This document shows positions 1 through 64,000 of a DNA stretch of 64,000 nt, one piece after another. Positions within the stretch are counted from its first letter, which is position 1, and each line of letters starts with the position of its first letter. The stretch spans positions 1,120,001 through 1,184,000 of the forward strand of contig CAXXVZ010000003.1 in the NCBI GenBank assembly GCA_963678065.2. Reading direction: 5' to 3'. The stretch comes from Treponemataceae bacterium. GTDB taxonomy: Bacteria; Spirochaetota; Spirochaetia; Treponematales; Rectinemataceae. The notes under the pieces are model-generated. The model ran no database searches. It saw only the letters and a list, made by a program, of their open reading frames with translations, and was not told where the DNA came from. Both the position numbers and the translations under genes were made by a program.

Positions 1-2082
1 CGTCGCGTCTCTGCGCGACTCGTCGGCGCAGATCTCGATGGCCGCGGATTCCCGCCCGGGAAGGGGAACATCGCCCTGGACAGCCTCCTGCGCGGCGAGA
101 AAACGGGAAGCCTCCCGCGCCGCTTCCGCCGAGAAGCCGTAGCCGGAGACGAGCGTGGCCTCCCGAGCCGCTCCACCGAGGGCAGAAAGCCTGTCGACGA
201 TGCCGATGAGCCGGTCGGTGAGGCCCTGGCTTTTTCGGGGAGCGCCCCCCCTCCAGAAGGGCATGAAGTCCGCCTCCCTGCCCAGAGGCACGACCTCGAC
301 CGATTCGGGCCCTATGCCGACGATCCGCCAGGACTGAGTGCCGAAGGTGAAGCTGTCTCCGGCCTTCCGTTCCCAGACGAATTCCTCGTCGAGCTCCCCG
401 ATCTTCGTTCCCGAGCCCTTGAGCCGCATGCCGTACAGGCCCCTGTCGGGGATAGTCCCGCCCGAGGCGTAGAGGAGCATCCGCATGCCGTCGCGCGCGT
501 GGAGCTTTCCGTCGGCCACGTCGAGGTGAACCCGCGGTTCCAGTTCCCGGATCCGCGAGTCCGTGTAGCGCCCTCTGAGCAGTTCGAGGACGGAGTCGAA
601 AGCTTCCCTTCCCAGTTCCGTGAAGGGTGAAAAGCTCCGCACGATACCGTAAAGGACATCCGGGCTCCGCGCTTCCTCCACGACGAGGGCGAGGAGGACT
701 TGGGCGAGCACGTCGAGGGGATTGAGCGGCGGAACGGTCTCCTCCACATCGCCTGCTTTCACGCCCTCCACCGCGGCGGCGGCCCAGAGAAGGTCGAGGC
801 CGTGGAAGGGGTAGAGCCTCGCCCGCGAGGTTTCGCCGACGGCGTGGCCCGAACGCCCAGCCCGCTGCAGGGCGACGGAGACTCCCGGGGGAGCCCCGGC
901 CAGGATGACCTCGTCGATGCTCCCCACATCGATGCCGAGCTCGAGGGAGGCCGTCGCGACGACACAGCGGAGGGCCCCCGACTTGAGGCGCGACTCGACC
1001 ATGCGCCTGACCTCGCGCGAGAGCGAGCCATGGTGGGCGTAGGCTGTTCCCTCCCCGCCCGATTCGTTGAGGAGAAAGGCGAGGCGCTCCGCCTGCCTGC
1101 GCGAGTCGCAGAAGACGAGGGTGCTCCGGTTCCGGCTTATCCGATCCAGGATGGCGGGGACGATGGCGGCGTAGCGGGTCGCGTCGGGGGAGGAAAAATC
1201 GGAGTCGGGGCCGACGGGGTCCCGGAGGGAAGTCCGGAGGGGATCCTGGGAGGAATTCCGGGGGGAAGGCCGGTATGGAGCTCCTAGGGCGGCTGGCGCC
1301 GGCCACTCGACCGCGAACTCGATGCGCTTGTCCATGGCGGGGGTGATCGTCGCCACCTGTCGCGGGACATATCGCGGCTCCAGGCCCGGCCCGATCTCCA
1401 TCCTGTAACCGCCGACAAAGCGGGCCACGAGGTCGACCGGTCTGACCGTGGCGGAGAGCGCAATCCTCTGGAACTCGCCTGCAAGGAGGGCGAGCCTTCC
1501 GATGGAACAGGCGAGGAGGCTTCCCCGCTTCGTGCCCGCCACCGAGTGGACTTCGTCGAGAACGAGGAGCCTCACGGAGGCGAGGACGGGCCGCGCCCGC
1601 GGCGAATCGAGGAGGATGGAGAGACTTTCGGGAGTCGTGCAGAGGATCGAGGGAGGTCTCTTGAGGAACCTTCTGCGCTCGGTTTCGGGCGTGTCGCCGG
1701 AGCGGCTCGCCACGGTGATGGCGGGAAACGTGAACCCGGAGGCGCCCTCCCAGTCCCGGCGCCCGGAGGCGAAGCGCTCCAGCTCCGAAAGCGGCGCGTC
1801 GAGATTCCGCCTGATATCCTCGTTCAGGGCCTTGAGGGGCGAAATGTAGAGGACGGAGAGAGCGCCTGCGGGATAGTCCCCCGAAACGAAGCGGGAGATG
1901 GCGCCGAGGAAGGCCGCGAGGGTCTTGCCCGAGCCGGTCGGAGCGACGGCGAGCAGGTGCGCGCCCTCCTCCGCCTTCGCCCAGGTCTGCGCCTGCACGG
2001 GCGTCGGTTCCCCGTACCGGGAAAGAAACCACTCCCGCACGAGGGGATGGAAGCTGGTCGGGATGCCTGTCGTCGCGCCCAT
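1..2082 (-). CDS. lhr: Lhr-family DEAD/DEAH-box ATP-dependent helicase (N-terminal part; runs off the window start)
   Basis: Manual translation from ATG at 2082: MGATTGIPTSFHPLVREWF...EPTPVQ...APTGSGKTLAAF...LYISPLKALNEDIRRNL...TTPESL...LDEVH...LSATV. These are typical Lhr motifs. Not in the ORF track because the stop lies outside the window. Confidence 0.9.
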   Translation of the reverse strand, partial: MGATTGIPTSFHPLVREWFLSRYGEPTPVQAQTWAKAEEGAHLLAVAPTGSGKTLAAFLGAISRFVSGDYPAGALSVLYISPLKALNEDIRRNLDAPLSELERFASGRRDWEGASGFTFPAITVASRSGDTPETERRRFLKRPPSILCTTPESLSILLDSPRARPVLASVRLLVLDEVHSVAGTKRGSLLACSIGRLALLAGEFQRIALSATVRPVDLVARFVGGYRMEIGPGLEPRYVPRQVATITPAMDKRIEFAVEWPAPAALGAPYRPSPRNSSQDPLRTSLRDPVGPDSDFSSPDATRYAAIVPAILDRISRNRSTLVFCDSRRQAERLAFLLNESGGEGTAYAHHGSLSREVRRMVESRLKSGALRCVVATASLELGIDVGSIDEVILAGAPPGVSVALQRAGRSGHAVGETSRARLYPFHGLDLLWAAAAVEGVKAGDVEETVPPLNPLDVLAQVLLALVVEEARSPDVLYGIVRSFSPFTELGREAFDSVLELLRGRYTDSRIRELEPRVHLDVADGKLHARDGMRMLLYASGGTIPDRGLYGMRLKGSGTKIGELDEEFVWERKAGDSFTFGTQSWRIVGIGPESVEVVPLGREADFMPFWRGGAPRKSQGLTDRLIGIVDRLSALGGAAREATLVSGYGFSAEAAREASRFLAAQEAVQGDVPLPGRESAAIEICADESRRDAT

Positions 2083-2264
2083 GCCGACATCCTAGCCCGA
2101 ACGCGAAGCTCCGTCGAGACTAAAATCCGGCCTCAGTCGCAAACTGCCGCCTGAGCCCTCGCGAGTGGCTTCGGGGCAGCGCCGGCTCTCCGGCGTGAAG
2201 GTGTCACCCGTACGCAAAACCCGCAAAAAAATGCAAAAAATCCGCATATCGCAACATTTCGTCG

Positions 2265-2294
2265 TTGACCGCTGTTACTGGCCATAGATACAAT
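2265..2294 (+). promoter_or_regulatory. putative sigma70 promoter of the tryptophanase-family gene
   Basis: TTGACC-N18-TACAAT about 70 nt upstream of the ATG. Confidence 0.45.
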
Positions 2295-2366
2295 TCCCGA
2301 AACCTTCCGGTTCCGCGCGGCGCTCCGGCCGCCTCCGGTCGGCTTTACCCCAAAAAGAGAGGAATC

Positions 2367-3824
2367 ATGGAACAGTCACCCGTCATCAAGTTCTTTTCCG
2401 GAGAGAACATCCCCGTCGAACAGCACAAGGTTCGCGTCGTCCAGAAACTCCACCTCGTCCCGATAGAGGAGCGCCTTTCCGCGATAGAGGCGGGCGGATA
2501 CAACACCTTCTCCCTGTCCACAAGGCATGTCTTCCTCGACATGCTGACCGATTCGGGCACGAACGCCATGAGCGATCGCCAGGTCGCCTCGATGCTGATG
2601 GCCGACGACGCCTACGCGGGCTCGCAGAGCTTCGAGCGCATGCGCGACGCGGTCGAGGATGTCTTCGGCACGAAGTACACGGCCCCCGTCCACCAGGGCC
2701 GCGCGGCCGAACACGTCGTCTTCCAGGCCTTCGTGAAACCCGGCGACATCGTCCCCATGAACTACCACTTCACCACGACCAAGGCCCACATAGAACTGCC
2801 CGGCGGCAGCGTCGTCGAGATATTCACCGACGAGGCCCTCAAGATAAAGAGCGAGTACCCCTTCAAGGGCAACATCGACACAAACAAGCTCCGCGATCTC
2901 ATCGCGAAGCACGGTGCCGCGAAAATCCCCTTCGTGCGCATGGAAGCCTCGACGAACCTCATAGGCGGCCAGCCCTTCTCCCTCGCGAATCTGGCCGAAG
3001 TGCGGAAAATCTGCGACGAGAACGGGATCATGCTCGTCCTCGACGCGAGCCTCATCGGCGAGAACGCCTACTTCATCAAGCAGCGCGAGGCAGCCTGTCG
3101 GACGACCTCCATCGCCGAGATCCTGAAGCTCATGTGCGGAATGGCAGACCTCGTCTACTTCTCGAGCCGCAAGGTCTCCTCCTCGCGCGGCGGCGCCATC
3201 ACCACGAACCGCAAGGACCTCTTCGACAAGGTGAAGGACCTCGTCATCCTCTTCGAGGGCTTCCTCACCTACGGCGGCATGTCGGTGCGCGAGATCGAGG
3301 CCATGGCCGTGGGCCTCCGCGAGACTCAGGATGAGACCGTCGTCTCGCAGTCGCCCTCCTTCATCAAGTACCTCGTCGACAAGCTCGACGCGGCAGGCGT
3401 GCCCGTCATCATGCCGGCCGGCGCCCTCGGCTGCCACGTCGACGCGCGCGGCTTTTTGCCCCACATTCCCCAGACCGAGTACCCGGCGGGCGCCCTCGCC
3501 TCAGCCTTCTACCTCGTTTCGGGCGTGCGCGGCATGGAGCGCGGCACCATCTCCTCCGTGCGCGACAAAGACGGAAATGACGTCCTCGCCGACATGGAGC
3601 TGTTGCGCCTCGCCGTTCCGAGGCGCGTCTTCACCCTCTCCCAGATCGACTACGTGATCGACCGCCTGGTCTGGCTCTACGCCAACCGCGAGCTCGTCGG
3701 CGGACTCAAGTTCTCCGAGGAGCCGAGCGTCCTCCGCTTCTTCCTCGGAAAACTCGTCCCGACCTCGCCCTGGCCGCAGAAACTCCTCGCCGCCTTCCGC
3801 AAGGACTTCGGCGACAGCCTGTAA
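2367..3824 (+). CDS. tnaA: tryptophanase / tyrosine phenol-lyase family PLP-dependent beta-eliminating lyase
   Basis: Motifs DMLTDSGT, DDAYAGS, HQGRAAE, ENAYFIK, FEGFLTYGGMS and LRLAVPRRV. GAGGA RBS precedes ATG 2367. Substrate (Trp versus Tyr) is not resolved. Confidence 0.8.
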   Translation: MEQSPVIKFFSGENIPVEQHKVRVVQKLHLVPIEERLSAIEAGGYNTFSLSTRHVFLDMLTDSGTNAMSDRQVASMLMADDAYAGSQSFERMRDAVEDVFGTKYTAPVHQGRAAEHVVFQAFVKPGDIVPMNYHFTTTKAHIELPGGSVVEIFTDEALKIKSEYPFKGNIDTNKLRDLIAKHGAAKIPFVRMEASTNLIGGQPFSLANLAEVRKICDENGIMLVLDASLIGENAYFIKQREAACRTTSIAEILKLMCGMADLVYFSSRKVSSSRGGAITTNRKDLFDKVKDLVILFEGFLTYGGMSVREIEAMAVGLRETQDETVVSQSPSFIKYLVDKLDAAGVPVIMPAGALGCHVDARGFLPHIPQTEYPAGALASAFYLVSGVRGMERGTISSVRDKDGNDVLADMELLRLAVPRRVFTLSQIDYVIDRLVWLYANRELVGGLKFSEEPSVLRFFLGKLVPTSPWPQKLLAAFRKDFGDSL

Positions 3825-3868
3825 ACGCTCCGCGCCTGAGGACGCAAGGCACAAGGCCCTCAGGCGCA

Positions 3869-4273
3869 TCAGGACAAGGCCGGCCCTCCGTCGTCGGGGA
3901 TGCGCGATTCCGCCGTGATGGCGATCCCTCCCCGCGACTTCTGGGCTATGGTCACCTTGACCCAGCGCGGCTTGCAGGCATCGAAAACATCCTTGGCTAT
4001 CCTGGCGGAGAGACTCTCGCAGAAGGAGCCTTCCTCCCTGAACGACCAGAGGTAGAGCTTGAGGCTCTTGCTTTCGATGCACAGCTTGCCGGGCTCGAAT
4101 TCTATCCGGACCGTCTCCCAGTCGGGCTGGCCGGTCACGGGGCAGAGGCTCGTGACTTCGTCGCAATCCAGGATCACTCTCTTCACATGCTCCGCCGCCG
4201 GGAAGGTCTCGAGTCTGCGGACCGGTTGGGAAATTTTCTTGCCGAGGAATTCGAAATTGTACTCTGTCATCAT
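3869..4273 (-). CDS. queF: NADPH-dependent 7-cyano-7-deazaguanine (preQ0) reductase, unimodular type
   Basis: TSLCPVTGQPD, the QueF motif ESKSLKLYL and C-terminal RGGI. Start ATG overlaps the yhhQ stop. Confidence 0.92.
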   Translation of the reverse strand: MMTEYNFEFLGKKISQPVRRLETFPAAEHVKRVILDCDEVTSLCPVTGQPDWETVRIEFEPGKLCIESKSLKLYLWSFREEGSFCESLSARIAKDVFDACKPRWVKVTIAQKSRGGIAITAESRIPDDGGPALS

Positions 4274-4959
4274 TGTGCTCCGATCCTGAAGGGATTGTAG
4301 GCCACACCGTTGTCGAAGACGTCGATGCCTTCGATGCGCTTGATGAAACCCACGACTTTGTACGTGACAGGCGTAAGGACGATTTCGTAGGAAACCTTGA
4401 ACAGATACTGGGCCGCCATCATCTGCAGAAGAACCGGGAAGGGCACATTCCCGAAAAAGCTCAGGCCGATGAAAAGAATGGTGTCGAGCCCCTGCCCGAC
4501 TATCGTCGAACCGATGGTGCGGACCCAGAGGTATCTGCCCTTCGTACGCTTTTTCAGGACCGAAAGCACCATGGAGTTGGAGAACTCTCCCGCCCAGTAG
4601 GCGACGAGAGAGGCCAGGACAATTCTCGGCGTCTGGCCGAGGACTGTCGCATACGCCGCCTGAGCCCCGAAAAACGCCGGATACGGAAGGGCGATGGCTA
4701 TCAGGAATATCGCCGACATGAAGACATTGGCCGCAAAGCCCATCCAGATCACAAAGCGCATCTTCCCGTATCCGTACACCTCGGTGAATACATCCCCGAG
4801 AATATACGTGACCGGAAAGAGAATGACCGCCGAGGGAAGAACCACGCCGAAGACGGTCATGAGCTTGCCCGCAATGATGTTCGAGATGACGAGACAGACC
4901 AGAAACAATGAAGACAGCGCGAGAAACACGAAAGAATACGAGCCGGTTTCCTTTTTCAT
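4270..4959 (-). CDS. yhhQ: queuosine precursor transporter (YhhQ/VUT family)
   Basis: Multi-TM protein with SNIIAGK, FPVTYILGDVFTEVYG, RIVLASLVAY and RTIGSTIVGQGLDT. Upstream of queF. Start could be the TTG 6 nt upstream. Confidence 0.9.
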   Translation of the reverse strand: MKKETGSYSFVFLALSSLFLVCLVISNIIAGKLMTVFGVVLPSAVILFPVTYILGDVFTEVYGYGKMRFVIWMGFAANVFMSAIFLIAIALPYPAFFGAQAAYATVLGQTPRIVLASLVAYWAGEFSNSMVLSVLKKRTKGRYLWVRTIGSTIVGQGLDTILFIGLSFFGNVPFPVLLQMMAAQYLFKVSYEIVLTPVTYKVVGFIKRIEGIDVFDNGVAYNPFRIGAQ

Positions 4960-4972
4960 AGGCAAGGAAGGA

Positions 4973-5007
4973 CCTCCTGTTTTGTTGTGGCGGGAGCCGC
5001 GACCGCC
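4973..5007 (-). ncRNA. preQ1-I riboswitch (type II, Thermoanaerobacter-like), translational
   Basis: Minus strand GGCGG-UCGCGGCUC-CCGCC-AC-AACAAAACAGGAGG. It has a 5-bp P1, a UCGC loop and an AACAAAAC tail running into the Shine-Dalgarno, directly upstream of yhhQ-queF. Confidence 0.88.
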
Positions 5008-5019
5008 GTGAATACCGAG

Positions 5020-5049
5020 ACTGTATAGCGAATGCGCCGGAAATGGCAA
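5020..5049 (-). promoter_or_regulatory. putative sigma70 promoter for riboswitch-yhhQ-queF
   Basis: Minus strand TTGCCA-N16-TATACA(GT) ends about 12-15 nt before the riboswitch. Confidence 0.5.
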
Positions 5050-5133
5050 CCTCTTTCCTGTTCTGCTGTTGACGTTTCGAAATTTGAATGTTCAAATGTT
5101 TCCGGCCATCGGAGAAAGGGGGAGCGAGAACGC

Positions 5134-7566
5134 ATGAATCCGACCAAAATACAGCGCGATGCTCCCGCCCGCGCCTGGAACGAGGCCTTCCCGCTCGGGA
5201 ACGGCAGGATCGGGGTGATGGCCTACGGCGATCCCGTGGAGGCCCTCTTCGATCTCTCGGAATCGACCTTCGTCTCCGGGCTGCCGCCGCCGCGCGACAG
5301 AGTGGCGCGGGCCCCGAAAGGAGCTCCGGAGGCGTTTCTCAGGGCGAGGGCTGCGGCCCTGGCCGGCGATTTCGCGAAAACAGAGAATGAGCTCGCCGGA
5401 TTCATCGGAAAGAAGGGAGAGTACGGCACGAACCTGCCAGTCGGCCGATTCCGGGTAAAACTCGACTTCGCCGAAACCGCGGCATCAGCCGAAACCGCGG
5501 CATCAGCCGATGCCGAATCCACCTCGCGGCGCACGGATTACTCGCGCATCCTTTGCCTCGACTCGGGTCTCGCGGAGTGGGGGTGTTCCGCCGAAGGCGG
5601 AAGCCTCCGATGGAAGGCCCTGGTCTCCGTCGAGTACCAGGTTCTCGCCATCCGCGTCGAGGCTGCAAAGCCCTTCCGGATCGAACTCTCCGTCGACGAC
5701 ATCCTCGTGCCGATGTACAGTGTCGCGCGCGGCCGCGATCTCGTTTTTTCGGCCGCGGCCCTTGAGATCGTGCACTCAGGCGGCACGAGCGGAACGGCCG
5801 CCGCCGGACTGGCGCGTGTCATCCCGCTCCCGTTTTCCTCAGACGACGACGGGGAAGCGGCCGGGTGCGAATGTATGACCCGCGCCGACATCTTCCTCGC
5901 CCTTGAGACCGATTTCCCCGCCGCCTCCGGAACCCGCAGGGCAAAGTCCGCGCAGGGCCGGAGTTCCGGACTCGGGCCCGAGTCCGGCCCCGGACCCTCT
6001 GGGCGATGCGAGGCGCGCATCTGCGAGGCTGAAGCCGCGGGCTTCGATCTCATCCGAAGGCGGCACGAGGCCGGGCACAGGAAGCTCTTCGACAGGGTCT
6101 CGCTCGATCTCGGCGAGGGCGAACAGGCCAGGTCCGCCCTCCTCTTTCAGTACGGGCGCTACCTCCTCATGTCCTCCTCGCGCCCCGACTCTCCCCTGCC
6201 CGCCCAGCTCCAGGGAGTCTGGAACGACTCGGTGGCCTGCAGGATCGGCTGGACCTGCGATCTCCACCTCGACGTCAACACGCAGATGAATTACTGGCCG
6301 GCGGAGTCCACGGGGCTCGCCGAATGCTGCGAGCCTTTGTTCCGGTGGATCCGCGAACGCCTCGTGCCCGAGGGAAGAAAGACGGCGCGCTCATTCTACG
6401 GGATGCCCGGCTGGGCCGCGGAGCTCACGGCGAACGCCTTCGGGCGGGCATCTCCCTACTGGCACGTCAACATCGCTCCCTACCCGACGGGCGGAGCCTG
6501 GCTCGCGGACCAGATGCGGGAGCATTTCCTTTACTCCGGGGACACCGGCTTCCTCCGGAAAATCCTCCTGCCGGCAGCGAGGGGCGCCGCGGAGTTCTTC
6601 CTCCGCTACCTCTTCGAGCTTCCCGACGGGACCGGGCTCGCTTCGGGTCCGTCCATCTCGCCCGAGAACATGTTTGTCGACGATGGCGCGCCGAGGCGGG
6701 CCTCGCTTTCGCCGACCTGCGAGATCGCGGTGATCCGCGAGACCCTCGAGTCCTTCGTCGACGCATGCCGCATCCTCGGGCGTGCCGATCCGCTCGCATC
6801 GCGGGCCTGCGACGCCCTCGCCCGCCTCCCGCCATTCCGGGCCGGCAGCGACGGAGCTCTGGCCGAGTGGAGCCACGATCTGCCGGCCCGCGATCCGAAC
6901 CACCGCCACCAGAGCCACCTACTCGGCCTCTACCCCTTCCGCATGATCTCCCCGGAACTCGACGAAGGGCTCGCGCGGGCGGCCGCCGCCTCGATCGCGC
7001 GCAGGACCACTCCTGATGAGCTCTGGGAGGACACCGGCTGGGCGCGCTCGGCCCTGGCCCTCTACGCCGCGCGGCTCGGAGATGCCGTGGCGCTGGAACG
7101 GCACCTGGGCGTCCTCGCGGGCGACCTGAGCTTCCCGAACCTCATGATCCGCCACCCTCCCACCCGCGGGGCCCCTTCCTTCGCCGACGTCTACGAACTC
7201 GATGGCAATACCGGATTCACGGCGGCCGTGGCGGAAGGCCTCCTTCGCAGCTCACCCGGCGGAATCGAACTTCTGTCCGCCCTGCCCCCCTCCTGGCAAA
7301 GCGGGCGGGTCCGCGGACTCAGGGCATCGCATGGACTTTCGGTGGACATGGACTGGGAGTCGGGGACGCTGTTGGGGTGCCGGATACGGGCCGCCCGGCC
7401 CGCGGCCTGCGAGATCCGGTATGGCGACATCAGGAAAAAAATCCGCCTCGCCTCCGGCGGAAAGCTGGAACTGGACGGAGAACTGTGCCGCGGTTCCGGA
7501 CATTCCTGCTGTGGTGCGTTGCCAAGCCGCGGTTCCGCCCTTGACATCGTCCCGGAAGGAACCTGA
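5134..7566 (+). CDS. glycoside hydrolase family 95 (alpha-L-fucosidase-like)
   Basis: WNEAFPLGNGRIG, LFQYGRYLLMSSSR, LQGVWN, LDVNTQMNYW, SPEN, HRHQSHL, DGNTG and LPPSWQSGRVRGLRA. Confidence 0.9.
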   Translation: MNPTKIQRDAPARAWNEAFPLGNGRIGVMAYGDPVEALFDLSESTFVSGLPPPRDRVARAPKGAPEAFLRARAAALAGDFAKTENELAGFIGKKGEYGTNLPVGRFRVKLDFAETAASAETAASADAESTSRRTDYSRILCLDSGLAEWGCSAEGGSLRWKALVSVEYQVLAIRVEAAKPFRIELSVDDILVPMYSVARGRDLVFSAAALEIVHSGGTSGTAAAGLARVIPLPFSSDDDGEAAGCECMTRADIFLALETDFPAASGTRRAKSAQGRSSGLGPESGPGPSGRCEARICEAEAAGFDLIRRRHEAGHRKLFDRVSLDLGEGEQARSALLFQYGRYLLMSSSRPDSPLPAQLQGVWNDSVACRIGWTCDLHLDVNTQMNYWPAESTGLAECCEPLFRWIRERLVPEGRKTARSFYGMPGWAAELTANAFGRASPYWHVNIAPYPTGGAWLADQMREHFLYSGDTGFLRKILLPAARGAAEFFLRYLFELPDGTGLASGPSISPENMFVDDGAPRRASLSPTCEIAVIRETLESFVDACRILGRADPLASRACDALARLPPFRAGSDGALAEWSHDLPARDPNHRHQSHLLGLYPFRMISPELDEGLARAAAASIARRTTPDELWEDTGWARSALALYAARLGDAVALERHLGVLAGDLSFPNLMIRHPPTRGAPSFADVYELDGNTGFTAAVAEGLLRSSPGGIELLSALPPSWQSGRVRGLRASHGLSVDMDWESGTLLGCRIRAARPAACEIRYGDIRKKIRLASGGKLELDGELCRGSGHSCCGALPSRGSALDIVPEGT

Positions 7567-7609
7567 AACTGACCTGTCACTGACCAAAGGAATCCGGAAG
7601 GAGACAGAC

Positions 7610-8422
7610 ATGAAAACATCACTAAAGGGACTCGCTGTTCTCGCGCTCGCCTGCGCGTCGATCCTCGCGGCGACCGGCGCCGCCTTCGCCCAGAGCATCG
7701 TCAAATTGCCCGATCTCAAGGGCAGGACGGTCGTCGCCGTCACCGAAAACGCCTACACGCCCCTCAATTTCGTCGACCCGAAGACAGGCAAGGCGATGGG
7801 CTGGGAATATGATGCCGTGAACGAGATCGGCAGGCGGATCAACGCGAAGATCGTCTGGAAGATCACCGCCTGGGACACCATGATCCAGGCTGTGCGCGAC
7901 GGCCAGTTCGACGTCGGCATGGACGGCATCACCATCACCGACGAGCGCGCGAAGCAGGTCGACTTCTCCGTTCCCTACATGATCTCCCAGCAGTTCATGC
8001 TCGTGCGCGCCTCCGAGAAGCGATTCTCCGAAGAAAAGGCCTTCGGAAAGGACCCGAAACTCCTCATCGGCTCCCAGGCGGGCACGACGAATTTCTACAC
8101 CGCGGTCTACTCCGTCCTCGACGGCGACGAGGCCAATCCCCGCATCAAGCTCTTCGAGACCTTCGGCGCGGCGGTCCAGGCCCTCATCGCGGGCGATGTC
8201 GACATGGTCCTCATGGACGCGGCCTCCAGCAAGGGCTACGTCGGCGCCAACCCCGGCAAGCTCAAAGTCATCGGCGGTCCCCTCGGAACCGAGGAATTCG
8301 GGTTCATCTTCAAGCCGGGCTCCGACCTCGTCAAAGCCTTCGACGCGGCCATCGAGGCCATGAGAAAAGACGGAAGTCTGGACCGGCTCAACACCACGTG
8401 GTTCTTCGAGTACAAGCCCTGA
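7610..8422 (+). CDS. polar amino-acid ABC transporter substrate-binding protein
   Basis: Signal peptide, ENAYTPLNF, GITITDERAKQVDFS, GSQAGTT; AAGGAG RBS. Confidence 0.9.
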   Translation: MKTSLKGLAVLALACASILAATGAAFAQSIVKLPDLKGRTVVAVTENAYTPLNFVDPKTGKAMGWEYDAVNEIGRRINAKIVWKITAWDTMIQAVRDGQFDVGMDGITITDERAKQVDFSVPYMISQQFMLVRASEKRFSEEKAFGKDPKLLIGSQAGTTNFYTAVYSVLDGDEANPRIKLFETFGAAVQALIAGDVDMVLMDAASSKGYVGANPGKLKVIGGPLGTEEFGFIFKPGSDLVKAFDAAIEAMRKDGSLDRLNTTWFFEYKP

Positions 8423-9213
8423 AAGCGGAACCGAAAGCGCGCGTGCCCTGGTGGCTCGTCGCCCTCGTCGCCCTCGGTCTCTGGACCGTCCTCGGCTTCC
8501 TCTCGCGCAGCGATTACAGGATCATAGTCGCCGCCATCTTCCGCGGACTCGGCGTGACCCTCAGCGTCTCCCTCGTAGCCTACGCCGCCTCCGTCCTCCT
8601 CGGACTGGGGCTCGGTCTCATGCGCACATCGAAAATGAGGGTCGCCCGCGAGGCCGCGACCTTCTACATCGAGCTCGTGCGCGGCCTGCCCATGCTCGTC
8701 ATCCTCTACTACATCGCCTTCGTGGGGGCACCTGCCCTCGCCTCGGGACTCAACGCCCTCCTCGCCCCCCTCATCGACGCGGGCATCATCGGAAAAGTCG
8801 AGACGCGCGGCTTCGACTTCGCCACGCGCGCCGTCCTCGCCCTCACCCTCGGCTACGCGGCCTTCATCGCCGAAGTCTTCCGTGCGGGAATAGAGAGCGT
8901 CGAGATAGGACAGGTCGAGGCAGCCCTGGCCCTCGGCCTCTCTCGCGGCCAGGTCATGCGCAGGATCGTCCTGCCCCAGGCGATCCGGAACGTGTTGCCC
9001 GCCCTCGCGAACGAGTTCGTCGCCATCGTCAAGGACTCCGCCCTGGTATCGGCCCTCGGCGTCCAGGACATCACCCAACTCGGCAAAGTCTACGCAGCCT
9101 CGACCTTCAAATTTTTCGAAACCTACAACGCCGTGGCCTTCTTCTACCTCTGCCTGACCGTCACCCTCTCGCTTTTGGTCAGAGTGCTGGAGAGACGGCT
9201 CAAGCGGCGGTGA
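8398..9213 (+). CDS. amino-acid ABC transporter permease (start uncertain)
   Basis: YIELVRGLP, AEVFRAGIESV, EAA loop GQVEAALALG, LPQAIRNVLP, KDSAL. No ATPase gene is adjacent. Confidence 0.88.
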   Translation: MVLRVQALKAEPKARVPWWLVALVALGLWTVLGFLSRSDYRIIVAAIFRGLGVTLSVSLVAYAASVLLGLGLGLMRTSKMRVAREAATFYIELVRGLPMLVILYYIAFVGAPALASGLNALLAPLIDAGIIGKVETRGFDFATRAVLALTLGYAAFIAEVFRAGIESVEIGQVEAALALGLSRGQVMRRIVLPQAIRNVLPALANEFVAIVKDSALVSALGVQDITQLGKVYAASTFKFFETYNAVAFFYLCLTVTLSLLVRVLERRLKRR

Positions 9214-9222
9214 GGGCACAGC

Positions 9223-10302
9223 ATGAGTCAGACCGAACGCATCTTCCACATCGACCGATCGATCAGGGAAGCCGGCGGCACCAGCATCCGCGATATCGCG
9301 AAACACTTCGAGATCTGTCCCCGGCAGGCGAAGCGCGACATCGAGTACATGCGCGACAGGCTGCGCGCTCCCATCGTCTGGTCTGTCGACCACCGACGAT
9401 ACGAGTACTCTTCCGACTGGGACTGCCTGCGCTCGGCCGACGAAAAATCCCTCTTCGCCCTCGCCTTTCTCTCGTCCATCCTCACCGAATACAGCTACGT
9501 TCCCGTCGTCTCAGACGATCTTCTCGCCCTTCTCAAGGAGAGGATAGCCGGTCGTTACTCCCGCATCGTGGACAAGGTCCGCTACGAATTGCCCGACATG
9601 GAATCGATCGACGGTGAAATCGCATACGCTCTGTGCGAGGCGCTCGCCGGCCCCTCGTGGCTCGACATCGACTACACCGACGCGAAAGGAGACTCGAGCG
9701 CGCGTTCTATCGTCCCTGTGCGGCTCGTCAACTACGCGGGAAAGTGGTACTGCGTCGCCCTCGACTCGAAGTCGGGCAAACTCAGGACCTTCTCCGTGGC
9801 GCGGATCGACGCGGCGGCAGCCAGGAATCCATCTCCGACTGCGAGTCCGCACGCCGGGAGCTCAGAAGGCGCGGCCGCCGGAACCCCAGCCGACCTCCCC
9901 TCCGACGAAGAGATAGACCGATTTCTCTCGTCCTCTTACGGAATCTTCAAGGGCGAGCCCATCGGGCGCGCAACCCTGCGCTTCTACAGAGGGGCCGCCC
10001 GCGCCGTGCGCGAGCAGGTCTGGCACCGCGACCAGATCATCACCCCAGTCTCCCCGGACCCATCCGCGCCCGCGGCGGGCGGACAGGAATCCTCCGACAC
10101 CCAAGATAACCGCGCCAGCGCACAGACGCTCGACTTGAGCCTCCCCGTCCACGACTGGACCGAGCTCTTAGGCCGCGCCCTCCGCTGCGGCGCCAACTGC
10201 GAAGTGATGGCCCCCGCGGAGTTCCGCACGCGCTGGGTCGAGGAGATCCGGCGCATGGCCTCTCTGGCGCGCGCCGACGTCGACGCCCCCGTGGCCGGAT
10301 GA
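9223..10302 (+). CDS. WYL-domain transcriptional regulator (HTH-WYL-WCX, PafBC/DriD-like)
   Basis: N-terminal wHTH (IAKHFEICPRQAKRDIEYMRDRL), WYL core (RSIVPVRLVNYAGKWYCVA...LRTFSVARI) and WCX-like C-terminus (WHRDQ...ELLGRALRCGANCEVMAPAEFR). Confidence 0.9.
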   Translation: MSQTERIFHIDRSIREAGGTSIRDIAKHFEICPRQAKRDIEYMRDRLRAPIVWSVDHRRYEYSSDWDCLRSADEKSLFALAFLSSILTEYSYVPVVSDDLLALLKERIAGRYSRIVDKVRYELPDMESIDGEIAYALCEALAGPSWLDIDYTDAKGDSSARSIVPVRLVNYAGKWYCVALDSKSGKLRTFSVARIDAAAARNPSPTASPHAGSSEGAAAGTPADLPSDEEIDRFLSSSYGIFKGEPIGRATLRFYRGAARAVREQVWHRDQIITPVSPDPSAPAAGGQESSDTQDNRASAQTLDLSLPVHDWTELLGRALRCGANCEVMAPAEFRTRWVEEIRRMASLARADVDAPVAG

Positions 10303-10359
10303 ATGAGTCGCAGGAAAACACAAGCTTCCGTACTTCAAAAACCTGTTTTTCTCTACATG

Positions 10360-10394
10360 AGGGACAACCTGTGTCCCTTTACGCGTCGTATGAT
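10360..10394 (+). promoter_or_regulatory. palindromic operator plus -10 box upstream of the HIRAN gene (candidate WYL-regulator site)
   Basis: AGGGACA-N5-TGTCCCT (10360-10378) followed by TATGAT (10389-10394); no canonical -35. Confidence 0.6.
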
Positions 10395-10420
10395 GGAGGC
10401 GAGAAGAGGAGGATAGGATC

Positions 10421-11590
10421 GTGCAGTCAAAAGCCGTCTATCTGGTCATGCTGTCCGAGGCGAATGTCGAAGTATTCACGGAGAGTCCCACGGGCTCTTT
10501 CGATCTGGCAGGCCTGTATTCCGGCCAGGGATCGATGAAGAAAGCCCGCGAGGCCGTTTCCAGTCTCACGGAGGCCAGTATCGAATCGGAGCTGCGCTAC
10601 CAGGACAGCTACGGGTCCCCGGTCATCCACGAGGCCGACACGTTCCGGCCCCGTGTTTACCGAACAGCCAGGGGCGACTCGGGCCCTCCGACCAGGGAGA
10701 TTGCGGCTTTCCTGTTCCGTTACCCGACCTGGCGGCTCGCCCAGCAGCGGGGCGACTTCGTCGATGCCGGAGCCGCAATCCAGCGGTCGGGGAAACTCAA
10801 GCCACTCAGACATCTCTTGCGCTATCTCGCCGGAGACGATCTCTTTCTCATCTTCGCCCTGTACTGGCTCTCGGAATTCGACAGGGACAAGATACCGTGG
10901 CTCGCGGAGCTTCTATCCGCAGGGGCCGTGACGCTCGGGGACGAGGTCGCTCCCGGCAACCCCATGGCAACCGGACTCACGGGACGGCAGGCCGGCACCC
11001 GCGCGACGAAGCCCGGTGCACTGAACCCCTACGCCGAACTCTTCGATTTCGCCCGATCCGGGATCCACTCAGGAGACGCGCAGGATTTCAGGAAGGAACT
11101 CGACCTCGCGCTCCGAGAGCACCTCATCGCGCGCCGCCGGGAACTCATCCTGCCAGTCGTCGGCGAAGGCCTGGGCCGCGCAACAGCAGAAATCCGCATC
11201 CGAGCCTCGGAGGCCCTCGCCGAAGGCAGGAACCGGGCCCTGACCGAAGGGCTCACCGGGGTCGATTCCCGCGTGCGCACCTGGCTCGAGAGCATCGAGT
11301 TCTCAGTCCAGCGAGAACCCTGGAACCGCGTCGACCCGAACGCCCTCTGTGTCCTCGCACGCTTTCCCGAAGACGGCCGCACCGCCCTCGCGGGCTACAT
11401 CCGCGCCGATGTTGCCGCCTGCCTCTCTCCCCTCGCCGACGAGGGAATCAGCTTCCGCGCAAGGCTCTTCCGCCTCGACGAGAAAGAGCTGTCCCTGGCC
11501 GTCGGGATTGTCGAGGACGGCGAAACGTGGGGTGGAACATCCGAACCCGGGAAAGGGACTAAGCCTGTGGCAATGCAAAAGAAAGACTGA
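10421..11590 (+). CDS. hypothetical protein with C-terminal HIRAN domain
   Basis: PVVGEG...VQREPWNRVDPNALCV...AGYIRADVAACLSPLADEG fits the HIRAN consensus (REPxNxxDxNA...GYI). The N-terminal ~240 aa are unrecognised. GTG start with AGGAGG RBS. Confidence 0.7.
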   Translation: MQSKAVYLVMLSEANVEVFTESPTGSFDLAGLYSGQGSMKKAREAVSSLTEASIESELRYQDSYGSPVIHEADTFRPRVYRTARGDSGPPTREIAAFLFRYPTWRLAQQRGDFVDAGAAIQRSGKLKPLRHLLRYLAGDDLFLIFALYWLSEFDRDKIPWLAELLSAGAVTLGDEVAPGNPMATGLTGRQAGTRATKPGALNPYAELFDFARSGIHSGDAQDFRKELDLALREHLIARRRELILPVVGEGLGRATAEIRIRASEALAEGRNRALTEGLTGVDSRVRTWLESIEFSVQREPWNRVDPNALCVLARFPEDGRTALAGYIRADVAACLSPLADEGISFRARLFRLDEKELSLAVGIVEDGETWGGTSEPGKGTKPVAMQKKD

Positions 11591-11623
11591 GGGCCCTGGG
11601 AATGGGATCTGGATTATGGCAAC

Positions 11624-11745
11624 AGCCGATGGCGCCGATGCCTCCACGGGAGGAGGCCAAGCGTGGTCTCACCCTTTTGCGCGAAGGGAATGCAGAGATC
11701 ACGTCTGGATATCGCGGGTTCGAATCCCTGCCGGCGCCGTCGGTT
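11624..11745 (+). ncRNA. tRNA-like structured RNA (non-canonical)
   Basis: 14-bp closing stem AGCCGATGGCGCCG/CGGCGCCGTCGGTT, hairpin GCCTCC/GGAGGC, long arm CGTGGTCTC/GAGATCACG with inner CCCTTT/GAAGGG, T-arm GGGTTCGAATCCC, then a T-rich tract. Confidence 0.6.
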
Positions 11746-11835
11746 TTTCTTCTTTGAGGGAAATATATGGGGATGAGATATGAACAAACCGATGTTTTCT
11801 CACTGATGGAAATACTCAATGTCCACGCATCGTGT

Positions 11836-11875
11836 ACATAATTTATGTTGCATTCTCGTTCAATGCTCGTATAAT
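11836..11875 (+). promoter_or_regulatory. putative cas operon promoter with adjacent palindrome
   Basis: ACATAA-T-TTATGT palindrome abutting TTGCAT-N16-TATAAT in an AT-rich region. Confidence 0.5.
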
Positions 11876-12048
11876 AATATACAAAAGGGGGTTGATAAGT
11901 GAAAAGAGGAGCATGGTGACGCCTCCTGCACACAAGTGCAAAGATATCGGATGGAAGGAACCTCACTTGTTCAATAACTTTCTTTCCGGCACAACAAAGA
12001 TCAAACCGGCCATCTGGAAACAAGCTGTAACATCAAGCGAGGAACGAA

Positions 12049-12248
12049 ATGGCCTATGAAAACAAGACACTAAGGGATTACTTCGAAGGGGTAGCAGAAC
12101 GTTGCGAGAGAACGTAGGCAAAATCGGCTGCACTGACTACGGCGAAATCCTTTGCCTCCTTCTCGATTTAGGGAAGCATAGCCTAAAATTTCAGAATTAT
12201 GTCCGCTCGATGATCGGACTTTCATATAAAAATATTCAAATCCTCTAG
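12049..12248 (+). pseudogene. cas3: decayed cas3 HD-domain N-terminal remnant
   Basis: MAYENKTLRDYFEGVAERCE / frameshift / NVGKIGCTDYGEILCLLLDLGKHSLKFQNYVRSMIGL resembles the Cas3 HD start (LxxHLxxVA...GLLHDLGK...FQxY) with both His residues lost. Confidence 0.65.
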
Positions 12249-12272
12249 CTTTGTTTCATATCGGAGGTTGAT

Positions 12273-12944
12273 GTGTATTCATATCAGGTGCAAATGGAGA
12301 TTTCCGGAAATACAGCTATGTGGACGCGGCCGGATACAGGCGATTGTCCTGTTACCTATCCGGTTCCGACTTACTCGGCAGTAAAGGGGATATTCGAATC
12401 AATTTTATGGGGGCCGGCAGTAAAAATTGTCCCGGAAATAGTCGAAATATGTGCTCCACTGCAATATCACACGTATCACACAAATTATGGCGGACCTTTA
12501 CGAGAGGTTGGTGTGATTTCAAGCGGTGGAAGCTACCAATTATTGGCGACGGTCTTGGTTGATGTCTGTTACCGCCTGTATGCAAAAATAGTTCCCATCG
12601 GTGGGAATAAAAAAGAACTTATAACTCAAAAATCTCTATCTTGGGACAAGAAGACAACATCACCTGGGCATGCTTATCAGGATATTTTCAACCGACGATT
12701 GTCAAAAGGTCAATGCTTTTCGATTCCTTTTTTGGGATGGAAGGAATTTGGGCCGAATTACTTTGGCCCTTTCAGGGCTAATACAAAAGTACAGACTGAT
12801 TTTGAAGTTGTGATCCCTTCAATGTTGAGGGAAGTGTTTTCCGATGGATACAATTCCAAGGTTGCATACTCATTCGATCAAAATATTTCTATTTCAAATG
12901 GTACGTTACTGTTCACTGCCAAGGAGACAAATCATGCTGAATGA
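12273..12944 (+). CDS. cas5: CRISPR-associated Cas5 (type I-C-like, divergent)
   Basis: EISGNTAMWTRP...TYPVPTYSAVKGIFESILW...LVDVCY...GQCFSIPFLGWKEF; GTG start after GGAGG. Confidence 0.88.
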   Translation: MYSYQVQMEISGNTAMWTRPDTGDCPVTYPVPTYSAVKGIFESILWGPAVKIVPEIVEICAPLQYHTYHTNYGGPLREVGVISSGGSYQLLATVLVDVCYRLYAKIVPIGGNKKELITQKSLSWDKKTTSPGHAYQDIFNRRLSKGQCFSIPFLGWKEFGPNYFGPFRANTKVQTDFEVVIPSMLREVFSDGYNSKVAYSFDQNISISNGTLLFTAKETNHAE

Positions 12945-15039
12945 ATTGTGCCAATTGGCGGATGCCTTGGAGAATGCCGGGATAACGCCCAAGGAATGGT
13001 GTTCGCAATTAAAACAACTTCCAAAAATCACCTTCAAGGAACCTTGTTATCGGATATGGATCTCGGCTGACAACACAATATCGTCAATTGACGAAATGCC
13101 TAATAATCTGGCTGCGGTTTTGCGTAAATGGGAACCAAGCAACGGCAATTCCTTTCCGGCATTCAATATCCAACCATTATATCGCATCACAAGTAAGGAA
13201 CAGAAAGTCAAGTTGAAAGAGTGGAGAGGCGGCAAGACCTCTATTGCATATCAAGAACTTCGATCGTGGTGCACAAATGCGACAGACAATTGGGATCGGA
13301 AAATCCAAAAAAAACTAAAAATCTGCTTGAATGAAATTCCACTAAAGCTAAATCAGAAAATGAATAGTGTTGAAAATCATGAACAAGATTCAATTCAAGA
13401 ACTCATTCGTCGGGCAAGTCGGTATACCGGATTCGATATGGATTTCCCGATAGTTGTTGATGCGAAAAATTTCCGGCAATCAATGGAGAGTTTCATTTGG
13501 AAGTCTCTTTCTCAAGGAGAGAGAGTTAATACTCTTCTATCCATTCTTTTTTGCGAGGGTGATTCAACAAAAAGGCCAGAAGAGGACCAGGGTAGAATAT
13601 CTGTTTTTCTAGATATAGATGACTGGCAATGCTTTGGGTACCCGGTTGCTCATGAGAAAAGCCTCGACTCGATAAATGATAGACTAAGAAAAAATGATCG
13701 AAAAATACCAAATTCTACCTTGAAAGACGCTTTTGGGCTTCCATTCTTCAATGTGGATGACAAATTGCCAAGCGTAAAACTGCCGATTATCGCCGATGTC
13801 AAACTACGCTCTATGTTCAGTGCACACCACTGTCAGTACCGCTATGGAAAGATTGAAGCGGATTCTTTTCCGATTAGCATGGAAAACCGCACCAAGGCCA
13901 AAGGAGCTCTTGAATGGCTGTGTGATCCAAGTCGTGAGGGTCAGACCTGGGGGCGAGCCGATAACAAAGAACTTATCTTCGCCTATCCCTCGGCCTTGCA
14001 GGAAATCATTCCAATGGCGTCTATTTTCATTGCTCGCAATATTGATGGCACGGCTGAGGCTCGCTTTTCAGATGCGGCTAAAGATGTCATAGCTGCTTTG
14101 ACAAAATTAACTACCAATCTTCGTTCATTGGAGTTAAGAGTTTTTGCTCTAAAAAAAATGGATAAAGCTCGAACGAAAGTGGCTTTCTATCGCAACTACT
14201 CTGCTCAACGTTTGGTGGATGCTGCTAATGATTGGCAAGTCGGCTGTACAAATCTGCCAGAGCTGCGTTTGAAGGTATGGACAGATCAGAAAGGTGAATG
14301 GAAAACAACAGAGCCAACAATGCCCTATCCACTGCAACTTGGCTCTTGCCTGAACCGTATCTGGAAGCTTGATGGCAGTTCCGAGTGTGAAACAAAATCC
14401 GTTCCCTCTAGTCAAGGCATTGAATTGCTTCTAGATGAACAGGCCTATCGATTTATTCCGCATCTACTTGCTGTCCTATTGCAAAACAGCAAGGGATTGC
14501 TTCTATCGCTTGGCAATGAGCAATCCAAGGGAACACCGGCATCGATAAAGGGCAAAGATTCTCAGAAGTTGTTGATCCCATCCTTACTGGGATTATTGCT
14601 CCATAAACTCGGTATCCATAAGGAGGCCTATATGACCAACACTCCGTTCCTGGTTGGCCGGATTCTGAAACTATCCGATGAACTACATGCATTCTATTGC
14701 CAGGAAGTACGCAACAACAATCTACCGCCTCAACTTGTCGGTAATTCCCTGATGGTTGCGGCACTTGAAAGCCCAACCCAAGCTTTGGCTCAACTCAGTA
14801 TGCGACTGAATCCATATCTTGCCTGGGCGAAGCAATTCCGTACCAAAAACGAGACAACCAGTTGGAAGGCCGACTGGCTGTTGAAGTTATTTGAGGAAAC
14901 CACCAGCTCACTTACTGATGCCGCACTACCCTACAGGTGCACCGATACCGAAAAAGCCCAAATGTTTATCGGTTACCTGTCATCACTGACAAGGGAACAA
15001 GACGTGAGTACACAAGTCATTGCTTCCAAAAGCAATTAG
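12934..15039 (+). CDS. cas8c: Cascade large subunit (Cas8c-like, divergent)
   Basis: About 700 aa between cas5 and cas7. Starts MLNELCQLA; C-terminal helical region (FLVGRIL...LNPYLAWA...FIGYL). Confidence 0.7.
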   Translation: MLNELCQLADALENAGITPKEWCSQLKQLPKITFKEPCYRIWISADNTISSIDEMPNNLAAVLRKWEPSNGNSFPAFNIQPLYRITSKEQKVKLKEWRGGKTSIAYQELRSWCTNATDNWDRKIQKKLKICLNEIPLKLNQKMNSVENHEQDSIQELIRRASRYTGFDMDFPIVVDAKNFRQSMESFIWKSLSQGERVNTLLSILFCEGDSTKRPEEDQGRISVFLDIDDWQCFGYPVAHEKSLDSINDRLRKNDRKIPNSTLKDAFGLPFFNVDDKLPSVKLPIIADVKLRSMFSAHHCQYRYGKIEADSFPISMENRTKAKGALEWLCDPSREGQTWGRADNKELIFAYPSALQEIIPMASIFIARNIDGTAEARFSDAAKDVIAALTKLTTNLRSLELRVFALKKMDKARTKVAFYRNYSAQRLVDAANDWQVGCTNLPELRLKVWTDQKGEWKTTEPTMPYPLQLGSCLNRIWKLDGSSECETKSVPSSQGIELLLDEQAYRFIPHLLAVLLQNSKGLLLSLGNEQSKGTPASIKGKDSQKLLIPSLLGLLLHKLGIHKEAYMTNTPFLVGRILKLSDELHAFYCQEVRNNNLPPQLVGNSLMVAALESPTQALAQLSMRLNPYLAWAKQFRTKNETTSWKADWLLKLFEETTSSLTDAALPYRCTDTEKAQMFIGYLSSLTREQDVSTQVIASKSN
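14632..15039 (+). CDS. cas11: putative Cas11 small subunit, internally translated from cas8
   Basis: In-frame ATG at 14632 with AGGAGG (14621-14626) 5 nt upstream, giving 135 aa (MTNTPFLVGRIL...). Confidence 0.7.
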   Translation: MTNTPFLVGRILKLSDELHAFYCQEVRNNNLPPQLVGNSLMVAALESPTQALAQLSMRLNPYLAWAKQFRTKNETTSWKADWLLKLFEETTSSLTDAALPYRCTDTEKAQMFIGYLSSLTREQDVSTQVIASKSN

Positions 15040-15061
15040 CACTTTTATCAAGGAGCTTAAA

Positions 15062-15955
15062 ATGAGTACGGAAATCAAACGCGCTACCGGTCTCTTGATC
15101 ATCGAAGTTGTAAATTCCAACCCAAACGGGGATCCCGATCGCGAAAGCGATCCACGCCAGCGCCCGAATGGTTTGGGAGAAATTTCTCCAGTCTCGTTCA
15201 AGCGGAAGCTGCGGGATTTGGTTGAAGATATATCGGGAACTGTTTTTCCAGAGGTATCCAGAAAACTTTCACTGGAAGCAACCCGCTGTAAAATACTGGA
15301 ATCACGGGGACGCGATAGGGTGACAATTAGCAAAGAGATGGGAAAAGATATCACAAAATTCGATCAGTCCGAATTCCTCAATAGTGAGTTTGTTCGGAAG
15401 TATTGGGACGCACGTTTATTTGGTAACACTTTTCTTGAAGAGGGAGGAAATAAGGGATATATAAAAACTGGCGTCGCTCAATTTGAGATAGGGCTCTCAA
15501 TTGCACCAATCCAGGTAATCAGACATACCAATACCAACAAAGCCGGAGTAGAAAAGGGGAAAGATCAAGGAATGGCACCATTGGCATACCGTATAGTGGA
15601 ACATGGTGTATATTTCATGCCGTTTTTTATTAATCCCAACTTCGCTCACAAATCCGGTTGTACTGCTGAAGATGTTGAACTACTAAAAACACTTATCCCT
15701 TATGCCTACGATCAAACTCGCTCGGCGATTCGTCCTGATGTCCGGATTCGACATGCATGGTACATGGAACATAAAAATGCATTGGGTAGTTGTCCAGATT
15801 ATCTTCTGCTGGAAGCGCTAATACCAAAACGCCGTGGATCAGACCCCATGGCTTCATCAACCTCTTGGAATGATTATGATGACGAGTCGGCTCGATTACC
15901 TGCAGATTTGTTGGGAAGAATCGAAAACTGTGTTGATTTGATGGAGAACGTGTAA
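15062..15955 (+). CDS. cas7: Cas7 (Csd2/Cas7c-like backbone subunit)
   Basis: NSNPNGDPD...PR, SFKRKLRD, YWDARLFG, TGVAQF, AYRIVEHGVY. Confidence 0.9.
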   Translation: MSTEIKRATGLLIIEVVNSNPNGDPDRESDPRQRPNGLGEISPVSFKRKLRDLVEDISGTVFPEVSRKLSLEATRCKILESRGRDRVTISKEMGKDITKFDQSEFLNSEFVRKYWDARLFGNTFLEEGGNKGYIKTGVAQFEIGLSIAPIQVIRHTNTNKAGVEKGKDQGMAPLAYRIVEHGVYFMPFFINPNFAHKSGCTAEDVELLKTLIPYAYDQTRSAIRPDVRIRHAWYMEHKNALGSCPDYLLLEALIPKRRGSDPMASSTSWNDYDDESARLPADLLGRIENCVDLMENV

Positions 15956-18165
15956 TGTTCTACGCCCACAGCCCGGATGCAAAAAGAGGAATAATAGGTC
16001 AAAGCTATATCAAGCATATCCGTGGGGTTGTGGCAAACGCAAACTCATCCGCTTGCGCTGTCGCCAAGTATGCAGCAAAAGATGGTTCTTTGCTTCAAAC
16101 CGTAGTAGCGCAGGCGGCTGAGTTTCACGATTTAGGAAAACTTGACGACGCGAATCAAGAGGTGTTATCTGGCGCAAAGAAAGCACAGAGTCTACCAGTC
16201 CAACATACCGATGCCGGAACCGCGGCATTATTGAGCACGTGCAATCCTTCCCCGATATCAGCGGCATTGATCCGATCACACCATATAGGTTTTCCTGATT
16301 TTATTGCGGAGTCAAATCGGGGAGAAAGATTCTTACGAGACGACGCTGTATCTGAACACGTGAATCAGACCTTGGAATCGCTTCGTCAACGACATAGTTC
16401 GCTTCGTAATGATTTTGTACAAAATGGAATACCGGAAAATCCTTTGCTCAATCTCGCACTGTTCTTGCGGCTGTCACTATCATGCCTGGTAGATGCAGAC
16501 CACGCTGATACATGCATCCATTACGGTGATTATCCATCAATAGAGAACATCGTCGAGCTGAAACCGACAGAAAGACTTCAGATGCTTGATCGCTATGTTG
16601 CAGGGCTCGTCAATACAGTAGATGAACGCTCACGGCTTAGGGCGGAAATGTATCAAACTTGCCGGAATGCAAATACCGACCGGAGAATCGCTTCATGTGA
16701 CAGTCCGGTTGGATCAGGAAAAACAACCGCCATTATGGCTCATCTGCTTGCACAAGCACAGCAAAGGGGATTGCGCAAAATCTTTGTTGTTTTACCGTTT
16801 ACAAATATCATAACACAATCCGTTGAAGTTTATAGAAAGGCATTGCTTTTACCTGGCGAAAATCCCGAAGATGTTGTGGGAGAATTGCATCACCAAGCTG
16901 ATTTTCAAAGCATAGAAAGCCGACATCTTTCAGCTCTATGGAAGGCACCCATTATCGTTACAACAGCAGTGACATTCTTCGAGACTCTGGCGTCAAATAC
17001 CCCAAGCGCTCTTCGCAGGCTCCACAATCTTCCAGGTAGTGCAATTTTTGTAGACGAGTCACATGCAGCTTTGCCGGCAAAACTGCTTCCAGTTGCCTGG
17101 GACTGGATAAAAGCGTATAGCGAAGAATGGGGATGCTACTGGGTCCTGGCATCAGGGTCACTCAACCGATTTTGGCAAATCCCAGAGTTTGATAAGCATC
17201 CTCCAATAGTTCCGGAAATTGTCGATTCTCAACTTCGATCTCGACTTGCGTCATATGAAAAAGGCAGGGTGATTTATCGCTACAATGAAAAACGTCAGAC
17301 CGCGGAAGAACTGGTAAGTTGGATAGCTGGCATGCCAGGACCACGTATAGTGGTTTTTAATACTGTCCAAAGCGCTGCAGTTGTCGCATCTCTGTATGCA
17401 AAAAAGTATGGCAGAGATCGTGTAGAACATTTGTCGACAGCCTTGTCGCCTTCAGATCGAGCGATTACGTTAAATCGAATAAAAATACGCTTGGACAATC
17501 CTCAGAATGAAGTGGAAGGAAACTGGACCCTCATCGCGACTTCATGCGTTGAAGCGGGGGTAGATATATCCTTCAGGACTGGACTCCGGGAACTGGGAGC
17601 GCTGGTTTCGCTGTTGCAAATCTCTGGCAGAGTCAATCGACATGGGCAGGAGACCTGCGCAGAAGTATGGACGTTCCGACTCGCAGAAATCGATCCATTG
17701 AAGATCCATCCGGGAATAAAGGAAGCTGTCACAGTATTACAAGGTTTTTTCGAGTCAAGTCAAACGATTGCCCCCGAACTTTGCACAAAAGCTTTGGAAC
17801 AGGAAATCAGGATGAGTGGCGTTTCTTCGGTTTTTGAAAAGTTGCGAATCGCAGAAAAACAGAATCGCTTCCCTTTGGTTGAAGAAAAATTCAAAGTCAT
17901 TGATACCGATACTCGAACTGTTGTTGTTGACTCTGGATTGATTGGACGAATCTCAGGACACAAATCAGTTGATTGGAAAGAAATTCAAACAAAGTCAGTT
18001 CAAATATGGAAATATCAAATTGACGCGTTGCGTGTACCTGAACTCATAGGAAAATCAGGGCTATATGGGTGGAATCTGGCCTATGATAATTTTATCGGCT
18101 ATATGGCCGGTGTTTTAGCTGTGAAAAATTTTTCAGCAGGAACAGGTGAAGGCACAATAATATGA
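15955..18165 (+). CDS. cas3: Cas3 HD nuclease-helicase
   Basis: FYAHS, HIRGV, FHDLGK, SHH, LVDADH, SPVGSGKT, DESH, EAGVDI, SGRVNRHG. Confidence 0.95.
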   Translation: MFYAHSPDAKRGIIGQSYIKHIRGVVANANSSACAVAKYAAKDGSLLQTVVAQAAEFHDLGKLDDANQEVLSGAKKAQSLPVQHTDAGTAALLSTCNPSPISAALIRSHHIGFPDFIAESNRGERFLRDDAVSEHVNQTLESLRQRHSSLRNDFVQNGIPENPLLNLALFLRLSLSCLVDADHADTCIHYGDYPSIENIVELKPTERLQMLDRYVAGLVNTVDERSRLRAEMYQTCRNANTDRRIASCDSPVGSGKTTAIMAHLLAQAQQRGLRKIFVVLPFTNIITQSVEVYRKALLLPGENPEDVVGELHHQADFQSIESRHLSALWKAPIIVTTAVTFFETLASNTPSALRRLHNLPGSAIFVDESHAALPAKLLPVAWDWIKAYSEEWGCYWVLASGSLNRFWQIPEFDKHPPIVPEIVDSQLRSRLASYEKGRVIYRYNEKRQTAEELVSWIAGMPGPRIVVFNTVQSAAVVASLYAKKYGRDRVEHLSTALSPSDRAITLNRIKIRLDNPQNEVEGNWTLIATSCVEAGVDISFRTGLRELGALVSLLQISGRVNRHGQETCAEVWTFRLAEIDPLKIHPGIKEAVTVLQGFFESSQTIAPELCTKALEQEIRMSGVSSVFEKLRIAEKQNRFPLVEEKFKVIDTDTRTVVVDSGLIGRISGHKSVDWKEIQTKSVQIWKYQIDALRVPELIGKSGLYGWNLAYDNFIGYMAGVLAVKNFSAGTGEGTII

Positions 18166-18216
18166 GCAACACAATAACAAAGGCACATCCTTCTATTCCA
18201 GACAATGAGGTAATCG

Positions 18217-18879
18217 ATGAAGAGCTATTCGGAGGATGACCTCATCCCTATTTCAGCGTTATCGCATGTAGTCTACTGCGATAGACGCTTCGCGCTCATC
18301 CACATCGAACAGCTCTGGGAGGAGAATCGCTATACAGCGGAGGGGCAGGTGCTGCACGAGCGGGTGGACACGGAGGGGCACGAGTCGCGGAGGCTTTTTC
18401 GGCAGGAGTTCGGGATGGCGATACGCTCGCTCGAATATGGGCTGATCGGAAAGACTGATCTCGTCGAGCTGTACCTGAGACCGGAGGGCGGTGTGGCCGA
18501 GGCCCTGCCTGTGGAGTTCAAGCGAGGAAAGGACAAGGAAGATGATTGCGACAGAGTGCAGCTGTACGCTCAGGCGCTTTGTCTTGCGGAGATGCTCGGA
18601 ACGGAACCGGTTCGCGGTGCTTTTTACTACTTGGGCGCGCACAGGAGGACATGGGTGGAGTTTTCGGCTGGATTGAGGTCGACGACGCTGGCCGCGATCG
18701 ATCGGGCGAGAACTCTGTTGAACGAGGGGAAAACGCCGAGCGCGAAATATGAGAGGGCGAAATGCGAGCGCTGCTCGCTTGTCGAACTGTGTATGCCGCG
18801 CTCGATCGGCAATGGAGGAAAGCGGGTGGCTCCTTACATCGAGTCCGAACTCGCGTCGATGCGCGCGGAGTGTCCCTGA
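18217..18879 (+). CDS. cas4: Cas4 exonuclease
   Basis: YCDRR, GKTDLVE, PVEFKRG, QLYAQALCL, CERCSLVELC (Fe-S cysteines). Confidence 0.95.
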   Translation: MKSYSEDDLIPISALSHVVYCDRRFALIHIEQLWEENRYTAEGQVLHERVDTEGHESRRLFRQEFGMAIRSLEYGLIGKTDLVELYLRPEGGVAEALPVEFKRGKDKEDDCDRVQLYAQALCLAEMLGTEPVRGAFYYLGAHRRTWVEFSAGLRSTTLAAIDRARTLLNEGKTPSAKYERAKCERCSLVELCMPRSIGNGGKRVAPYIESELASMRAECP

Positions 18880-19910
18880 TGCGCAAACTTCTCAACACAC
18901 TCTACGTTAGTTCGCAAGGCTCCTATCTCCGCAAGGAAGGCGAAACTGTCGTCGTCGAGCGAGAACAGAAGAAGGTGCTTCAGCTCCCGATACACAGCAT
19001 CGGAGGTATCGTCTGCTTCGGAAATGTCCTCTGTTCACCCTTTTTGCTCGGGTTCTGCGCGGAACGGGACATCGCCGTTTCCTTTCTGACGGAGTACGGA
19101 AGGTTTCTCGCCTCGGTCCGCGGGCCGGTATCGGGCAATGTGCTGCTGCGTCGCCAGCAATACCGCATGGCGGACGACGAGGTTGCGACCCGCGCTATTG
19201 CAGCGAACATCGTCTCAGGAAAGCTCGCAAATTGCCGGGTTGTCATGAACCGGGCGCTCCGTGATCACGCGGGGAAGATCGACTCTGACGCGATCAAGGG
19301 CGCATCGTCGACCATAAACAGGCTCATCGACGAACTTCCACGTGCGGCCGACGGGAACGCCGTACGCGGATTCGAGGGCATGGCCGCAGCCGAATACTTC
19401 GGCATCTTCGAGAACCTCATTGTCGACCAGAAGGAGGATTTCCAGTTTCACGAGCGGAGCAGGAGACCTCCACTCGACCCGGTGAACGCGCTGCTTTCCT
19501 TCGTGTACACACTGATAGCCCACGATGTCCGATCCGCGCTCGAGACGGTCGGACTCGATCCGGCCGTGGGATTTCTGCACAGGGACAGACCAGGAAGGCC
19601 TGGCCTCGCTCTCGACCTCATGGAAGAATTCAGACCGGTGATCGCGGACAGACTTGTGCTCTCGCTCATCAACCGGCGTCAGGTCAATGCGAGGGGCTTC
19701 AAGCGGGCGGAGAACGGGGCCGTCGTCATGAGCGACGACACCAGGAAAACCGTTCTCGTCGAATATCAGACGAGGAAGCAAGACGAGATACTGCATCCTT
19801 ATATAGAAGAAAAAATCCCCATGGGTCTCGCTTTTTTTGTCCAGGCGAATCTTATGGCGCGTTTCATTCGGGGCGATATCGACGGGTATCCACCCTTCTT
19901 CTGGAGGTAG
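18879..19910 (+). CDS. cas1: Cas1 (type I-C)
   Basis: MRKLLNTLYV, GNVLLRRQQY, RGFEG, RRPPLDPVNALLSF, LALDLMEEFR, YPPFFWR. Confidence 0.97.
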   Translation: MRKLLNTLYVSSQGSYLRKEGETVVVEREQKKVLQLPIHSIGGIVCFGNVLCSPFLLGFCAERDIAVSFLTEYGRFLASVRGPVSGNVLLRRQQYRMADDEVATRAIAANIVSGKLANCRVVMNRALRDHAGKIDSDAIKGASSTINRLIDELPRAADGNAVRGFEGMAAAEYFGIFENLIVDQKEDFQFHERSRRPPLDPVNALLSFVYTLIAHDVRSALETVGLDPAVGFLHRDRPGRPGLALDLMEEFRPVIADRLVLSLINRRQVNARGFKRAENGAVVMSDDTRKTVLVEYQTRKQDEILHPYIEEKIPMGLAFFVQANLMARFIRGDIDGYPPFFWR

Positions 19911-19911
19911 C

Positions 19912-20202
19912 ATGCTGGTGCTTGTCAGTTACGATGTCGCCATCTCGACCCCCGGAGGGAAACGACGACTGCGTCGAGTTGCCAAAACTTGCGTCAATTT
20001 TGGACAGCGCGTGCAGTTCAGCGTGTTCGAGTGCGTCGTGGAACCTGCACAGTGGGTTTCGCTCAAGGCGCAGCTCGAGGCGATCATCGATATCGGGTCG
20101 GACAGTCTGCGCTACTACTATCTCGGATCAAATTGGAAGAGGAAGGTCGAGCACGTCGGGGCCAAGCCGGGTACCGATATCGATGAACCCCTCATCGTCT
20201 GA
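19912..20202 (+). CDS. cas2: Cas2
   Basis: MLVLVSYDV...RRLRRVAKTCVNFGQRVQFSVFEC...DSLRYY. Confidence 0.97.
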   Translation: MLVLVSYDVAISTPGGKRRLRRVAKTCVNFGQRVQFSVFECVVEPAQWVSLKAQLEAIIDIGSDSLRYYYLGSNWKRKVEHVGAKPGTDIDEPLIV

Positions 20203-20492
20203 TCACTCTGGATTGACACGTTTGGATTTACGGTTATAGTGCGTCAGATTTTCCTTACCTCTACGGCATCACTTTGACAACTCGTTTTTACGGTTCCAAG
20301 GGAATACGGAGCGAAAAGCGAACCCGAAAGACACAGGGAAGACCGCGATGTTCGCGGAATTGCCAATTCATTTTCCCTACAATATTTGACAATCAAGAGA
20401 AGGGTTTTTTGCCGCTCATGCCTTACGATTTGCGACAGTTCGCATACTTGCGTCTACAATATCATTCATGATAATGAATTGAGTTGCATATG
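20203..20492 (+). promoter_or_regulatory. CRISPR leader
   Basis: AT-richer noncoding region between cas2 and the first repeat; contains GCGAAC...GTTCGC inverted motifs. Confidence 0.8.
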
Positions 20493-29836
<9,344 letters not shown>

Positions 29837-29866
29837 TGGACTTGCCCCGACCGAATGGACAGGTAG

Positions 29867-30712
29867 TTAAGCCACTCTCGTCGCCTGTGATACCGGCGGT
29901 TTCATCGCATTGTGCGAATGCCGCCTGATCCGATTGTAGTAGACCTCGATGTACTCGAAAAGATCATGACGGACCCTTTCTCTGGAATATGTACCATTCA
30001 GAGTCTCTAATTCCCGTTTCAACGTTTTGAAAAAGGATTCCGCACAGGCATTATCCCAGCAATTGCCCTTTCGGCTCATGCTTTGAACAATTCCTTTCCT
30101 CTCCGCCAGTAGTGACCTCAATGCGGTGGAACAATACTGGACGCCCCGATCAGAGTGGAAGAGAAGTCCTGGCTTATACCCATATCGGATAACGGCCATG
30201 ACAAAAGCATCCACCACAATCTGGGAGGTCATGTCATCGCGGGTCGACCAGCCGACGACGTGACGGGTGCAGAGGTCGATAACGACACACAGATACAGCC
30301 AGCCCTCGGTTGTCGGGCAATACGTGATGTCAGAAACCCAGACGAGACCCGGCAGCGGTACGTCAAACTGTCGGTCAAGCAGGTTTTCCGCTACCGGTTC
30401 TCCATGATTCGAGTCTGTCGTGACAACGTATTTCTTCTTCGGCAGGCTTCCCAGATCATTCTCCCGCATGAGTCTGGCCACCCGTTTACGCGACACTCCA
30501 TAGCCTGTATCGCGCAATTCTTCGTGGATGCGCGGACTCCCGTATCGCCGGTGATGCTGTTTCTGGATGGCTTTGATCTTCTTGACCAATTCGGCATCCA
30601 GCAGTGCGTGACGGCTTGGTTTTCTCGATTTCCACGCATAGTACCCCGAAACGGAGACTTCCAGATATGTCGCCATCTTCCGTATCGACCACTGCCTCCG
30701 GTGGTCGACCAT
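29867..30712 (-). CDS. IS3-family transposase OrfB (DDE integrase core), disconnected from OrfA
   Basis: YGSPRI, WVSDITY, FHSDRGVQY, SMSRKGNCWDNACAESFF, YYNRIRRH. Confidence 0.93.
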   Translation of the reverse strand: MVDHRRQWSIRKMATYLEVSVSGYYAWKSRKPSRHALLDAELVKKIKAIQKQHHRRYGSPRIHEELRDTGYGVSRKRVARLMRENDLGSLPKKKYVVTTDSNHGEPVAENLLDRQFDVPLPGLVWVSDITYCPTTEGWLYLCVVIDLCTRHVVGWSTRDDMTSQIVVDAFVMAVIRYGYKPGLLFHSDRGVQYCSTALRSLLAERKGIVQSMSRKGNCWDNACAESFFKTLKRELETLNGTYSRERVRHDLFEYIEVYYNRIRRHSHNAMKPPVSQATRVA

Positions 30713-30787
30713 GAACTGGTAGACTCGGGCTAATTCCCCCTTCGGGGTACCGAGAAGATGGCGACGGCTTTTTTTCTATGTTTCCTG

Positions 30788-31891
30788 TCAACCTCCGGCT
30801 CCGAGAATTGCCAATCCTGACCTCTTGAGCTTGAGAGCAAATATCATGTCATCCGTGTACCGGTAGCGTTCCCCTCGTGTGAGCAAAATATAGACCATCT
30901 CGAGCAGCTTCCGGGCGGTCGCGACGACCGCGATAGAAGGCGCTTTCCCTCTGGAGATCATTGCCTCATAGTGGGACTTGAGCGGGTTTGAGCATTTACT
31001 GCGAATAAGTCCCCAGGCGCTCTGGACAAGCAGGCCCCGAAGATGCGCATTGCCTCGCTTCGTGATTGAGCCCTTGCGTTCAAGTTCTCCCGATTCGTGA
31101 AGCCGTGGCGACAACCCAACATAGTTGACCAACTGGGCTGGTCCGCTAAAGCGGCGCATGTCTCCCGCGTATGCCAGGATGGCCATCGTCGTCTTGATGC
31201 CAAAGCCAGGGAGCGACATGAGGATGTGCGCAGACTCCCCGCCCTTCATCACCGAAGCCCCGATCTCTTCGACCAACCCGGCGAGGATCTGCTCATATTC
31301 CGAGATCATGTGATGGAGGTTAATGGCCTCCGTCTTGCTGAAGCCGGCAAGTTCGGTTTCGATGAGCCGTTCCCTCGTGGCTGCCTTCTTAAGCTGGGCC
31401 TTGGTATGGTCAGGAATGCCACATCGGAGAAACACCGCATGAAGACGGTTTATAAGGCGAGTTCTATCCCTGCGAAAGCGGTCTTCATGGGACGAAAGTG
31501 CCCGACGATCCATCTCTTCATCCGAGGGCACTGGCACTGTCGGCAATTCGTCAGCATTGAACTTTTGCACAAGTCGCGCGAGCTTGAGCGCGTCCTCACG
31601 GTCCGACTTCTTGAGCGACTTATGGATCACCGCCAGGTCAGCCGCGTTCAGGACAAGGACCTGTATGTCGGGGTGCTCCATGAGTTCCTTCGCTATCTGG
31701 AATGAGGAGGTACCAGCTTCCATCGCGATGGTGTCGCCTGGTCGAACCCTTTCCGCAAGGCTGCGGCGGCCTCGAATATCGAGCTTGCCATTCCACCGCT
31801 GGATTGATTCGGTCTTTCCATCGATGGCAACCGCCTCGTAGGTCCTCTTCGAAAGGTCGATGCCAATAAAACGCCCTGTTTCCTTCCCCAT
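30788..31891 (-). CDS. IS110-family recombinase/transposase (DEDD RuvC plus Tnp20 domain)
   Basis: FIGIDLSK, MEAG, KSDREDA, LPGFG, YVGLSPRLHESG, GSITKRGNAHLR; GGAGG RBS before ATG 31891. Confidence 0.93.
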   Translation of the reverse strand: MGKETGRFIGIDLSKRTYEAVAIDGKTESIQRWNGKLDIRGRRSLAERVRPGDTIAMEAGTSSFQIAKELMEHPDIQVLVLNAADLAVIHKSLKKSDREDALKLARLVQKFNADELPTVPVPSDEEMDRRALSSHEDRFRRDRTRLINRLHAVFLRCGIPDHTKAQLKKAATRERLIETELAGFSKTEAINLHHMISEYEQILAGLVEEIGASVMKGGESAHILMSLPGFGIKTTMAILAYAGDMRRFSGPAQLVNYVGLSPRLHESGELERKGSITKRGNAHLRGLLVQSAWGLIRSKCSNPLKSHYEAMISRGKAPSIAVVATARKLLEMVYILLTRGERYRYTDDMIFALKLKRSGLAILGAGG

Positions 31892-31933
31892 GCGCAGCCT
31901 CCCGGGAAAAAGATCGGAGCCGGAAGTCTTTGA

Positions 31934-32120
31934 GCGATACAACGTGGTACTACATTCTTCTATTCGCAGTGGCGTTGCCGCAGCATCGTCCTGCACCCTG
32001 ATTTTCGACGACCGGCCTGGGCATAATCTTTTAGCCGGGGTCATACCCCACAAAGCGCGTACTGCCTGCCGCCGGCTCCCGGGTTCCGTCGAACCCAGCC
32101 TACCACGATCGTTGTACCGC
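31934..32120 (-). ncRNA. predicted IS110 bridge RNA
   Basis: Noncoding left end closed by GCGGTACAAC/GTTGTATCGC and GTGGTA/TACCAC pairing. Internal loops contain CTAAAA and GCTTT (target-like) and ATAGAA (donor-end-like). Confidence 0.6.
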
Positions 32121-32138
32121 CAGGGGAAACATATCATC

Positions 32139-32393
32139 TTTTAGTATTGCATTCGCCTCACGAAGTTCATCATTTTCCTTTTTCAGCCTGGTCATTTCCT
32201 GATCACGTGCATTCCCTTGTCCGGTAAATGCTTGTTTGTGTATTTCCTGACTCTCCCGTCGCCACCGGCACAATAGTCCAGGATCAATTCCCAAGTCTTT
32301 GGCCACGTTCCGGGCACTCCTGCCTGACCGTTCCAAGTGTTCAAGTGCTTCTTTCTTGAACTCTGCCGCGTACTTCCTTCTTTTGTCTTCCAT
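32139..32393 (-). pseudogene. IS3-family OrfA (HTH), interrupted near its end by IS110
   Basis: MEDKRRKYAAEFKKEA...VAKDLGI...LKKENDELREANAILK. The remainder (KAVAIFSVPRRGN*) lies at about 30730-30775. Confidence 0.88.
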
Positions 32394-32457
32394 ACCCTCT
32401 CCTCTCCTTATTCTCGGAGAGGCTTAACTCATGCTCCACTGGTTTGGGGTAGGTCCA

Positions 32458-33080
32458 CCCCACACGGGCGCGTGGATTGAAACATGTTAATCATCCGAAC
32501 GCGGGAGCGGAGGTAGGGTCGCGCCCCACACGGGCGCGTGGATTGAAACGTTGAAATTATGGACGATCTCAGTCCATACTCCCGTCGCGCCCCACACGGG
32601 CGCGTGGATTGAAACAAAGAGGACACAGGGAAGACCCATCCGGCATTTGTGTCGCGCCTCACGCGGGCGCGTGGATTGAAACCCCATCAGGTCAACGGCT
32701 TCGTGACTGCGCAGGTGGTCGCGCCCCACGCGGGCGCGTGGATTGAAACGGAGGAACATCATACCTGTCCATTGTTGCCGCTCATCGCGCCCCACGCGGG
32801 CGCGTGGATTGAAACCTAATAAGGTGATCTGTCCGCATCATCTTCCATGTCGCGCCCCACGCGGGCGCGTGGATTGAAACATTTCTCCTCTTTCTAAGTA
32901 CATAGGCGTCATTGGTCGCGCCCCTCGCGGGCGCGCGGATTGAAACCGCCTGTGTCCGACCTCGTGACTTCCGACCTCGCCGTCGCGCCCCTCGCGGGCG
33001 TGTGGATTGAAACGTCCTCGGAATAAAGATAGTCATACCGGCTGGAAGGTCGCGCCCCTCGCGGGCGCGTGGATTGAAAC
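32458..33080 (+). CRISPR. CRISPR array, trailer part (9 spacers, degenerating repeats)
   Basis: Resumes with the rest of the split repeat. Terminal repeats carry substitutions (e.g. GTCGCGCCCCTCGCGGG...), which supports plus orientation. Confidence 0.97.
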
Positions 33081-33328
33081 CACTTCTTGGGATATCTCAG
33101 TGAGACTTCGGTATCTTCCTCTGTGGCACTGTGGGCCTTGGTCGAGTGGCGGCCTTTATCCGCAACGACGCAACGATGTGGACCTGGTAGAATGCAGACT
33201 ACTGGGCATATCGCTTCGACGCAGTCTGCGGATGGATACCGTGCCTGCATCGGGGAGGCAGAGGGAGGCGCCTTTTTTTGCGGAAGACGCTCCCGTTATC
33301 GAGAACATCCGGAGCGTCAGCGTCGACA

Positions 33329-34225
33329 TTAGTTCGTGCAGTGTTTCCGCGCCTCGTATTTCGCCATTTTTTCATAGAACTGGACTATTCCTGAGTGGTC
33401 GTTCCCCGCCTTCCCGTCGACTTTGAGCGCCTGCATCATCTCCATGACCTGGCTCGTCAGCGGCAGGGGAACTCCTATTTCATGTCCGGTTTCGATCGCG
33501 TTCGCGAGGTCCTTGATGTGGAGCTCGATGCGGAAGCCGGGTTTGAAATTCCCCGCCATCACCATCGGCGCCTTGGCTTCGAGAACGGTGCTTCCGGCAA
33601 GCCCGCCGCGTATCGCGTTGAACAGGATTTCCGGATCCACTCCGGCTTTTCCGGCGAGGACAAAGGCCTCGGACATCGCGGCGATATTGAGGGCGACGAT
33701 GATCTGGTTGGCGAGTTTCGTCGTGTTGCCCGCGCCTATATCTCCGCACAGAACGACAGACTTGCCCATTTTGGACAACAGTTCGCGGCAGGCATCGAAA
33801 ACGGCACTCTTGCCGCCGACCATTATGGACAATGTTCCCTCGATGGCCTTGGGTTCGCCGCCCGACACCGGCGCGTCGAGCATCTCGACACTCTTTTCAT
33901 GCAGCCTGGCGGCGATTTCCCGTGAGGCGAAAGGCGCTATCGAGCTCATGTCTATCACGATTTTTCCGGCCACGATACCTTCCAGAACTCCATCCGGTCC
34001 CAGAATGGCGGCCTTCACATGCGGGGAGTTCGGAAGCATCGTGATCACGATGTCGCTGGCTGCCGCAACCTCGCGCGCCGATCCTGCCGTCGAGGCTCCG
34101 GCTTCGGCCAACTCCTTGACGGGTTCGGCGATTTTATCGAAAACAGTGAGCTCATATCCGGCCTTAAGAAGATTCTTCGCCATGGGCTTCCCCATGATTC
34201 CCAATCCGATGAAACCTATTCTCAT
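33329..34225 (-). CDS. garR: 2-hydroxy-3-oxopropionate (tartronate semialdehyde) reductase
   Basis: MRIGFIGLGIMGKPMAKNL, DAPVSGGEPKA, TKLANQ, FKPGFRIELHIKDL. Confidence 0.88.
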   Translation of the reverse strand: MRIGFIGLGIMGKPMAKNLLKAGYELTVFDKIAEPVKELAEAGASTAGSAREVAAASDIVITMLPNSPHVKAAILGPDGVLEGIVAGKIVIDMSSIAPFASREIAARLHEKSVEMLDAPVSGGEPKAIEGTLSIMVGGKSAVFDACRELLSKMGKSVVLCGDIGAGNTTKLANQIIVALNIAAMSEAFVLAGKAGVDPEILFNAIRGGLAGSTVLEAKAPMVMAGNFKPGFRIELHIKDLANAIETGHEIGVPLPLTSQVMEMMQALKVDGKAGNDHSGIVQFYEKMAKYEARKHCTN

Positions 34226-34332
34226 ATCTCTCTCCTCTTGTGAAAAATTGTATTGCCCGCTCAAGTCCGGCGCATCCGGCACATCTGTCCATTCGGTTCA
34301 TCCGGCTCGCTCAGGGACTCCGGGCCCCTGAC

Positions 34333-35160
34333 TCATCTGCCCCAGACGCTGCGCATCCACGAAAGGCCCCTCAGTGCAGCCTCTTCCCCGCTCGGATACG
34401 GAAGCGTTTCGAGCGAGACGGCCGCCTCGTAGCCGATGCCGTCGAGCGATTTCGCCACCCGCGCGTAATCGACGTTCCCCGAGCCCGGATACTGGCGGTT
34501 CGAGTCGGAGATGTGGACGTGGGCTATGCGCCCGGCGCACTGCCTCCACGATGCGTCCATGTCTTTGTCTTCGATGTACATGTGGTGCGTGTCGAGGAGG
34601 AGCTGGATGGTTTCCAGGCCCGGCCGGCGCAGGAATTCGAGGGTTTCTGCCGTGGTGTTGAGCAATGTGGTGTAGTAGAAGGCGATCGGCTCGAAGGCGA
34701 GAACGACATTCTTTCCGGCCGCATAGGAGGCGATGGGAATCAGCTCTTCGGCCAGCCTGTCCAGGCAGGCGCTGCGATCTCTGTACCGCGCGCACTTGCC
34801 CCGGATGAGCCCGAGGAAGACGACGGCGCCGAAGTGCGCCGCGAAGTCGATGTGCTCGCAGAGCCGGACTGACATGCGATTCCGCAGCTCAGGATCTTCG
34901 GAGGAGAGATTGAGCCCGTTCAGTCCGAACTCGAGGCCTGTCCCGATCGCCGCGACACCGACGCCGTAGCGCGCGGAAGTGTCGAGTATCCGCGCAGGAT
35001 CCAGGTCTTTCGGATTCCGTATGTGGAGCTCCACACAGTCGAAGCCCATGCCGGAGGCCTGGATGATCCCTTTTTCGATTCCTCCCTGCAGGAGGACCGA
35101 GGCGCCATCCCCCAACTCTTCTTCGGAAATGGCGACTCCGTACTGTATTCTGCGCTGCAT
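34333..35160 (-). CDS. sugar phosphate isomerase/epimerase (xylose-isomerase-like TIM barrel)
   Basis: GFDCVELH, FEP, LLLDTHHM, HVHISDSNR, PGSG, SLE metal ligands. Confidence 0.85.
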   Translation of the reverse strand: MQRRIQYGVAISEEELGDGASVLLQGGIEKGIIQASGMGFDCVELHIRNPKDLDPARILDTSARYGVGVAAIGTGLEFGLNGLNLSSEDPELRNRMSVRLCEHIDFAAHFGAVVFLGLIRGKCARYRDRSACLDRLAEELIPIASYAAGKNVVLAFEPIAFYYTTLLNTTAETLEFLRRPGLETIQLLLDTHHMYIEDKDMDASWRQCAGRIAHVHISDSNRQYPGSGNVDYARVAKSLDGIGYEAAVSLETLPYPSGEEAALRGLSWMRSVWGR

Positions 35161-35170
35161 CGCGGAATCC

Positions 35171-36214
35171 TTACAGGGTGAGCAGTTTCTGCCAGCCGGT
35201 CAGGTCGAAGCCTTCCAGCGTCATTTTCGTGGCTCCGTACGCGTCGAAATCCCGCACCGAGAGGCCGTCGGGCTCGTAGGCCTGGATGAACTCGGGAATG
35301 ACCGCGGCGACGCGGGCCAGCGCGGCTTCGTCCACAGGATTGTCGATACAGGACTGTCTCGATAGCTTCCCTTCGGCATCGGCTTTGATTATCTCGTCCT
35401 GGATCTTGGGATGGATCGTCATGTGGACGGCGCTGCCGACCATTTTCTCCACCTGCCTGTAGGACCTGAAGGCTGCGGGCATCAGTATCTGGCTGTATCC
35501 GCGCTCCACGAACATGCCGTAGCAGCGCTTCACGACGGCGAGCGCCGCGCATTCCAGGTCGAAGGGGGAGAGCACAGAACCGCGTTCTTTGTTGAGTACC
35601 GTGAAGTAATCCTGCAATCTTCCCTGGACGATGGCCGCTGTGGAGGCGGCGGGCGCGATTCCGGCTGCCCGAGCCCGCGCGATGCCCCGCTCATTGGCCT
35701 CGCCGGCCGCGAGTATCTGGCTCAGGCTCACGCAGACTGTGGCCGTCGTCGGAATGCCCAGCGCCGCCAGCTCCTCGAGCACCTGGATGCCCGCGGCTGT
35801 GCCGGGGATTTTTACCATAATGTTGTCACCCCAGGAGGCTATGGTTTTTCCCATTTTCAGCATGGCGTCGGCATCGGCCGAGATTCGCGGCTGGACCTGG
35901 CAGCGGATGTAGCCGTATCTGCCACCGCTCTTCAGGTACAGGTCGCGGAGAATTCCGGAAATATGCCGTACGACGACGCCGATCAATTCCAGCGCCCTAT
36001 CGTTGCCCACGGCATCGGCGCGGATGCGCAGAAATTCTTCCCTGAAGATTTCCGGAGTCTCGGTGAGGGTCTGGTAGGACAGGGGGGGATTCGAGGTACA
36101 GCCGATTGCGCCTGACTCCAGGGCCGCCTCCAGCTCGTCGATTTTCGCTGAATCGTTGCACCACTGCGTTGGGGTATTTTCGGCCATCCATTTCAGATAT
36201 TCGTGCTTTGCCAT
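35171..36214 (-). CDS. transaldolase-family protein
   Basis: WCNDS, GCTSNPPL, NIMVKIPGTAAG, ATVCVSLSQ, QGRLQD. Confidence 0.82.
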   Translation of the reverse strand: MAKHEYLKWMAENTPTQWCNDSAKIDELEAALESGAIGCTSNPPLSYQTLTETPEIFREEFLRIRADAVGNDRALELIGVVVRHISGILRDLYLKSGGRYGYIRCQVQPRISADADAMLKMGKTIASWGDNIMVKIPGTAAGIQVLEELAALGIPTTATVCVSLSQILAAGEANERGIARARAAGIAPAASTAAIVQGRLQDYFTVLNKERGSVLSPFDLECAALAVVKRCYGMFVERGYSQILMPAAFRSYRQVEKMVGSAVHMTIHPKIQDEIIKADAEGKLSRQSCIDNPVDEAALARVAAVIPEFIQAYEPDGLSVRDFDAYGATKMTLEGFDLTGWQKLLTL

Positions 36215-36321
36215 GTCTGCTCTCTCCTGAAGATTGTGATTCGTATGCGGTCTCTTGTTCCGCGGCATGCGCGGAGTCCTTGTCTTCTAAAATTCGCTTT
36301 CGCCCGGAAACAGGGTGGGTT

Positions 36322-37068
36322 TCAGCCCATGTACATTCCGCCGTTGATGTCGAGGACGGCGCCGGTGATGAACGCGGCGGAATCCGATGCGAGGAATGCC
36401 ACCGTCTCCGCTATCTCTTCGGGTTTCCCGAGCCTGCCCACCGGTATCGAATCGTTTATCGCGACCATGTCGTCGGCGGTAAAGCCCTTGATGATGTCCG
36501 TTTCCGTGGTCCCCGGCGCCACTGCGTTCACGGTGATGCCATTGTGCGCCACCTTTTTCGCCAGGTGCCGCGTGAGTCCGATGAGCGCGGCTTTCGAGGC
36601 GACGTATGCGGGGCCGACGCTGACGCCGCCGGAGCGGCCCGCGAGCGACGAAATGGTGACAATGCGCCCCCAGCCCCGGGCGATCATCGGCACCAGAGCC
36701 TCCCTCGACGCGAACATCACTCCCTTGAGGTTGATGCCCATGACGCGATCCCATTCCGCTTCGGCCACCTCGTCGAATGGCGTATTGGAGAGGATTCCCG
36801 CGTTATTCACCAGGATATCGAGCCTGCCGAAACGCGCGACCACATCGGCTACGAGGCCTGCGATCTGATCAGGTTTCGACATGTCGACCTCGAATACCGC
36901 CGCTTCGGCGCCAGTGGCGCGGATTTCCGCGGCCGCAGCTTCGGCGGCGGGAAGGTCGATATCCGCGATCACGGGCAATATCCCCTTCGCGGCAAACGAT
37001 ACCGCTATGGCCTTGCCTATTCCTCTCGCTCCGCCGGTGACGATAGCGACTCTGTGTATGATTTCCAA
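36322..37068 (-). CDS. SDR-family oxidoreductase
   Basis: TGGARGIG, NNAG, YVASK, VNAVAPG. Confidence 0.92.
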   Translation of the reverse strand: MEIIHRVAIVTGGARGIGKAIAVSFAAKGILPVIADIDLPAAEAAAAEIRATGAEAAVFEVDMSKPDQIAGLVADVVARFGRLDILVNNAGILSNTPFDEVAEAEWDRVMGINLKGVMFASREALVPMIARGWGRIVTISSLAGRSGGVSVGPAYVASKAALIGLTRHLAKKVAHNGITVNAVAPGTTETDIIKGFTADDMVAINDSIPVGRLGKPEEIAETVAFLASDSAAFITGAVLDINGGMYMG

Positions 37069-37078
37069 AGTGTGTTCC

Positions 37079-38212
37079 TTATCCGCGGCAGACGCTTCGC
37101 GCGGTTTTTAGCCAGACGAGACTTTTTTCCAGAGTGTCCCTTCCTCCCTGATAGAGCGCGTCGGCCCAGATCTCGGCCCTGCGCGTCTTCATCGCATCGA
37201 GCCTTGAGCCTATCGCGCCGCGCATCGTGGCTTCGTCCGCGCCCAGCACTTCGTTGACGGGGTGCATGCAGCACTGGAAGGCCGTTTCAGTACCGAAGAT
37301 CCTGTCGGCGGCTACGACATCCGTCGATTGCGAGATGTGCATGAGTTCGGGCTTCAGTTCCTTCAGTTTCGGAAGGAAGGGCGTCATGTTGCCGCAGCTG
37401 TGGTAGTACCGCAGCGCGCCGTAGAAATCGCGAAGCTTCTTTTCCGCGGGGTAGATGTATTCTTCGTATGTCGAGGGCGAGAACAGGTTCCCGTCGACCT
37501 CATCGTTGAACTCGTCGCCTGAGGAAATCCTCCGGTACACCACATACTGCCAGTCTTTCGACTGATCGCGCGGATCTACTCCGAGGAAGGCGCAGCGCTG
37601 TTTTTCCCACGCGATGCGCGACTCGACGATGAAATCCAAAAGGTCGACCACGAACTCAGGATCGTCGGCGAGGTCCATGTACAGCTCGTTGAAGCCGCGC
37701 AGCATGCAGGCGATGCTCCAGGGGCCGCGTGCCCAGCCAGGGAAGCGCACCGGCACGGGGCCGGCGAGCCGCTGCATCTCTGCATGTATCGCGTGGACCC
37801 TGGGCATGAGGCCGCTTGAGAAGAAATCGGGCCTCTTCAACTTCGCGAGCTCCGAATGCTCCACGATCACTGGCTCTGTGTACATGGGATCGGTGCTCTC
37901 GGAGAAATGCGAGCCGACGCCGAACAGCGAAGGTTCCAGGGCGACGCCGAAATCGAGGCCCAGGGTGGGCTCGATGACGGTGTCGTCGGGAATGTTGTCG
38001 TGCCAGAAGAGCTTCCACCGCATCTGGGCGGCCAGGGCCACTTCCGGTTTCTCGAAATACTCCATCAGGCTGAAATCGACGATATTTTTCCAGACGCTGC
38101 GGCCCAGGCCCACGTGGAAGCTGATCCTCCGGGGGGCTTCCATCAGTCGTGCGTTGCGCGGCGAAAAGGAGAGCGCCTGGAAACGGCCGATCAGCGCGTC
38201 AAGTTCACTCAT
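37079..38212 (-). CDS. uroporphyrinogen decarboxylase/MtaA-CmuA superfamily protein
   Basis: GPWSIACMLRG...LYMDLADDPE...FSPSTYEEY...YHSCG. Confidence 0.7.
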   Translation of the reverse strand: MSELDALIGRFQALSFSPRNARLMEAPRRISFHVGLGRSVWKNIVDFSLMEYFEKPEVALAAQMRWKLFWHDNIPDDTVIEPTLGLDFGVALEPSLFGVGSHFSESTDPMYTEPVIVEHSELAKLKRPDFFSSGLMPRVHAIHAEMQRLAGPVPVRFPGWARGPWSIACMLRGFNELYMDLADDPEFVVDLLDFIVESRIAWEKQRCAFLGVDPRDQSKDWQYVVYRRISSGDEFNDEVDGNLFSPSTYEEYIYPAEKKLRDFYGALRYYHSCGNMTPFLPKLKELKPELMHISQSTDVVAADRIFGTETAFQCCMHPVNEVLGADEATMRGAIGSRLDAMKTRRAEIWADALYQGGRDTLEKSLVWLKTARSVCRG

Positions 38213-38224
38213 GTCGATGCTCCC

Positions 38225-39502
38225 CTATTTCACGAACATGAGCGCGGGCAGCCAGGTCGTCAATTTCGGAACGTAGGCGACCAGGAGCACAACGATCCAT
38301 GGAATGGTGGCGAAGGGGATGAGGTACTTGAGCAGTTCCTTCATGGTGATCTTGGCGATGGCCTGCGTGATGAACAGAAGGACGCCGACCGGCGGCGTTA
38401 TTCCGCCGAGAATGAGGCAGATGGCGATGACCGTCGCGAAGTGGATGGGATCGTAGCCGAACTGGAGGCCTACCTGGGAGAGGATCGGGATCAGGATGAC
38501 GGCCGCCGCTATCGTCTCGACGAAGCATCCGACGATGAAGAGGAAGACCACGACGAGGAACATGATCACCTTCGGATCGTTGGAGAGCGAGAGCAGGAAC
38601 TTTGCCGCGATCTCGGGGAACTGCTGGCTGGCTAATATCCATCCGAACACCGAGGCGCCCGCGACAATGATCATGATCATGCTGGTGGTGGTGGCGGCTT
38701 TCTTCACGATCTTCGGCAGGTCTTTTATTCCGTATTCCTTGTAGACGAAAAGTCCGACGACGAAGGAATACACGGCGAGGATGACACCGGCTTCGGTGGC
38801 GGTGAACACGCCGCCGAGGATGCCGCCGATCACGACAAAGGGAGCGATGAGCGCCCAGATGGCGTCGATGAAGCTGTCCTTGAGTTCCTTAAAGCTGAAC
38901 GTGCCAGTACCCGCGATGCCGAGCTTCTTGGCCTGGAAGTAGTTCACGACCATGAGGCCGATGGCGATGAGGACGCCGGGGATCGCTCCGGCCATGAAGA
39001 GTTCGCCGATGGAGAGGCCTGTGATGGTGCCGTAGATGATCATGATGAGGCTGGGCGGGATGATGGGGCCGAGCGCGCCGGCGCAGGCCTGGAGGCTCGC
39101 GGCGTAGCCCTTCGGATAGCCGTTCTTGATCATGGAGGGCATCATGATGGTGCCGATTGCCGCCGTGTCGGCCGACGCAGAGCCGGAGATGCCCGCAAAT
39201 ATGGCGCTGGAGAGGACACAGGTCATGCCGAGTCCGCCCCGGATGGAGCCGACGCAGGCATTCGCGAAGCGCACGAGACGCCTCGATATGCCGCCTGAGT
39301 CCATGAGCTCGCCCGCTATCATGAAGAAGGGAATGGCCATGAGCGAGAACGAGTCGACCGATGTGATCATGCGCTGCACGACCACGAAGAGCGGCGTCTG
39401 GTTGACGGCCAGCGCGATCATCGAGGAGATCGCCATGCTGAAGCCGATGGGGATACCGATGGTCATCAGCACGAGAAACGAAATCATCAAAATTGTAAGC
39501 AT
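38225..39502 (-). CDS. dctM: TRAP transporter large permease
   Basis: AIPFFMIAG, FAGISGSASAD, IIPPS, FTATEA, ITPPVG. Confidence 0.95.
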   Translation of the reverse strand: MLTILMISFLVLMTIGIPIGFSMAISSMIALAVNQTPLFVVVQRMITSVDSFSLMAIPFFMIAGELMDSGGISRRLVRFANACVGSIRGGLGMTCVLSSAIFAGISGSASADTAAIGTIMMPSMIKNGYPKGYAASLQACAGALGPIIPPSLIMIIYGTITGLSIGELFMAGAIPGVLIAIGLMVVNYFQAKKLGIAGTGTFSFKELKDSFIDAIWALIAPFVVIGGILGGVFTATEAGVILAVYSFVVGLFVYKEYGIKDLPKIVKKAATTTSMIMIIVAGASVFGWILASQQFPEIAAKFLLSLSNDPKVIMFLVVVFLFIVGCFVETIAAAVILIPILSQVGLQFGYDPIHFATVIAICLILGGITPPVGVLLFITQAIAKITMKELLKYLIPFATIPWIVVLLVAYVPKLTTWLPALMFVK

Positions 39503-39522
39503 GGTTTTCGGTGCTCCTGTCG

Positions 39523-40029
39523 TCAGATGGCGTCGGGGTCTACTTCATCGGTCTGCTCCCGCATTTCCTCGGGGAGCTTGTCCTGCCAGAGGAGAATGCA
39601 GTCCAGCACCAGATAGAAGGCCATGAGCACAGCCCCGACAGGGATTGCGGCATAGATGAAGGACATTGGTATGAGTAGAGCCGTCGAAGCCTGTGTGCTG
39701 AGGATGGGCATCATCTTGAATCCTTGCTGGGCGAGCACGAGGACGAACGCAAGCATGATGGCGTTGTTGACGAGTGAAAATGCTTTCTTCAGCCCCGGTT
39801 TCATCGAGGCGATGACGATGTCCATGACGATGTGTTTCCGCCTGCGGACACAGAGCGCCGTACCGAGGTAGACGAGCCAGATGAACATGTAGCGGGCGAG
39901 TTCCTCCGCCCAGGTGAGGGAGTAATTGAGCACATAGCGCATGAACACGCTTACGAATGACAGGGTAACCAGGCCTGAGAACAGCGTGACCTGCAAGACG
40001 TCGAGCACGCCGATGATTTTCTTGAGCAA
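39523..40029 (-). CDS. dctQ: TRAP transporter small permease
   Basis: VFMRYVLN..LTWAEELARY...HIVMD, 4 TM segments; TTG start after GGAGG. Confidence 0.9.
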   Translation of the reverse strand: MLKKIIGVLDVLQVTLFSGLVTLSFVSVFMRYVLNYSLTWAEELARYMFIWLVYLGTALCVRRRKHIVMDIVIASMKPGLKKAFSLVNNAIMLAFVLVLAQQGFKMMPILSTQASTALLIPMSFIYAAIPVGAVLMAFYLVLDCILLWQDKLPEEMREQTDEVDPDAI

Positions 40030-40099
40030 TTGGAATTCCTCCCGGGAAGGGCAAGGGGAAGCATCCGGGCCGTTCCGGATGCTCCCGCTATGAAAACTC

Positions 40100-41089
40100 T
40101 TACTTTCCCGCGTCGACGATCTTCTGGATGAGGTCGTTGGCGCCGTACTTGTCACCGTACTCCTTCCAGACGGAAGACACTGCAGCCTGGAACTCGGCCT
40201 TGTTGACCTCGACCTTCTTCACGCCATTCTTGTAGAGCCCGGCGAGAGCCTCGCCATCGAGCTTCTCGGCAAGCTGTCGGCCATAGGCGCTGGCTTCGGC
40301 GGCGGATTCGGCGATGATTCTCTTCTGCTCGGCGTTGAGCGTTTTCCACACCAGCTCGCTGATGTTGATCGAGAGGACCGTGTAGATATGGCCCGTCATG
40401 ATCATGTACTTGGTGACTTCGTACATCTTCGAGGTGTAGGCGGCCTCGGCGGGCTGCTCGAATCCCTCGACGACCTTGGTCTGCACGGCGGTGTAGACTT
40501 CGCCCCAGGGGATGACGGTGGGATTCACGCCCATGGCCTGGAATGTCTTCACATAGACGGGAGACTCGGGCACGCGGAGCTTGATTCCCTTGAACTCCTT
40601 GACGGTCTTCACTTCCCTCGACAGGTACACGTTGCGGAACGCGGAATCCATCCAGCCGAGCGAGCGGACGCCCTTGGCGAGGAGGTCAGCCTGGAGCAGC
40701 TTGCCGATGTCGCCATCTTCGACCTTGCGGACGTGATCGTAATCCTTCCAGAGGTAGGGAAGATCGCAGATGCCCCAGCGGGGGGCGAAGTTGGAAAGAT
40801 AGCCCGCGTCGTTGATGGACATGTCGATGGTGCCGAACTGCATGCCTTCAACGAGGGCGCGCTGATCGCCGATGGTGCTGTTGGGGAACACCTTGATCTC
40901 GATCTTGCCGCCGGACTTGGCAGCCACGATCTCCGCGAGCTTCATCGCGGTCTTGACTACCGAGTGATCATTGGCAAGATGAGAACCGAGCCTGAGGATC
41001 TTCGTCTGCGCTCCGACTGAGACCGCAGAGCCTGCCGCAAACGCGATAGCCGCTGCGACAGTGAGAGCCACCATGGATTTCCTGAACAT
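40100..41089 (-). CDS. dctP: TRAP transporter solute-binding protein
   Basis: Signal peptide, VFPNSTIG, DLPYL, KGIKLRVP, WGEVYTAVQTKVVEG. Confidence 0.93.
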   Translation of the reverse strand: MFRKSMVALTVAAAIAFAAGSAVSVGAQTKILRLGSHLANDHSVVKTAMKLAEIVAAKSGGKIEIKVFPNSTIGDQRALVEGMQFGTIDMSINDAGYLSNFAPRWGICDLPYLWKDYDHVRKVEDGDIGKLLQADLLAKGVRSLGWMDSAFRNVYLSREVKTVKEFKGIKLRVPESPVYVKTFQAMGVNPTVIPWGEVYTAVQTKVVEGFEQPAEAAYTSKMYEVTKYMIMTGHIYTVLSINISELVWKTLNAEQKRIIAESAAEASAYGRQLAEKLDGEALAGLYKNGVKKVEVNKAEFQAAVSSVWKEYGDKYGANDLIQKIVDAGK

Positions 41090-41175
41090 TTCGTTCCTCC
41101 ATCTCCAAAAAACGCATTCTCCCTCTACGAAGGAGATTCATGGAAACAGTGTTGAATGTTTCCCCTTGGCCACAA

Positions 41176-42384
41176 TCAGGGGGCGCCGATTGCCCCGTAT
41201 CCTTCAATCCGCCTGGTGATTTTCGCAAGTCGTGACAGGCTGGCTTCGGGTGGAACATTGTCCGATACGCCGAGAATCAGCCCCCGCGGATCGCCCAGCC
41301 CGCCGAAAGTCATGTCGAGATATGCGTCGAATTCGCTCTCCGACATCGCGTCTTTCATGAGCGCGACCGCGGGTATCCCTCCCCACACTACAACGCCGGA
41401 GCCGACGCCGTCGCGGAATTCTCTCAGACTGAGCTCGGTCATGGGAGAAGGACAGACCGACTCGGCGATATGGAAGCCGCAATCGGGATAATCGGGCAGG
41501 AGGAGGCGATTCTCTCCGTCGGTGTGCGTCAGGAGGCGTTTCCCGCAGGACTGTGCCCTCTTTCCCGCCTTCTGCAGCCAGGGTTTTATTTCCTGCGCGA
41601 AAAACTCCGGGTATGTCGTGTTCTGGTCATAGTTTCCGCCCCAGAAAAACGCCTCGCAATCGCACTTAAGGACCGCGTCCAGAATCTTGTCGAAGAAGGG
41701 TTCCAGCCTCTTCGCAAAGGCACGCAGCGTATCCGGCTCATCCATGTAGAAGTAGAAAAAATCATTCAGGGGCATCAGGTCATGCATCACGAGGTGCATG
41801 GGGGAAGCGATGTTCAGGCCATGGGCCACCGCGAGCCCCTGTTCGCCGAGACGATTTTTGAAGGAAGCATACTTCTCCGGCCTCGGGATTACCTCGATAT
41901 TCTCATAAACCTGTGCGACCGCTTCCATGCACGATGCGGAATGGAGCGGATATGAGAGAGGATATGAGCGGATGAATGGTACGGAGATTCCCTGCCTGTT
42001 CATGTCCGCCGATTGGTGGATGTGGGTGAATACATCTCCTGCCGGCGCGTGGACGCAGGTTTTGAGGTTTTCCTCGTCATACTGGAATTCGAAAGGCAGA
42101 TTCTTCAGCTCCAGCTCGTAAGGATAATCCGGGTGGTTGTCGACCGCAAATCCGCGGAGAATGAGCGCATCCTTGGGCCGGGGAAGCGTGTAATCGGCCC
42201 GCACGGAATGGCAGCCGAATCCGAGGTTTTTCGCGATATCGACCGTGTTCATGCCATCGAAGCCTGCGGGCAAGGTCCCTTGAGCCTTGTTCGCGATGTA
42301 CCAGAGGTCCATGCGCGGCGCCCAGGCGAGATTGTCGGTCGGTGCCCGGTCGAGGGCAGCTGACATCCTTTGGCGATGTGTCAT
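41176..42384 (-). CDS. uroporphyrinogen decarboxylase/MtaA-CmuA superfamily protein
   Basis: MTHRQRMSAAL...D, SPMH, PEFFAQEIKP, HTDG, WGGIP, ILGVSDNVPP. Confidence 0.72.
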   Translation of the reverse strand: MTHRQRMSAALDRAPTDNLAWAPRMDLWYIANKAQGTLPAGFDGMNTVDIAKNLGFGCHSVRADYTLPRPKDALILRGFAVDNHPDYPYELELKNLPFEFQYDEENLKTCVHAPAGDVFTHIHQSADMNRQGISVPFIRSYPLSYPLHSASCMEAVAQVYENIEVIPRPEKYASFKNRLGEQGLAVAHGLNIASPMHLVMHDLMPLNDFFYFYMDEPDTLRAFAKRLEPFFDKILDAVLKCDCEAFFWGGNYDQNTTYPEFFAQEIKPWLQKAGKRAQSCGKRLLTHTDGENRLLLPDYPDCGFHIAESVCPSPMTELSLREFRDGVGSGVVVWGGIPAVALMKDAMSESEFDAYLDMTFGGLGDPRGLILGVSDNVPPEASLSRLAKITRRIEGYGAIGAP

Positions 42385-42456
42385 AAAGCTAGAGTAAGAG
42401 GCATTTTTAAATCGAGCATCCTTGAAAAGAGGAACTTTCTCCACTATTCTAAGGTC

Positions 42457-43323
42457 GTGACGGGGAAAAATATTGTCGACTTTAAATTCGGACTGTTCTG
42501 CGACATCGTGCATGTCCAGTCCTACGACTGTCTTCACCGTCACAACGAGGTCGAAATTCTCTTTTTCCCGAAAAACAACCCGGTGACTATCCGGTTCGGA
42601 GCGAAGATCATCGACCTGCTGCCCGATCAGACAGTTCTCTTCTGGGGAGCGATACCACATCAGCTGGTTTCGATTCCTCAGGATAATTTGCAGTACTGGG
42701 TGGCTATCCCTCCGGAAATATTCCTGTACCTGGACCTGTCTGTCTCCCTCGTCCGCGATGTCATGGATGGACGGGTTCTGATTGAGACGAACAAGGATCT
42801 CAGGCAGATGGATCTGGCGGAGTATCCGATATGGATGAGAGAGACCAAAAGCGATTTGGCGGAGACTCGCCGGACTATGCTGCTCTCGCTGGAGGCCCGC
42901 CTGCGACGTTTCGCCTATCAAGCCACGACGACAGATTCCCTGAATCCGCTCCCTGAAAAACATCTGTTGCCCAAGGACAAAAACGTTTTTCAGGGAATGT
43001 ATGACTATATCACGTTCAATTTCCGCAACCAAATCCGCATCGACGACATCGCCGAAGCCGTGGGCATTCATCCCAACTATGCCATTTCTCTTTTCAAATC
43101 AAAATGCGGCATCAACATCGTGAACCTGATCACTATGCTGCGAGTCTATGAAGCCCAGCGCCTGCTCCTGACGACAGATCAGAAGATCATCGATGTCGCC
43201 ATGGATTCCGGTTTCAGTTCGATGAGCAATTTTTACAAAAGCTTCAACCGTCTGTGCGGCAAGAAACCCCACGAGTACCGTCATTTCTCCGACTCGATGC
43301 GCACTGCGCCCAACCTCCAGTAA
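42457..43323 (+). CDS. AraC-family (MelR-like) transcriptional regulator
   Basis: Cupin HRHNEVE...FWGAIPHQ; HTH IAEAVGIHPNY...SGFSSMSNFY. Start chosen at the GTG downstream of a TTGAAA-N17-TATTCT promoter. Confidence 0.88.
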   Translation: MTGKNIVDFKFGLFCDIVHVQSYDCLHRHNEVEILFFPKNNPVTIRFGAKIIDLLPDQTVLFWGAIPHQLVSIPQDNLQYWVAIPPEIFLYLDLSVSLVRDVMDGRVLIETNKDLRQMDLAEYPIWMRETKSDLAETRRTMLLSLEARLRRFAYQATTTDSLNPLPEKHLLPKDKNVFQGMYDYITFNFRNQIRIDDIAEAVGIHPNYAISLFKSKCGINIVNLITMLRVYEAQRLLLTTDQKIIDVAMDSGFSSMSNFYKSFNRLCGKKPHEYRHFSDSMRTAPNLQ

Positions 43324-43358
43324 CCCGCTCAAGGCGCACTCGATGCGCATGAGCTTCG

Positions 43359-45902
43359 TCAGGGCCGTCCCTCCGGACAAAAGCCCGGACGCACGATCCT
43401 GAGGACGAAGTTCCGTCTTTCCGCCATGCCGGGGAAGCTCCCCACTCTGTCGGCGATCTCCAGACGGCCGGGCGCGTCATTCCAGGCCATGTCGGTGGTG
43501 GCGTACTCCCCGCTCTCGTATCCGTAGCCGTCCCCGGAGTCTTCGTAGAGCCTGAAATGGCCATCCCGGCCGGGACAGACGAGGATTTCGAGCTCCTCGG
43601 AGGCGCTGGCCCCGATGGCATCGCCTTCGGCCGCGAAAGGCAGGATCGCGCCGGCCCTCATGAAGACCGGGATGATGCGAAGGGGAGCGGAAGCCTCGAC
43701 CCATCCGGGTCCCGCGGGTTCTCCCGTCCAGAAATCAGCCCAGGGATCGGGGCCGGGAAGGTAGACGCGCCTCGTCGCAGGCGCATCGGGGATCGGCCGG
43801 GAACCGGGGCCGAAGCGCTGAGGCTCGGTGACAGGGCAGACCATGAGGGCGCCGCCGAGCATGAACTGGTCCTCCACGCCGAGCGCTTCGCTGTCCTCCG
43901 GAAAGTCGAAGACGAGGGCCCGCATCATGGTGTAGTCCGCGAAGGTGACAGCCCCCGCGAGGGAGTACAGATAGGCCTTGAGTCTGCGGCGCAATCGAAG
44001 GAAGCGGGCGAGCGCCTCGTAGATCTCGTCGCCCTGCTCTCCGAAGCGCCAGGGCTCGCGGGGGGTGTCGGTGCCGTGGGCGCGCATCATCGGCAGGAAG
44101 GTGCCGTACTGGAACCAGCGGAGGAAAAGTTCGCGGTAGCCTGCGTCGTCGACGCCTGAGTCGAAATCGCCCTGCCAGAACCACTGCTCCTTCGAGGCGA
44201 CGAAGAAGCCGCCGATGTCGTTCGTCCAGTAGGGCATGCCGGAGAGGCAGAAGTTGAGGCCCTCCGGAATCTGCCTGCGCAAGGTCTCCCAGCTCGCCGT
44301 CACGTCGCCCGACCACGTGAAGGTCCCGTATCTCTGCTGGCCGGGCGAGGCCGAGCGCGTGAGGTTGAGGACGCGTTTCCCGTCTTCGCAGGCCCGCTGG
44401 CCCTCCCAGATGCCGCGCGAGTGCTCGAGCGAATAGGCTTGGGCGATGCCCGGATCGAGGTATTCGGCGGCCATCCGGGTGTTGATCGCCATTCTCTCCT
44501 CGGGCTGGGCCTTGACCTTCCCCTTCCAGTCCGCCTCGAAGGGTTCGGTGCAGTCGCACCACCAGGCGTCAACGCCTGCATCGTAGAGCCCGCGCTTCGC
44601 CTGTTTCCAGTAGAGGGCGCGGGCGCCGGGATCGAAGGCGTCGTAGGTCGAGCCGTTTCCGAGGAGGAAACCCCGCTCGGCCATCTCGCGCCGGTCCGGG
44701 CTCTCTCCCTGCATGTGGGGCCAGACGGAGATCATGAATTTGACGCCCATGTCGTGGAGGGTCCTTGTCATCGCCGCAGGGTCGGGGAAACGGCCGGGGT
44801 CGAAGGATTTCTGCCCCCACAGCCCCTGTGGCCAGGAAAGCCAGTCGAGGACGACGCAATCGAGCGGCAGGTTCCGTCGACGGAACTCCCGCGCGACCGC
44901 GAGAATTTCTTCCTGGTTTTTGTATCGCTCCTTCGACTGGAAGTAGCCGAAAGCCCACGGAGGGGGCAGGGCCGCCCTGCCGGTGAGGGCGCGCATGCCG
45001 GCGACGACGCCGTCCGCGACGCCGGAAGTGAGGCCGGAAGTGAGGCCGGAAGTGAGGCCGGAGCTGTGGCCGGTGACGCTGCCACAGGCGTCGCCACCGG
45101 CATCGTTCTTGACTCCGCCGCCCGCGATGACGAAGAAGTCCAGGGCCCCGTCCGCCTCGCCGTGGAAGCATGAGCCGAAGGCATCGTCCCTGAAGATCAC
45201 GGGGGAAGAGCTGTTGTAGAGGATGCCGTATCCTCTCGAGGACAGAAGGAGAGGCAGGGCGACCTTCATGTTCTGTTGGTAGAGGTACTGACAGCGTCCG
45301 CGATAGTTCAGTTTTCCCTCTTCGTGCTGTCCTAGGCCGAAGAGGGCCTCTCCCTCCTGGAAGACGAGGTCGAGTCTGGTTTTATATGCATTTCGTAAAA
45401 AAACCGGGACGCCGGGATGTGCAATGGTCTTGATGCCGTCGGCGGTCTCGCGCACGGAAGTCTCCGAGGCCGAGTGATCGTAACGGTAGAGGACGACGGG
45501 GTCGAGAACCCGTCCTCCTCGTTCGCTCTCGCGGACGAGGAGGCGCCCACGCGCGTCGGACCAGGAGAAAGCCCCCGTGCCCAGATCGACGGAGAGCTTC
45601 AGGCCAGGGCCCTCCATCTCGATTCCCGCCTCCGTTTCGCGGACCTCGAAGGGGACTACAGTCCGGGCGCGCCCGGGATCGAGCATGGGCCCTTCGGGCA
45701 GGCACTTCGCTCGCCCCCGCCCCAAGTCTGACGTCGCAGCGGAACCCGTCCCGAGTCCCGAGCCCTCCGGCAGGCAGTAGACACGCACGATGCCAGGGGC
45801 CTCCCAGAGGACGAGGGTCTCGAGTCCCCTGCCCCGGACGAGAATGCCGGATTCCACACTGTTCCAGATACACGAACGCGACGGCGTTCCCGTATTCATC
45901 AT
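43359..45902 (-). CDS. glycoside hydrolase family 31 (alpha-xylosidase-like)
   Basis: FGLGQH, QSKERY, WWCDCTEP nucleophile motif, WSGDV, DIGGF, RAHGT, LYEDSGDG. Confidence 0.9.
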   Translation of the reverse strand: MMNTGTPSRSCIWNSVESGILVRGRGLETLVLWEAPGIVRVYCLPEGSGLGTGSAATSDLGRGRAKCLPEGPMLDPGRARTVVPFEVRETEAGIEMEGPGLKLSVDLGTGAFSWSDARGRLLVRESERGGRVLDPVVLYRYDHSASETSVRETADGIKTIAHPGVPVFLRNAYKTRLDLVFQEGEALFGLGQHEEGKLNYRGRCQYLYQQNMKVALPLLLSSRGYGILYNSSSPVIFRDDAFGSCFHGEADGALDFFVIAGGGVKNDAGGDACGSVTGHSSGLTSGLTSGLTSGVADGVVAGMRALTGRAALPPPWAFGYFQSKERYKNQEEILAVAREFRRRNLPLDCVVLDWLSWPQGLWGQKSFDPGRFPDPAAMTRTLHDMGVKFMISVWPHMQGESPDRREMAERGFLLGNGSTYDAFDPGARALYWKQAKRGLYDAGVDAWWCDCTEPFEADWKGKVKAQPEERMAINTRMAAEYLDPGIAQAYSLEHSRGIWEGQRACEDGKRVLNLTRSASPGQQRYGTFTWSGDVTASWETLRRQIPEGLNFCLSGMPYWTNDIGGFFVASKEQWFWQGDFDSGVDDAGYRELFLRWFQYGTFLPMMRAHGTDTPREPWRFGEQGDEIYEALARFLRLRRRLKAYLYSLAGAVTFADYTMMRALVFDFPEDSEALGVEDQFMLGGALMVCPVTEPQRFGPGSRPIPDAPATRRVYLPGPDPWADFWTGEPAGPGWVEASAPLRIIPVFMRAGAILPFAAEGDAIGASASEELEILVCPGRDGHFRLYEDSGDGYGYESGEYATTDMAWNDAPGRLEIADRVGSFPGMAERRNFVLRIVRPGFCPEGRP
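45021..45061. repeat. 12-bp in-frame tandem repeat (about 3.5 copies) inside GH31
   Basis: GCCGGAAGTGAG repeated; encodes SGLT-SGLT-SGLT-SG. Confidence 0.9.
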
Positions 45903-45981
45903 GACGCGCCCCCCATAGCTCGCGGCCCTTCACCGCGTCCGGAGAGTCCGGACGCACCGCGATGACACCCCGTGCCCTGAA

Positions 45982-47241
45982 TCATACCGCTACAACCGCG
46001 GGTACGGGTTTTATGAATGCCTGGCGAAGACTGTACGTATATGCGCCCTGGCAGGGTATCATCAGAATATCCCCGACACGGATGTCGTCTCCGAAGAAGG
46101 AGTAGCCGAAGATATCGTGGGGAGTGCACAGGGATCCTGTTATGGTGCACTCGCGCTCCCTCATGGAGGGACGGCTCAGGTTGAGGATCGGGAAATAATC
46201 GCTTTCAAAGCGGTCCCAGCCGATAGCGTTGATTCCGGCATCGGCGATGACAAGATCCGGCGCCTTTTTGTCCATGACGGTGAGGAAGAGATGCATGGCG
46301 TCATTGCAGATCCAGCGCCCGGGTTCGAAACAGATGCGGCAGGATCCGAGGACCTGAAGATACCTGCCGATCGCCTGGAACAAATCCTCGGCGAAGATAT
46401 CGAGCGGCGCTGCGGGAAGGCGGCAGTGCACGAGGGGTGAGGGCGGCTCAGGCGCCCCTGGGGCCCCCACATTCGCCCCTTCCGGATTCCCGCCCGAGGG
46501 TTCAGCCCGGAGCCACTCACCCTGTTCGGGCCAGTAGCCTCCCCCCACATCGACAAACGAGATCCGGTCGAGAGCCTCATGGGAAAGCCCCCGCAGGCTC
46601 AGGCCCAGAGCCGCGATGAAATCACACTGTGGTCTCGGTGAAAGATTCCAGCTTGTATGAAATTGGAGTCCCTGGAGCCGCACATGGGGGCACTCTCTGG
46701 CCTTCCTGAAAAAGGCCGGCAGATCCTCAAGCGGGATGCCGAATTTTCGCCACAGTCCGGCCGGATTCGTCGTCAGCCGTACCCCGGCACGGACAAGCCG
46801 ATCCCGCGCGGCGGCCGCCCGCTCGAGGCGATTCAATTCTTCGAAGCTATCCAGAAGAATGGTCACTGCGCCGTGATTCTGTACGGCCACGGCAAGCTCA
46901 TCCTCGGTTTTTCCCGGCCCGCTGAAAACAATATCCTGCGCGCCCAGAAGTATGGCCGTTTCCAGCTCCGCGCCGCTCGAGACATCGAGCCCATAGTGCA
47001 TTGCAAGCAGGGTTTCCGAAACGCGCGGATGGTTGTTGCTTTTCATCGCGAAATAAAACCCGCAGTCAGGCGACTTCGCCATGAAAGTCCGTCGGAAACG
47101 GTCGGCCCTCTGTCTGAGAATATCGGTTTCGAGAATATACACCGGCGATAAAGAAGTTCTCAGGATATCGAGATATCTCTCCTTGTTCCGGAAATACCCA
47201 TGCACGAAACCGGCCAGCTCCGACTCGGGGAACAGCATCAC
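45982..47241 (-). CDS. PLP-dependent decarboxylase (LysA/Orn-DAP-Arg family)
   Basis: FAMKSN, DVSSGAEL, FSGPGK, KFG, DVGGG, EPGRW, GSLCTPHD, GAY. Confidence 0.88.
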   Translation of the reverse strand: MMLFPESELAGFVHGYFRNKERYLDILRTSLSPVYILETDILRQRADRFRRTFMAKSPDCGFYFAMKSNNHPRVSETLLAMHYGLDVSSGAELETAILLGAQDIVFSGPGKTEDELAVAVQNHGAVTILLDSFEELNRLERAAAARDRLVRAGVRLTTNPAGLWRKFGIPLEDLPAFFRKARECPHVRLQGLQFHTSWNLSPRPQCDFIAALGLSLRGLSHEALDRISFVDVGGGYWPEQGEWLRAEPSGGNPEGANVGAPGAPEPPSPLVHCRLPAAPLDIFAEDLFQAIGRYLQVLGSCRICFEPGRWICNDAMHLFLTVMDKKAPDLVIADAGINAIGWDRFESDYFPILNLSRPSMRERECTITGSLCTPHDIFGYSFFGDDIRVGDILMIPCQGAYTYSLRQAFIKPVPAVVAV

Positions 47242-48521
47242 TCAATCTCCACGCTCAGTTTTCCAAGCAATTCCGCCATGTGCCCTTGGGCATCCAGGCG
47301 GTCGTCCAGTCTGGCTATGATGTAGCCCAGCACCCAGGAACGATAATCGTATGGTGGCAGGATTATCGGATGGCCAGGCACGCAGAACAATCCGACTTCC
47401 TTCACCCGCGGATCACGTTTCAGCTCCTCCGTATCGATCCTGCGCAGGATTCCGCTCCGTCCGGCAATGATGCGTATGCCGAGATACGGGTCAGTTTGAC
47501 CGGGCCATGCCGGAATGACAGGGCGCGATCGGGCGAAATCGAGGTTCAGAAGAATGATATCGAGCTGACGGGCGACGCGAAGGAGCTGCGGCAGACAGTC
47601 GCCGCCCGGCCGCGGCGCCAGCTCCAGGAGAACCATCTGATGATCCTGAACGATGAAATCCAGCATGCAGATTCCCCGCGAAATCCCGAGGCTGCGGGCG
47701 CTCAGGCTGAGGACCCCTGCAAATTTATCAAAAAGTATGCCCTCCGGCGGCCCGGAACACAGAAGGTAGCCTTCAGTTGTGCCGAAGGGCCGGTCTTCCC
47801 CGCAGATTTTTCGCGTGAGGCGGATTGGCGCGACCGCGTCCCCGTCGACGATAAAATCGCAGCTGTATTCGGGGCCGCGGATCAGCTCTTCGGCAAGGAG
47901 CAATTCTGTCGCCGGTCCATTCCTGCTGTAAAGCCGGTCGGAGCCGCGCTCATACAGCCCTTGGAGAACGAGATCATACCGGCTCTGGCATTCAAGGGGC
48001 GACGTGCAGCGGAAGACGAGCTCGCTGCCGCTGCCGCACAGGGGCTTGAGCACCACGGGATGGGCGAGTTTCCGATGGAAATCGACGAGCTTGTCCGCGG
48101 AGTGGATCACCCGGACTTCGGGACAGGAAAGAGCGTTCTCTTTCCAGAGCTTTTTCGAGACATATTTGTCCCGGCACCTGCGTATGGACTCGACGGAGGC
48201 GCAGGGCAATCCGTACCGCTCGGCGAGAAACGCCGCCAATTCCATCGACTCGCAGTCATAGACGGCGACGCCCTCGGGCTCAATCCCCCAGCGGCGCAGG
48301 TGCCCCTCGAGAAAGGCCGCTGCCTGCGCGAAATCCGAAAGATCGCAGAGCATCTCTTCGGAAGGCGCAGGACATGTCTCGCTCGCCTGGTCCCGAAGCT
48401 TCGGGTCGGTCAGGAAAATGGCAGCCCCAGGAGCCGCCTCCCGTATCCAGTCGATGTAGTCAGGTGTCGTTCCGACGACAAGAACAGCCTTGCGATTGTT
48501 TCGCCCGGACGAAGAAGGCAT
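47238..48521 (-). CDS. ATP-grasp amino-acid ligase-like protein
   Basis: RCRDKY, PVVLKPLCGSGSELV, EELIRGPEYSCD, LLELAPRPGGD. Confidence 0.85.
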   Translation of the reverse strand: MPSSSGRNNRKAVLVVGTTPDYIDWIREAAPGAAIFLTDPKLRDQASETCPAPSEEMLCDLSDFAQAAAFLEGHLRRWGIEPEGVAVYDCESMELAAFLAERYGLPCASVESIRRCRDKYVSKKLWKENALSCPEVRVIHSADKLVDFHRKLAHPVVLKPLCGSGSELVFRCTSPLECQSRYDLVLQGLYERGSDRLYSRNGPATELLLAEELIRGPEYSCDFIVDGDAVAPIRLTRKICGEDRPFGTTEGYLLCSGPPEGILFDKFAGVLSLSARSLGISRGICMLDFIVQDHQMVLLELAPRPGGDCLPQLLRVARQLDIILLNLDFARSRPVIPAWPGQTDPYLGIRIIAGRSGILRRIDTEELKRDPRVKEVGLFCVPGHPIILPPYDYRSWVLGYIIARLDDRLDAQGHMAELLGKLSVEIE

Positions 48522-48522
48522 C

Positions 48523-49458
48523 TCAATACACTCCGCGGGAGGAAGCTGTAGAAGTGTCCAGCCGGTAAAGCGGCCGGGGCTCCAGATGGAAACGCTCCTT
48601 CCACCCGAAGTCTCCACACAGGAAATCGACGAGTCTCAGCCTCTCCCGGCATGCCCGGCGTATATGGTGCATGTTGATCAGCTTGTCGATCCCCGGAAAT
48701 TCTGGGTCCGTGCCACCGGCCAGGACCGTATAGACAGAATCGTGGATTCCGCCCATATCCACCGCCGCGACTCGCCCGCCGATCATGATCGTCGTCACGA
48801 AGAGTATGCCGGAGGCGGCGAGCACTGAAGCGAGGGCTTCGAAGGCATTCAAAAAACGCTGGTCATGAAAATACGAACTCTCGCCGAAGGCGTGAAGGTT
48901 CATCTCCAGCAATTTCCCGACATCGGAGAGCCTGTCATATCGGTACGTCACACCCATAGATTCGAATCGCGCCAGTTCGCTCTCGAGGCTGCCGCGCGAT
49001 TTTCTGGAAAAACCGGCCCAATATTTCTCGAACGAGAAATCGTGTCGGACAGGGTAGTACAGATAGCCTGTTTCATCGACGACGGCATCTTCGCCGAAAG
49101 AGGAGAGCGACTCACGAGTCAGATATCGGAGCCGCATCGGTCCGGGGACATGATCGAGCAATTCCGCGGCTATGGATGGGCTGGAAACAGGGATCCGGTT
49201 CTGTTCCAGCCATGTTTCCCCCCGCCAGATCTCGCCCGGGAATTGAACGAAAGCGCCTGCTTCCTTTACCCAGCTGAGCGCCAGCAGGCCGATGGGCTTG
49301 CCGTTCTCCGACGCGGCCAGAAACGCCAGAGGATTATCAAAATATCGATGGAAACAGGCGCGGACCGGCCAGAGATCAAACAGGCTTTCCTTCGGCCAGA
49401 GCGTCTCCCAGAGAATCCGGCAGCGTTCCGGATCCGAGCAAAGCTGTACTGTGGTCAT
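48523..49458 (-). CDS. GNAT-fold (CelD/BcsL-like) acyltransferase
   Basis: FEKYWAGFSRKSR...GRVAAVD...GIDKLI...VDFLCGDFGWKERF. Confidence 0.75.
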   Translation of the reverse strand: MTTVQLCSDPERCRILWETLWPKESLFDLWPVRACFHRYFDNPLAFLAASENGKPIGLLALSWVKEAGAFVQFPGEIWRGETWLEQNRIPVSSPSIAAELLDHVPGPMRLRYLTRESLSSFGEDAVVDETGYLYYPVRHDFSFEKYWAGFSRKSRGSLESELARFESMGVTYRYDRLSDVGKLLEMNLHAFGESSYFHDQRFLNAFEALASVLAASGILFVTTIMIGGRVAAVDMGGIHDSVYTVLAGGTDPEFPGIDKLINMHHIRRACRERLRLVDFLCGDFGWKERFHLEPRPLYRLDTSTASSRGVY

Positions 49459-49533
49459 TTTCCCTTTTTATTCCATCGGCTTCGTCGATTCGATACATCG
49501 ACTATCGGAGCCGCCCTGCCCTCTGTCAATACA

Positions 49534-50823
49534 CTACTCCACCGAAGATCGGCCGGATGATGCCGGACGCAACTTTGCGGTGATGCACAGATACAGGGCG
49601 ATGGTCGCGGGGACACAAGCCAGAAGCAGCGCGGAGGCGAGTGTACCGCAGTGGAGCCATTCGGCGATTCCTACGGCCTGTACACCGAGGGCATTGCCGA
49701 TCTGCATTCCGATGAGATAGGCGATCGTCGAGTGCAGGAACATGTCCTGTCTGGAGAACTTCACGATTGACGAATAGATGCTCACATTTGCAAGGCCGAC
49801 CAGAATGCCTGAGACAAAAACGGGAACGCCCGCAAGCGGAATATTCCGTGTGGCAATACAGCCCGCCACCGCGGCGAGTGACAGCAAAAGGCCGATTGTG
49901 GCGAGAAAAGGAGTACGCTCCGGAGTATTCCGGAGCCTGGACGCCCACCAACTTCCCAGCATCGAGCCAAGGGAGGCCAGAACTCCCATCGCACTCACCA
50001 CCAGCGGACTCTCATCCAGTTTGCCGTTCTGTGCGCCCTGAAGCTGATCGGACAGGAAATACGCCGAGCCGACGAGAAGGATGGAGACAGCAACCTGCCA
50101 TGCGATCATGATTCCCGCGATGCGCCCTCCTGCTGGATCGTTTTCCGGGATTCCACCTGTTTCCGGAATATCGACACTCCGTTTTCTGTCGAGGCCGAAG
50201 CGCGCGAAGCCCGCCGCGAGAAATCCCACAACCGCATTGAACAGGAAGAACCACCGCCAACCGGCCTGCCCGGCTTGCGCAAAAAGTCCGCCAAGCACGG
50301 GACCGGCAAGGTCTCCGAGGGCGGCCCCGGTCTCACCCCATGCGAGTGGCCGGGCGATGCGATGCCGATGATGGACACTCACCGTCCAGAGTTGACCGAC
50401 AAAAGAAAATGCCGCGCCGGATCCCGTGAACATCCGTCCCGCAAAAAAAGCAAAAGGGTTGGGGGCGATGAAGCAGGCGATATTGCCGACGACGAAGACT
50501 GTGAGTCCTGTCAGGAATACTGATCGGGGAGAGAAAACCCGGCCGATCCAGCGATGAAAAACGAGGGCCAAGACGAGCACCGCGAACATCGGGTACAGAT
50601 AACTGGTGATGACATAGCCCGAAAGCTCTTCGCGGAGCCCCAGATTCTTCGTGATATGGTCATGGGCAACGATCGCCGCGGTCACATCGAGGGACGCGAA
50701 GGCATCGGTGAGAAAAAAAGCCATGTCATACAGGCGGTCTTGCGGAAGTAATCGCTGCGCACGGGTTTTTACCATGACAACTGCAGGCCTCCACATCGCG
50801 CGCGCCATGATGCACGCCCCCAC
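49534..50823 (-). CDS. MFS transporter (start uncertain)
   Basis: About 12 hydrophobic segments, FFAGRMFTG, AGPVLGG, WRWFFLFN (DHA2-like). Confidence 0.82.
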   Translation of the reverse strand: MGACIMARAMWRPAVVMVKTRAQRLLPQDRLYDMAFFLTDAFASLDVTAAIVAHDHITKNLGLREELSGYVITSYLYPMFAVLVLALVFHRWIGRVFSPRSVFLTGLTVFVVGNIACFIAPNPFAFFAGRMFTGSGAAFSFVGQLWTVSVHHRHRIARPLAWGETGAALGDLAGPVLGGLFAQAGQAGWRWFFLFNAVVGFLAAGFARFGLDRKRSVDIPETGGIPENDPAGGRIAGIMIAWQVAVSILLVGSAYFLSDQLQGAQNGKLDESPLVVSAMGVLASLGSMLGSWWASRLRNTPERTPFLATIGLLLSLAAVAGCIATRNIPLAGVPVFVSGILVGLANVSIYSSIVKFSRQDMFLHSTIAYLIGMQIGNALGVQAVGIAEWLHCGTLASALLLACVPATIALYLCITAKLRPASSGRSSVE

Positions 50824-50972
50824 CGTTTCGCGTAAGCGGCTTGCCCTAGCAGAATTTCACACCCTCACTCCGGCGTCAACAGCGCCCGGACCCGAAAGGC
50901 CTGCCTTTCAACTCTGCGCTGCAGTTCCGGGCATCAGCAGCCCCTCAAGGCCGGTCTCACGTATTCCTGTCA

Positions 50973-51830
50973 TCAGCCCTTCAATCCTGTCGTGCTGATG
51001 CCCTGCACGATGTATTTGTTGAAAAACACGAAGAGGAGGAATATCGGCACGAGGGAGAGGGTCGACATCGCGAAGAGCTGGCCGTAGTCGGTCTGCGAGC
51101 TCGAGTCGATGAAGGCGCGCAGGGCGAGGGAGACCGTGAAGGATTTCGGCCGCGAGAGGTACAGAAGCGGTTCCAGGAAGTCGTTCCACTTCCAGTAGGA
51201 GGCGATGACGGCCGTCGATATCAGGGCGGGCTTCGCGAGGGGCAGGATTATATAGGCGAATACACCGTACATGCTGCAGCCGTCGATGATGGCCGACTCG
51301 TCGAGCTCAATGGGGAGGGTCCTGATGAACTGGACATTGAGAAAGATGAAAAAGGCCGACATGGCGAACCAGGAGGGCACGATGAGCGGCAGGAAGGTGT
51401 TTATCCACCTGAGCTTCTGGAAGAGAATGTAGCGCGGTATCACGAGGATCTCTCCGGGAAGGAGCATGGTCCCCAGCATGAGGGCGAACCAGAGCTTGCT
51501 CCCCCTGAACTTCACCCGCGCGAAGCCGAAGGAGACGACGGAGCAGGAGAGGACGGTCCCTATGGTCGACAGGACGGTGACGACGGTGGAATTCCAGAAA
51601 AAGGTCCCGAAACTGTTGCTGCCGAAGCCTTTCCATCCCTGGGTATAGTTCGAGAGCATGAAAGTCTGCGGAAGGAGCCTGTACTTGTCGAGGGCGAGAA
51701 TCTCGGTGTTGGCCTTGAAGGAGCCGAGAACGAGCCACAGGAGGGGATACAGGAGGATGAAGCAGGAGGCGATGACGAGGACGTGGTAGCCCGCGCGGAG
51801 TGCGCGCTTCCGGACGCGTGGGACGTTCAT
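50973..51830 (-). CDS. carbohydrate ABC transporter permease
   Basis: YPLLW, FARVKFRG, EAA-like LDESAIIDG, WNDFLEPLLY. Confidence 0.93.
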   Translation of the reverse strand: MNVPRVRKRALRAGYHVLVIASCFILLYPLLWLVLGSFKANTEILALDKYRLLPQTFMLSNYTQGWKGFGSNSFGTFFWNSTVVTVLSTIGTVLSCSVVSFGFARVKFRGSKLWFALMLGTMLLPGEILVIPRYILFQKLRWINTFLPLIVPSWFAMSAFFIFLNVQFIRTLPIELDESAIIDGCSMYGVFAYIILPLAKPALISTAVIASYWKWNDFLEPLLYLSRPKSFTVSLALRAFIDSSSQTDYGQLFAMSTLSLVPIFLLFVFFNKYIVQGISTTGLKG

Positions 51831-52759
51831 TCCTTCACCTCGTAGTGCACCCAGAGCGAGGATGACTTGAAGATGAGGGCCGTCACCGCGCCCACGACGA
51901 TGAGGAGTACCCAGGCCATCGCGCTCGAGTAGCCCATCTCGAACCACTGGAAGGCGCGCAGATACATGTAGAGGACATAGAGCAGAGTCGAATCCAGCGG
52001 CCCTCCGGGCGTGGCCGTGGGCCCCGCCGAGGTGATTATGTAGGCGCTCGTGAAGGACATGAAGCTCGATATGAGCATCATGATGAGGTTGAAGAAGATG
52101 ATGGGCGTGAGGAGCGGCAGGGTTATCGAGAAGAACCTGCGCAGGCCGGAGGCCCCGTCTATCTTGGCCGCCTCGTAGTAGGTCTCGGGGATCTGCTTGA
52201 GCCCGGCCACGAAGATCAGCATGGATGAGCCGAACTGCCAGACATTGAGGGTTATGAGCACCCAGATCGCCGAACGCGGATCGCTTATCCAGGAAATCCC
52301 TGAGCCGAGCCCCAGAGCCTTGATGATGGAATTGATAGCCCCGTTCAGGCCGAAGAGCTCCTTCCAGAGCACCGCGACCACGACGGAGCCGCCGATGAGG
52401 GAGGGCAGGTAGAAGAGGGAGCGGTAGAGCCCCGCCGGCTTCGTGTCCTTGTCGAGGAGAATCGCGACGAGGAGGGCGAAAGCCAGTCTCAGGGGCACCG
52501 CGGCGACGACGAAGAAGAGGGTGACCGAGACCGATTTCCAGAAGCGCTCGTCGCCGCCGAACATACGGGTAAAGTTGTCGAATCCGATCCAGACCGGCGC
52601 CGAAACCACTTTGTAGGACGTGAATGAGAGATACAGGGATCCCAGCATCGGTACGACCTGGAAAGCGAAAAAGCCGATAAGCCAAGGCAGGATGAAGACA
52701 TAGCCGACGACGTTGCGCCGGTAAATCCAGGCCGTCTTTCCGGGGGTTTTCGGTGTCAT
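51827..52759 (-). CDS. carbohydrate ABC transporter permease
   Basis: FILPWLIGF, YRSLFYLPS, YYEAAKIDGA, MGYSSAMAW. Confidence 0.93.
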   Translation of the reverse strand: MTPKTPGKTAWIYRRNVVGYVFILPWLIGFFAFQVVPMLGSLYLSFTSYKVVSAPVWIGFDNFTRMFGGDERFWKSVSVTLFFVVAAVPLRLAFALLVAILLDKDTKPAGLYRSLFYLPSLIGGSVVVAVLWKELFGLNGAINSIIKALGLGSGISWISDPRSAIWVLITLNVWQFGSSMLIFVAGLKQIPETYYEAAKIDGASGLRRFFSITLPLLTPIIFFNLIMMLISSFMSFTSAYIITSAGPTATPGGPLDSTLLYVLYMYLRAFQWFEMGYSSAMAWVLLIVVGAVTALIFKSSSLWVHYEVKE

Positions 52760-52907
52760 TGGGTTCTCCGGTTCCGGATTCGGATTTAAAACCACCTTTC
52801 TCCCGCGCCTCTCGTCCGGATCGGCATTCGGGAAAAAGGCGGCATCGGACTGGCGGCCGCGCTCCGGAGCGCTTCGCTCCGGAGCCGGGCATCGGGGTTT
52901 GTCCCCC

Positions 52908-54185
52908 TTATTTCCTTCCGAGGACCTTGGTCGCGTCCGTGCGGAACTTCGCGGCCGCTTCGGCGGGCGTGATCTTGTCGTAGAGCACCTGCTCGCCGAG
53001 CTTGCGGAGGATATCCTCGACTTCAAGCTCTGCGAGCGGCTCGATGGGCTGATCCTTGGACGCGATCTTTCCGACCCTGTCCATGAAATCGAAGGTGAGT
53101 GCGACCGTGGCCGGAACGAGGGGTTTCACGGTGTCGCGGACGTTGGACATGATGGGGATGCCGCGCTCGCCCTGGAGAACCTTGTTGGCCTCGAGGTCGC
53201 CGACGATGTAGTTGATGACCTTCGCGCCCTCGAGCTTGTTCTTCGAATACTTGGAGAGAACGAGGTGCTGGGAAGCCCGCACGTACATGCCGGAGGGTCC
53301 GTTCGCGCTGATCTTGGGAACCATCGCGAGCTTGAGGGGACGGTTCGCAGCGGTGAAGAGGGCGGCGACCTGGTTCGACCAGGCGAAGGTCATCGCGGCC
53401 TTGCCGGAGACGATGTACTCGCCCTGGATGTCCTTGACGGCCGCGACTTCCGCTGGATTGGGGTGGAGTCCTTCCTTTACAAAGCGTCTCTTCAGCTCGA
53501 ACCAGTTCTGGAGGTACTTGTCGTCTGAGTAACCGAGGGCAGTTCCCGCGTCGTTGTACACGTCCTGGGTCGTGGAGTTCTGGCCGATGTAGTACCAGCC
53601 GCCGATCGACCAGTCATCCATGCCATTCACGCCGAAAATGCCGAGCTTGGACTTGAAAACCGCAGATGCCTTCTCGAGGTCTGCCCAGGTCCAGGCGTCG
53701 GTGGGCTCGGCGACGCCCGCTTTCTTGAAGAGCTCGGGGTCGTAGACGAGGGCCATGGAGTTGGTGCCGAGGCTGATGCCGAGGATCTTTCCGCCGATCT
53801 TGCCGGAGGAGAGGAAGCTCGCGTTGGTGTACTTGACGTTGATCGTGCCATCCTTGATGTAGTCGTCGAGAGGGGCGAGGTGATCTTTGTAGGTCAGGAA
53901 GTTGTTGCCCATCTGGAAGACATCGGGAAGGTCGCCAGCCGCGATGAGGGTGTTGAGCTTCTCGAAGTACTGGCCGCCGCCCGTATACTCGGGGGCGAAC
54001 TTGATCTGGGGATTGGCCGCCTGATACATGTCGAGGACCTTGAGCGTCCTGTCGTGCCTGACCTGCGACCCCCACCAGAAAATGCGCAGGTCGACGTTCT
54101 TCTGGGCCGAGGCGCCCAGGATCGTCGCCGCCGCGAAGAGTACGAGAAGAAAAGCGCGTGCGAATGCCGTATTCCGTGATTTCAT
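52908..54185 (-). CDS. carbohydrate ABC transporter substrate-binding protein
   Basis: Signal peptide, FWWGSQVRH, AAGDLPDV, WTWADL, ERGIP. Confidence 0.92.
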   Translation of the reverse strand: MKSRNTAFARAFLLVLFAAATILGASAQKNVDLRIFWWGSQVRHDRTLKVLDMYQAANPQIKFAPEYTGGGQYFEKLNTLIAAGDLPDVFQMGNNFLTYKDHLAPLDDYIKDGTINVKYTNASFLSSGKIGGKILGISLGTNSMALVYDPELFKKAGVAEPTDAWTWADLEKASAVFKSKLGIFGVNGMDDWSIGGWYYIGQNSTTQDVYNDAGTALGYSDDKYLQNWFELKRRFVKEGLHPNPAEVAAVKDIQGEYIVSGKAAMTFAWSNQVAALFTAANRPLKLAMVPKISANGPSGMYVRASQHLVLSKYSKNKLEGAKVINYIVGDLEANKVLQGERGIPIMSNVRDTVKPLVPATVALTFDFMDRVGKIASKDQPIEPLAELEVEDILRKLGEQVLYDKITPAEAAAKFRTDATKVLGRK

Positions 54186-54217
54186 GTCGTAAGACCTCCT
54201 GTCTGCTTGCGAATTTT

Positions 54218-54246
54218 AGTGTAGGAGCACTATCCGCAGCTGTCAA
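54218..54246 (-). promoter_or_regulatory. sigma70 promoter of the sugar ABC operon
   Basis: Minus strand TTGACA-N17-TACACT next to an AT-rich intergenic tract. Confidence 0.7.
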
Positions 54247-54438
54247 GAAAAAAGAAAAATATTAAAAAATAAAAGAATATATAAGCAAGGATTTTTCTTC
54301 CTGTATTTTTCGAATTGACAACATATCGAAAGACATGACAGACTCGTGGGCAGGCTTGAAAGTACGGGTCGACGTGAGCCCATCCCATCCGGGATCGGGC
54401 GGAAAAGGTGATCACTCCACGAGCCTGAGAGGTAGCCC

Positions 54439-55962
54439 ATGCCCCAGCCCGAAGCCCCTTCCCTTCCCGCCCGCATAGCCCGATGGTCGGTCTTCGAATC
54501 CCGTCACGCGGGCCCCTCGGCAGGAAATCCCTTCGTCGATGTCGATTTCCGGGCGGTTTTCCGCCATGGCAACAGGCGCATCCCCGTTACGGGATTCTAC
54601 GACGGAGAAGGAGTCTACGTTCTCCGCGTCATGCCCGACGCGACGGGCGGATGGAGCTACGAGACTTCGAGCGGCGCGCGGGAACTGGATGGCCTTTGTG
54701 GCTCTTTCGTCTGTGTCGACGCGGAAAAAGGGGTTCACGGTCCCGTCCGCCTCGGGAAAAAGTTCCATTTCGCGTATGAAGACGGCACGATCTACCGCCC
54801 CTTCGGCACGACGGCCTACGCCTGGACGAGCCAGGAAGCGGAGTTGGAAGAAAAAACCCTCGCCACCCTCGCCGCCTCGCCCTTCAACAAAATGCGAATG
54901 TGTGTCTTTCCCAAGCACTACGACTACAACGAGAACGAGCCGCCGCTCTACGCCTTCGAGCCCCTCTCCGATGCTTCGGCCCCGGCAGTCTGGACCGCCT
55001 CCGATGGCGCGGGCAACAAGCTCTCCGGCACGGCAGCCTTCAGGTGGGACTTCAGCCGCCTCAATCCGGCCTTCTTCCGCCACCTCGAGAAGAGAGTGGC
55101 CGAACTGGGCGAGCTCGGCATCGAGGCCGACCTCATCCTCTTCCACCCCTACGACCGCTGGGGCTTCTCCGACATGGGCCGCGAGGCCGACGAGCGCTAC
55201 CTCGGATACCTCGTCGCGAGGCTCGCCGCGTACAGGAATGTCTGGTGGTCCATGGCCAACGAGTACGACCTCATGCCCTGGAAGAGCATGGACGACTGGG
55301 ACAACCTTTTCCGCTTCCTGCAGAGCCGGGATCCGCACGACCACCTACGCTCGATCCACAACTGCCGCCCCTTCTACGACCACGGAAAGCCCTGGATCAC
55401 CCACTGCTCGGTCCAGCACAACGACGTCTCCCTCGCCACCGACTGGCGCAAGCTCTACGGAAAACCTGTCGTGATCGACGAGTGCCGCTACGAGGGCAAC
55501 CTGCCCCGGCGCTGGGGCAACATCACGGGCCAGGAGATGACAAACCGCTTCTGGGAAGGATTCGCCCGCGGAACCTACGTCGGACACGGCGAGACCTTCC
55601 TCTCCCCTGACGATGTCATCTGGTGGGCCAAGGGCGGAAGCCTGCGCGGAGAGAGCGTCGCGCGCATCGCCTTCCTCCGGAAGATACTCGAGGAAGGCCC
55701 GCCTGCGGGACTCGAGACCGCAAATCTCGGAAGCAATGCCCACGCCGTATCGGGTGTGGACGGGAACTACTTCCTCGTCTTCTACGGCATGGCCCAGCCC
55801 GCCTACCAGACCCTCAGCCTCCCGGAGGGAAGCTTCGAGGTCGACATCATCGACGTCTGGAACATGACCGTGACCCCTGCCCCCGGCCTGTATTCGGGCG
55901 AATGCCGCGTCGAACTGCCGGGGACCGTCCTCATGGCACTCAGGATAACGAGGCGCGGCTGA
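54439..55962 (+). CDS. DUF5060/DUF4038/DUF5605-type putative glycoside hydrolase
   Basis: GNPF, GFYDG, GTTAYAW, PFNKMRMCVFPK, ILFHPYDRW, WWSMANEYD, DECRYEG, GHGET. Confidence 0.78.
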   Translation: MPQPEAPSLPARIARWSVFESRHAGPSAGNPFVDVDFRAVFRHGNRRIPVTGFYDGEGVYVLRVMPDATGGWSYETSSGARELDGLCGSFVCVDAEKGVHGPVRLGKKFHFAYEDGTIYRPFGTTAYAWTSQEAELEEKTLATLAASPFNKMRMCVFPKHYDYNENEPPLYAFEPLSDASAPAVWTASDGAGNKLSGTAAFRWDFSRLNPAFFRHLEKRVAELGELGIEADLILFHPYDRWGFSDMGREADERYLGYLVARLAAYRNVWWSMANEYDLMPWKSMDDWDNLFRFLQSRDPHDHLRSIHNCRPFYDHGKPWITHCSVQHNDVSLATDWRKLYGKPVVIDECRYEGNLPRRWGNITGQEMTNRFWEGFARGTYVGHGETFLSPDDVIWWAKGGSLRGESVARIAFLRKILEEGPPAGLETANLGSNAHAVSGVDGNYFLVFYGMAQPAYQTLSLPEGSFEVDIIDVWNMTVTPAPGLYSGECRVELPGTVLMALRITRRG

Positions 55963-55988
55963 CTTGAGGAAAAGCGGGAGGCTTCGAA

Positions 55989-56738
55989 ATGCCGGATAGG
56001 CCATCATCTTCCGGAAATACCCGAAACGCCTCGGGAGAGGGCCCCGGCCAGCGGCTCTTCCTCGCCTTCAACCTTCCACCGCGCGCCGCGGAGCACCTCG
56101 AAAGCCTGGCCGCATCGTGGGCCGCCGACTATCGCAAAGGGCGCGGGGGAAGCGGGAAAAATGGAGCCGATTATTCCGCGATAAGCGTCGCCCTGGTTCC
56201 GCGACAAAACCTCCATATCACCCTGCATTTTCTCGGGAATGTCGACGCGGCCATGGAGGCGGAACTCCGGAACGGACTGCGTCGGATTGTGACAGATTTC
56301 GCGCCCCTGTCATTCGATACAGGTCGCGTCCTCTGCTTCCCGGGCCCCCGCGATCCGCGCATCCTCGCCCTCGAGTGCCTGCCCGGGGAAGGAGGAAAAG
56401 CCCGCGAACTCGCGCTGTCCTCTGCCCGCCTCCTTGCCGACCTGGGGATACCGGTGGATCGCCGCCCCTGGCGGCCCCACGTCACCCTCGCCCGATTCCG
56501 CGCGGAAAATGAGGCCGGCCGGCTCTTACGGAATGGCAAAGAGCGGAGCGCCGCGGACGCTGCCGGCCGGGAAGATCGCCCGGGAGCGCGGAACGCATTC
56601 CCGAAAAGCGTCTCCTTCAGGGCCGCATCCCTCGACCTCATGCTCTCCCTCCTCTCTCCGGCGGGAGCCAGATACGAAGTCGTGGAGCGCTTCCCTTTCG
56701 GGGGAGGAAAAATCCCGGCGCAATCTGACGATCCATAA
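55989..56738 (+). CDS. thpR: RNA 2',3'-cyclic phosphodiesterase (2H phosphoesterase)
   Basis: RLFLA, two HxT motifs (LHITLHFLG, PHVTLAR), ARYEVV. Confidence 0.87.
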   Translation: MPDRPSSSGNTRNASGEGPGQRLFLAFNLPPRAAEHLESLAASWAADYRKGRGGSGKNGADYSAISVALVPRQNLHITLHFLGNVDAAMEAELRNGLRRIVTDFAPLSFDTGRVLCFPGPRDPRILALECLPGEGGKARELALSSARLLADLGIPVDRRPWRPHVTLARFRAENEAGRLLRNGKERSAADAAGREDRPGARNAFPKSVSFRAASLDLMLSLLSPAGARYEVVERFPFGGGKIPAQSDDP

Positions 56739-56750
56739 AGCTCAGCCGAT

Positions 56751-57353
56751 TCAGGATCCCCGGCGTTCCTCGAGACCGACAATGAGGTCGACCTCGGCGA
56801 CACTCAGACCCAGGCGCGCGGCTATGACTTCGGATGTGAAACCGGCGCGGTAGAGGTCGAGAGCCTCCGTCTTCGGGGATTTTCCATGCTGCGCAGGTCC
56901 CGCCGATTCGGCTCCACCGCGAGTGAGGGTTCGACCGGGGGAACGTCCGAGGGCGAGGACGATGGGGAGAGCTGCCCCCTCATCCGGAATCGTGGCCGCG
57001 GTCGCGGCTGCGGTCGCAGATGCGCCGGGAACGCCCCTGCCGCTCTCTCCTGCCCCGTCGTCCGGACGCAGCTCCGGAACGGCGGCCGATCCCCGGGCAG
57101 GCGCGCCGGGCTGGGTGCCGCGAGACTGGGCCTCGTCGAGAAGATCCCGCATGACGGCGATCCTGTCTTCGAGGAGGCCAATGTTGCGCTCGCTGACCTC
57201 TCCGAAATCGACGGCGAGAGCCTCAACCTCGTCGCGAAGCGCGCAGAGCCGCCCCTCGAGTCCCGCAAGCTTCTCGAGCCTCGCCCGGAAGACGAAAAAC
57301 AGGGTGATAAAACCCGCGATCTGGATCGCGGCGAACAAGACTATCGTGGCCAT
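56751..57353 (-). CDS. membrane-anchored coiled-coil protein with C-terminal HTH (flagellar-region hypothetical)
   Basis: N-terminal TM, coiled coil (ERNIGLLEDRI), C-terminal GFTSEVIAARLGLSVAEVDLI. Confidence 0.65.
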   Translation of the reverse strand: MATIVLFAAIQIAGFITLFFVFRARLEKLAGLEGRLCALRDEVEALAVDFGEVSERNIGLLEDRIAVMRDLLDEAQSRGTQPGAPARGSAAVPELRPDDGAGESGRGVPGASATAAATAATIPDEGAALPIVLALGRSPGRTLTRGGAESAGPAQHGKSPKTEALDLYRAGFTSEVIAARLGLSVAEVDLIVGLEERRGS

Positions 57354-57357
57354 GACT

Positions 57358-57708
57358 TCAGCCCCGGAGGTCGAGCCGGGCACCGGCCTTTTCTTTCAGG
57401 ATATTCGGCTCCCGCGCGGCGGCCTTGTCCGGAGACATGGCTCTGGGCGCGGGCTTCAGAATCTGGTCTTCGGGGATTCTGCGGACAGGGCGCGGCCGCG
57501 AGGGCTCGATCCCGGCCGTCGGGCCTTCGCCGTGAACGGCTTCCTCCGCCGCCCTGCTGAGAGACTTCAGGGGCGCCGCGGCCGATTTCCCCAGCCTGGT
57601 CGCCGAGACAGCGAGGGCGGACTCCTGGGAGAGAGCGATGGCGGCTGCAACCGCCCAGGGATCTGTGTTCGGATCTGAAATCCTGCCTGACGCCGGAAAG
57701 TCCGCCAT
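57358..57708 (-). CDS. hypothetical protein
   Basis: Fills the gap in the minus-strand operon after fliA; ends GARLDLRG. Confidence 0.45.
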   Translation of the reverse strand: MADFPASGRISDPNTDPWAVAAAIALSQESALAVSATRLGKSAAAPLKSLSRAAEEAVHGEGPTAGIEPSRPRPVRRIPEDQILKPAPRAMSPDKAAAREPNILKEKAGARLDLRG

Positions 57709-57715
57709 GGCGGTT

Positions 57716-58531
57716 TTAGTAGATACCCTTGCGGTAGTTGGTCAGCTTTGCCCTGAGCCGGATGATGGCCTTGGTGTGGAGCTGGCTGATCCGGGATTCC
57801 GTGACCTCGAGGACCTGGCCGATCTCCTTCAGGGTGAGATCTTCGTAATAGTAGAGGACGAGCACGGTTTTTTCTTTTTCGGGCAGCTCGTTTATTGCCT
57901 GGACGACGACCTTCCGGATGGCTTCCCGCTCCACGGAGGCGTCCGGGTTCATGCTCACCGGAGATTCGATGCTGTCCCCGAGGGAGAGCTGTTCGTCTTC
58001 GGTGCCCGAATACCAGACCTCGTTGAGGGAGAGGATGGCGGTTCCGGATATCTTGAGCATGGTCTTCCCGAATTCTTCTTCGGAGATGCCCATGGAGACC
58101 GCGATCTCCTGGTCGGTCGCCGGACGCCCGAGCCGGCCCTCCAGTTTCGCGACCGCTTCCTCGATCTCGCGCGTTTTCTGGCGGACGGAGCGGGGTATCC
58201 AGTCGATGGCGCGCAGCTCGTCGAAAATTGCGCCGCGTATGCGGGTCACCGCGTAGGTCTTGAACTTGACGTGCTTGCTCGGGTCGAATTTGTCGATCGC
58301 GTCGATGAGGCCGAAAACGCCGTAGCCTACGAGATCCTCGAACTCGACCTGGTTGGGCATGCCCGCGGCAACTTTGCCCGCCACATATTTGACGAGGGGC
58401 GCGTACTGGCGGATGAATGCTTCCCGTATGGCGGGATCGCGAGTCTTGAAATAACGGGGCCAGAGTTCTTCTTCGGTCAAGTGGCTCGTCGGGGTGTCAG
58501 TTTTTCGGTATGAACGAAGATCGCTATCCAC
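57716..58531 (-). CDS. fliA: RNA polymerase sigma-28 factor (FliA/WhiG)
   Basis: YAPLVKYVA, GLIDAIDKFD, RIRGAIFDELR, DWIPRSVR, LTLKEIG, ESRISQLH. Confidence 0.95.
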   Translation of the reverse strand: MDSDLRSYRKTDTPTSHLTEEELWPRYFKTRDPAIREAFIRQYAPLVKYVAGKVAAGMPNQVEFEDLVGYGVFGLIDAIDKFDPSKHVKFKTYAVTRIRGAIFDELRAIDWIPRSVRQKTREIEEAVAKLEGRLGRPATDQEIAVSMGISEEEFGKTMLKISGTAILSLNEVWYSGTEDEQLSLGDSIESPVSMNPDASVEREAIRKVVVQAINELPEKEKTVLVLYYYEDLTLKEIGQVLEVTESRISQLHTKAIIRLRAKLTNYRKGIY

Positions 58532-58552
58532 GTGTTTCCGGCCCTCCTCTCG

Positions 58553-59446
58553 CTAGAGTAGGCTCAAACCGGAGCCGCCGTCAAGTTCGGAAACGATCCT
58601 GGCATCGTTATCGCGCGCATGTTTCGCCCGGAAGGGCTGTCTGCCGCGTTCCAGTCGTTCGGCGAAGTGGACGAGCGAGAGCGCCGTCCTCGATCCGGGT
58701 TCCGATTCGACGAGAGGAATGTCTTCGGGACCGGAACCCATGGCAGCCCGTTCCGGGTGGGTGAAGACGCAGCCCCGGTATTCGACGACGGGCGCGCCGA
58801 GTCCCGGAGCGCAGGCTTTCATGACTGCGAGGGCCGTGTTCCGTCCCTCGGCGATGGAGTCAACGCAGTTCACGGCGAGGCGCAGGGCGGGGATCCCGTA
58901 TTCCTGCACCGACGAGAGGAGGTTGATGAAGCCCGCGGCCTCCCTGAGGCCGGAAGCTCCCGGCAGGGCGAGGACGACGGGCTCATCGGCGGCGCGGATG
59001 ACCCGGAGGGAGATATGGGACACTCCGGCCGGCAGGTCGACGATGAGGAGATCCCTGGACTGGGGCGGACTCGCCCTCCCGGCTCCGGAGGGGGCAAAAG
59101 CCATAGCCATTCCGATGGTCCCGGCCGCGCCGGAGGCGAACTCGCCCTTCCCGCCCGAATCCCTCAGGTTCCGCGAATCGCTCAGGTTCCGCGAATCCCT
59201 CGAGGCGAGAATCCCGCTGATCTTCGCCTCGTCGCTCCCGTCTACAAGGAAGACCCGGTAACCTTTCCGGGAGAAGACGGAGGCGAGATTCCTGCACAGA
59301 CTGCTTCTGCCTGCCCGCGCGAGACCGGAGGCGAGCGCGATGAACCAGGCATCGCCCTCAAGGGAAGGCGGAGAGCCTCCAGGGGATGATGGCGAGGGAT
59401 GGCGCATACCGACCAGATCGCGCAAAAACTGTGCCTGGTCTTCCAT
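58553..59446 (-). CDS. flhG: FlhG/FleN-like MinD-family protein with degenerate P-loop
   Basis: MEDQAQFLR start, position between flhF and fliA, DLLIVDLPAGV; Walker A reads SGLARAGRSS. Confidence 0.7.
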   Translation of the reverse strand: MEDQAQFLRDLVGMRHPSPSSPGGSPPSLEGDAWFIALASGLARAGRSSLCRNLASVFSRKGYRVFLVDGSDEAKISGILASRDSRNLSDSRNLRDSGGKGEFASGAAGTIGMAMAFAPSGAGRASPPQSRDLLIVDLPAGVSHISLRVIRAADEPVVLALPGASGLREAAGFINLLSSVQEYGIPALRLAVNCVDSIAEGRNTALAVMKACAPGLGAPVVEYRGCVFTHPERAAMGSGPEDIPLVESEPGSRTALSLVHFAERLERGRQPFRAKHARDNDARIVSELDGGSGLSLL

Positions 59447-59448
59447 GC

Positions 59449-60648
59449 TCAGAATCCTCCTGCCTGTCCGGAGGAAGCAGTCCGGTTGCCCGGCTTCGTC
59501 GCCGGCCGCTCGATGCGGTCGGCGAGTCTGTCGGCCCGTGCCCGCTCGATATCCTGGGGGACCCTCTGCCCCGTCGTGATGTAGGAGAGAGGGACTCCGC
59601 GCGCGGCAAGGGCGGAAATGGCATTGCCGATCCTGGCGGTTTCGTCGACCTTGGTCAGGACCACCGCGCGATAGCCGAAAACCGAGAAGGACTCCAGCGT
59701 TCTCTCCATGTCCGAGGTCTTCATCGTGGCGGAGATCGCGAGGTGGACCTCGGCTTCCGGGCCGCAGGCCGCGATGACTCTCTGCATGTCCGCGAGGCGG
59801 GAGAGATCGCCCGGGCTCTTTCCGATCGTATCGACGAGAATGAGTCCCGATTCCTGGCAGAGCGAGAGGGTCTTGTAGAGATCGTCCGCCGTCTCGACGC
59901 CGGAGACGGGGACACCCATGATGTCGCCGTAAGTCTCGATCTGCTGTCTCGCGCCGATGCGGTAGTTGTCTATGGTGATCATCTGCACGGGTTCGCGCTT
60001 CTCGCCGCCGATGCCCACAGAGTGGATGGCGGCGAGTTTGGCTATCGTCGTCGTCTTCCCCACCCCGGTCGGCCCGACCAGGATGAAGATCCTGCGCCGG
60101 CCTGCGGCGGGAGCTGACCAGATCCCTATTCCCTCGCGGATCCAGCCGATGACAGTCGCCTCGACGAAGCCGGGGTCGGAGAGCCTCTCCATGGAAAAAC
60201 TCTGCGCCACGCGGGCCATGATCCCGTCCTCGTAGGCCTGTGAAAACTCGTTGTGGCGCAGGAGCGATCTGACCCTGGCCATGCTGGGATGCTCGGCTCC
60301 CGCTTCCGCCTTTTCGGCGCCCTTGGTCTCCTCGATGCTCTCGCGGAGCTTTTTCACTTCGGCGAGGACGGACTGGATGGCCTGATCGGCTTTAGCCTGG
60401 GAAAGAATGCGACGCTTGCGCTCCTCGAGGTCATCCTTCTCGTCCTGGCTCGGAGCCGTCTTCCGGGCGACGCCGTCTTCCTCCCGGACATAGCCCGTCA
60501 CCTCGATGCCCTCCTTCGCGAAAAGCCCGAGAAAGCCGCCCATGCGTATTGTCTTGTGGGAGACGATCTGGGCCGCGTTTCCGTATTTTGCCCTCACTTT
60601 TTCGAGAGCCTCGCGCCGGGACGGCGCCTGTTCGGTAAAATATTGCAT
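59449..60648 (-). CDS. flhF: flagellar SRP-family GTPase FlhF
   Basis: GPTGVGKTTTIAKLAA, DNYRIGA, DTIG, TKVDE, GQRVPQD. Confidence 0.95.
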   Translation of the reverse strand: MQYFTEQAPSRREALEKVRAKYGNAAQIVSHKTIRMGGFLGLFAKEGIEVTGYVREEDGVARKTAPSQDEKDDLEERKRRILSQAKADQAIQSVLAEVKKLRESIEETKGAEKAEAGAEHPSMARVRSLLRHNEFSQAYEDGIMARVAQSFSMERLSDPGFVEATVIGWIREGIGIWSAPAAGRRRIFILVGPTGVGKTTTIAKLAAIHSVGIGGEKREPVQMITIDNYRIGARQQIETYGDIMGVPVSGVETADDLYKTLSLCQESGLILVDTIGKSPGDLSRLADMQRVIAACGPEAEVHLAISATMKTSDMERTLESFSVFGYRAVVLTKVDETARIGNAISALAARGVPLSYITTGQRVPQDIERARADRLADRIERPATKPGNRTASSGQAGGF

Positions 60649-60662
60649 GTCCTGCCTTTTGT

Positions 60663-62900
60663 TCAGTCTGGGAGAGCGATTTCCGCGATTGTCCGGACCC
60701 GCGCCTCGGGCGGGAGTTCCTGGCTCGACAGCACGCAGAGTCCCGGGAAGCGCCGTTCGGTGGCGGCGCGCGCGAGGGCCCTGACCTGGCCGGGACAGAC
60801 CAGGACAGCCTCGTCGGGCTCAAGCCCCGATTCAGCGAGACGCCCATCAAGCGAGTTCAGGAAGGCTTCGTGTCGCTCCGGCTCGAGTCCCGGCCTCGGC
60901 CCGGAATCGGTCCGGACTGCGCTCGCTGCGAGTTCGCGCGCGAGGGCCGGCGAGAGGGTGAAGACATCGAGAATCCCGTCCCTCTCCTCCGCGTCGCGGC
61001 CCGCGGCTCCGCCGTCGTCGTGCACTCCGCTCCCTCCTGCCGGCCGACCCCGCCGTTCCAGGCAGGCCAACCATATCTGACGGCCGAGAGCCTGTCGAGC
61101 CTTTTCGGCGAGAAAGGTATAATCTTTGACTTGTCCTGGGTAGTCGGCGAGGGTTTCGAAGATGACGACCGTATTCCGGATCGAGACTTTCTCGCGCAGG
61201 AGGATCTGGAGGACGCGCTGGACATCGCCGAGGGAATGGGCGGAGAGAAGGCCGGACACGACGGCCGGATAGTCCTTCCTGAGATCCTCCGTGAGGGACT
61301 GGACTTCCTGCCTGCCGAGAAAATCGGCCGTCCGCGCGCGCATGGCCCCGGAGAGTAGGTCGAGGATGATTTCCCTGTGGGTCGAGACGGTGAAACCCTG
61401 GCTCTCGGCCTTCGCCCGGTTCGACGCGGAAATCCAGAACGCATCCTTTCCCGTCCGCGGGTCCCGGACGGGGTCGGCGGGGATGTCTACAGGCATGCTT
61501 CCCGCGGGGCCCGCGGCGAGAAGGCGGCCGGGTTTCAGCATCCCTCCGGAAATTCTGTCGCCGCGTATCCTCACGGTGTAGGCGTAGCTCGCGAGTTTGG
61601 GCGAGTCGAGGACGCGCAGCGGTGGTATGGGCACGCCGGTTTCGAGGCTGAGTTCGGCGCGGATCGCCGTGACACGCCCGATGAAGCCCGTTCCTGTGTC
61701 CGGAACCTCCCCCTCATCCAGCGCGAGGTGGACGAGGCCGTAGCCGAGTTCGAGGCAGAAGGGCTCAGGCGGCGCGACGGACGAGAATACCTGCGTCCCG
61801 CCACCGCCAGAAAGGCCTCCTGAGGGGATGGCGGCGAAGCCCCCGGCTTCGGGCTTGCTTGCGGCGAAAGCTCTTCCGGGGGAATCAGCCTCAGAAGAAG
61901 TCCGGGACCGGGGACTGGATGAATCGCGGCGGTTCCCGCTGAGGCCGACATACCCGAAGACCGCGGCCATGGGCAGAAGGACATACCAGGGGAATCCGGG
62001 AAGGAAGGCCATGAGGGCGAGTATGGCTCCGGTCGCGGAGAGTATGCCTCCCCTGGCACCGAACTGGCCTCTGGCCTGAGAGACGAATGTGGTCTTTGAA
62101 TCCGCCTTGGTCACCACGATACCCGCGGCGACAGAGATGAGGAGGGCCGGCAATTGGGCGAGGAGTCCGTCCCCGATTGTCAGCCGCGTGTAGGTTTCGA
62201 GGGCTGTCGCGAAGTCTTCGCCGTGGAGGCTCATTCCGACGATGAAGCCCCCGACGATGTTGACCAGCGTGATGAGGACCGCGACTTTCGCGTTTCCGGA
62301 GACGAACTTGGAGGCACCGTCCATCTGGCCGTAAAAATCGGCTTCCTGACGGAGGGCGGCCTTGCGTCCCGCGGCCTCGGCCTGACTGATGGCCCCGGCG
62401 CTGAGCTCGGCGTCTATGGCCATCTGCCTTCCCGGCAACGCGTCGAGGGCGAAGCGGGCGGCTACTTCGGCGATGCGCCCCGAGCCTTTCGTGATGACGA
62501 TCAGCTGGACCGCGATGATGATGACGAAGATCATCGATCCCACGACGATTCCCTCCGCCCCACCCCCCGCGACAAAGGAACCGAAGGCGCGGATCAGCTT
62601 TCCGTCGAAGGATGAGCCCCGGAGGAGGATGAGTCTCGTCGAGGATATGTTGAGGGCCAGTCCCAGGACCGTGGCGAGGAGGAGGATGGTCGGGAAGACG
62701 GAAAAATCCGTCGCCTTGCGGACGCCGAGGGCCAGGAAGAAGATACAGAGAGCCAGGGCCAGCTGCAGCGCGAGGAAAAAATCGAGCAGAAAGGTCGGCA
62801 TTGGGATGAGGATCATGAAAACTACAGCGAGGACGGCCAGGGCCATCGCCGATTCGGCCCGGAACGGATTCTTGCGCCCGGATTCTGCCCTTTCGTTCAT
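60663..62900 (-). CDS. flhA: flagellar export gate protein FlhA (divergent cytoplasmic domain)
   Basis: FPTILL, LNISSTRLIL, RIAEVAARFALDALPGRQMAIDA, FYGQMDGASKFV, TIGDGL, LELGYGL. Confidence 0.93.
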   Translation of the reverse strand: MNERAESGRKNPFRAESAMALAVLAVVFMILIPMPTFLLDFFLALQLALALCIFFLALGVRKATDFSVFPTILLLATVLGLALNISSTRLILLRGSSFDGKLIRAFGSFVAGGGAEGIVVGSMIFVIIIAVQLIVITKGSGRIAEVAARFALDALPGRQMAIDAELSAGAISQAEAAGRKAALRQEADFYGQMDGASKFVSGNAKVAVLITLVNIVGGFIVGMSLHGEDFATALETYTRLTIGDGLLAQLPALLISVAAGIVVTKADSKTTFVSQARGQFGARGGILSATGAILALMAFLPGFPWYVLLPMAAVFGYVGLSGNRRDSSSPRSRTSSEADSPGRAFAASKPEAGGFAAIPSGGLSGGGGTQVFSSVAPPEPFCLELGYGLVHLALDEGEVPDTGTGFIGRVTAIRAELSLETGVPIPPLRVLDSPKLASYAYTVRIRGDRISGGMLKPGRLLAAGPAGSMPVDIPADPVRDPRTGKDAFWISASNRAKAESQGFTVSTHREIILDLLSGAMRARTADFLGRQEVQSLTEDLRKDYPAVVSGLLSAHSLGDVQRVLQILLREKVSIRNTVVIFETLADYPGQVKDYTFLAEKARQALGRQIWLACLERRGRPAGGSGVHDDGGAAGRDAEERDGILDVFTLSPALARELAASAVRTDSGPRPGLEPERHEAFLNSLDGRLAESGLEPDEAVLVCPGQVRALARAATERRFPGLCVLSSQELPPEARVRTIAEIALPD

Positions 62901-63700
62901 CGTCTCTCCCCTTCGCCTGTTTTCCTGATCGCCTGGGCGGCGATCCTGTCCCGCATGCGTCTGCGGATCATCGCCTTCTGCGCCGGATCGCCTTCCTCTC
63001 TCCGTTTCTCCTCGCGCAGCTGAGCCGGAGTCAGCTTGAGAGAATCGAAGAGGAGGCGCCGCCGGTACAGCCAGTCCGCGATGCCCGACACGAGGAGGAT
63101 GGCCGCACAGGCGAGGCCGAACTGCCCCGCGAGGGACAGTATACCCGAAAATGCCTCTCCGGGCTGATTTCCGGCCCCCGTCACGATCCGTCGCAATCCT
63201 GCGGGGAAGGTTGCGAGGGCGGCGACAAGGATGGCGACTGTGCGCAGGAAGGGGCGGATCGTCTCATAGAGTCTGCCCGGGCTCTCTGTTCGCCCGCGGC
63301 TCGCAGCACCGGATCGTCTGCCAAGACGCTGGAACTCGGGCTTCAGAGCCGCGGGGAATAGCCGGAATCCTGTCTGGACGAGCCCGGCAACGAGGGTCCC
63401 CGCGAAGATGGCGACGACCGGCAGGGCCGCGAGCCGGCAGAAATGCCCGAATCCCTGCGCGAAGGCTTCTTCGAGGCCATTCACCTTTCCGGCCGACGCG
63501 ACGGACCCCCAGAAGCTTTGGAACATGGTATCCGTCTCCCGCGCGGCGAAGGGAGCGCCGATGATGAGCGCGAGAATGCCCGCCGAAAGGCCTGCAGCTG
63601 CGGCGAGGTCGGCGCTGCAGGCGACCCGTCCTTCCTTTCGGGCCCGCTCGCGCAGTCCTTCCGAAGGCTCCTCCGTTCTTCCTTCGTCCTCCGATCTCAC
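62897..63700 (-). CDS. flhB: FlhB, C-terminally truncated (no NPTH cleavage site)
   Basis: GTG start overlaps the fliR stop; RTEEPS...ARKEGRV, QTGF, LREEKRREEGDP; stop overlaps the flhA start. Confidence 0.8.
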   Translation of the reverse strand: MRSEDEGRTEEPSEGLRERARKEGRVACSADLAAAAGLSAGILALIIGAPFAARETDTMFQSFWGSVASAGKVNGLEEAFAQGFGHFCRLAALPVVAIFAGTLVAGLVQTGFRLFPAALKPEFQRLGRRSGAASRGRTESPGRLYETIRPFLRTVAILVAALATFPAGLRRIVTGAGNQPGEAFSGILSLAGQFGLACAAILLVSGIADWLYRRRLLFDSLKLTPAQLREEKRREEGDPAQKAMIRRRMRDRIAAQAIRKTGEGERR

Positions 63701-64000
63701 AGTCGGCCTCCCGCGATACCGCGAAGGGCTGAGTAACCTGAATCGAGGATGGAGGCGAAGGCATCGAGGATCGAAGGCAGGGCGAGAGCCGTCACGACGC
63801 AGAAGACAAGGGCGGCGAGCGTGAATCCTCCGGAGAAGAAATTGAGCGAGGCCGCAGTCCGGGACAGGATTCCGGCGAGGATCCAGAAGAGGAGAAGGCA
63901 TCCCAGGACAGGAAGCGCCAGGGAAAAGGCCGAAGAGAACAGCCTTCCGGCCGCCCCGACGAGGGAGATGAAGACGGCTTCCCTCCGCGCGGCAAGATCG
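63697..64000 (-). CDS. fliR: flagellar export protein FliR (C-terminal part only)
   Basis: Manual translation ...LFSSAFSLALPVLGCLLLFWILAGILSRTAASLNFF...GGRL*; hydrophobic and directly upstream of flhB. Confidence 0.7.
   Translation of the reverse strand, partial: DLAARREAVFISLVGAAGRLFSSAFSLALPVLGCLLLFWILAGILSRTAASLNFFSGGFTLAALVFCVVTALALPSILDAFASILDSGYSALRGIAGGRL

Follow-up and report, generated by a model that had tools for sequence, protein, structure and literature searches.

The window analysed here, 64,000 nucleotides of a contig from a Treponemataceae bacterium, carries genes for a WYL regulator, a HIRAN-domain protein and a tRNA-shaped RNA, which are co-oriented and lie ahead of a type I-C CRISPR-Cas block. 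The locus raises the question of whether the RNA works together with its neighbours or has a history of its own. A first-pass annotation had listed a WYL ORF, a palindrome with a -10 box, a 389-aa HIRAN ORF and a tRNA-like RNA 33 nt further on; Pfam searches, folding and structure comparison showed that all of these parts are real. It had also proposed that the protein and the RNA act together, possibly in response to Cas3 degradation products, and this proposal was examined in the light of the related loci.

The first gene (9223..10302, plus strand) encodes a 359-aa regulator with WYL and WCX domains behind a putative N-terminal HTH. The WYL (E 1.7e-13) and WCX (E 7.4e-9) domains were both above the Pfam cut-off and the WYL assignment was repeated by PADLOC (E 1.8e-23), while the HTH was seen as HTH_28 at E 0.048, below the Pfam cut-off. 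Its orthologues beside HIRAN homologues share 53-63% identity. The predicted WYL site is the palindrome GGGACA-N5-TGTCCC (10361..10377, no strand assigned), which overlaps the -35 position; its core, GACA-N5-TGTC, lies 13 nt upstream of a -10 box, TATGAT (10389..10394, plus strand), conserved as TAnnnT with the same spacing in the homologues. Palindrome and -10 box occur in this geometry at only four places in the 5.27-Mb genome, both strands included. Upstream of 15 of the 25 homologous HIRAN-family genes the operator and the -10 box are conserved with a gap of 12-13 nt, and the strict palindrome is present at 14 of the 25 loci.

The domain order and the palindromic operator adjoining the target promoter are common to the WYL-WCX activators DdaA (Moraxellaceae), SiwR (mycobacteria) and DriD (Caulobacter). 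According to the available part of the DdaA report, this protein binds CGWCA-N5-TGWCG, a motif with the same N5 spacing as the window palindrome, activates cas genes and controls both cas and RM genes (PMC12392091). The SiwR palindrome likewise adjoins the promoter of the neighbouring operon, between its -35 and -10 boxes (PMC10693628). The window site overlaps the -35 position, whereas that of DdaA is found some 50 bp ahead of the start site. Unlike these three regulators, the WYL protein of the window belongs to a cassette that is local and mobile and has a HIRAN gene of its own.

The operator precedes the gene of the 389-aa protein (10421..11590, plus strand), in which a C-terminal HIRAN domain was recognized by Pfam (E 8.4e-6), by a profile match to HLTF (E 3.5e-6) and in the structure model. 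The model predicts an N-terminal alpha/beta domain (residues 1-88), a helical domain and then the HIRAN domain, which spans about residues 237-366 and contains a two-helix insert. Residues 237-366 of the model could be superimposed on 3k2y (Z 10.7, rmsd 2.7, 98 aligned residues) and on HLTF 4xzg (Z 9.2, rmsd 2.9, 95 aligned residues). The family comprises 19 clusters at E<=1e-30, and in 37 of its sequences Asn302 and Asp305 were the only invariant columns. These residues align with the NPYD motif of HLTF, in which Asp94 reads the 3'-OH as described in the available text (PMC5773155); the base-pinching Tyr93 of HLTF is replaced by Val304, at a position that varies across the family. The window protein thus shares the fold and the Asn/Asp pocket with the HIRAN domains of HLTF, Rad5 and Lactobacillus lp_0118, but differs from them in the two-helix insert, in the fused N-terminal region and in having no helicase or kinase. 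For the N-terminal region, taken from the whole-protein model, the structure search gave no match above Z 5. The protein has no family in NCBIfam, PADLOC or PHROG, and the Atlas search returned HIRAN clusters only, all below 0.9.

A WYL gene was found near 18 of the 25 HIRAN-family loci within the DNA examined. Genes of cas type flank nine of the 25 and other defence genes five (BREX-like systems at two, type I RM, McrBC and HipA at one each). The WYL gene, the operator and the HIRAN gene are a conserved spirochaete defence-locus cassette and, since they travel together in defence neighbourhoods, an inducible defence-linked unit is likely. To this extent the claim of a damage- or infection-inducible unit is supported by the sequence comparison; the RNA is not a regular member, as it follows only 3 of the 23 HIRAN loci for which downstream DNA was available. 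The specific link to Cas3 is weak, because the cassette also precedes the BREX-like, type I RM, McrBC and HipA genes and no cas gene occurs in the DNA examined at 16 of the 25 loci. A single regulator cassette ahead of varied defence systems, BREX-like ones included, is also described for BrxR and CapW, WYL repressors of defence islands; in the available parts of the literature on these, neither a HIRAN partner gene nor an ncRNA was found in print.

The cas block of the window (12273..20202, plus strand; Pfam and PADLOC) consists of cas5, cas8c, cas7 and cas3, followed by three ORFs which, from their translations, we take to be cas4, cas1 and cas2. Both the block and the CRISPR array behind it (20493..32880, plus strand; 144 repeat matches) are context outside the conserved cassette, and none of the 139 spacers extracted matched the related loci examined. 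The RNA had been placed directly upstream of the cas genes; the co-orientation and the order hold, but about 520 nt of low-GC DNA intervene between the RNA and cas5, and the GC content drops from about 0.65 to 0.43 at the 3' end of the RNA. This interval contains a promoter-like site read from the sequence (TTG..., 16 nt, TATAAT; 11848..11875, plus strand), which is below the promoter-scan threshold, its -35 matching 3 of 6 positions. Since the cas block has a promoter-like site of its own, WYL control of the cas genes through read-through is not needed. A degenerate cas3 start was hinted at in the same interval (E 0.03-0.06).

The RNA gene (11626..11743, plus strand) was delimited by its fold, covariation and family searches. 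It comprises a closing helix of 12-13 bp, a D-like arm (11640-11657), a variable middle arm (11661-11704), a 5-nt variable loop and a bulged T-like arm (11714-11731). Directly after the closing helix stands a T5 tract (11744..11748, plus strand), a terminator-like site and likely terminator, which marks the right edge of the conserved unit: contigs of three other studies match the window up to 11748 and then diverge. The fold has an energy of -67.2 kcal/mol (z -4.98), and none of 200 shuffled sequences folded as well. On an unfitted MAFFT alignment the four-helix fold was recovered with 17 of 30 pairs changed on both sides; on the model-fitted alignment 19 of 31 pairs were so changed, a value reached in none of 500 shuffles and to be compared with 3-7 in slid controls. 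In the aligned copies the stems vary and the loop and junction bases are kept (the D-like GG, the 5-nt variable loop, the T-like loop and the bulge). The middle arm of the window copy is 30 nt longer than in its relatives, and a strain variant, T11740G, breaks a pair of the closing helix unless its partner has also changed on another contig. Rfam, with YrlA, C4 and the DUF3800 motifs among its families, gave no match in the window at the gathering threshold, none over the RNA at E<=10 and none in 18 related loci. The RNA is thus an uncatalogued covarying family.

The cloverleaf, the T-like loop, the D-like GG and the class I variable loop are common to this RNA and to tRNA, allo-tRNA and YrlA. 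Bacterial Y RNA YrlA has a permuted arm order, unlike the window RNA, in which the D arm precedes the T arm. The T-loop, the D-loop GG and the variable-loop bases of tRNAs are all present as conserved columns, but the 12-13-bp closing helix and the 5-bp bulged T-arm replace the 7+5 (or other 12-bp) acceptor/T branch of tRNAs, the middle arm varies in length and sequence with no conserved 7-nt anticodon loop, and CCA is missing. With default settings ARAGORN did not call the RNA; it did so only when the threshold was relaxed, by inventing an intron, and this call was rejected. An ordinary tRNA or the remnant of an integration site was also dismissed, as the RNA 3' end does not occur a second time in the genome, which has 50 tRNA genes, and so was a MITE- or REP-like repeat, the RNA being single-copy in the genome of the window and present in at most two copies in any genome searched.

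The RNA model cross-matched tRNAs with up to 34 bits in genomes and with 48 bits in one odd phage tRNA-like gene. Matches of model R2 at or below 36 bits were dropped as tRNAs, 48 of the 50 checked being such; the remaining two were a real divergent member (L091) and a match inside an aminoacyl-tRNA-synthetase-like ORF (L125). The copy counts are lower bounds, because in each genome the searches scored only 27-60 candidates and the G868 copy escaped them. A long 3' pattern matched only the window genome among 401 genomes of the phylum, the pattern being so strict that it missed the G354 copies. In the viral scans a 5' pattern had two matches, both inside a primase ORF and rejected; a 22-nt RNA pattern and the single PBECR domain had none; and a 19-nt pattern had nine, namely one family member (L148), five tRNAs or tRNA-like genes and three unrelated sequences. 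In the INPHARED phages there was no PBECR match and for the RNA there were T-arm matches only. Among sequencing runs no carrier of the RNA was listed, a result that does not bear on its expression.

At least ten clear copies of the RNA were found, four behind the WYL operator, five with a promoter of their own beside a MuF gene and one in neither context. The HIRAN-then-RNA order of the window recurs in G799 and L011. The stand-alone copies of the family search (four of four) all adjoin one and the same MuF C-terminal domain, which is either complete or reduced to a remnant, and a fifth such copy lies in an IMG/VR phage; a sigma-70-like promoter could be aligned in all five. In these copies the RNA stands tail-to-tail with the stop codon of the MuF protein of a Mu-like phage, the tip of which is a PBECR domain, a predicted RNase. 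Neither MuF nor WYL was present in the DNA examined around the copy of G922 and both copies of G354, and the window genome itself has no MuF or PBECR match.

The L087 locus, with DUF1804, terminase, Portal_Mu, Phage_Mu_F and a PBECR fold, places the MuF gene and its toxin-fold tip in the packaging module. In the RNA-linked MuF, the C-terminal domain has a PBECR fold (Atlas row PBECR3, TM 0.71/0.75) and keeps the helix His and the terminal Thr/Ser, a signature given for BECR-fold domains in the part of Iyer 2017 available (PMC5512222). A survey of MuF genes covered 16 complete ones, 10 of PBECR type (the class of seven tips being assigned by eye from the alignment, with weak Pfam matches for three only) and four controls. 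All 10 PBECR-type genes have a promoter-like site on the opposite strand, and their stop codon is covered by a folded RNA (z -1.55 to -8.45, eight at or below -2); no such convergent RNA was found at the four controls (z -0.91 to +1.1). L159, a MuF_C-tipped MuF with the His kept, has no RNA. The arrangement is not specific to PBECR, since convergent promoters and hairpins are also present at two MuF genes with CdiA_C tips. At 9 of the 10 PBECR-type loci there is no same-strand ORF within 120 nt of the stop, whereas the stop of either MuF gene with a peptidase tip is followed by an ORF of 50-59 aa; a small ORF downstream of the toxin is the immunity pattern of MuF toxins in the accessible part of Jamet 2017 (PMC5576092). 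The RNA score falls (90, 89, 43, 24, 19, 18 and 14 bits) with the identity of the toxin domain to that of L087 (100, 50, 42, 21, 23, 17 and 16%, respectively), a trend equally expected from plain linkage; the loci are related and not independent.

Since relatives of the RNA sit tail-to-tail with predicted RNase toxins, it is more readily seen as a captured antidote to these than as a partner of the HIRAN protein. We tentatively favour, at somewhat less than an even chance, that it is an immunity factor for a virion-borne predicted RNase, captured as an orphan under WYL control. The main rival, somewhat less probable, is that the RNA acts in cis: in prophages as an antisense or convergent unit that keeps down leaky transcription of the 3' end of muF and of the genes behind it, and in the WYL cassette, where it separates the HIRAN gene from its downstream neighbour, as an attenuator, a 3' stabiliser or a strong terminator. 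Since the prophage copies are complementary to the late transcript, a purely cis role is possible; the T-tract behind the closing helix, the local terminator hairpin that the 3' strand can form and the ribosome-binding site with a secreted-protein gene directly after the RNA in G799, G797, L011 and run X11 point the same way. However, loop and junction bases conserved among varying stems exceed the needs of a terminator or an antisense RNA, the G354 copies have a separate terminator behind the RNA, and the stand-alone copies have their own promoter.

It is unlikely that the RNA is a phage tRNA mimic, serving as substrate, cofactor or virion cargo of the PBECR domain or as a decoy for host tRNA-binding proteins, with the host copy as a general decoy against tRNA-attacking nucleases. 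Real tRNAs are the only background matches of the model (48 of the 50 checked), some phage tRNAs share the bulged T-arm, and in the available parts of the papers odd tRNAs and allo-tRNAs are reported near toxin-antitoxin loci (Mukai 2017, PMC5389517) and the PBECR of phage Mu itself is described as inactive and probably RNA-binding (PMC5512222); yet the RNA occupies the position of immunity genes, its fold diverges with the toxin clade and an anticodon is not conserved. The joint action of the first-pass annotation, a HIRAN-RNA ribonucleoprotein responding to Cas3 degradation products, is more improbable still. The close, co-oriented and repeated gene order, the cas genes at some loci and a weak alignment of the HIRAN fold with SmpB (Z 4.1-4.2, within background) would suit it, but the RNA is rare behind HIRAN genes, is retained in G797 despite deletion of the HIRAN gene, has no adjoining HIRAN gene at 7 of the 10 clear copies and occurs at MuF-PBECR genes without WYL or HIRAN, and the cassette also serves non-CRISPR systems. 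That the window RNA is a functionless passenger of a prophage remnant is very improbable: three of the five MuF-linked copies adjoin decayed genes, the window copy has no promoter of its own and one pair-breaking variant is known, but among WYL-linked copies of different genera the fold is kept by compensatory changes with far less conserved flanks, and the conservation in the three other studies stops exactly at the T-tract.

In the captured-antidote reading, the WYL-operator-HIRAN cassette would have picked up a separate, likely phage-derived RNA gene, the product of which would bind and block the predicted PBECR RNase that Mu-like phages carry on their MuF head proteins. In a lysogen, the prophage would transcribe the RNA from a dedicated promoter, at the site that an immunity gene usually takes beside a MuF toxin, and its resemblance to a tRNA elbow may let the RNA occupy the nuclease. 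By analogy with DriD, DdaA, SiwR and CapW, a WYL dimer would bind GACA-N5-TGTC, sense ssDNA from damage or infection and switch on a transcript driven by the -10 box, which would take in the HIRAN gene and the RNA up to the T-tract. The host copy, with its own promoter lost and no cognate toxin in the genome, would then be an inducible orphan antidote against an incoming MuF RNase. The HIRAN protein may use its conserved Asn/Asp pocket to bind nucleic-acid ends with a 3'-OH, and would be a separate accessory to whichever defence system follows.

Structured RNAs tied to a predicted nuclease gene are likewise found in type III toxin-antitoxin systems (ToxIN, AbiF with its ncRNA) and in the DUF3800, drum and skipping-rope RNAs. 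A type III antitoxin consists of tandem repeats upstream of the toxin, with which it is co-transcribed. In contrast, the present RNA is a single cloverleaf with no repeats and no Rfam match, on the opposite strand at the toxin stop codon, and the MuF-PBECR toxin, which has the BECR fold, is part of the virion. The part of Weinberg 2017 available (PMC5737381) describes motifs that end in a 3' terminator and are tied to a single protein family, whichever way they are oriented, and the Fremin 2023 supplements, as far as accessible, hold three Mu_F candidates, two rows having Mu_F downstream of the RNA in another geometry. The relatives share the terminase-portal-MuF module and the BECR-fold tip with published MuF toxins but in them the toxin is followed by a convergent gene for an ncRNA instead of one for a small protein, and the window itself has no MuF gene; the available parts of these papers mention no RNA partner (PMC5576092, PMC5512222). 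In the literature searched, from which subscription journals were mostly absent, no description of the WYL-HIRAN cassette or of the tRNA-shaped RNA was found, in line with the first-pass remark that no described system of this composition is known.

An uncharacterised WYL-HIRAN cassette precedes type I-C CRISPR, BREX-like, RM and McrBC loci across spirochaete families. A wider proposal, possible but rather doubtful on the genomic comparison, is that Mu-like phages neutralise the RNase tips of their virion MuF toxins by means of tRNA-shaped antitoxin RNAs, which are encoded convergently and diverge along with the toxin, and that spirochaetes captured one of these as an orphan immunity RNA. Placed beside CRISPR-Cas and controlled by a WYL switch that senses infection, it would protect RNAs of the host, possibly including crRNA, against the nuclease that the phage injects. 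In the sources available, the immunity factors of polymorphic toxins are small proteins, and for PBECR domains, although these are common in the head proteins of phages, neither target nor inhibitor is reported. If the RNA is indeed an immunity factor, both the target and the inhibitor of PBECR would become directly testable in a two-plasmid assay, and the orphan host copy under WYL control would be the RNA counterpart of acquired immunity genes.

All elements listed by the first-pass annotation (WYL regulator, palindrome, -10 box, HIRAN protein and cloverleaf RNA) were found in the window sequence, which belongs to a 5.27 Mb spirochaete genome (G000) with assemblies of Spirochaetes, Treponema and Rectinema as its named relatives. 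Domain searches identified a WYL-WCX regulator of 359 aa (9223-10302, + strand) and a HIRAN-domain ORF of 389 aa (10421-11590, +). The palindrome GGGACA-N5-TGTCCC (10361-10377) and a -10 box (10389-10394, +), 13 nt 3' of the TGTC of the palindrome, could be read from the sequence between them. The cloverleaf RNA (11626-11743, +; fold z -4.98) lies 33 nt 3' of the HIRAN ORF and is followed by five T; it had neither an ARAGORN call nor an Rfam match in the window scan, and G000 already has 50 tRNA genes. At the RNA the GC content drops from about 0.65 to 0.43. The type I-C cas block, detected by domain and PADLOC searches, starts at 12273 (+), with a promoter-like site of its own read at 11848-11875 (+) and a CRISPR array of 144 repeat matches behind it.

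Some further features of the region were recorded. The cas order at 12273-18165 is unusual for type I-C, cas3 being 3' of cas7, and there are weak hints of a possible decayed cas3 start at about 11920-12110. Two spacers (starts 26485 and 29594) also have matches elsewhere in G000, beyond the array: one of 34/34 at C5:1110621-1110654 and one of 33/34 at C3:1814423-1814456 (C3 and C5 are contigs of G000). The matched sites may belong to a prophage or an island. The array is interrupted by an ORF (29867-30712), presumably an IS3-family transposase, near which several spacers are repeated. The genes at 2265-5095 we take to be a tryptophanase/tyrosine phenol-lyase, a queuosine-precursor transporter and QueF.

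The HIRAN-protein family is small (7 close proteins; 19 clusters at E<=1e-30) and occurs in 18/401 class genomes and 7/69 family genomes. Among 25 distinct HIRAN loci (duplicates of one genome, near-identical contigs and a HIRAN-only hit, L042, were excluded), the fetched DNA contained a WYL gene in 18, while 14 had a strict GACA-N5-TGTC and 15 a palindrome plus -10 box with a gap of 12-13 nt. Two of the seven loci lacking a WYL gene in the fetched DNA are on short contigs. Cas genes adjoin 9/25 loci, BREX-like PglZ/BrxA two, and type I RM, McrBC and HipA one each. The operator/-10 pattern occurs at only 4 sites in G000. The other three (GACA-N5-TGTC-N12-14-TAnnnT) are at C3:1979793, C3:1299033 and C3:929250, the first of which adjoins a second of the three WYL genes of G000 and is directed at a DJ-1/PfpI gene. 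In Rectinema-type genomes (loci L009, L014-L019, L063, L064) the HIRAN-family gene is reduced to 160 aa through internal deletions and retains the operator and the position ahead of cas3. The WYL-less homologues L053-L055 (genomes G565, G526, G679) have upstream a palindrome of inverted type that reads TGTCA-N5-TGACA or comes close to it.

The WYL protein is a further member of a known regulator type. DdaA is described as binding CGWCA-N5-TGWCG and activating repair, RM and cas genes (PMC12392091), SiwR as binding a palindrome between the -35 and -10 of neighbour genes (PMC10693628), and DriD and CapW as ssDNA sensors. The regulator with a palindrome at the adjacent promoter follows the same logic, so the WYL protein quite probably binds the palindrome and induces the cassette; the sign of the regulation is a prediction. 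No published description of the WYL-HIRAN pairing was found in the literature searched.

The AlphaFold model of the HIRAN protein, built from 37 sequences, was confident (pLDDT 89.9). Structure comparison matched residues 237-366 to bacterial lp_0118 (Z 10.7) and to HLTF (Z 9.2). For residues 1-88 no match exceeded Z 5, and the search hardly covered the helical middle. Asn302 and Asp305, the sole invariant columns of the 37 sequences, align with the NPYD motif of HLTF. HLTF is reported to read the 3'-OH through Asp94 and to pinch the bases with Tyr72 and Tyr93 (PMC5773155); at the Tyr93 position the window protein has Val. No standout invariant catalytic residue was seen in the N-terminal part of the 37-sequence alignment. 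The protein is likeliest a 3'-end-binding accessory without catalysis of its own.

Covariation supports the fold of the RNA: it is seen in 17/30 pairs when the alignment is built without reference to the fold, and in 19/31 pairs of the fitted alignment, which leans towards the structure (0/500 shuffles as high). The stems vary and the middle arm varies freely among copies; a D-like GG, a 5-nt variable loop, a T-like loop and a bulge are conserved. Contigs from three other studies agree with the window as far as 11748 and are unlike it beyond, one of them continuing into a secreted-protein gene; therefore the unit ends at the T-tract. All three carry G11666A, which improves a pair, and two carry T11740G, which breaks one. 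Rfam matched 0/18 related loci, and the literature searched held no published description of the family. A phage tRNA-like gene (L149:2444-2537; 48 bits with R2, a covariance model of the RNA) has the bulged T-arm of the family, a 13-bp acceptor helix, a canonical D-arm, a 6-nt middle loop and no CCA.

The first-pass annotation had proposed that the HIRAN protein and the RNA act together, possibly linked to Cas3. A covariance model built from two relatives scored the window RNA at 81 bits and found the RNA at 3/23 HIRAN loci with downstream DNA (G000, G799, L011), the rest having no copy in this search. Six of 69 family genomes have the RNA, three of them without a HIRAN match, and G797 retains WYL, operator, RNA, a secreted-protein gene and a window-like cas5-8-7-3 block with the HIRAN gene deleted. 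Such a joint unit of HIRAN protein, RNA and Cas3 thus appears very unlikely. The cas order of G797 is that of the window, with cas5, cas7 and cas3 45-52% identical. A protein whose start resembles a signal peptide (phrog_1848, function unassigned) lies 3' of the RNA in G797, G799, L011 and sequencing run X11 (L085:5331-6017, L011:5657-6316); G000 has no match to it.

Each of the four copies that stand alone in the family (one each in G010 and G802, two in G801) has a sigma-70-like promoter, which ends a few bases 5' of the closing helix. All four directly adjoin the stop codon of the same protein domain, encoded on the opposite strand; the domain is intact in G010 and decayed in G802 and G801. 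The G010 domain forms the C-terminus of MuF, a phage head protein, within a Mu-like terminase-portal-MuF module, and has the fold of PBECR, a predicted RNase domain. The same pair is intact in an IMG/VR phage (RNA 89 bits). Of ten clear copies, 4 are WYL-linked, 5 MuF-linked and one (G922, 78 bits) had neither context in the 9 kb fetched. In G354 two tandem divergent copies (L091:1501-1589, 1939-2029) with a short closing helix and separate terminator are convergent with small ORFs of unassigned function.

An order-wide search found MuF in 21/191 genomes and no match in G000, which has no PBECR match either. Sixteen complete genes with downstream DNA were compared; genes that were partial, at a contig edge or nearly duplicated (L160-163, L171, L173, L178, L180, L182, L185, L187) were left out. 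In all 10 PBECR-type genes, classed partly by eye and weakly supported by Pfam in 3 cases, a promoter-like site on the opposite strand is accompanied by a folded RNA that closes over the stop codon (z -1.55 to -8.45). Two CdiA_C-tipped genes are similar; four controls, one of them a MuF_C gene retaining the His, do not show this arrangement. The CdiA_C-tipped L183 and L184 (G056, G821) show a strong convergent promoter and hairpins in place of an evident immunity ORF. For nine of the 10 PBECR-type genes no ORF lies on the same strand in the 120 nt downstream; both peptidase-tipped genes have a small overlapping ORF. Such ORFs, reported at 89% of toxin genes, are read as immunity genes by Jamet et al. 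(PMC5576092). PBECR domains are predicted by Iyer et al. to be virion-delivered RNases, with mRNA or CRISPR RNA as possible targets (PMC5512222), and the available portion of a 2026 BECR survey does not mention ncRNA (10.64898/2026.08.28.747851). The RNA in all likelihood originated at MuF loci.

We propose that the RNA would be an immunity factor against the MuF PBECR nuclease, made constitutively by lysogens, its tRNA-elbow shape occupying the enzyme. One copy would have been relocated behind a WYL operator in a spirochaete lineage, to serve as an orphan antidote produced with the HIRAN protein upon damage or infection; the cas block behind the cassette would be exchangeable cargo. Inhibition of PBECR by the RNA is a possibility somewhat short of even, and its protective use by the host is suggested tentatively. 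The main alternative is that the RNA acts in cis as a terminator or antisense RNA, which we regard as less likely than not.

RNA antitoxins of nucleases are already known from type III systems, and AbiF is described as a further case. Should the RNA turn out to confer immunity to the MuF toxin, it would extend the known nuclease-antitoxin RNAs to a virion-borne toxin.

Follow-up and report, generated by a model that had tools for sequence, protein, structure and literature searches.

The 64,000-nt stretch of Treponemataceae DNA analyzed here (the window) includes a CRISPR-Cas locus (12273-33080) that encodes Cas5, a weakly matching Csd1/Cas8c, Cas7, Cas3, Cas4, and Cas1. We label this locus type I-C from its Cas families and its repeat. 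Matches to the CRISPR repeat number 147, extending from 20493 to 33049, and at 29000-29300 the array bears the same spacer five times consecutively. An IS3-family insertion sequence (29837-32457, minus strand) is nested within one of the repeats, with eight matched repeats beyond it, and this host in turn contains a 1,365-bp element of the IS110 family (30775-32139, minus strand).

Imperfect 40-bp inverted repeats with TG...CA ends, a 3-bp duplication within the CRISPR repeat (29834-29836 and 32458-32460), and an orfA with a helix-turn-helix domain followed in -1 phase by an orfB with a DDE integrase domain place the host in the IS3 family (NF033516). The orfA (32100-32393, minus strand; PF01527) retains 84 native codons and then runs into a 13-codon tail contributed by the inserted element; orfB occupies 29867-30712 on the minus strand (NF033516, 327 bits). 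The insertion falls in a run of A's between the two genes. To its left, CTAAA (32140-32144, minus strand) encodes Leu84 of orfA and begins the codon after it; to its right, the window allele has six A's and then GCC (30766-30774, minus strand), compared with four A's in a clean allele described below. In the empty allele the run is A7, orfB lies in the -1 frame relative to orfA, and 65 nt separate codon 84 from the orfB ATG. Among 13 relatives of the host, CT-A7-GC is read in seven, an A6 run or an N in three, and no run in the remaining three. The frame relationship, the conservation of the run, and the rule that IS3-family elements produce OrfAB by programmed -1 frameshifting (PMC5771124) indicate that this run is likely a -1 frameshift (slippery) site.

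We compared the region with four sequencing runs from four studies, one of which may be the source of the assembly. In all four, the contigs crossing the element ends, among those listed, continue into the host IS3. No RNA data set carrying the stretch appeared among the runs listed, a result that is neutral as to expression. A groundwater run (X5) also contains the empty allele, CTAAAAAAAGCC: a contig joins 30771 to 32139, with four letters that fit either side, and reads CT-A7-GCC. The target that the preliminary description had reconstructed is thus a real allele, and its depth in X5 is 42.6, compared with 47.6 for the filled allele. The window and run X4 have seven T's at 30769-30775; X5, X7, and X10 have two fewer. 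The empty site and the clean filled allele together define the product as CTAAA|element|AAAAGCC, duplication-free and with the left end of the element at 32139, a boundary that agrees with ends common to its relatives; the window allele carries two extra A's. An A9 target with a two-base core or no overlap, suggested by the window allele, was rejected, given an A7 run in the empty allele and the absence of the extra A's from three runs.

The genome that carries the window (G000) has a second, identical copy of the IS110-family element (G000:C3:1907904-1909268) in a second composite (L010; G000:C3:1907583-1910215). The two composites are identical, share the +2A junction, and differ in their flanks. 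The shared junction suggests that one insertion was probably the origin of both, and the different flanks suggest that the composite was likely mobilized as a unit through the transposase of an intact copy. The two triplets that flank L010 differ from each other at a single position, the left one being identical to the duplication at the window's composite; the gene that L010 interrupts is presumably an IS630 transposase, as it reads like one. Both A7-GC hosts in this genome are filled, and three A9-GTAC copies of a second IS3 group are empty; neither an empty copy of the host IS3 nor a free CTAAAAAAAGC was found there. The exact sequence of the window element was encountered at a single site in a single host.

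The element encodes a 367-aa bridge-type recombinase (30788-31891, minus strand) with PF01548 and PF02371 domains, which scores 212 bits against NF033542 (cut-off 140). Residues D12, E58, D97, D100, and S267 show no variation across 12 aligned relatives, and S267 falls within the stretch aligned to the Tnp domain of IS621. Noncoding DNA extends for 248 nt upstream of the gene and 13 nt downstream. The left end (32125-32139, minus strand) consists of a 7-nt extension, AGATGAT, and a subterminal repeat, ATGTTTCC, and includes the -10 half TATGTT (32133-32128). The right end (30775-30791, minus strand) contains the -35 half TTGACA (30791-30786), the other repeat arm, GGAAACAT, and a 3-nt extension, AGA. 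In close relatives the arms co-vary (ATGATTTCC and GGAAATCAT); the repeat is 8 bp in the window element, 9 bp in close relatives, and shorter in far relatives. The suggestion that TTGACA could contribute to a promoter on circularization agrees with these ends, which, if joined, would read TTGACA-17-TATGTT and match 10 of 12 consensus bases. With the 7-nt left extension defined from the cut position, joining would give the same 17-nt spacer at 30 of the 31 loci that have both ends. A promoter scan of the linear sequence returned none, as expected if the promoter is split. The circle junction was found neither in the genome nor among the joints listed for the four runs, whose contigs lose rare forms.

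The upstream noncoding end is predicted to specify a bridge RNA (31906-32112, minus strand) with 5' hairpins, a target loop, and a multibranched donor region. This end had been described as foldable, a claim that holds for the covarying structure and fails for the single 250-nt sequence, which is not unusually stable (z = 0.40; 123 of 200 shuffles fold equally well). The single-sequence fold was dropped as structural evidence on this result, and covariation was used in its place. In an alignment of 29 relatives, 19 of 33 predicted pairs show compensatory changes, and the final structure comprises 37 pairs, 21 of them changed on both sides. Cells of this structure are paired in 93.7% of cases, whereas column shuffling gives 80.7% and sliding the partners gives 35-47%; the central hairpin had been added by hand before this test. 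One locus, L094, was excluded from the alignment for a long insertion (~110 nt, between its target and donor regions). The resulting model (R1), searched against 19 sources, matches the named Leptospira element ISLin1 (107 bits) and five other held-out loci. The bridge RNA has no match in Rfam, and a search with the model across 69 genomes of the family returned no member of the close clade introduced below.

The sequence motifs singled out in the preliminary description (the hairpin GGGGT-ATG-ACCCC, GCTTT, CTAAAA, ATAGAAG, and TTGACA) lie where it had placed them. The hairpin (32037-32049, minus strand) separates two target guides and corresponds to helix 4 of the model, which is 79% paired. 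The GGCA/TGCC stem said to enclose it is present in the fold of 31900-32110, where it closes an internal loop with two 12-nt strands; across the family, however, the conserved closing helix is formed by GGC and a more distal GCC on the 3' side, and GGCA/TGCC is a single-sequence alternative. Judged from sequence, this noncoding end, whose loops covary with both target and donor, qualifies as a putative IS110 bridge RNA, and the element appears to work like a bridge recombinase.

The 5' target guide, GTACGCGCTTT (32052-32062, minus strand), includes GCTTT (32056-32052), the reverse complement of target positions +2 to +6 (AAAGC). The 3' target guide, GCTAAAA (32029-32035, minus strand), includes CTAAAA (32034-32029), which is identical to target positions -5 to +1. 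Covariation of loops with targets, the check that had been proposed for these matches, bears out both assignments. Among 22 distinct guides at 31 loci, the 5' guide matches its own right flank at 124 of 154 positions (shuffle mean 72, maximum 96; data and shuffles had equal register freedom), and without the close clade the count is 106, versus 62 for shuffles. For the 3' guide, 94 of 110 positions equal target -5 to -1 (22 guides, 39 loci), where shuffles average 34.9 and reach at most 62. These and the donor counts below use one row per distinct guide, with kinship handled no further, and drop loci without a readable flank from each count. In the window, GCTTT and CTAAAA coincide exactly with the two target-guide positions of the alignment; when the 247-nt end is dinucleotide-shuffled 20,000 times, GCTTT followed 10-45 nt later by CTAAAA arises in 0.07% of cases, a post hoc figure. 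The right-hand match of the window guide covers five contiguous bases, compared with 7-10 typical of relatives; with a one-base bulge it reaches eight, which is suggestive only. Several far relatives (L009, L027, and L104) fit their flanks poorly.

Two further loops appear to read the donor. ATCA (31999-32002, minus strand) is the reverse complement of left-end positions +4 to +7 (TGAT), and this position matches at 51 of 64 bases, versus 30.8 when shuffled (16 distinct pairs). ATAGAAG (31957-31963, minus strand) equals the predicted circle junction CATAGA|AG. Its likeness to the element end, which had been noticed at the outset as ATAGAA, is borne out to the extent that the loop becomes ATAGGAG where the end is CATAGG; this is a single evolutionary change, and the base concerned also covaries inside the RNA. 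Since G(A/G)AG of this loop pairs within helix 6, its case is weaker than that of the other three guides. In addition, GAT following the 3' target guide (32026-32028, minus strand) equals left-end bases +2 to +4 and may be handshake-like; bases at these three positions agree in 23 of 30 cases, versus 14.7 when shuffled (10 distinct pairs).

Other RNAs of this family were encountered. L161 (G000:C3:877249-877467), a third one in the same genome, has another guide that fits its own left flank and precedes a recombinase truncated after ~83 residues; it is near-identical to L011 and L099, whose guides fit a GCAGCAAGCTGC-type palindrome. L167 (G011:C152), which lies outside the alignment, is a miniature element consisting of the RNA and, 62 nt on, a right end, with no recombinase, and its guide matches its own right flank over 9 nt. 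L170 resembles L167, although no end was located for it.

Searches with the protein in 61 and 401 related genomes returned nothing more than 45% identical except one 65% fragment, a species-genome scan with the single recombinase protein gave seven loci, all distant, and the viral contigs searched contained no relatives. A metagenome scan yielded 80 loci, 19 of them in a close clade that we delimited by ends and RNA; relatives at 72-87% were also identified (P0002 and P0012). Close relatives (63-70%) keep the scaffold and the left guide, (C/T)TAAAA, and their 5' guide reads TACTTTTT(T). They share the cut after CTAAA, placed in the A9-GTAC run of a second host group, also of the IS3 family, whose orfB is 31% identical to that of the window host. 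Empty relatives of this group read T-A9-GTAC at 18 of 30 loci from 10 genomes. The guides of close relatives match A9-GTAC over 8-10 nt and the window guide matches it over 3.

Ten of the 16 left flanks in the close clade end in GAGTGGCTAAA of the second IS3 group, with five non-IS and one mixed; six of nine right flanks run into the orfB of that group, and three are non-IS. Many of these loci are near duplicates, and the distinct sites amount to about six in IS3 and about five elsewhere (of 11). The non-IS flanks are A-rich and still guide-like, which indicates a guide-driven preference that is not exclusive. Comparison of homologous flanks, as had been recommended, recovered the same cut in an IS3 run, but the run there is A9-GTAC and non-IS sites occur too. 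The elements at L042 and L014 are 99% identical and their hosts 92% identical, indicating separate insertions. The number of A's at the right junction differs by one or two between alleles, as expected of a homopolymer. In a tree whose far rows are long-branched, the A9-targeting elements form their own clade beside the window element, a topology compatible with re-aiming in either direction; P0002, P0008, P0010-P0013, and P0015 fall with the window element. L157 (G000:C3:1737830-1738970), a 30%-identical IS110-family gene, stands back to back with an empty A9-GTAC IS3 copy; it ends in a similar TTGAC...TAGGAG and does not match model R1.

Taken together, these data describe an IS110-family element that interrupts the A7 run separating orfA from orfB in an IS3 host, and its predicted bridge RNA likely guides the recombinase to this conserved, likely slippery site. 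The proposal that the element is programmed to the IS3 slippery site is thus supported by the guides, the empty target, and the relatives, and qualified by the non-IS3 sites, about five of 11, of those relatives. That one insertion sequence parasitizes another is likewise supported, and was published already for ISEc21 (PMC11187229).

We envision that the element ends would join as a circle, CATAGA|AGATGAT, in which TTGACA and TATGTT, 17 nt apart, would drive both RNA and recombinase. The covariation suggests that to the right of the cut GCTTT would pair with the top strand, that to its left CTAAAA would pair with the bottom strand, and that ATCA and ATAGAA would read the circle junction. The alleles show that entry occurs at CTAAA|AAAAGCC, without duplication and along the direction of host transcription. 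Donor and target have a single base in common, the A at +1 (in 39 of 41 right flanks); at +2 the target has A and the donor G. This suggests single-strand exchange completed by replication; single-strand insertion with replication has been reported for CazIS110-1 (10.1101/2025.10.25.684509). The insertion would abolish the host OrfAB fusion and spare orfA, orfB, and both host ends. Such a site would be conserved, multi-copy, and dispensable to the cell, and a host transcript would enter the bridge RNA; read-through suffices for excision of IS621 (PMC13626964), and in ISSau2 both OrfA and OrfB damp transposition (PMC5771124). More tentatively, we raise the possibility of a bridge lineage specialized on IS3 frameshift signals and re-aimed between host groups through one guide. 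Such an element might disarm the host fusion, leave OrfA and OrfB to damp intact copies, obtain its first RNA from the host transcript, and ride the host ends.

A simpler account, which we regard as unlikely, is that the RNA guides the element to A-rich sequence generally, IS3 runs being merely the commonest perfect matches, with no adaptation of the lineage. The non-IS A-rich matches at about five of the 11 distinct close-relative sites fit such a general preference, as does the wider lineage, which targets many unrelated short sequences, so that guides evidently change freely. Against it, two guides each fit the post-run bases of a different IS3 group (GC versus GTAC) at the same CTAAA cut, and the exact target 11-mer has no further instance in 5.27 Mb.

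It is more doubtful still that the element inserted once, long ago, and has since been an immobile passenger of IS3 with a partly decayed guide. The G000 assembly contains what a passenger would leave, two composites alike down to the +2A junction and no empty host, and the short right-hand match would be consistent with decay; yet the element retains an intact reading frame, its catalytic residues, both ends, and the two promoter halves, X5 contains filled and empty hosts together, and the guide suits its own host better than it suits the host of the relatives. Chance, with protein or DNA shape choosing the site, can practically be dismissed: although the matches are A/T-rich and short (5-6 nt) and shuffled sequences fold as well as the native one, the same loop positions follow the flanks over 22 distinct guides, beyond every shuffle. 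Guidance by the predicted RNA to the IS3 frameshift run therefore remains our preferred reading.

Within the portions of the literature considered, the mechanism class and the residence of IS110 elements within IS3 are already known; what is new here is the slippery site as a target. Our literature search, confined to openly accessible papers and with some hits judged by their listing and the opening of the abstract, found no IS110 element directed to the frameshift run of an IS3. In the readable parts of the supplements to PMC11187229 and PMC11208160, term searches likewise found no such target, and two 11-mer hits lay off the cut of another target set. The window element and its relatives offer a natural before-and-after pair for guide reprogramming, in which scaffold, cut, and left guide are constant and the right guide differs, and through them one can test whether bridge elements evolve toward signals of other mobile elements that are conserved and present in many copies. 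They also provide, for the ISLin1 lineage with its upstream RNA and IS1111-type ends and guide order, a map of all four guides and the handshake-like bases; no guide map of this lineage was found in the parts of the bridge-RNA literature examined.

In its choice of host, the closest precedent is ISEc21, which targets IS3-family elements at a catalytic codon (Siddiquee et al. 2024, PMC11187229). The window element resembles ISEc21 and ISMch6 in belonging to the IS110 family, in aiming an upstream noncoding RNA at a conserved IS3-family stretch, and in having a junction promoter, natural re-aiming among relatives, and no target duplication (PMC11187229). It differs from ISEc21 in that the top-strand match comes first rather than last, and in having subterminal repeats (PMC11187229). 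The nearest named element is ISLin1, whose protein is 35% identical over 98% of its length (E 2e-64). ISLin1 shares the upstream RNA and the TTGAC...CATAG end; in contrast, its guides are different and the flank at the single copy read is not an IS3 slippery site. The source data of PMC11187229 assign it to IS110; the columns shown there include no close relative, and its identity to the roughly 200 IS110-labelled elements displayed is 16-25%.

IS621 has the same DEDD and Tnp recombinase architecture (E 4.7e-10), although identity is low and the Tnp domain alone scores by itself. Both elements have two target guides around a hairpin, a short donor guide, and handshake-like bases (PMC11208160, PMC11208158), as well as an RNA within the left end and a junction promoter (Durrant et al. 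2024, PMC11208160; Hiraizumi et al. 2024, PMC11208158). As far as the published descriptions consulted allow comparison, IS621 has a two-base core at both ends, whereas the window element has one shared base, a crossover site inverted relative to gene and RNA, and a donor region predicted to be multibranched. Read on the opposite strand, we infer, the four guides fall in IS621 order, with donor CT beside the cut.

Subgroup features are mixed. The long noncoding end upstream of the gene is shared with the IS110 group, in which the bottom-strand guide lies 5' of the top-strand guide, the reverse of the order here (PMC11187229, PMC11208160). Top-strand guide 5' of bottom-strand guide is instead the IS1111 arrangement, and subterminal repeats 7 nt and 3 nt from the ends without duplication are found in ISEc11, IS4321, and ISPa11 of that group (PMC11187229). 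The IS1111 repeat is usually 11-13 bp (range 7-17), compared with 8 bp here (PMC11187229, PMC11208160), and the RNA of IS1111 elements lies downstream of the gene rather than upstream, with a few published exceptions (PMC11187229). By these comparisons, the element belongs to the broad IS110 family and appears to fit neither the IS110 nor the IS1111 subgroup cleanly.
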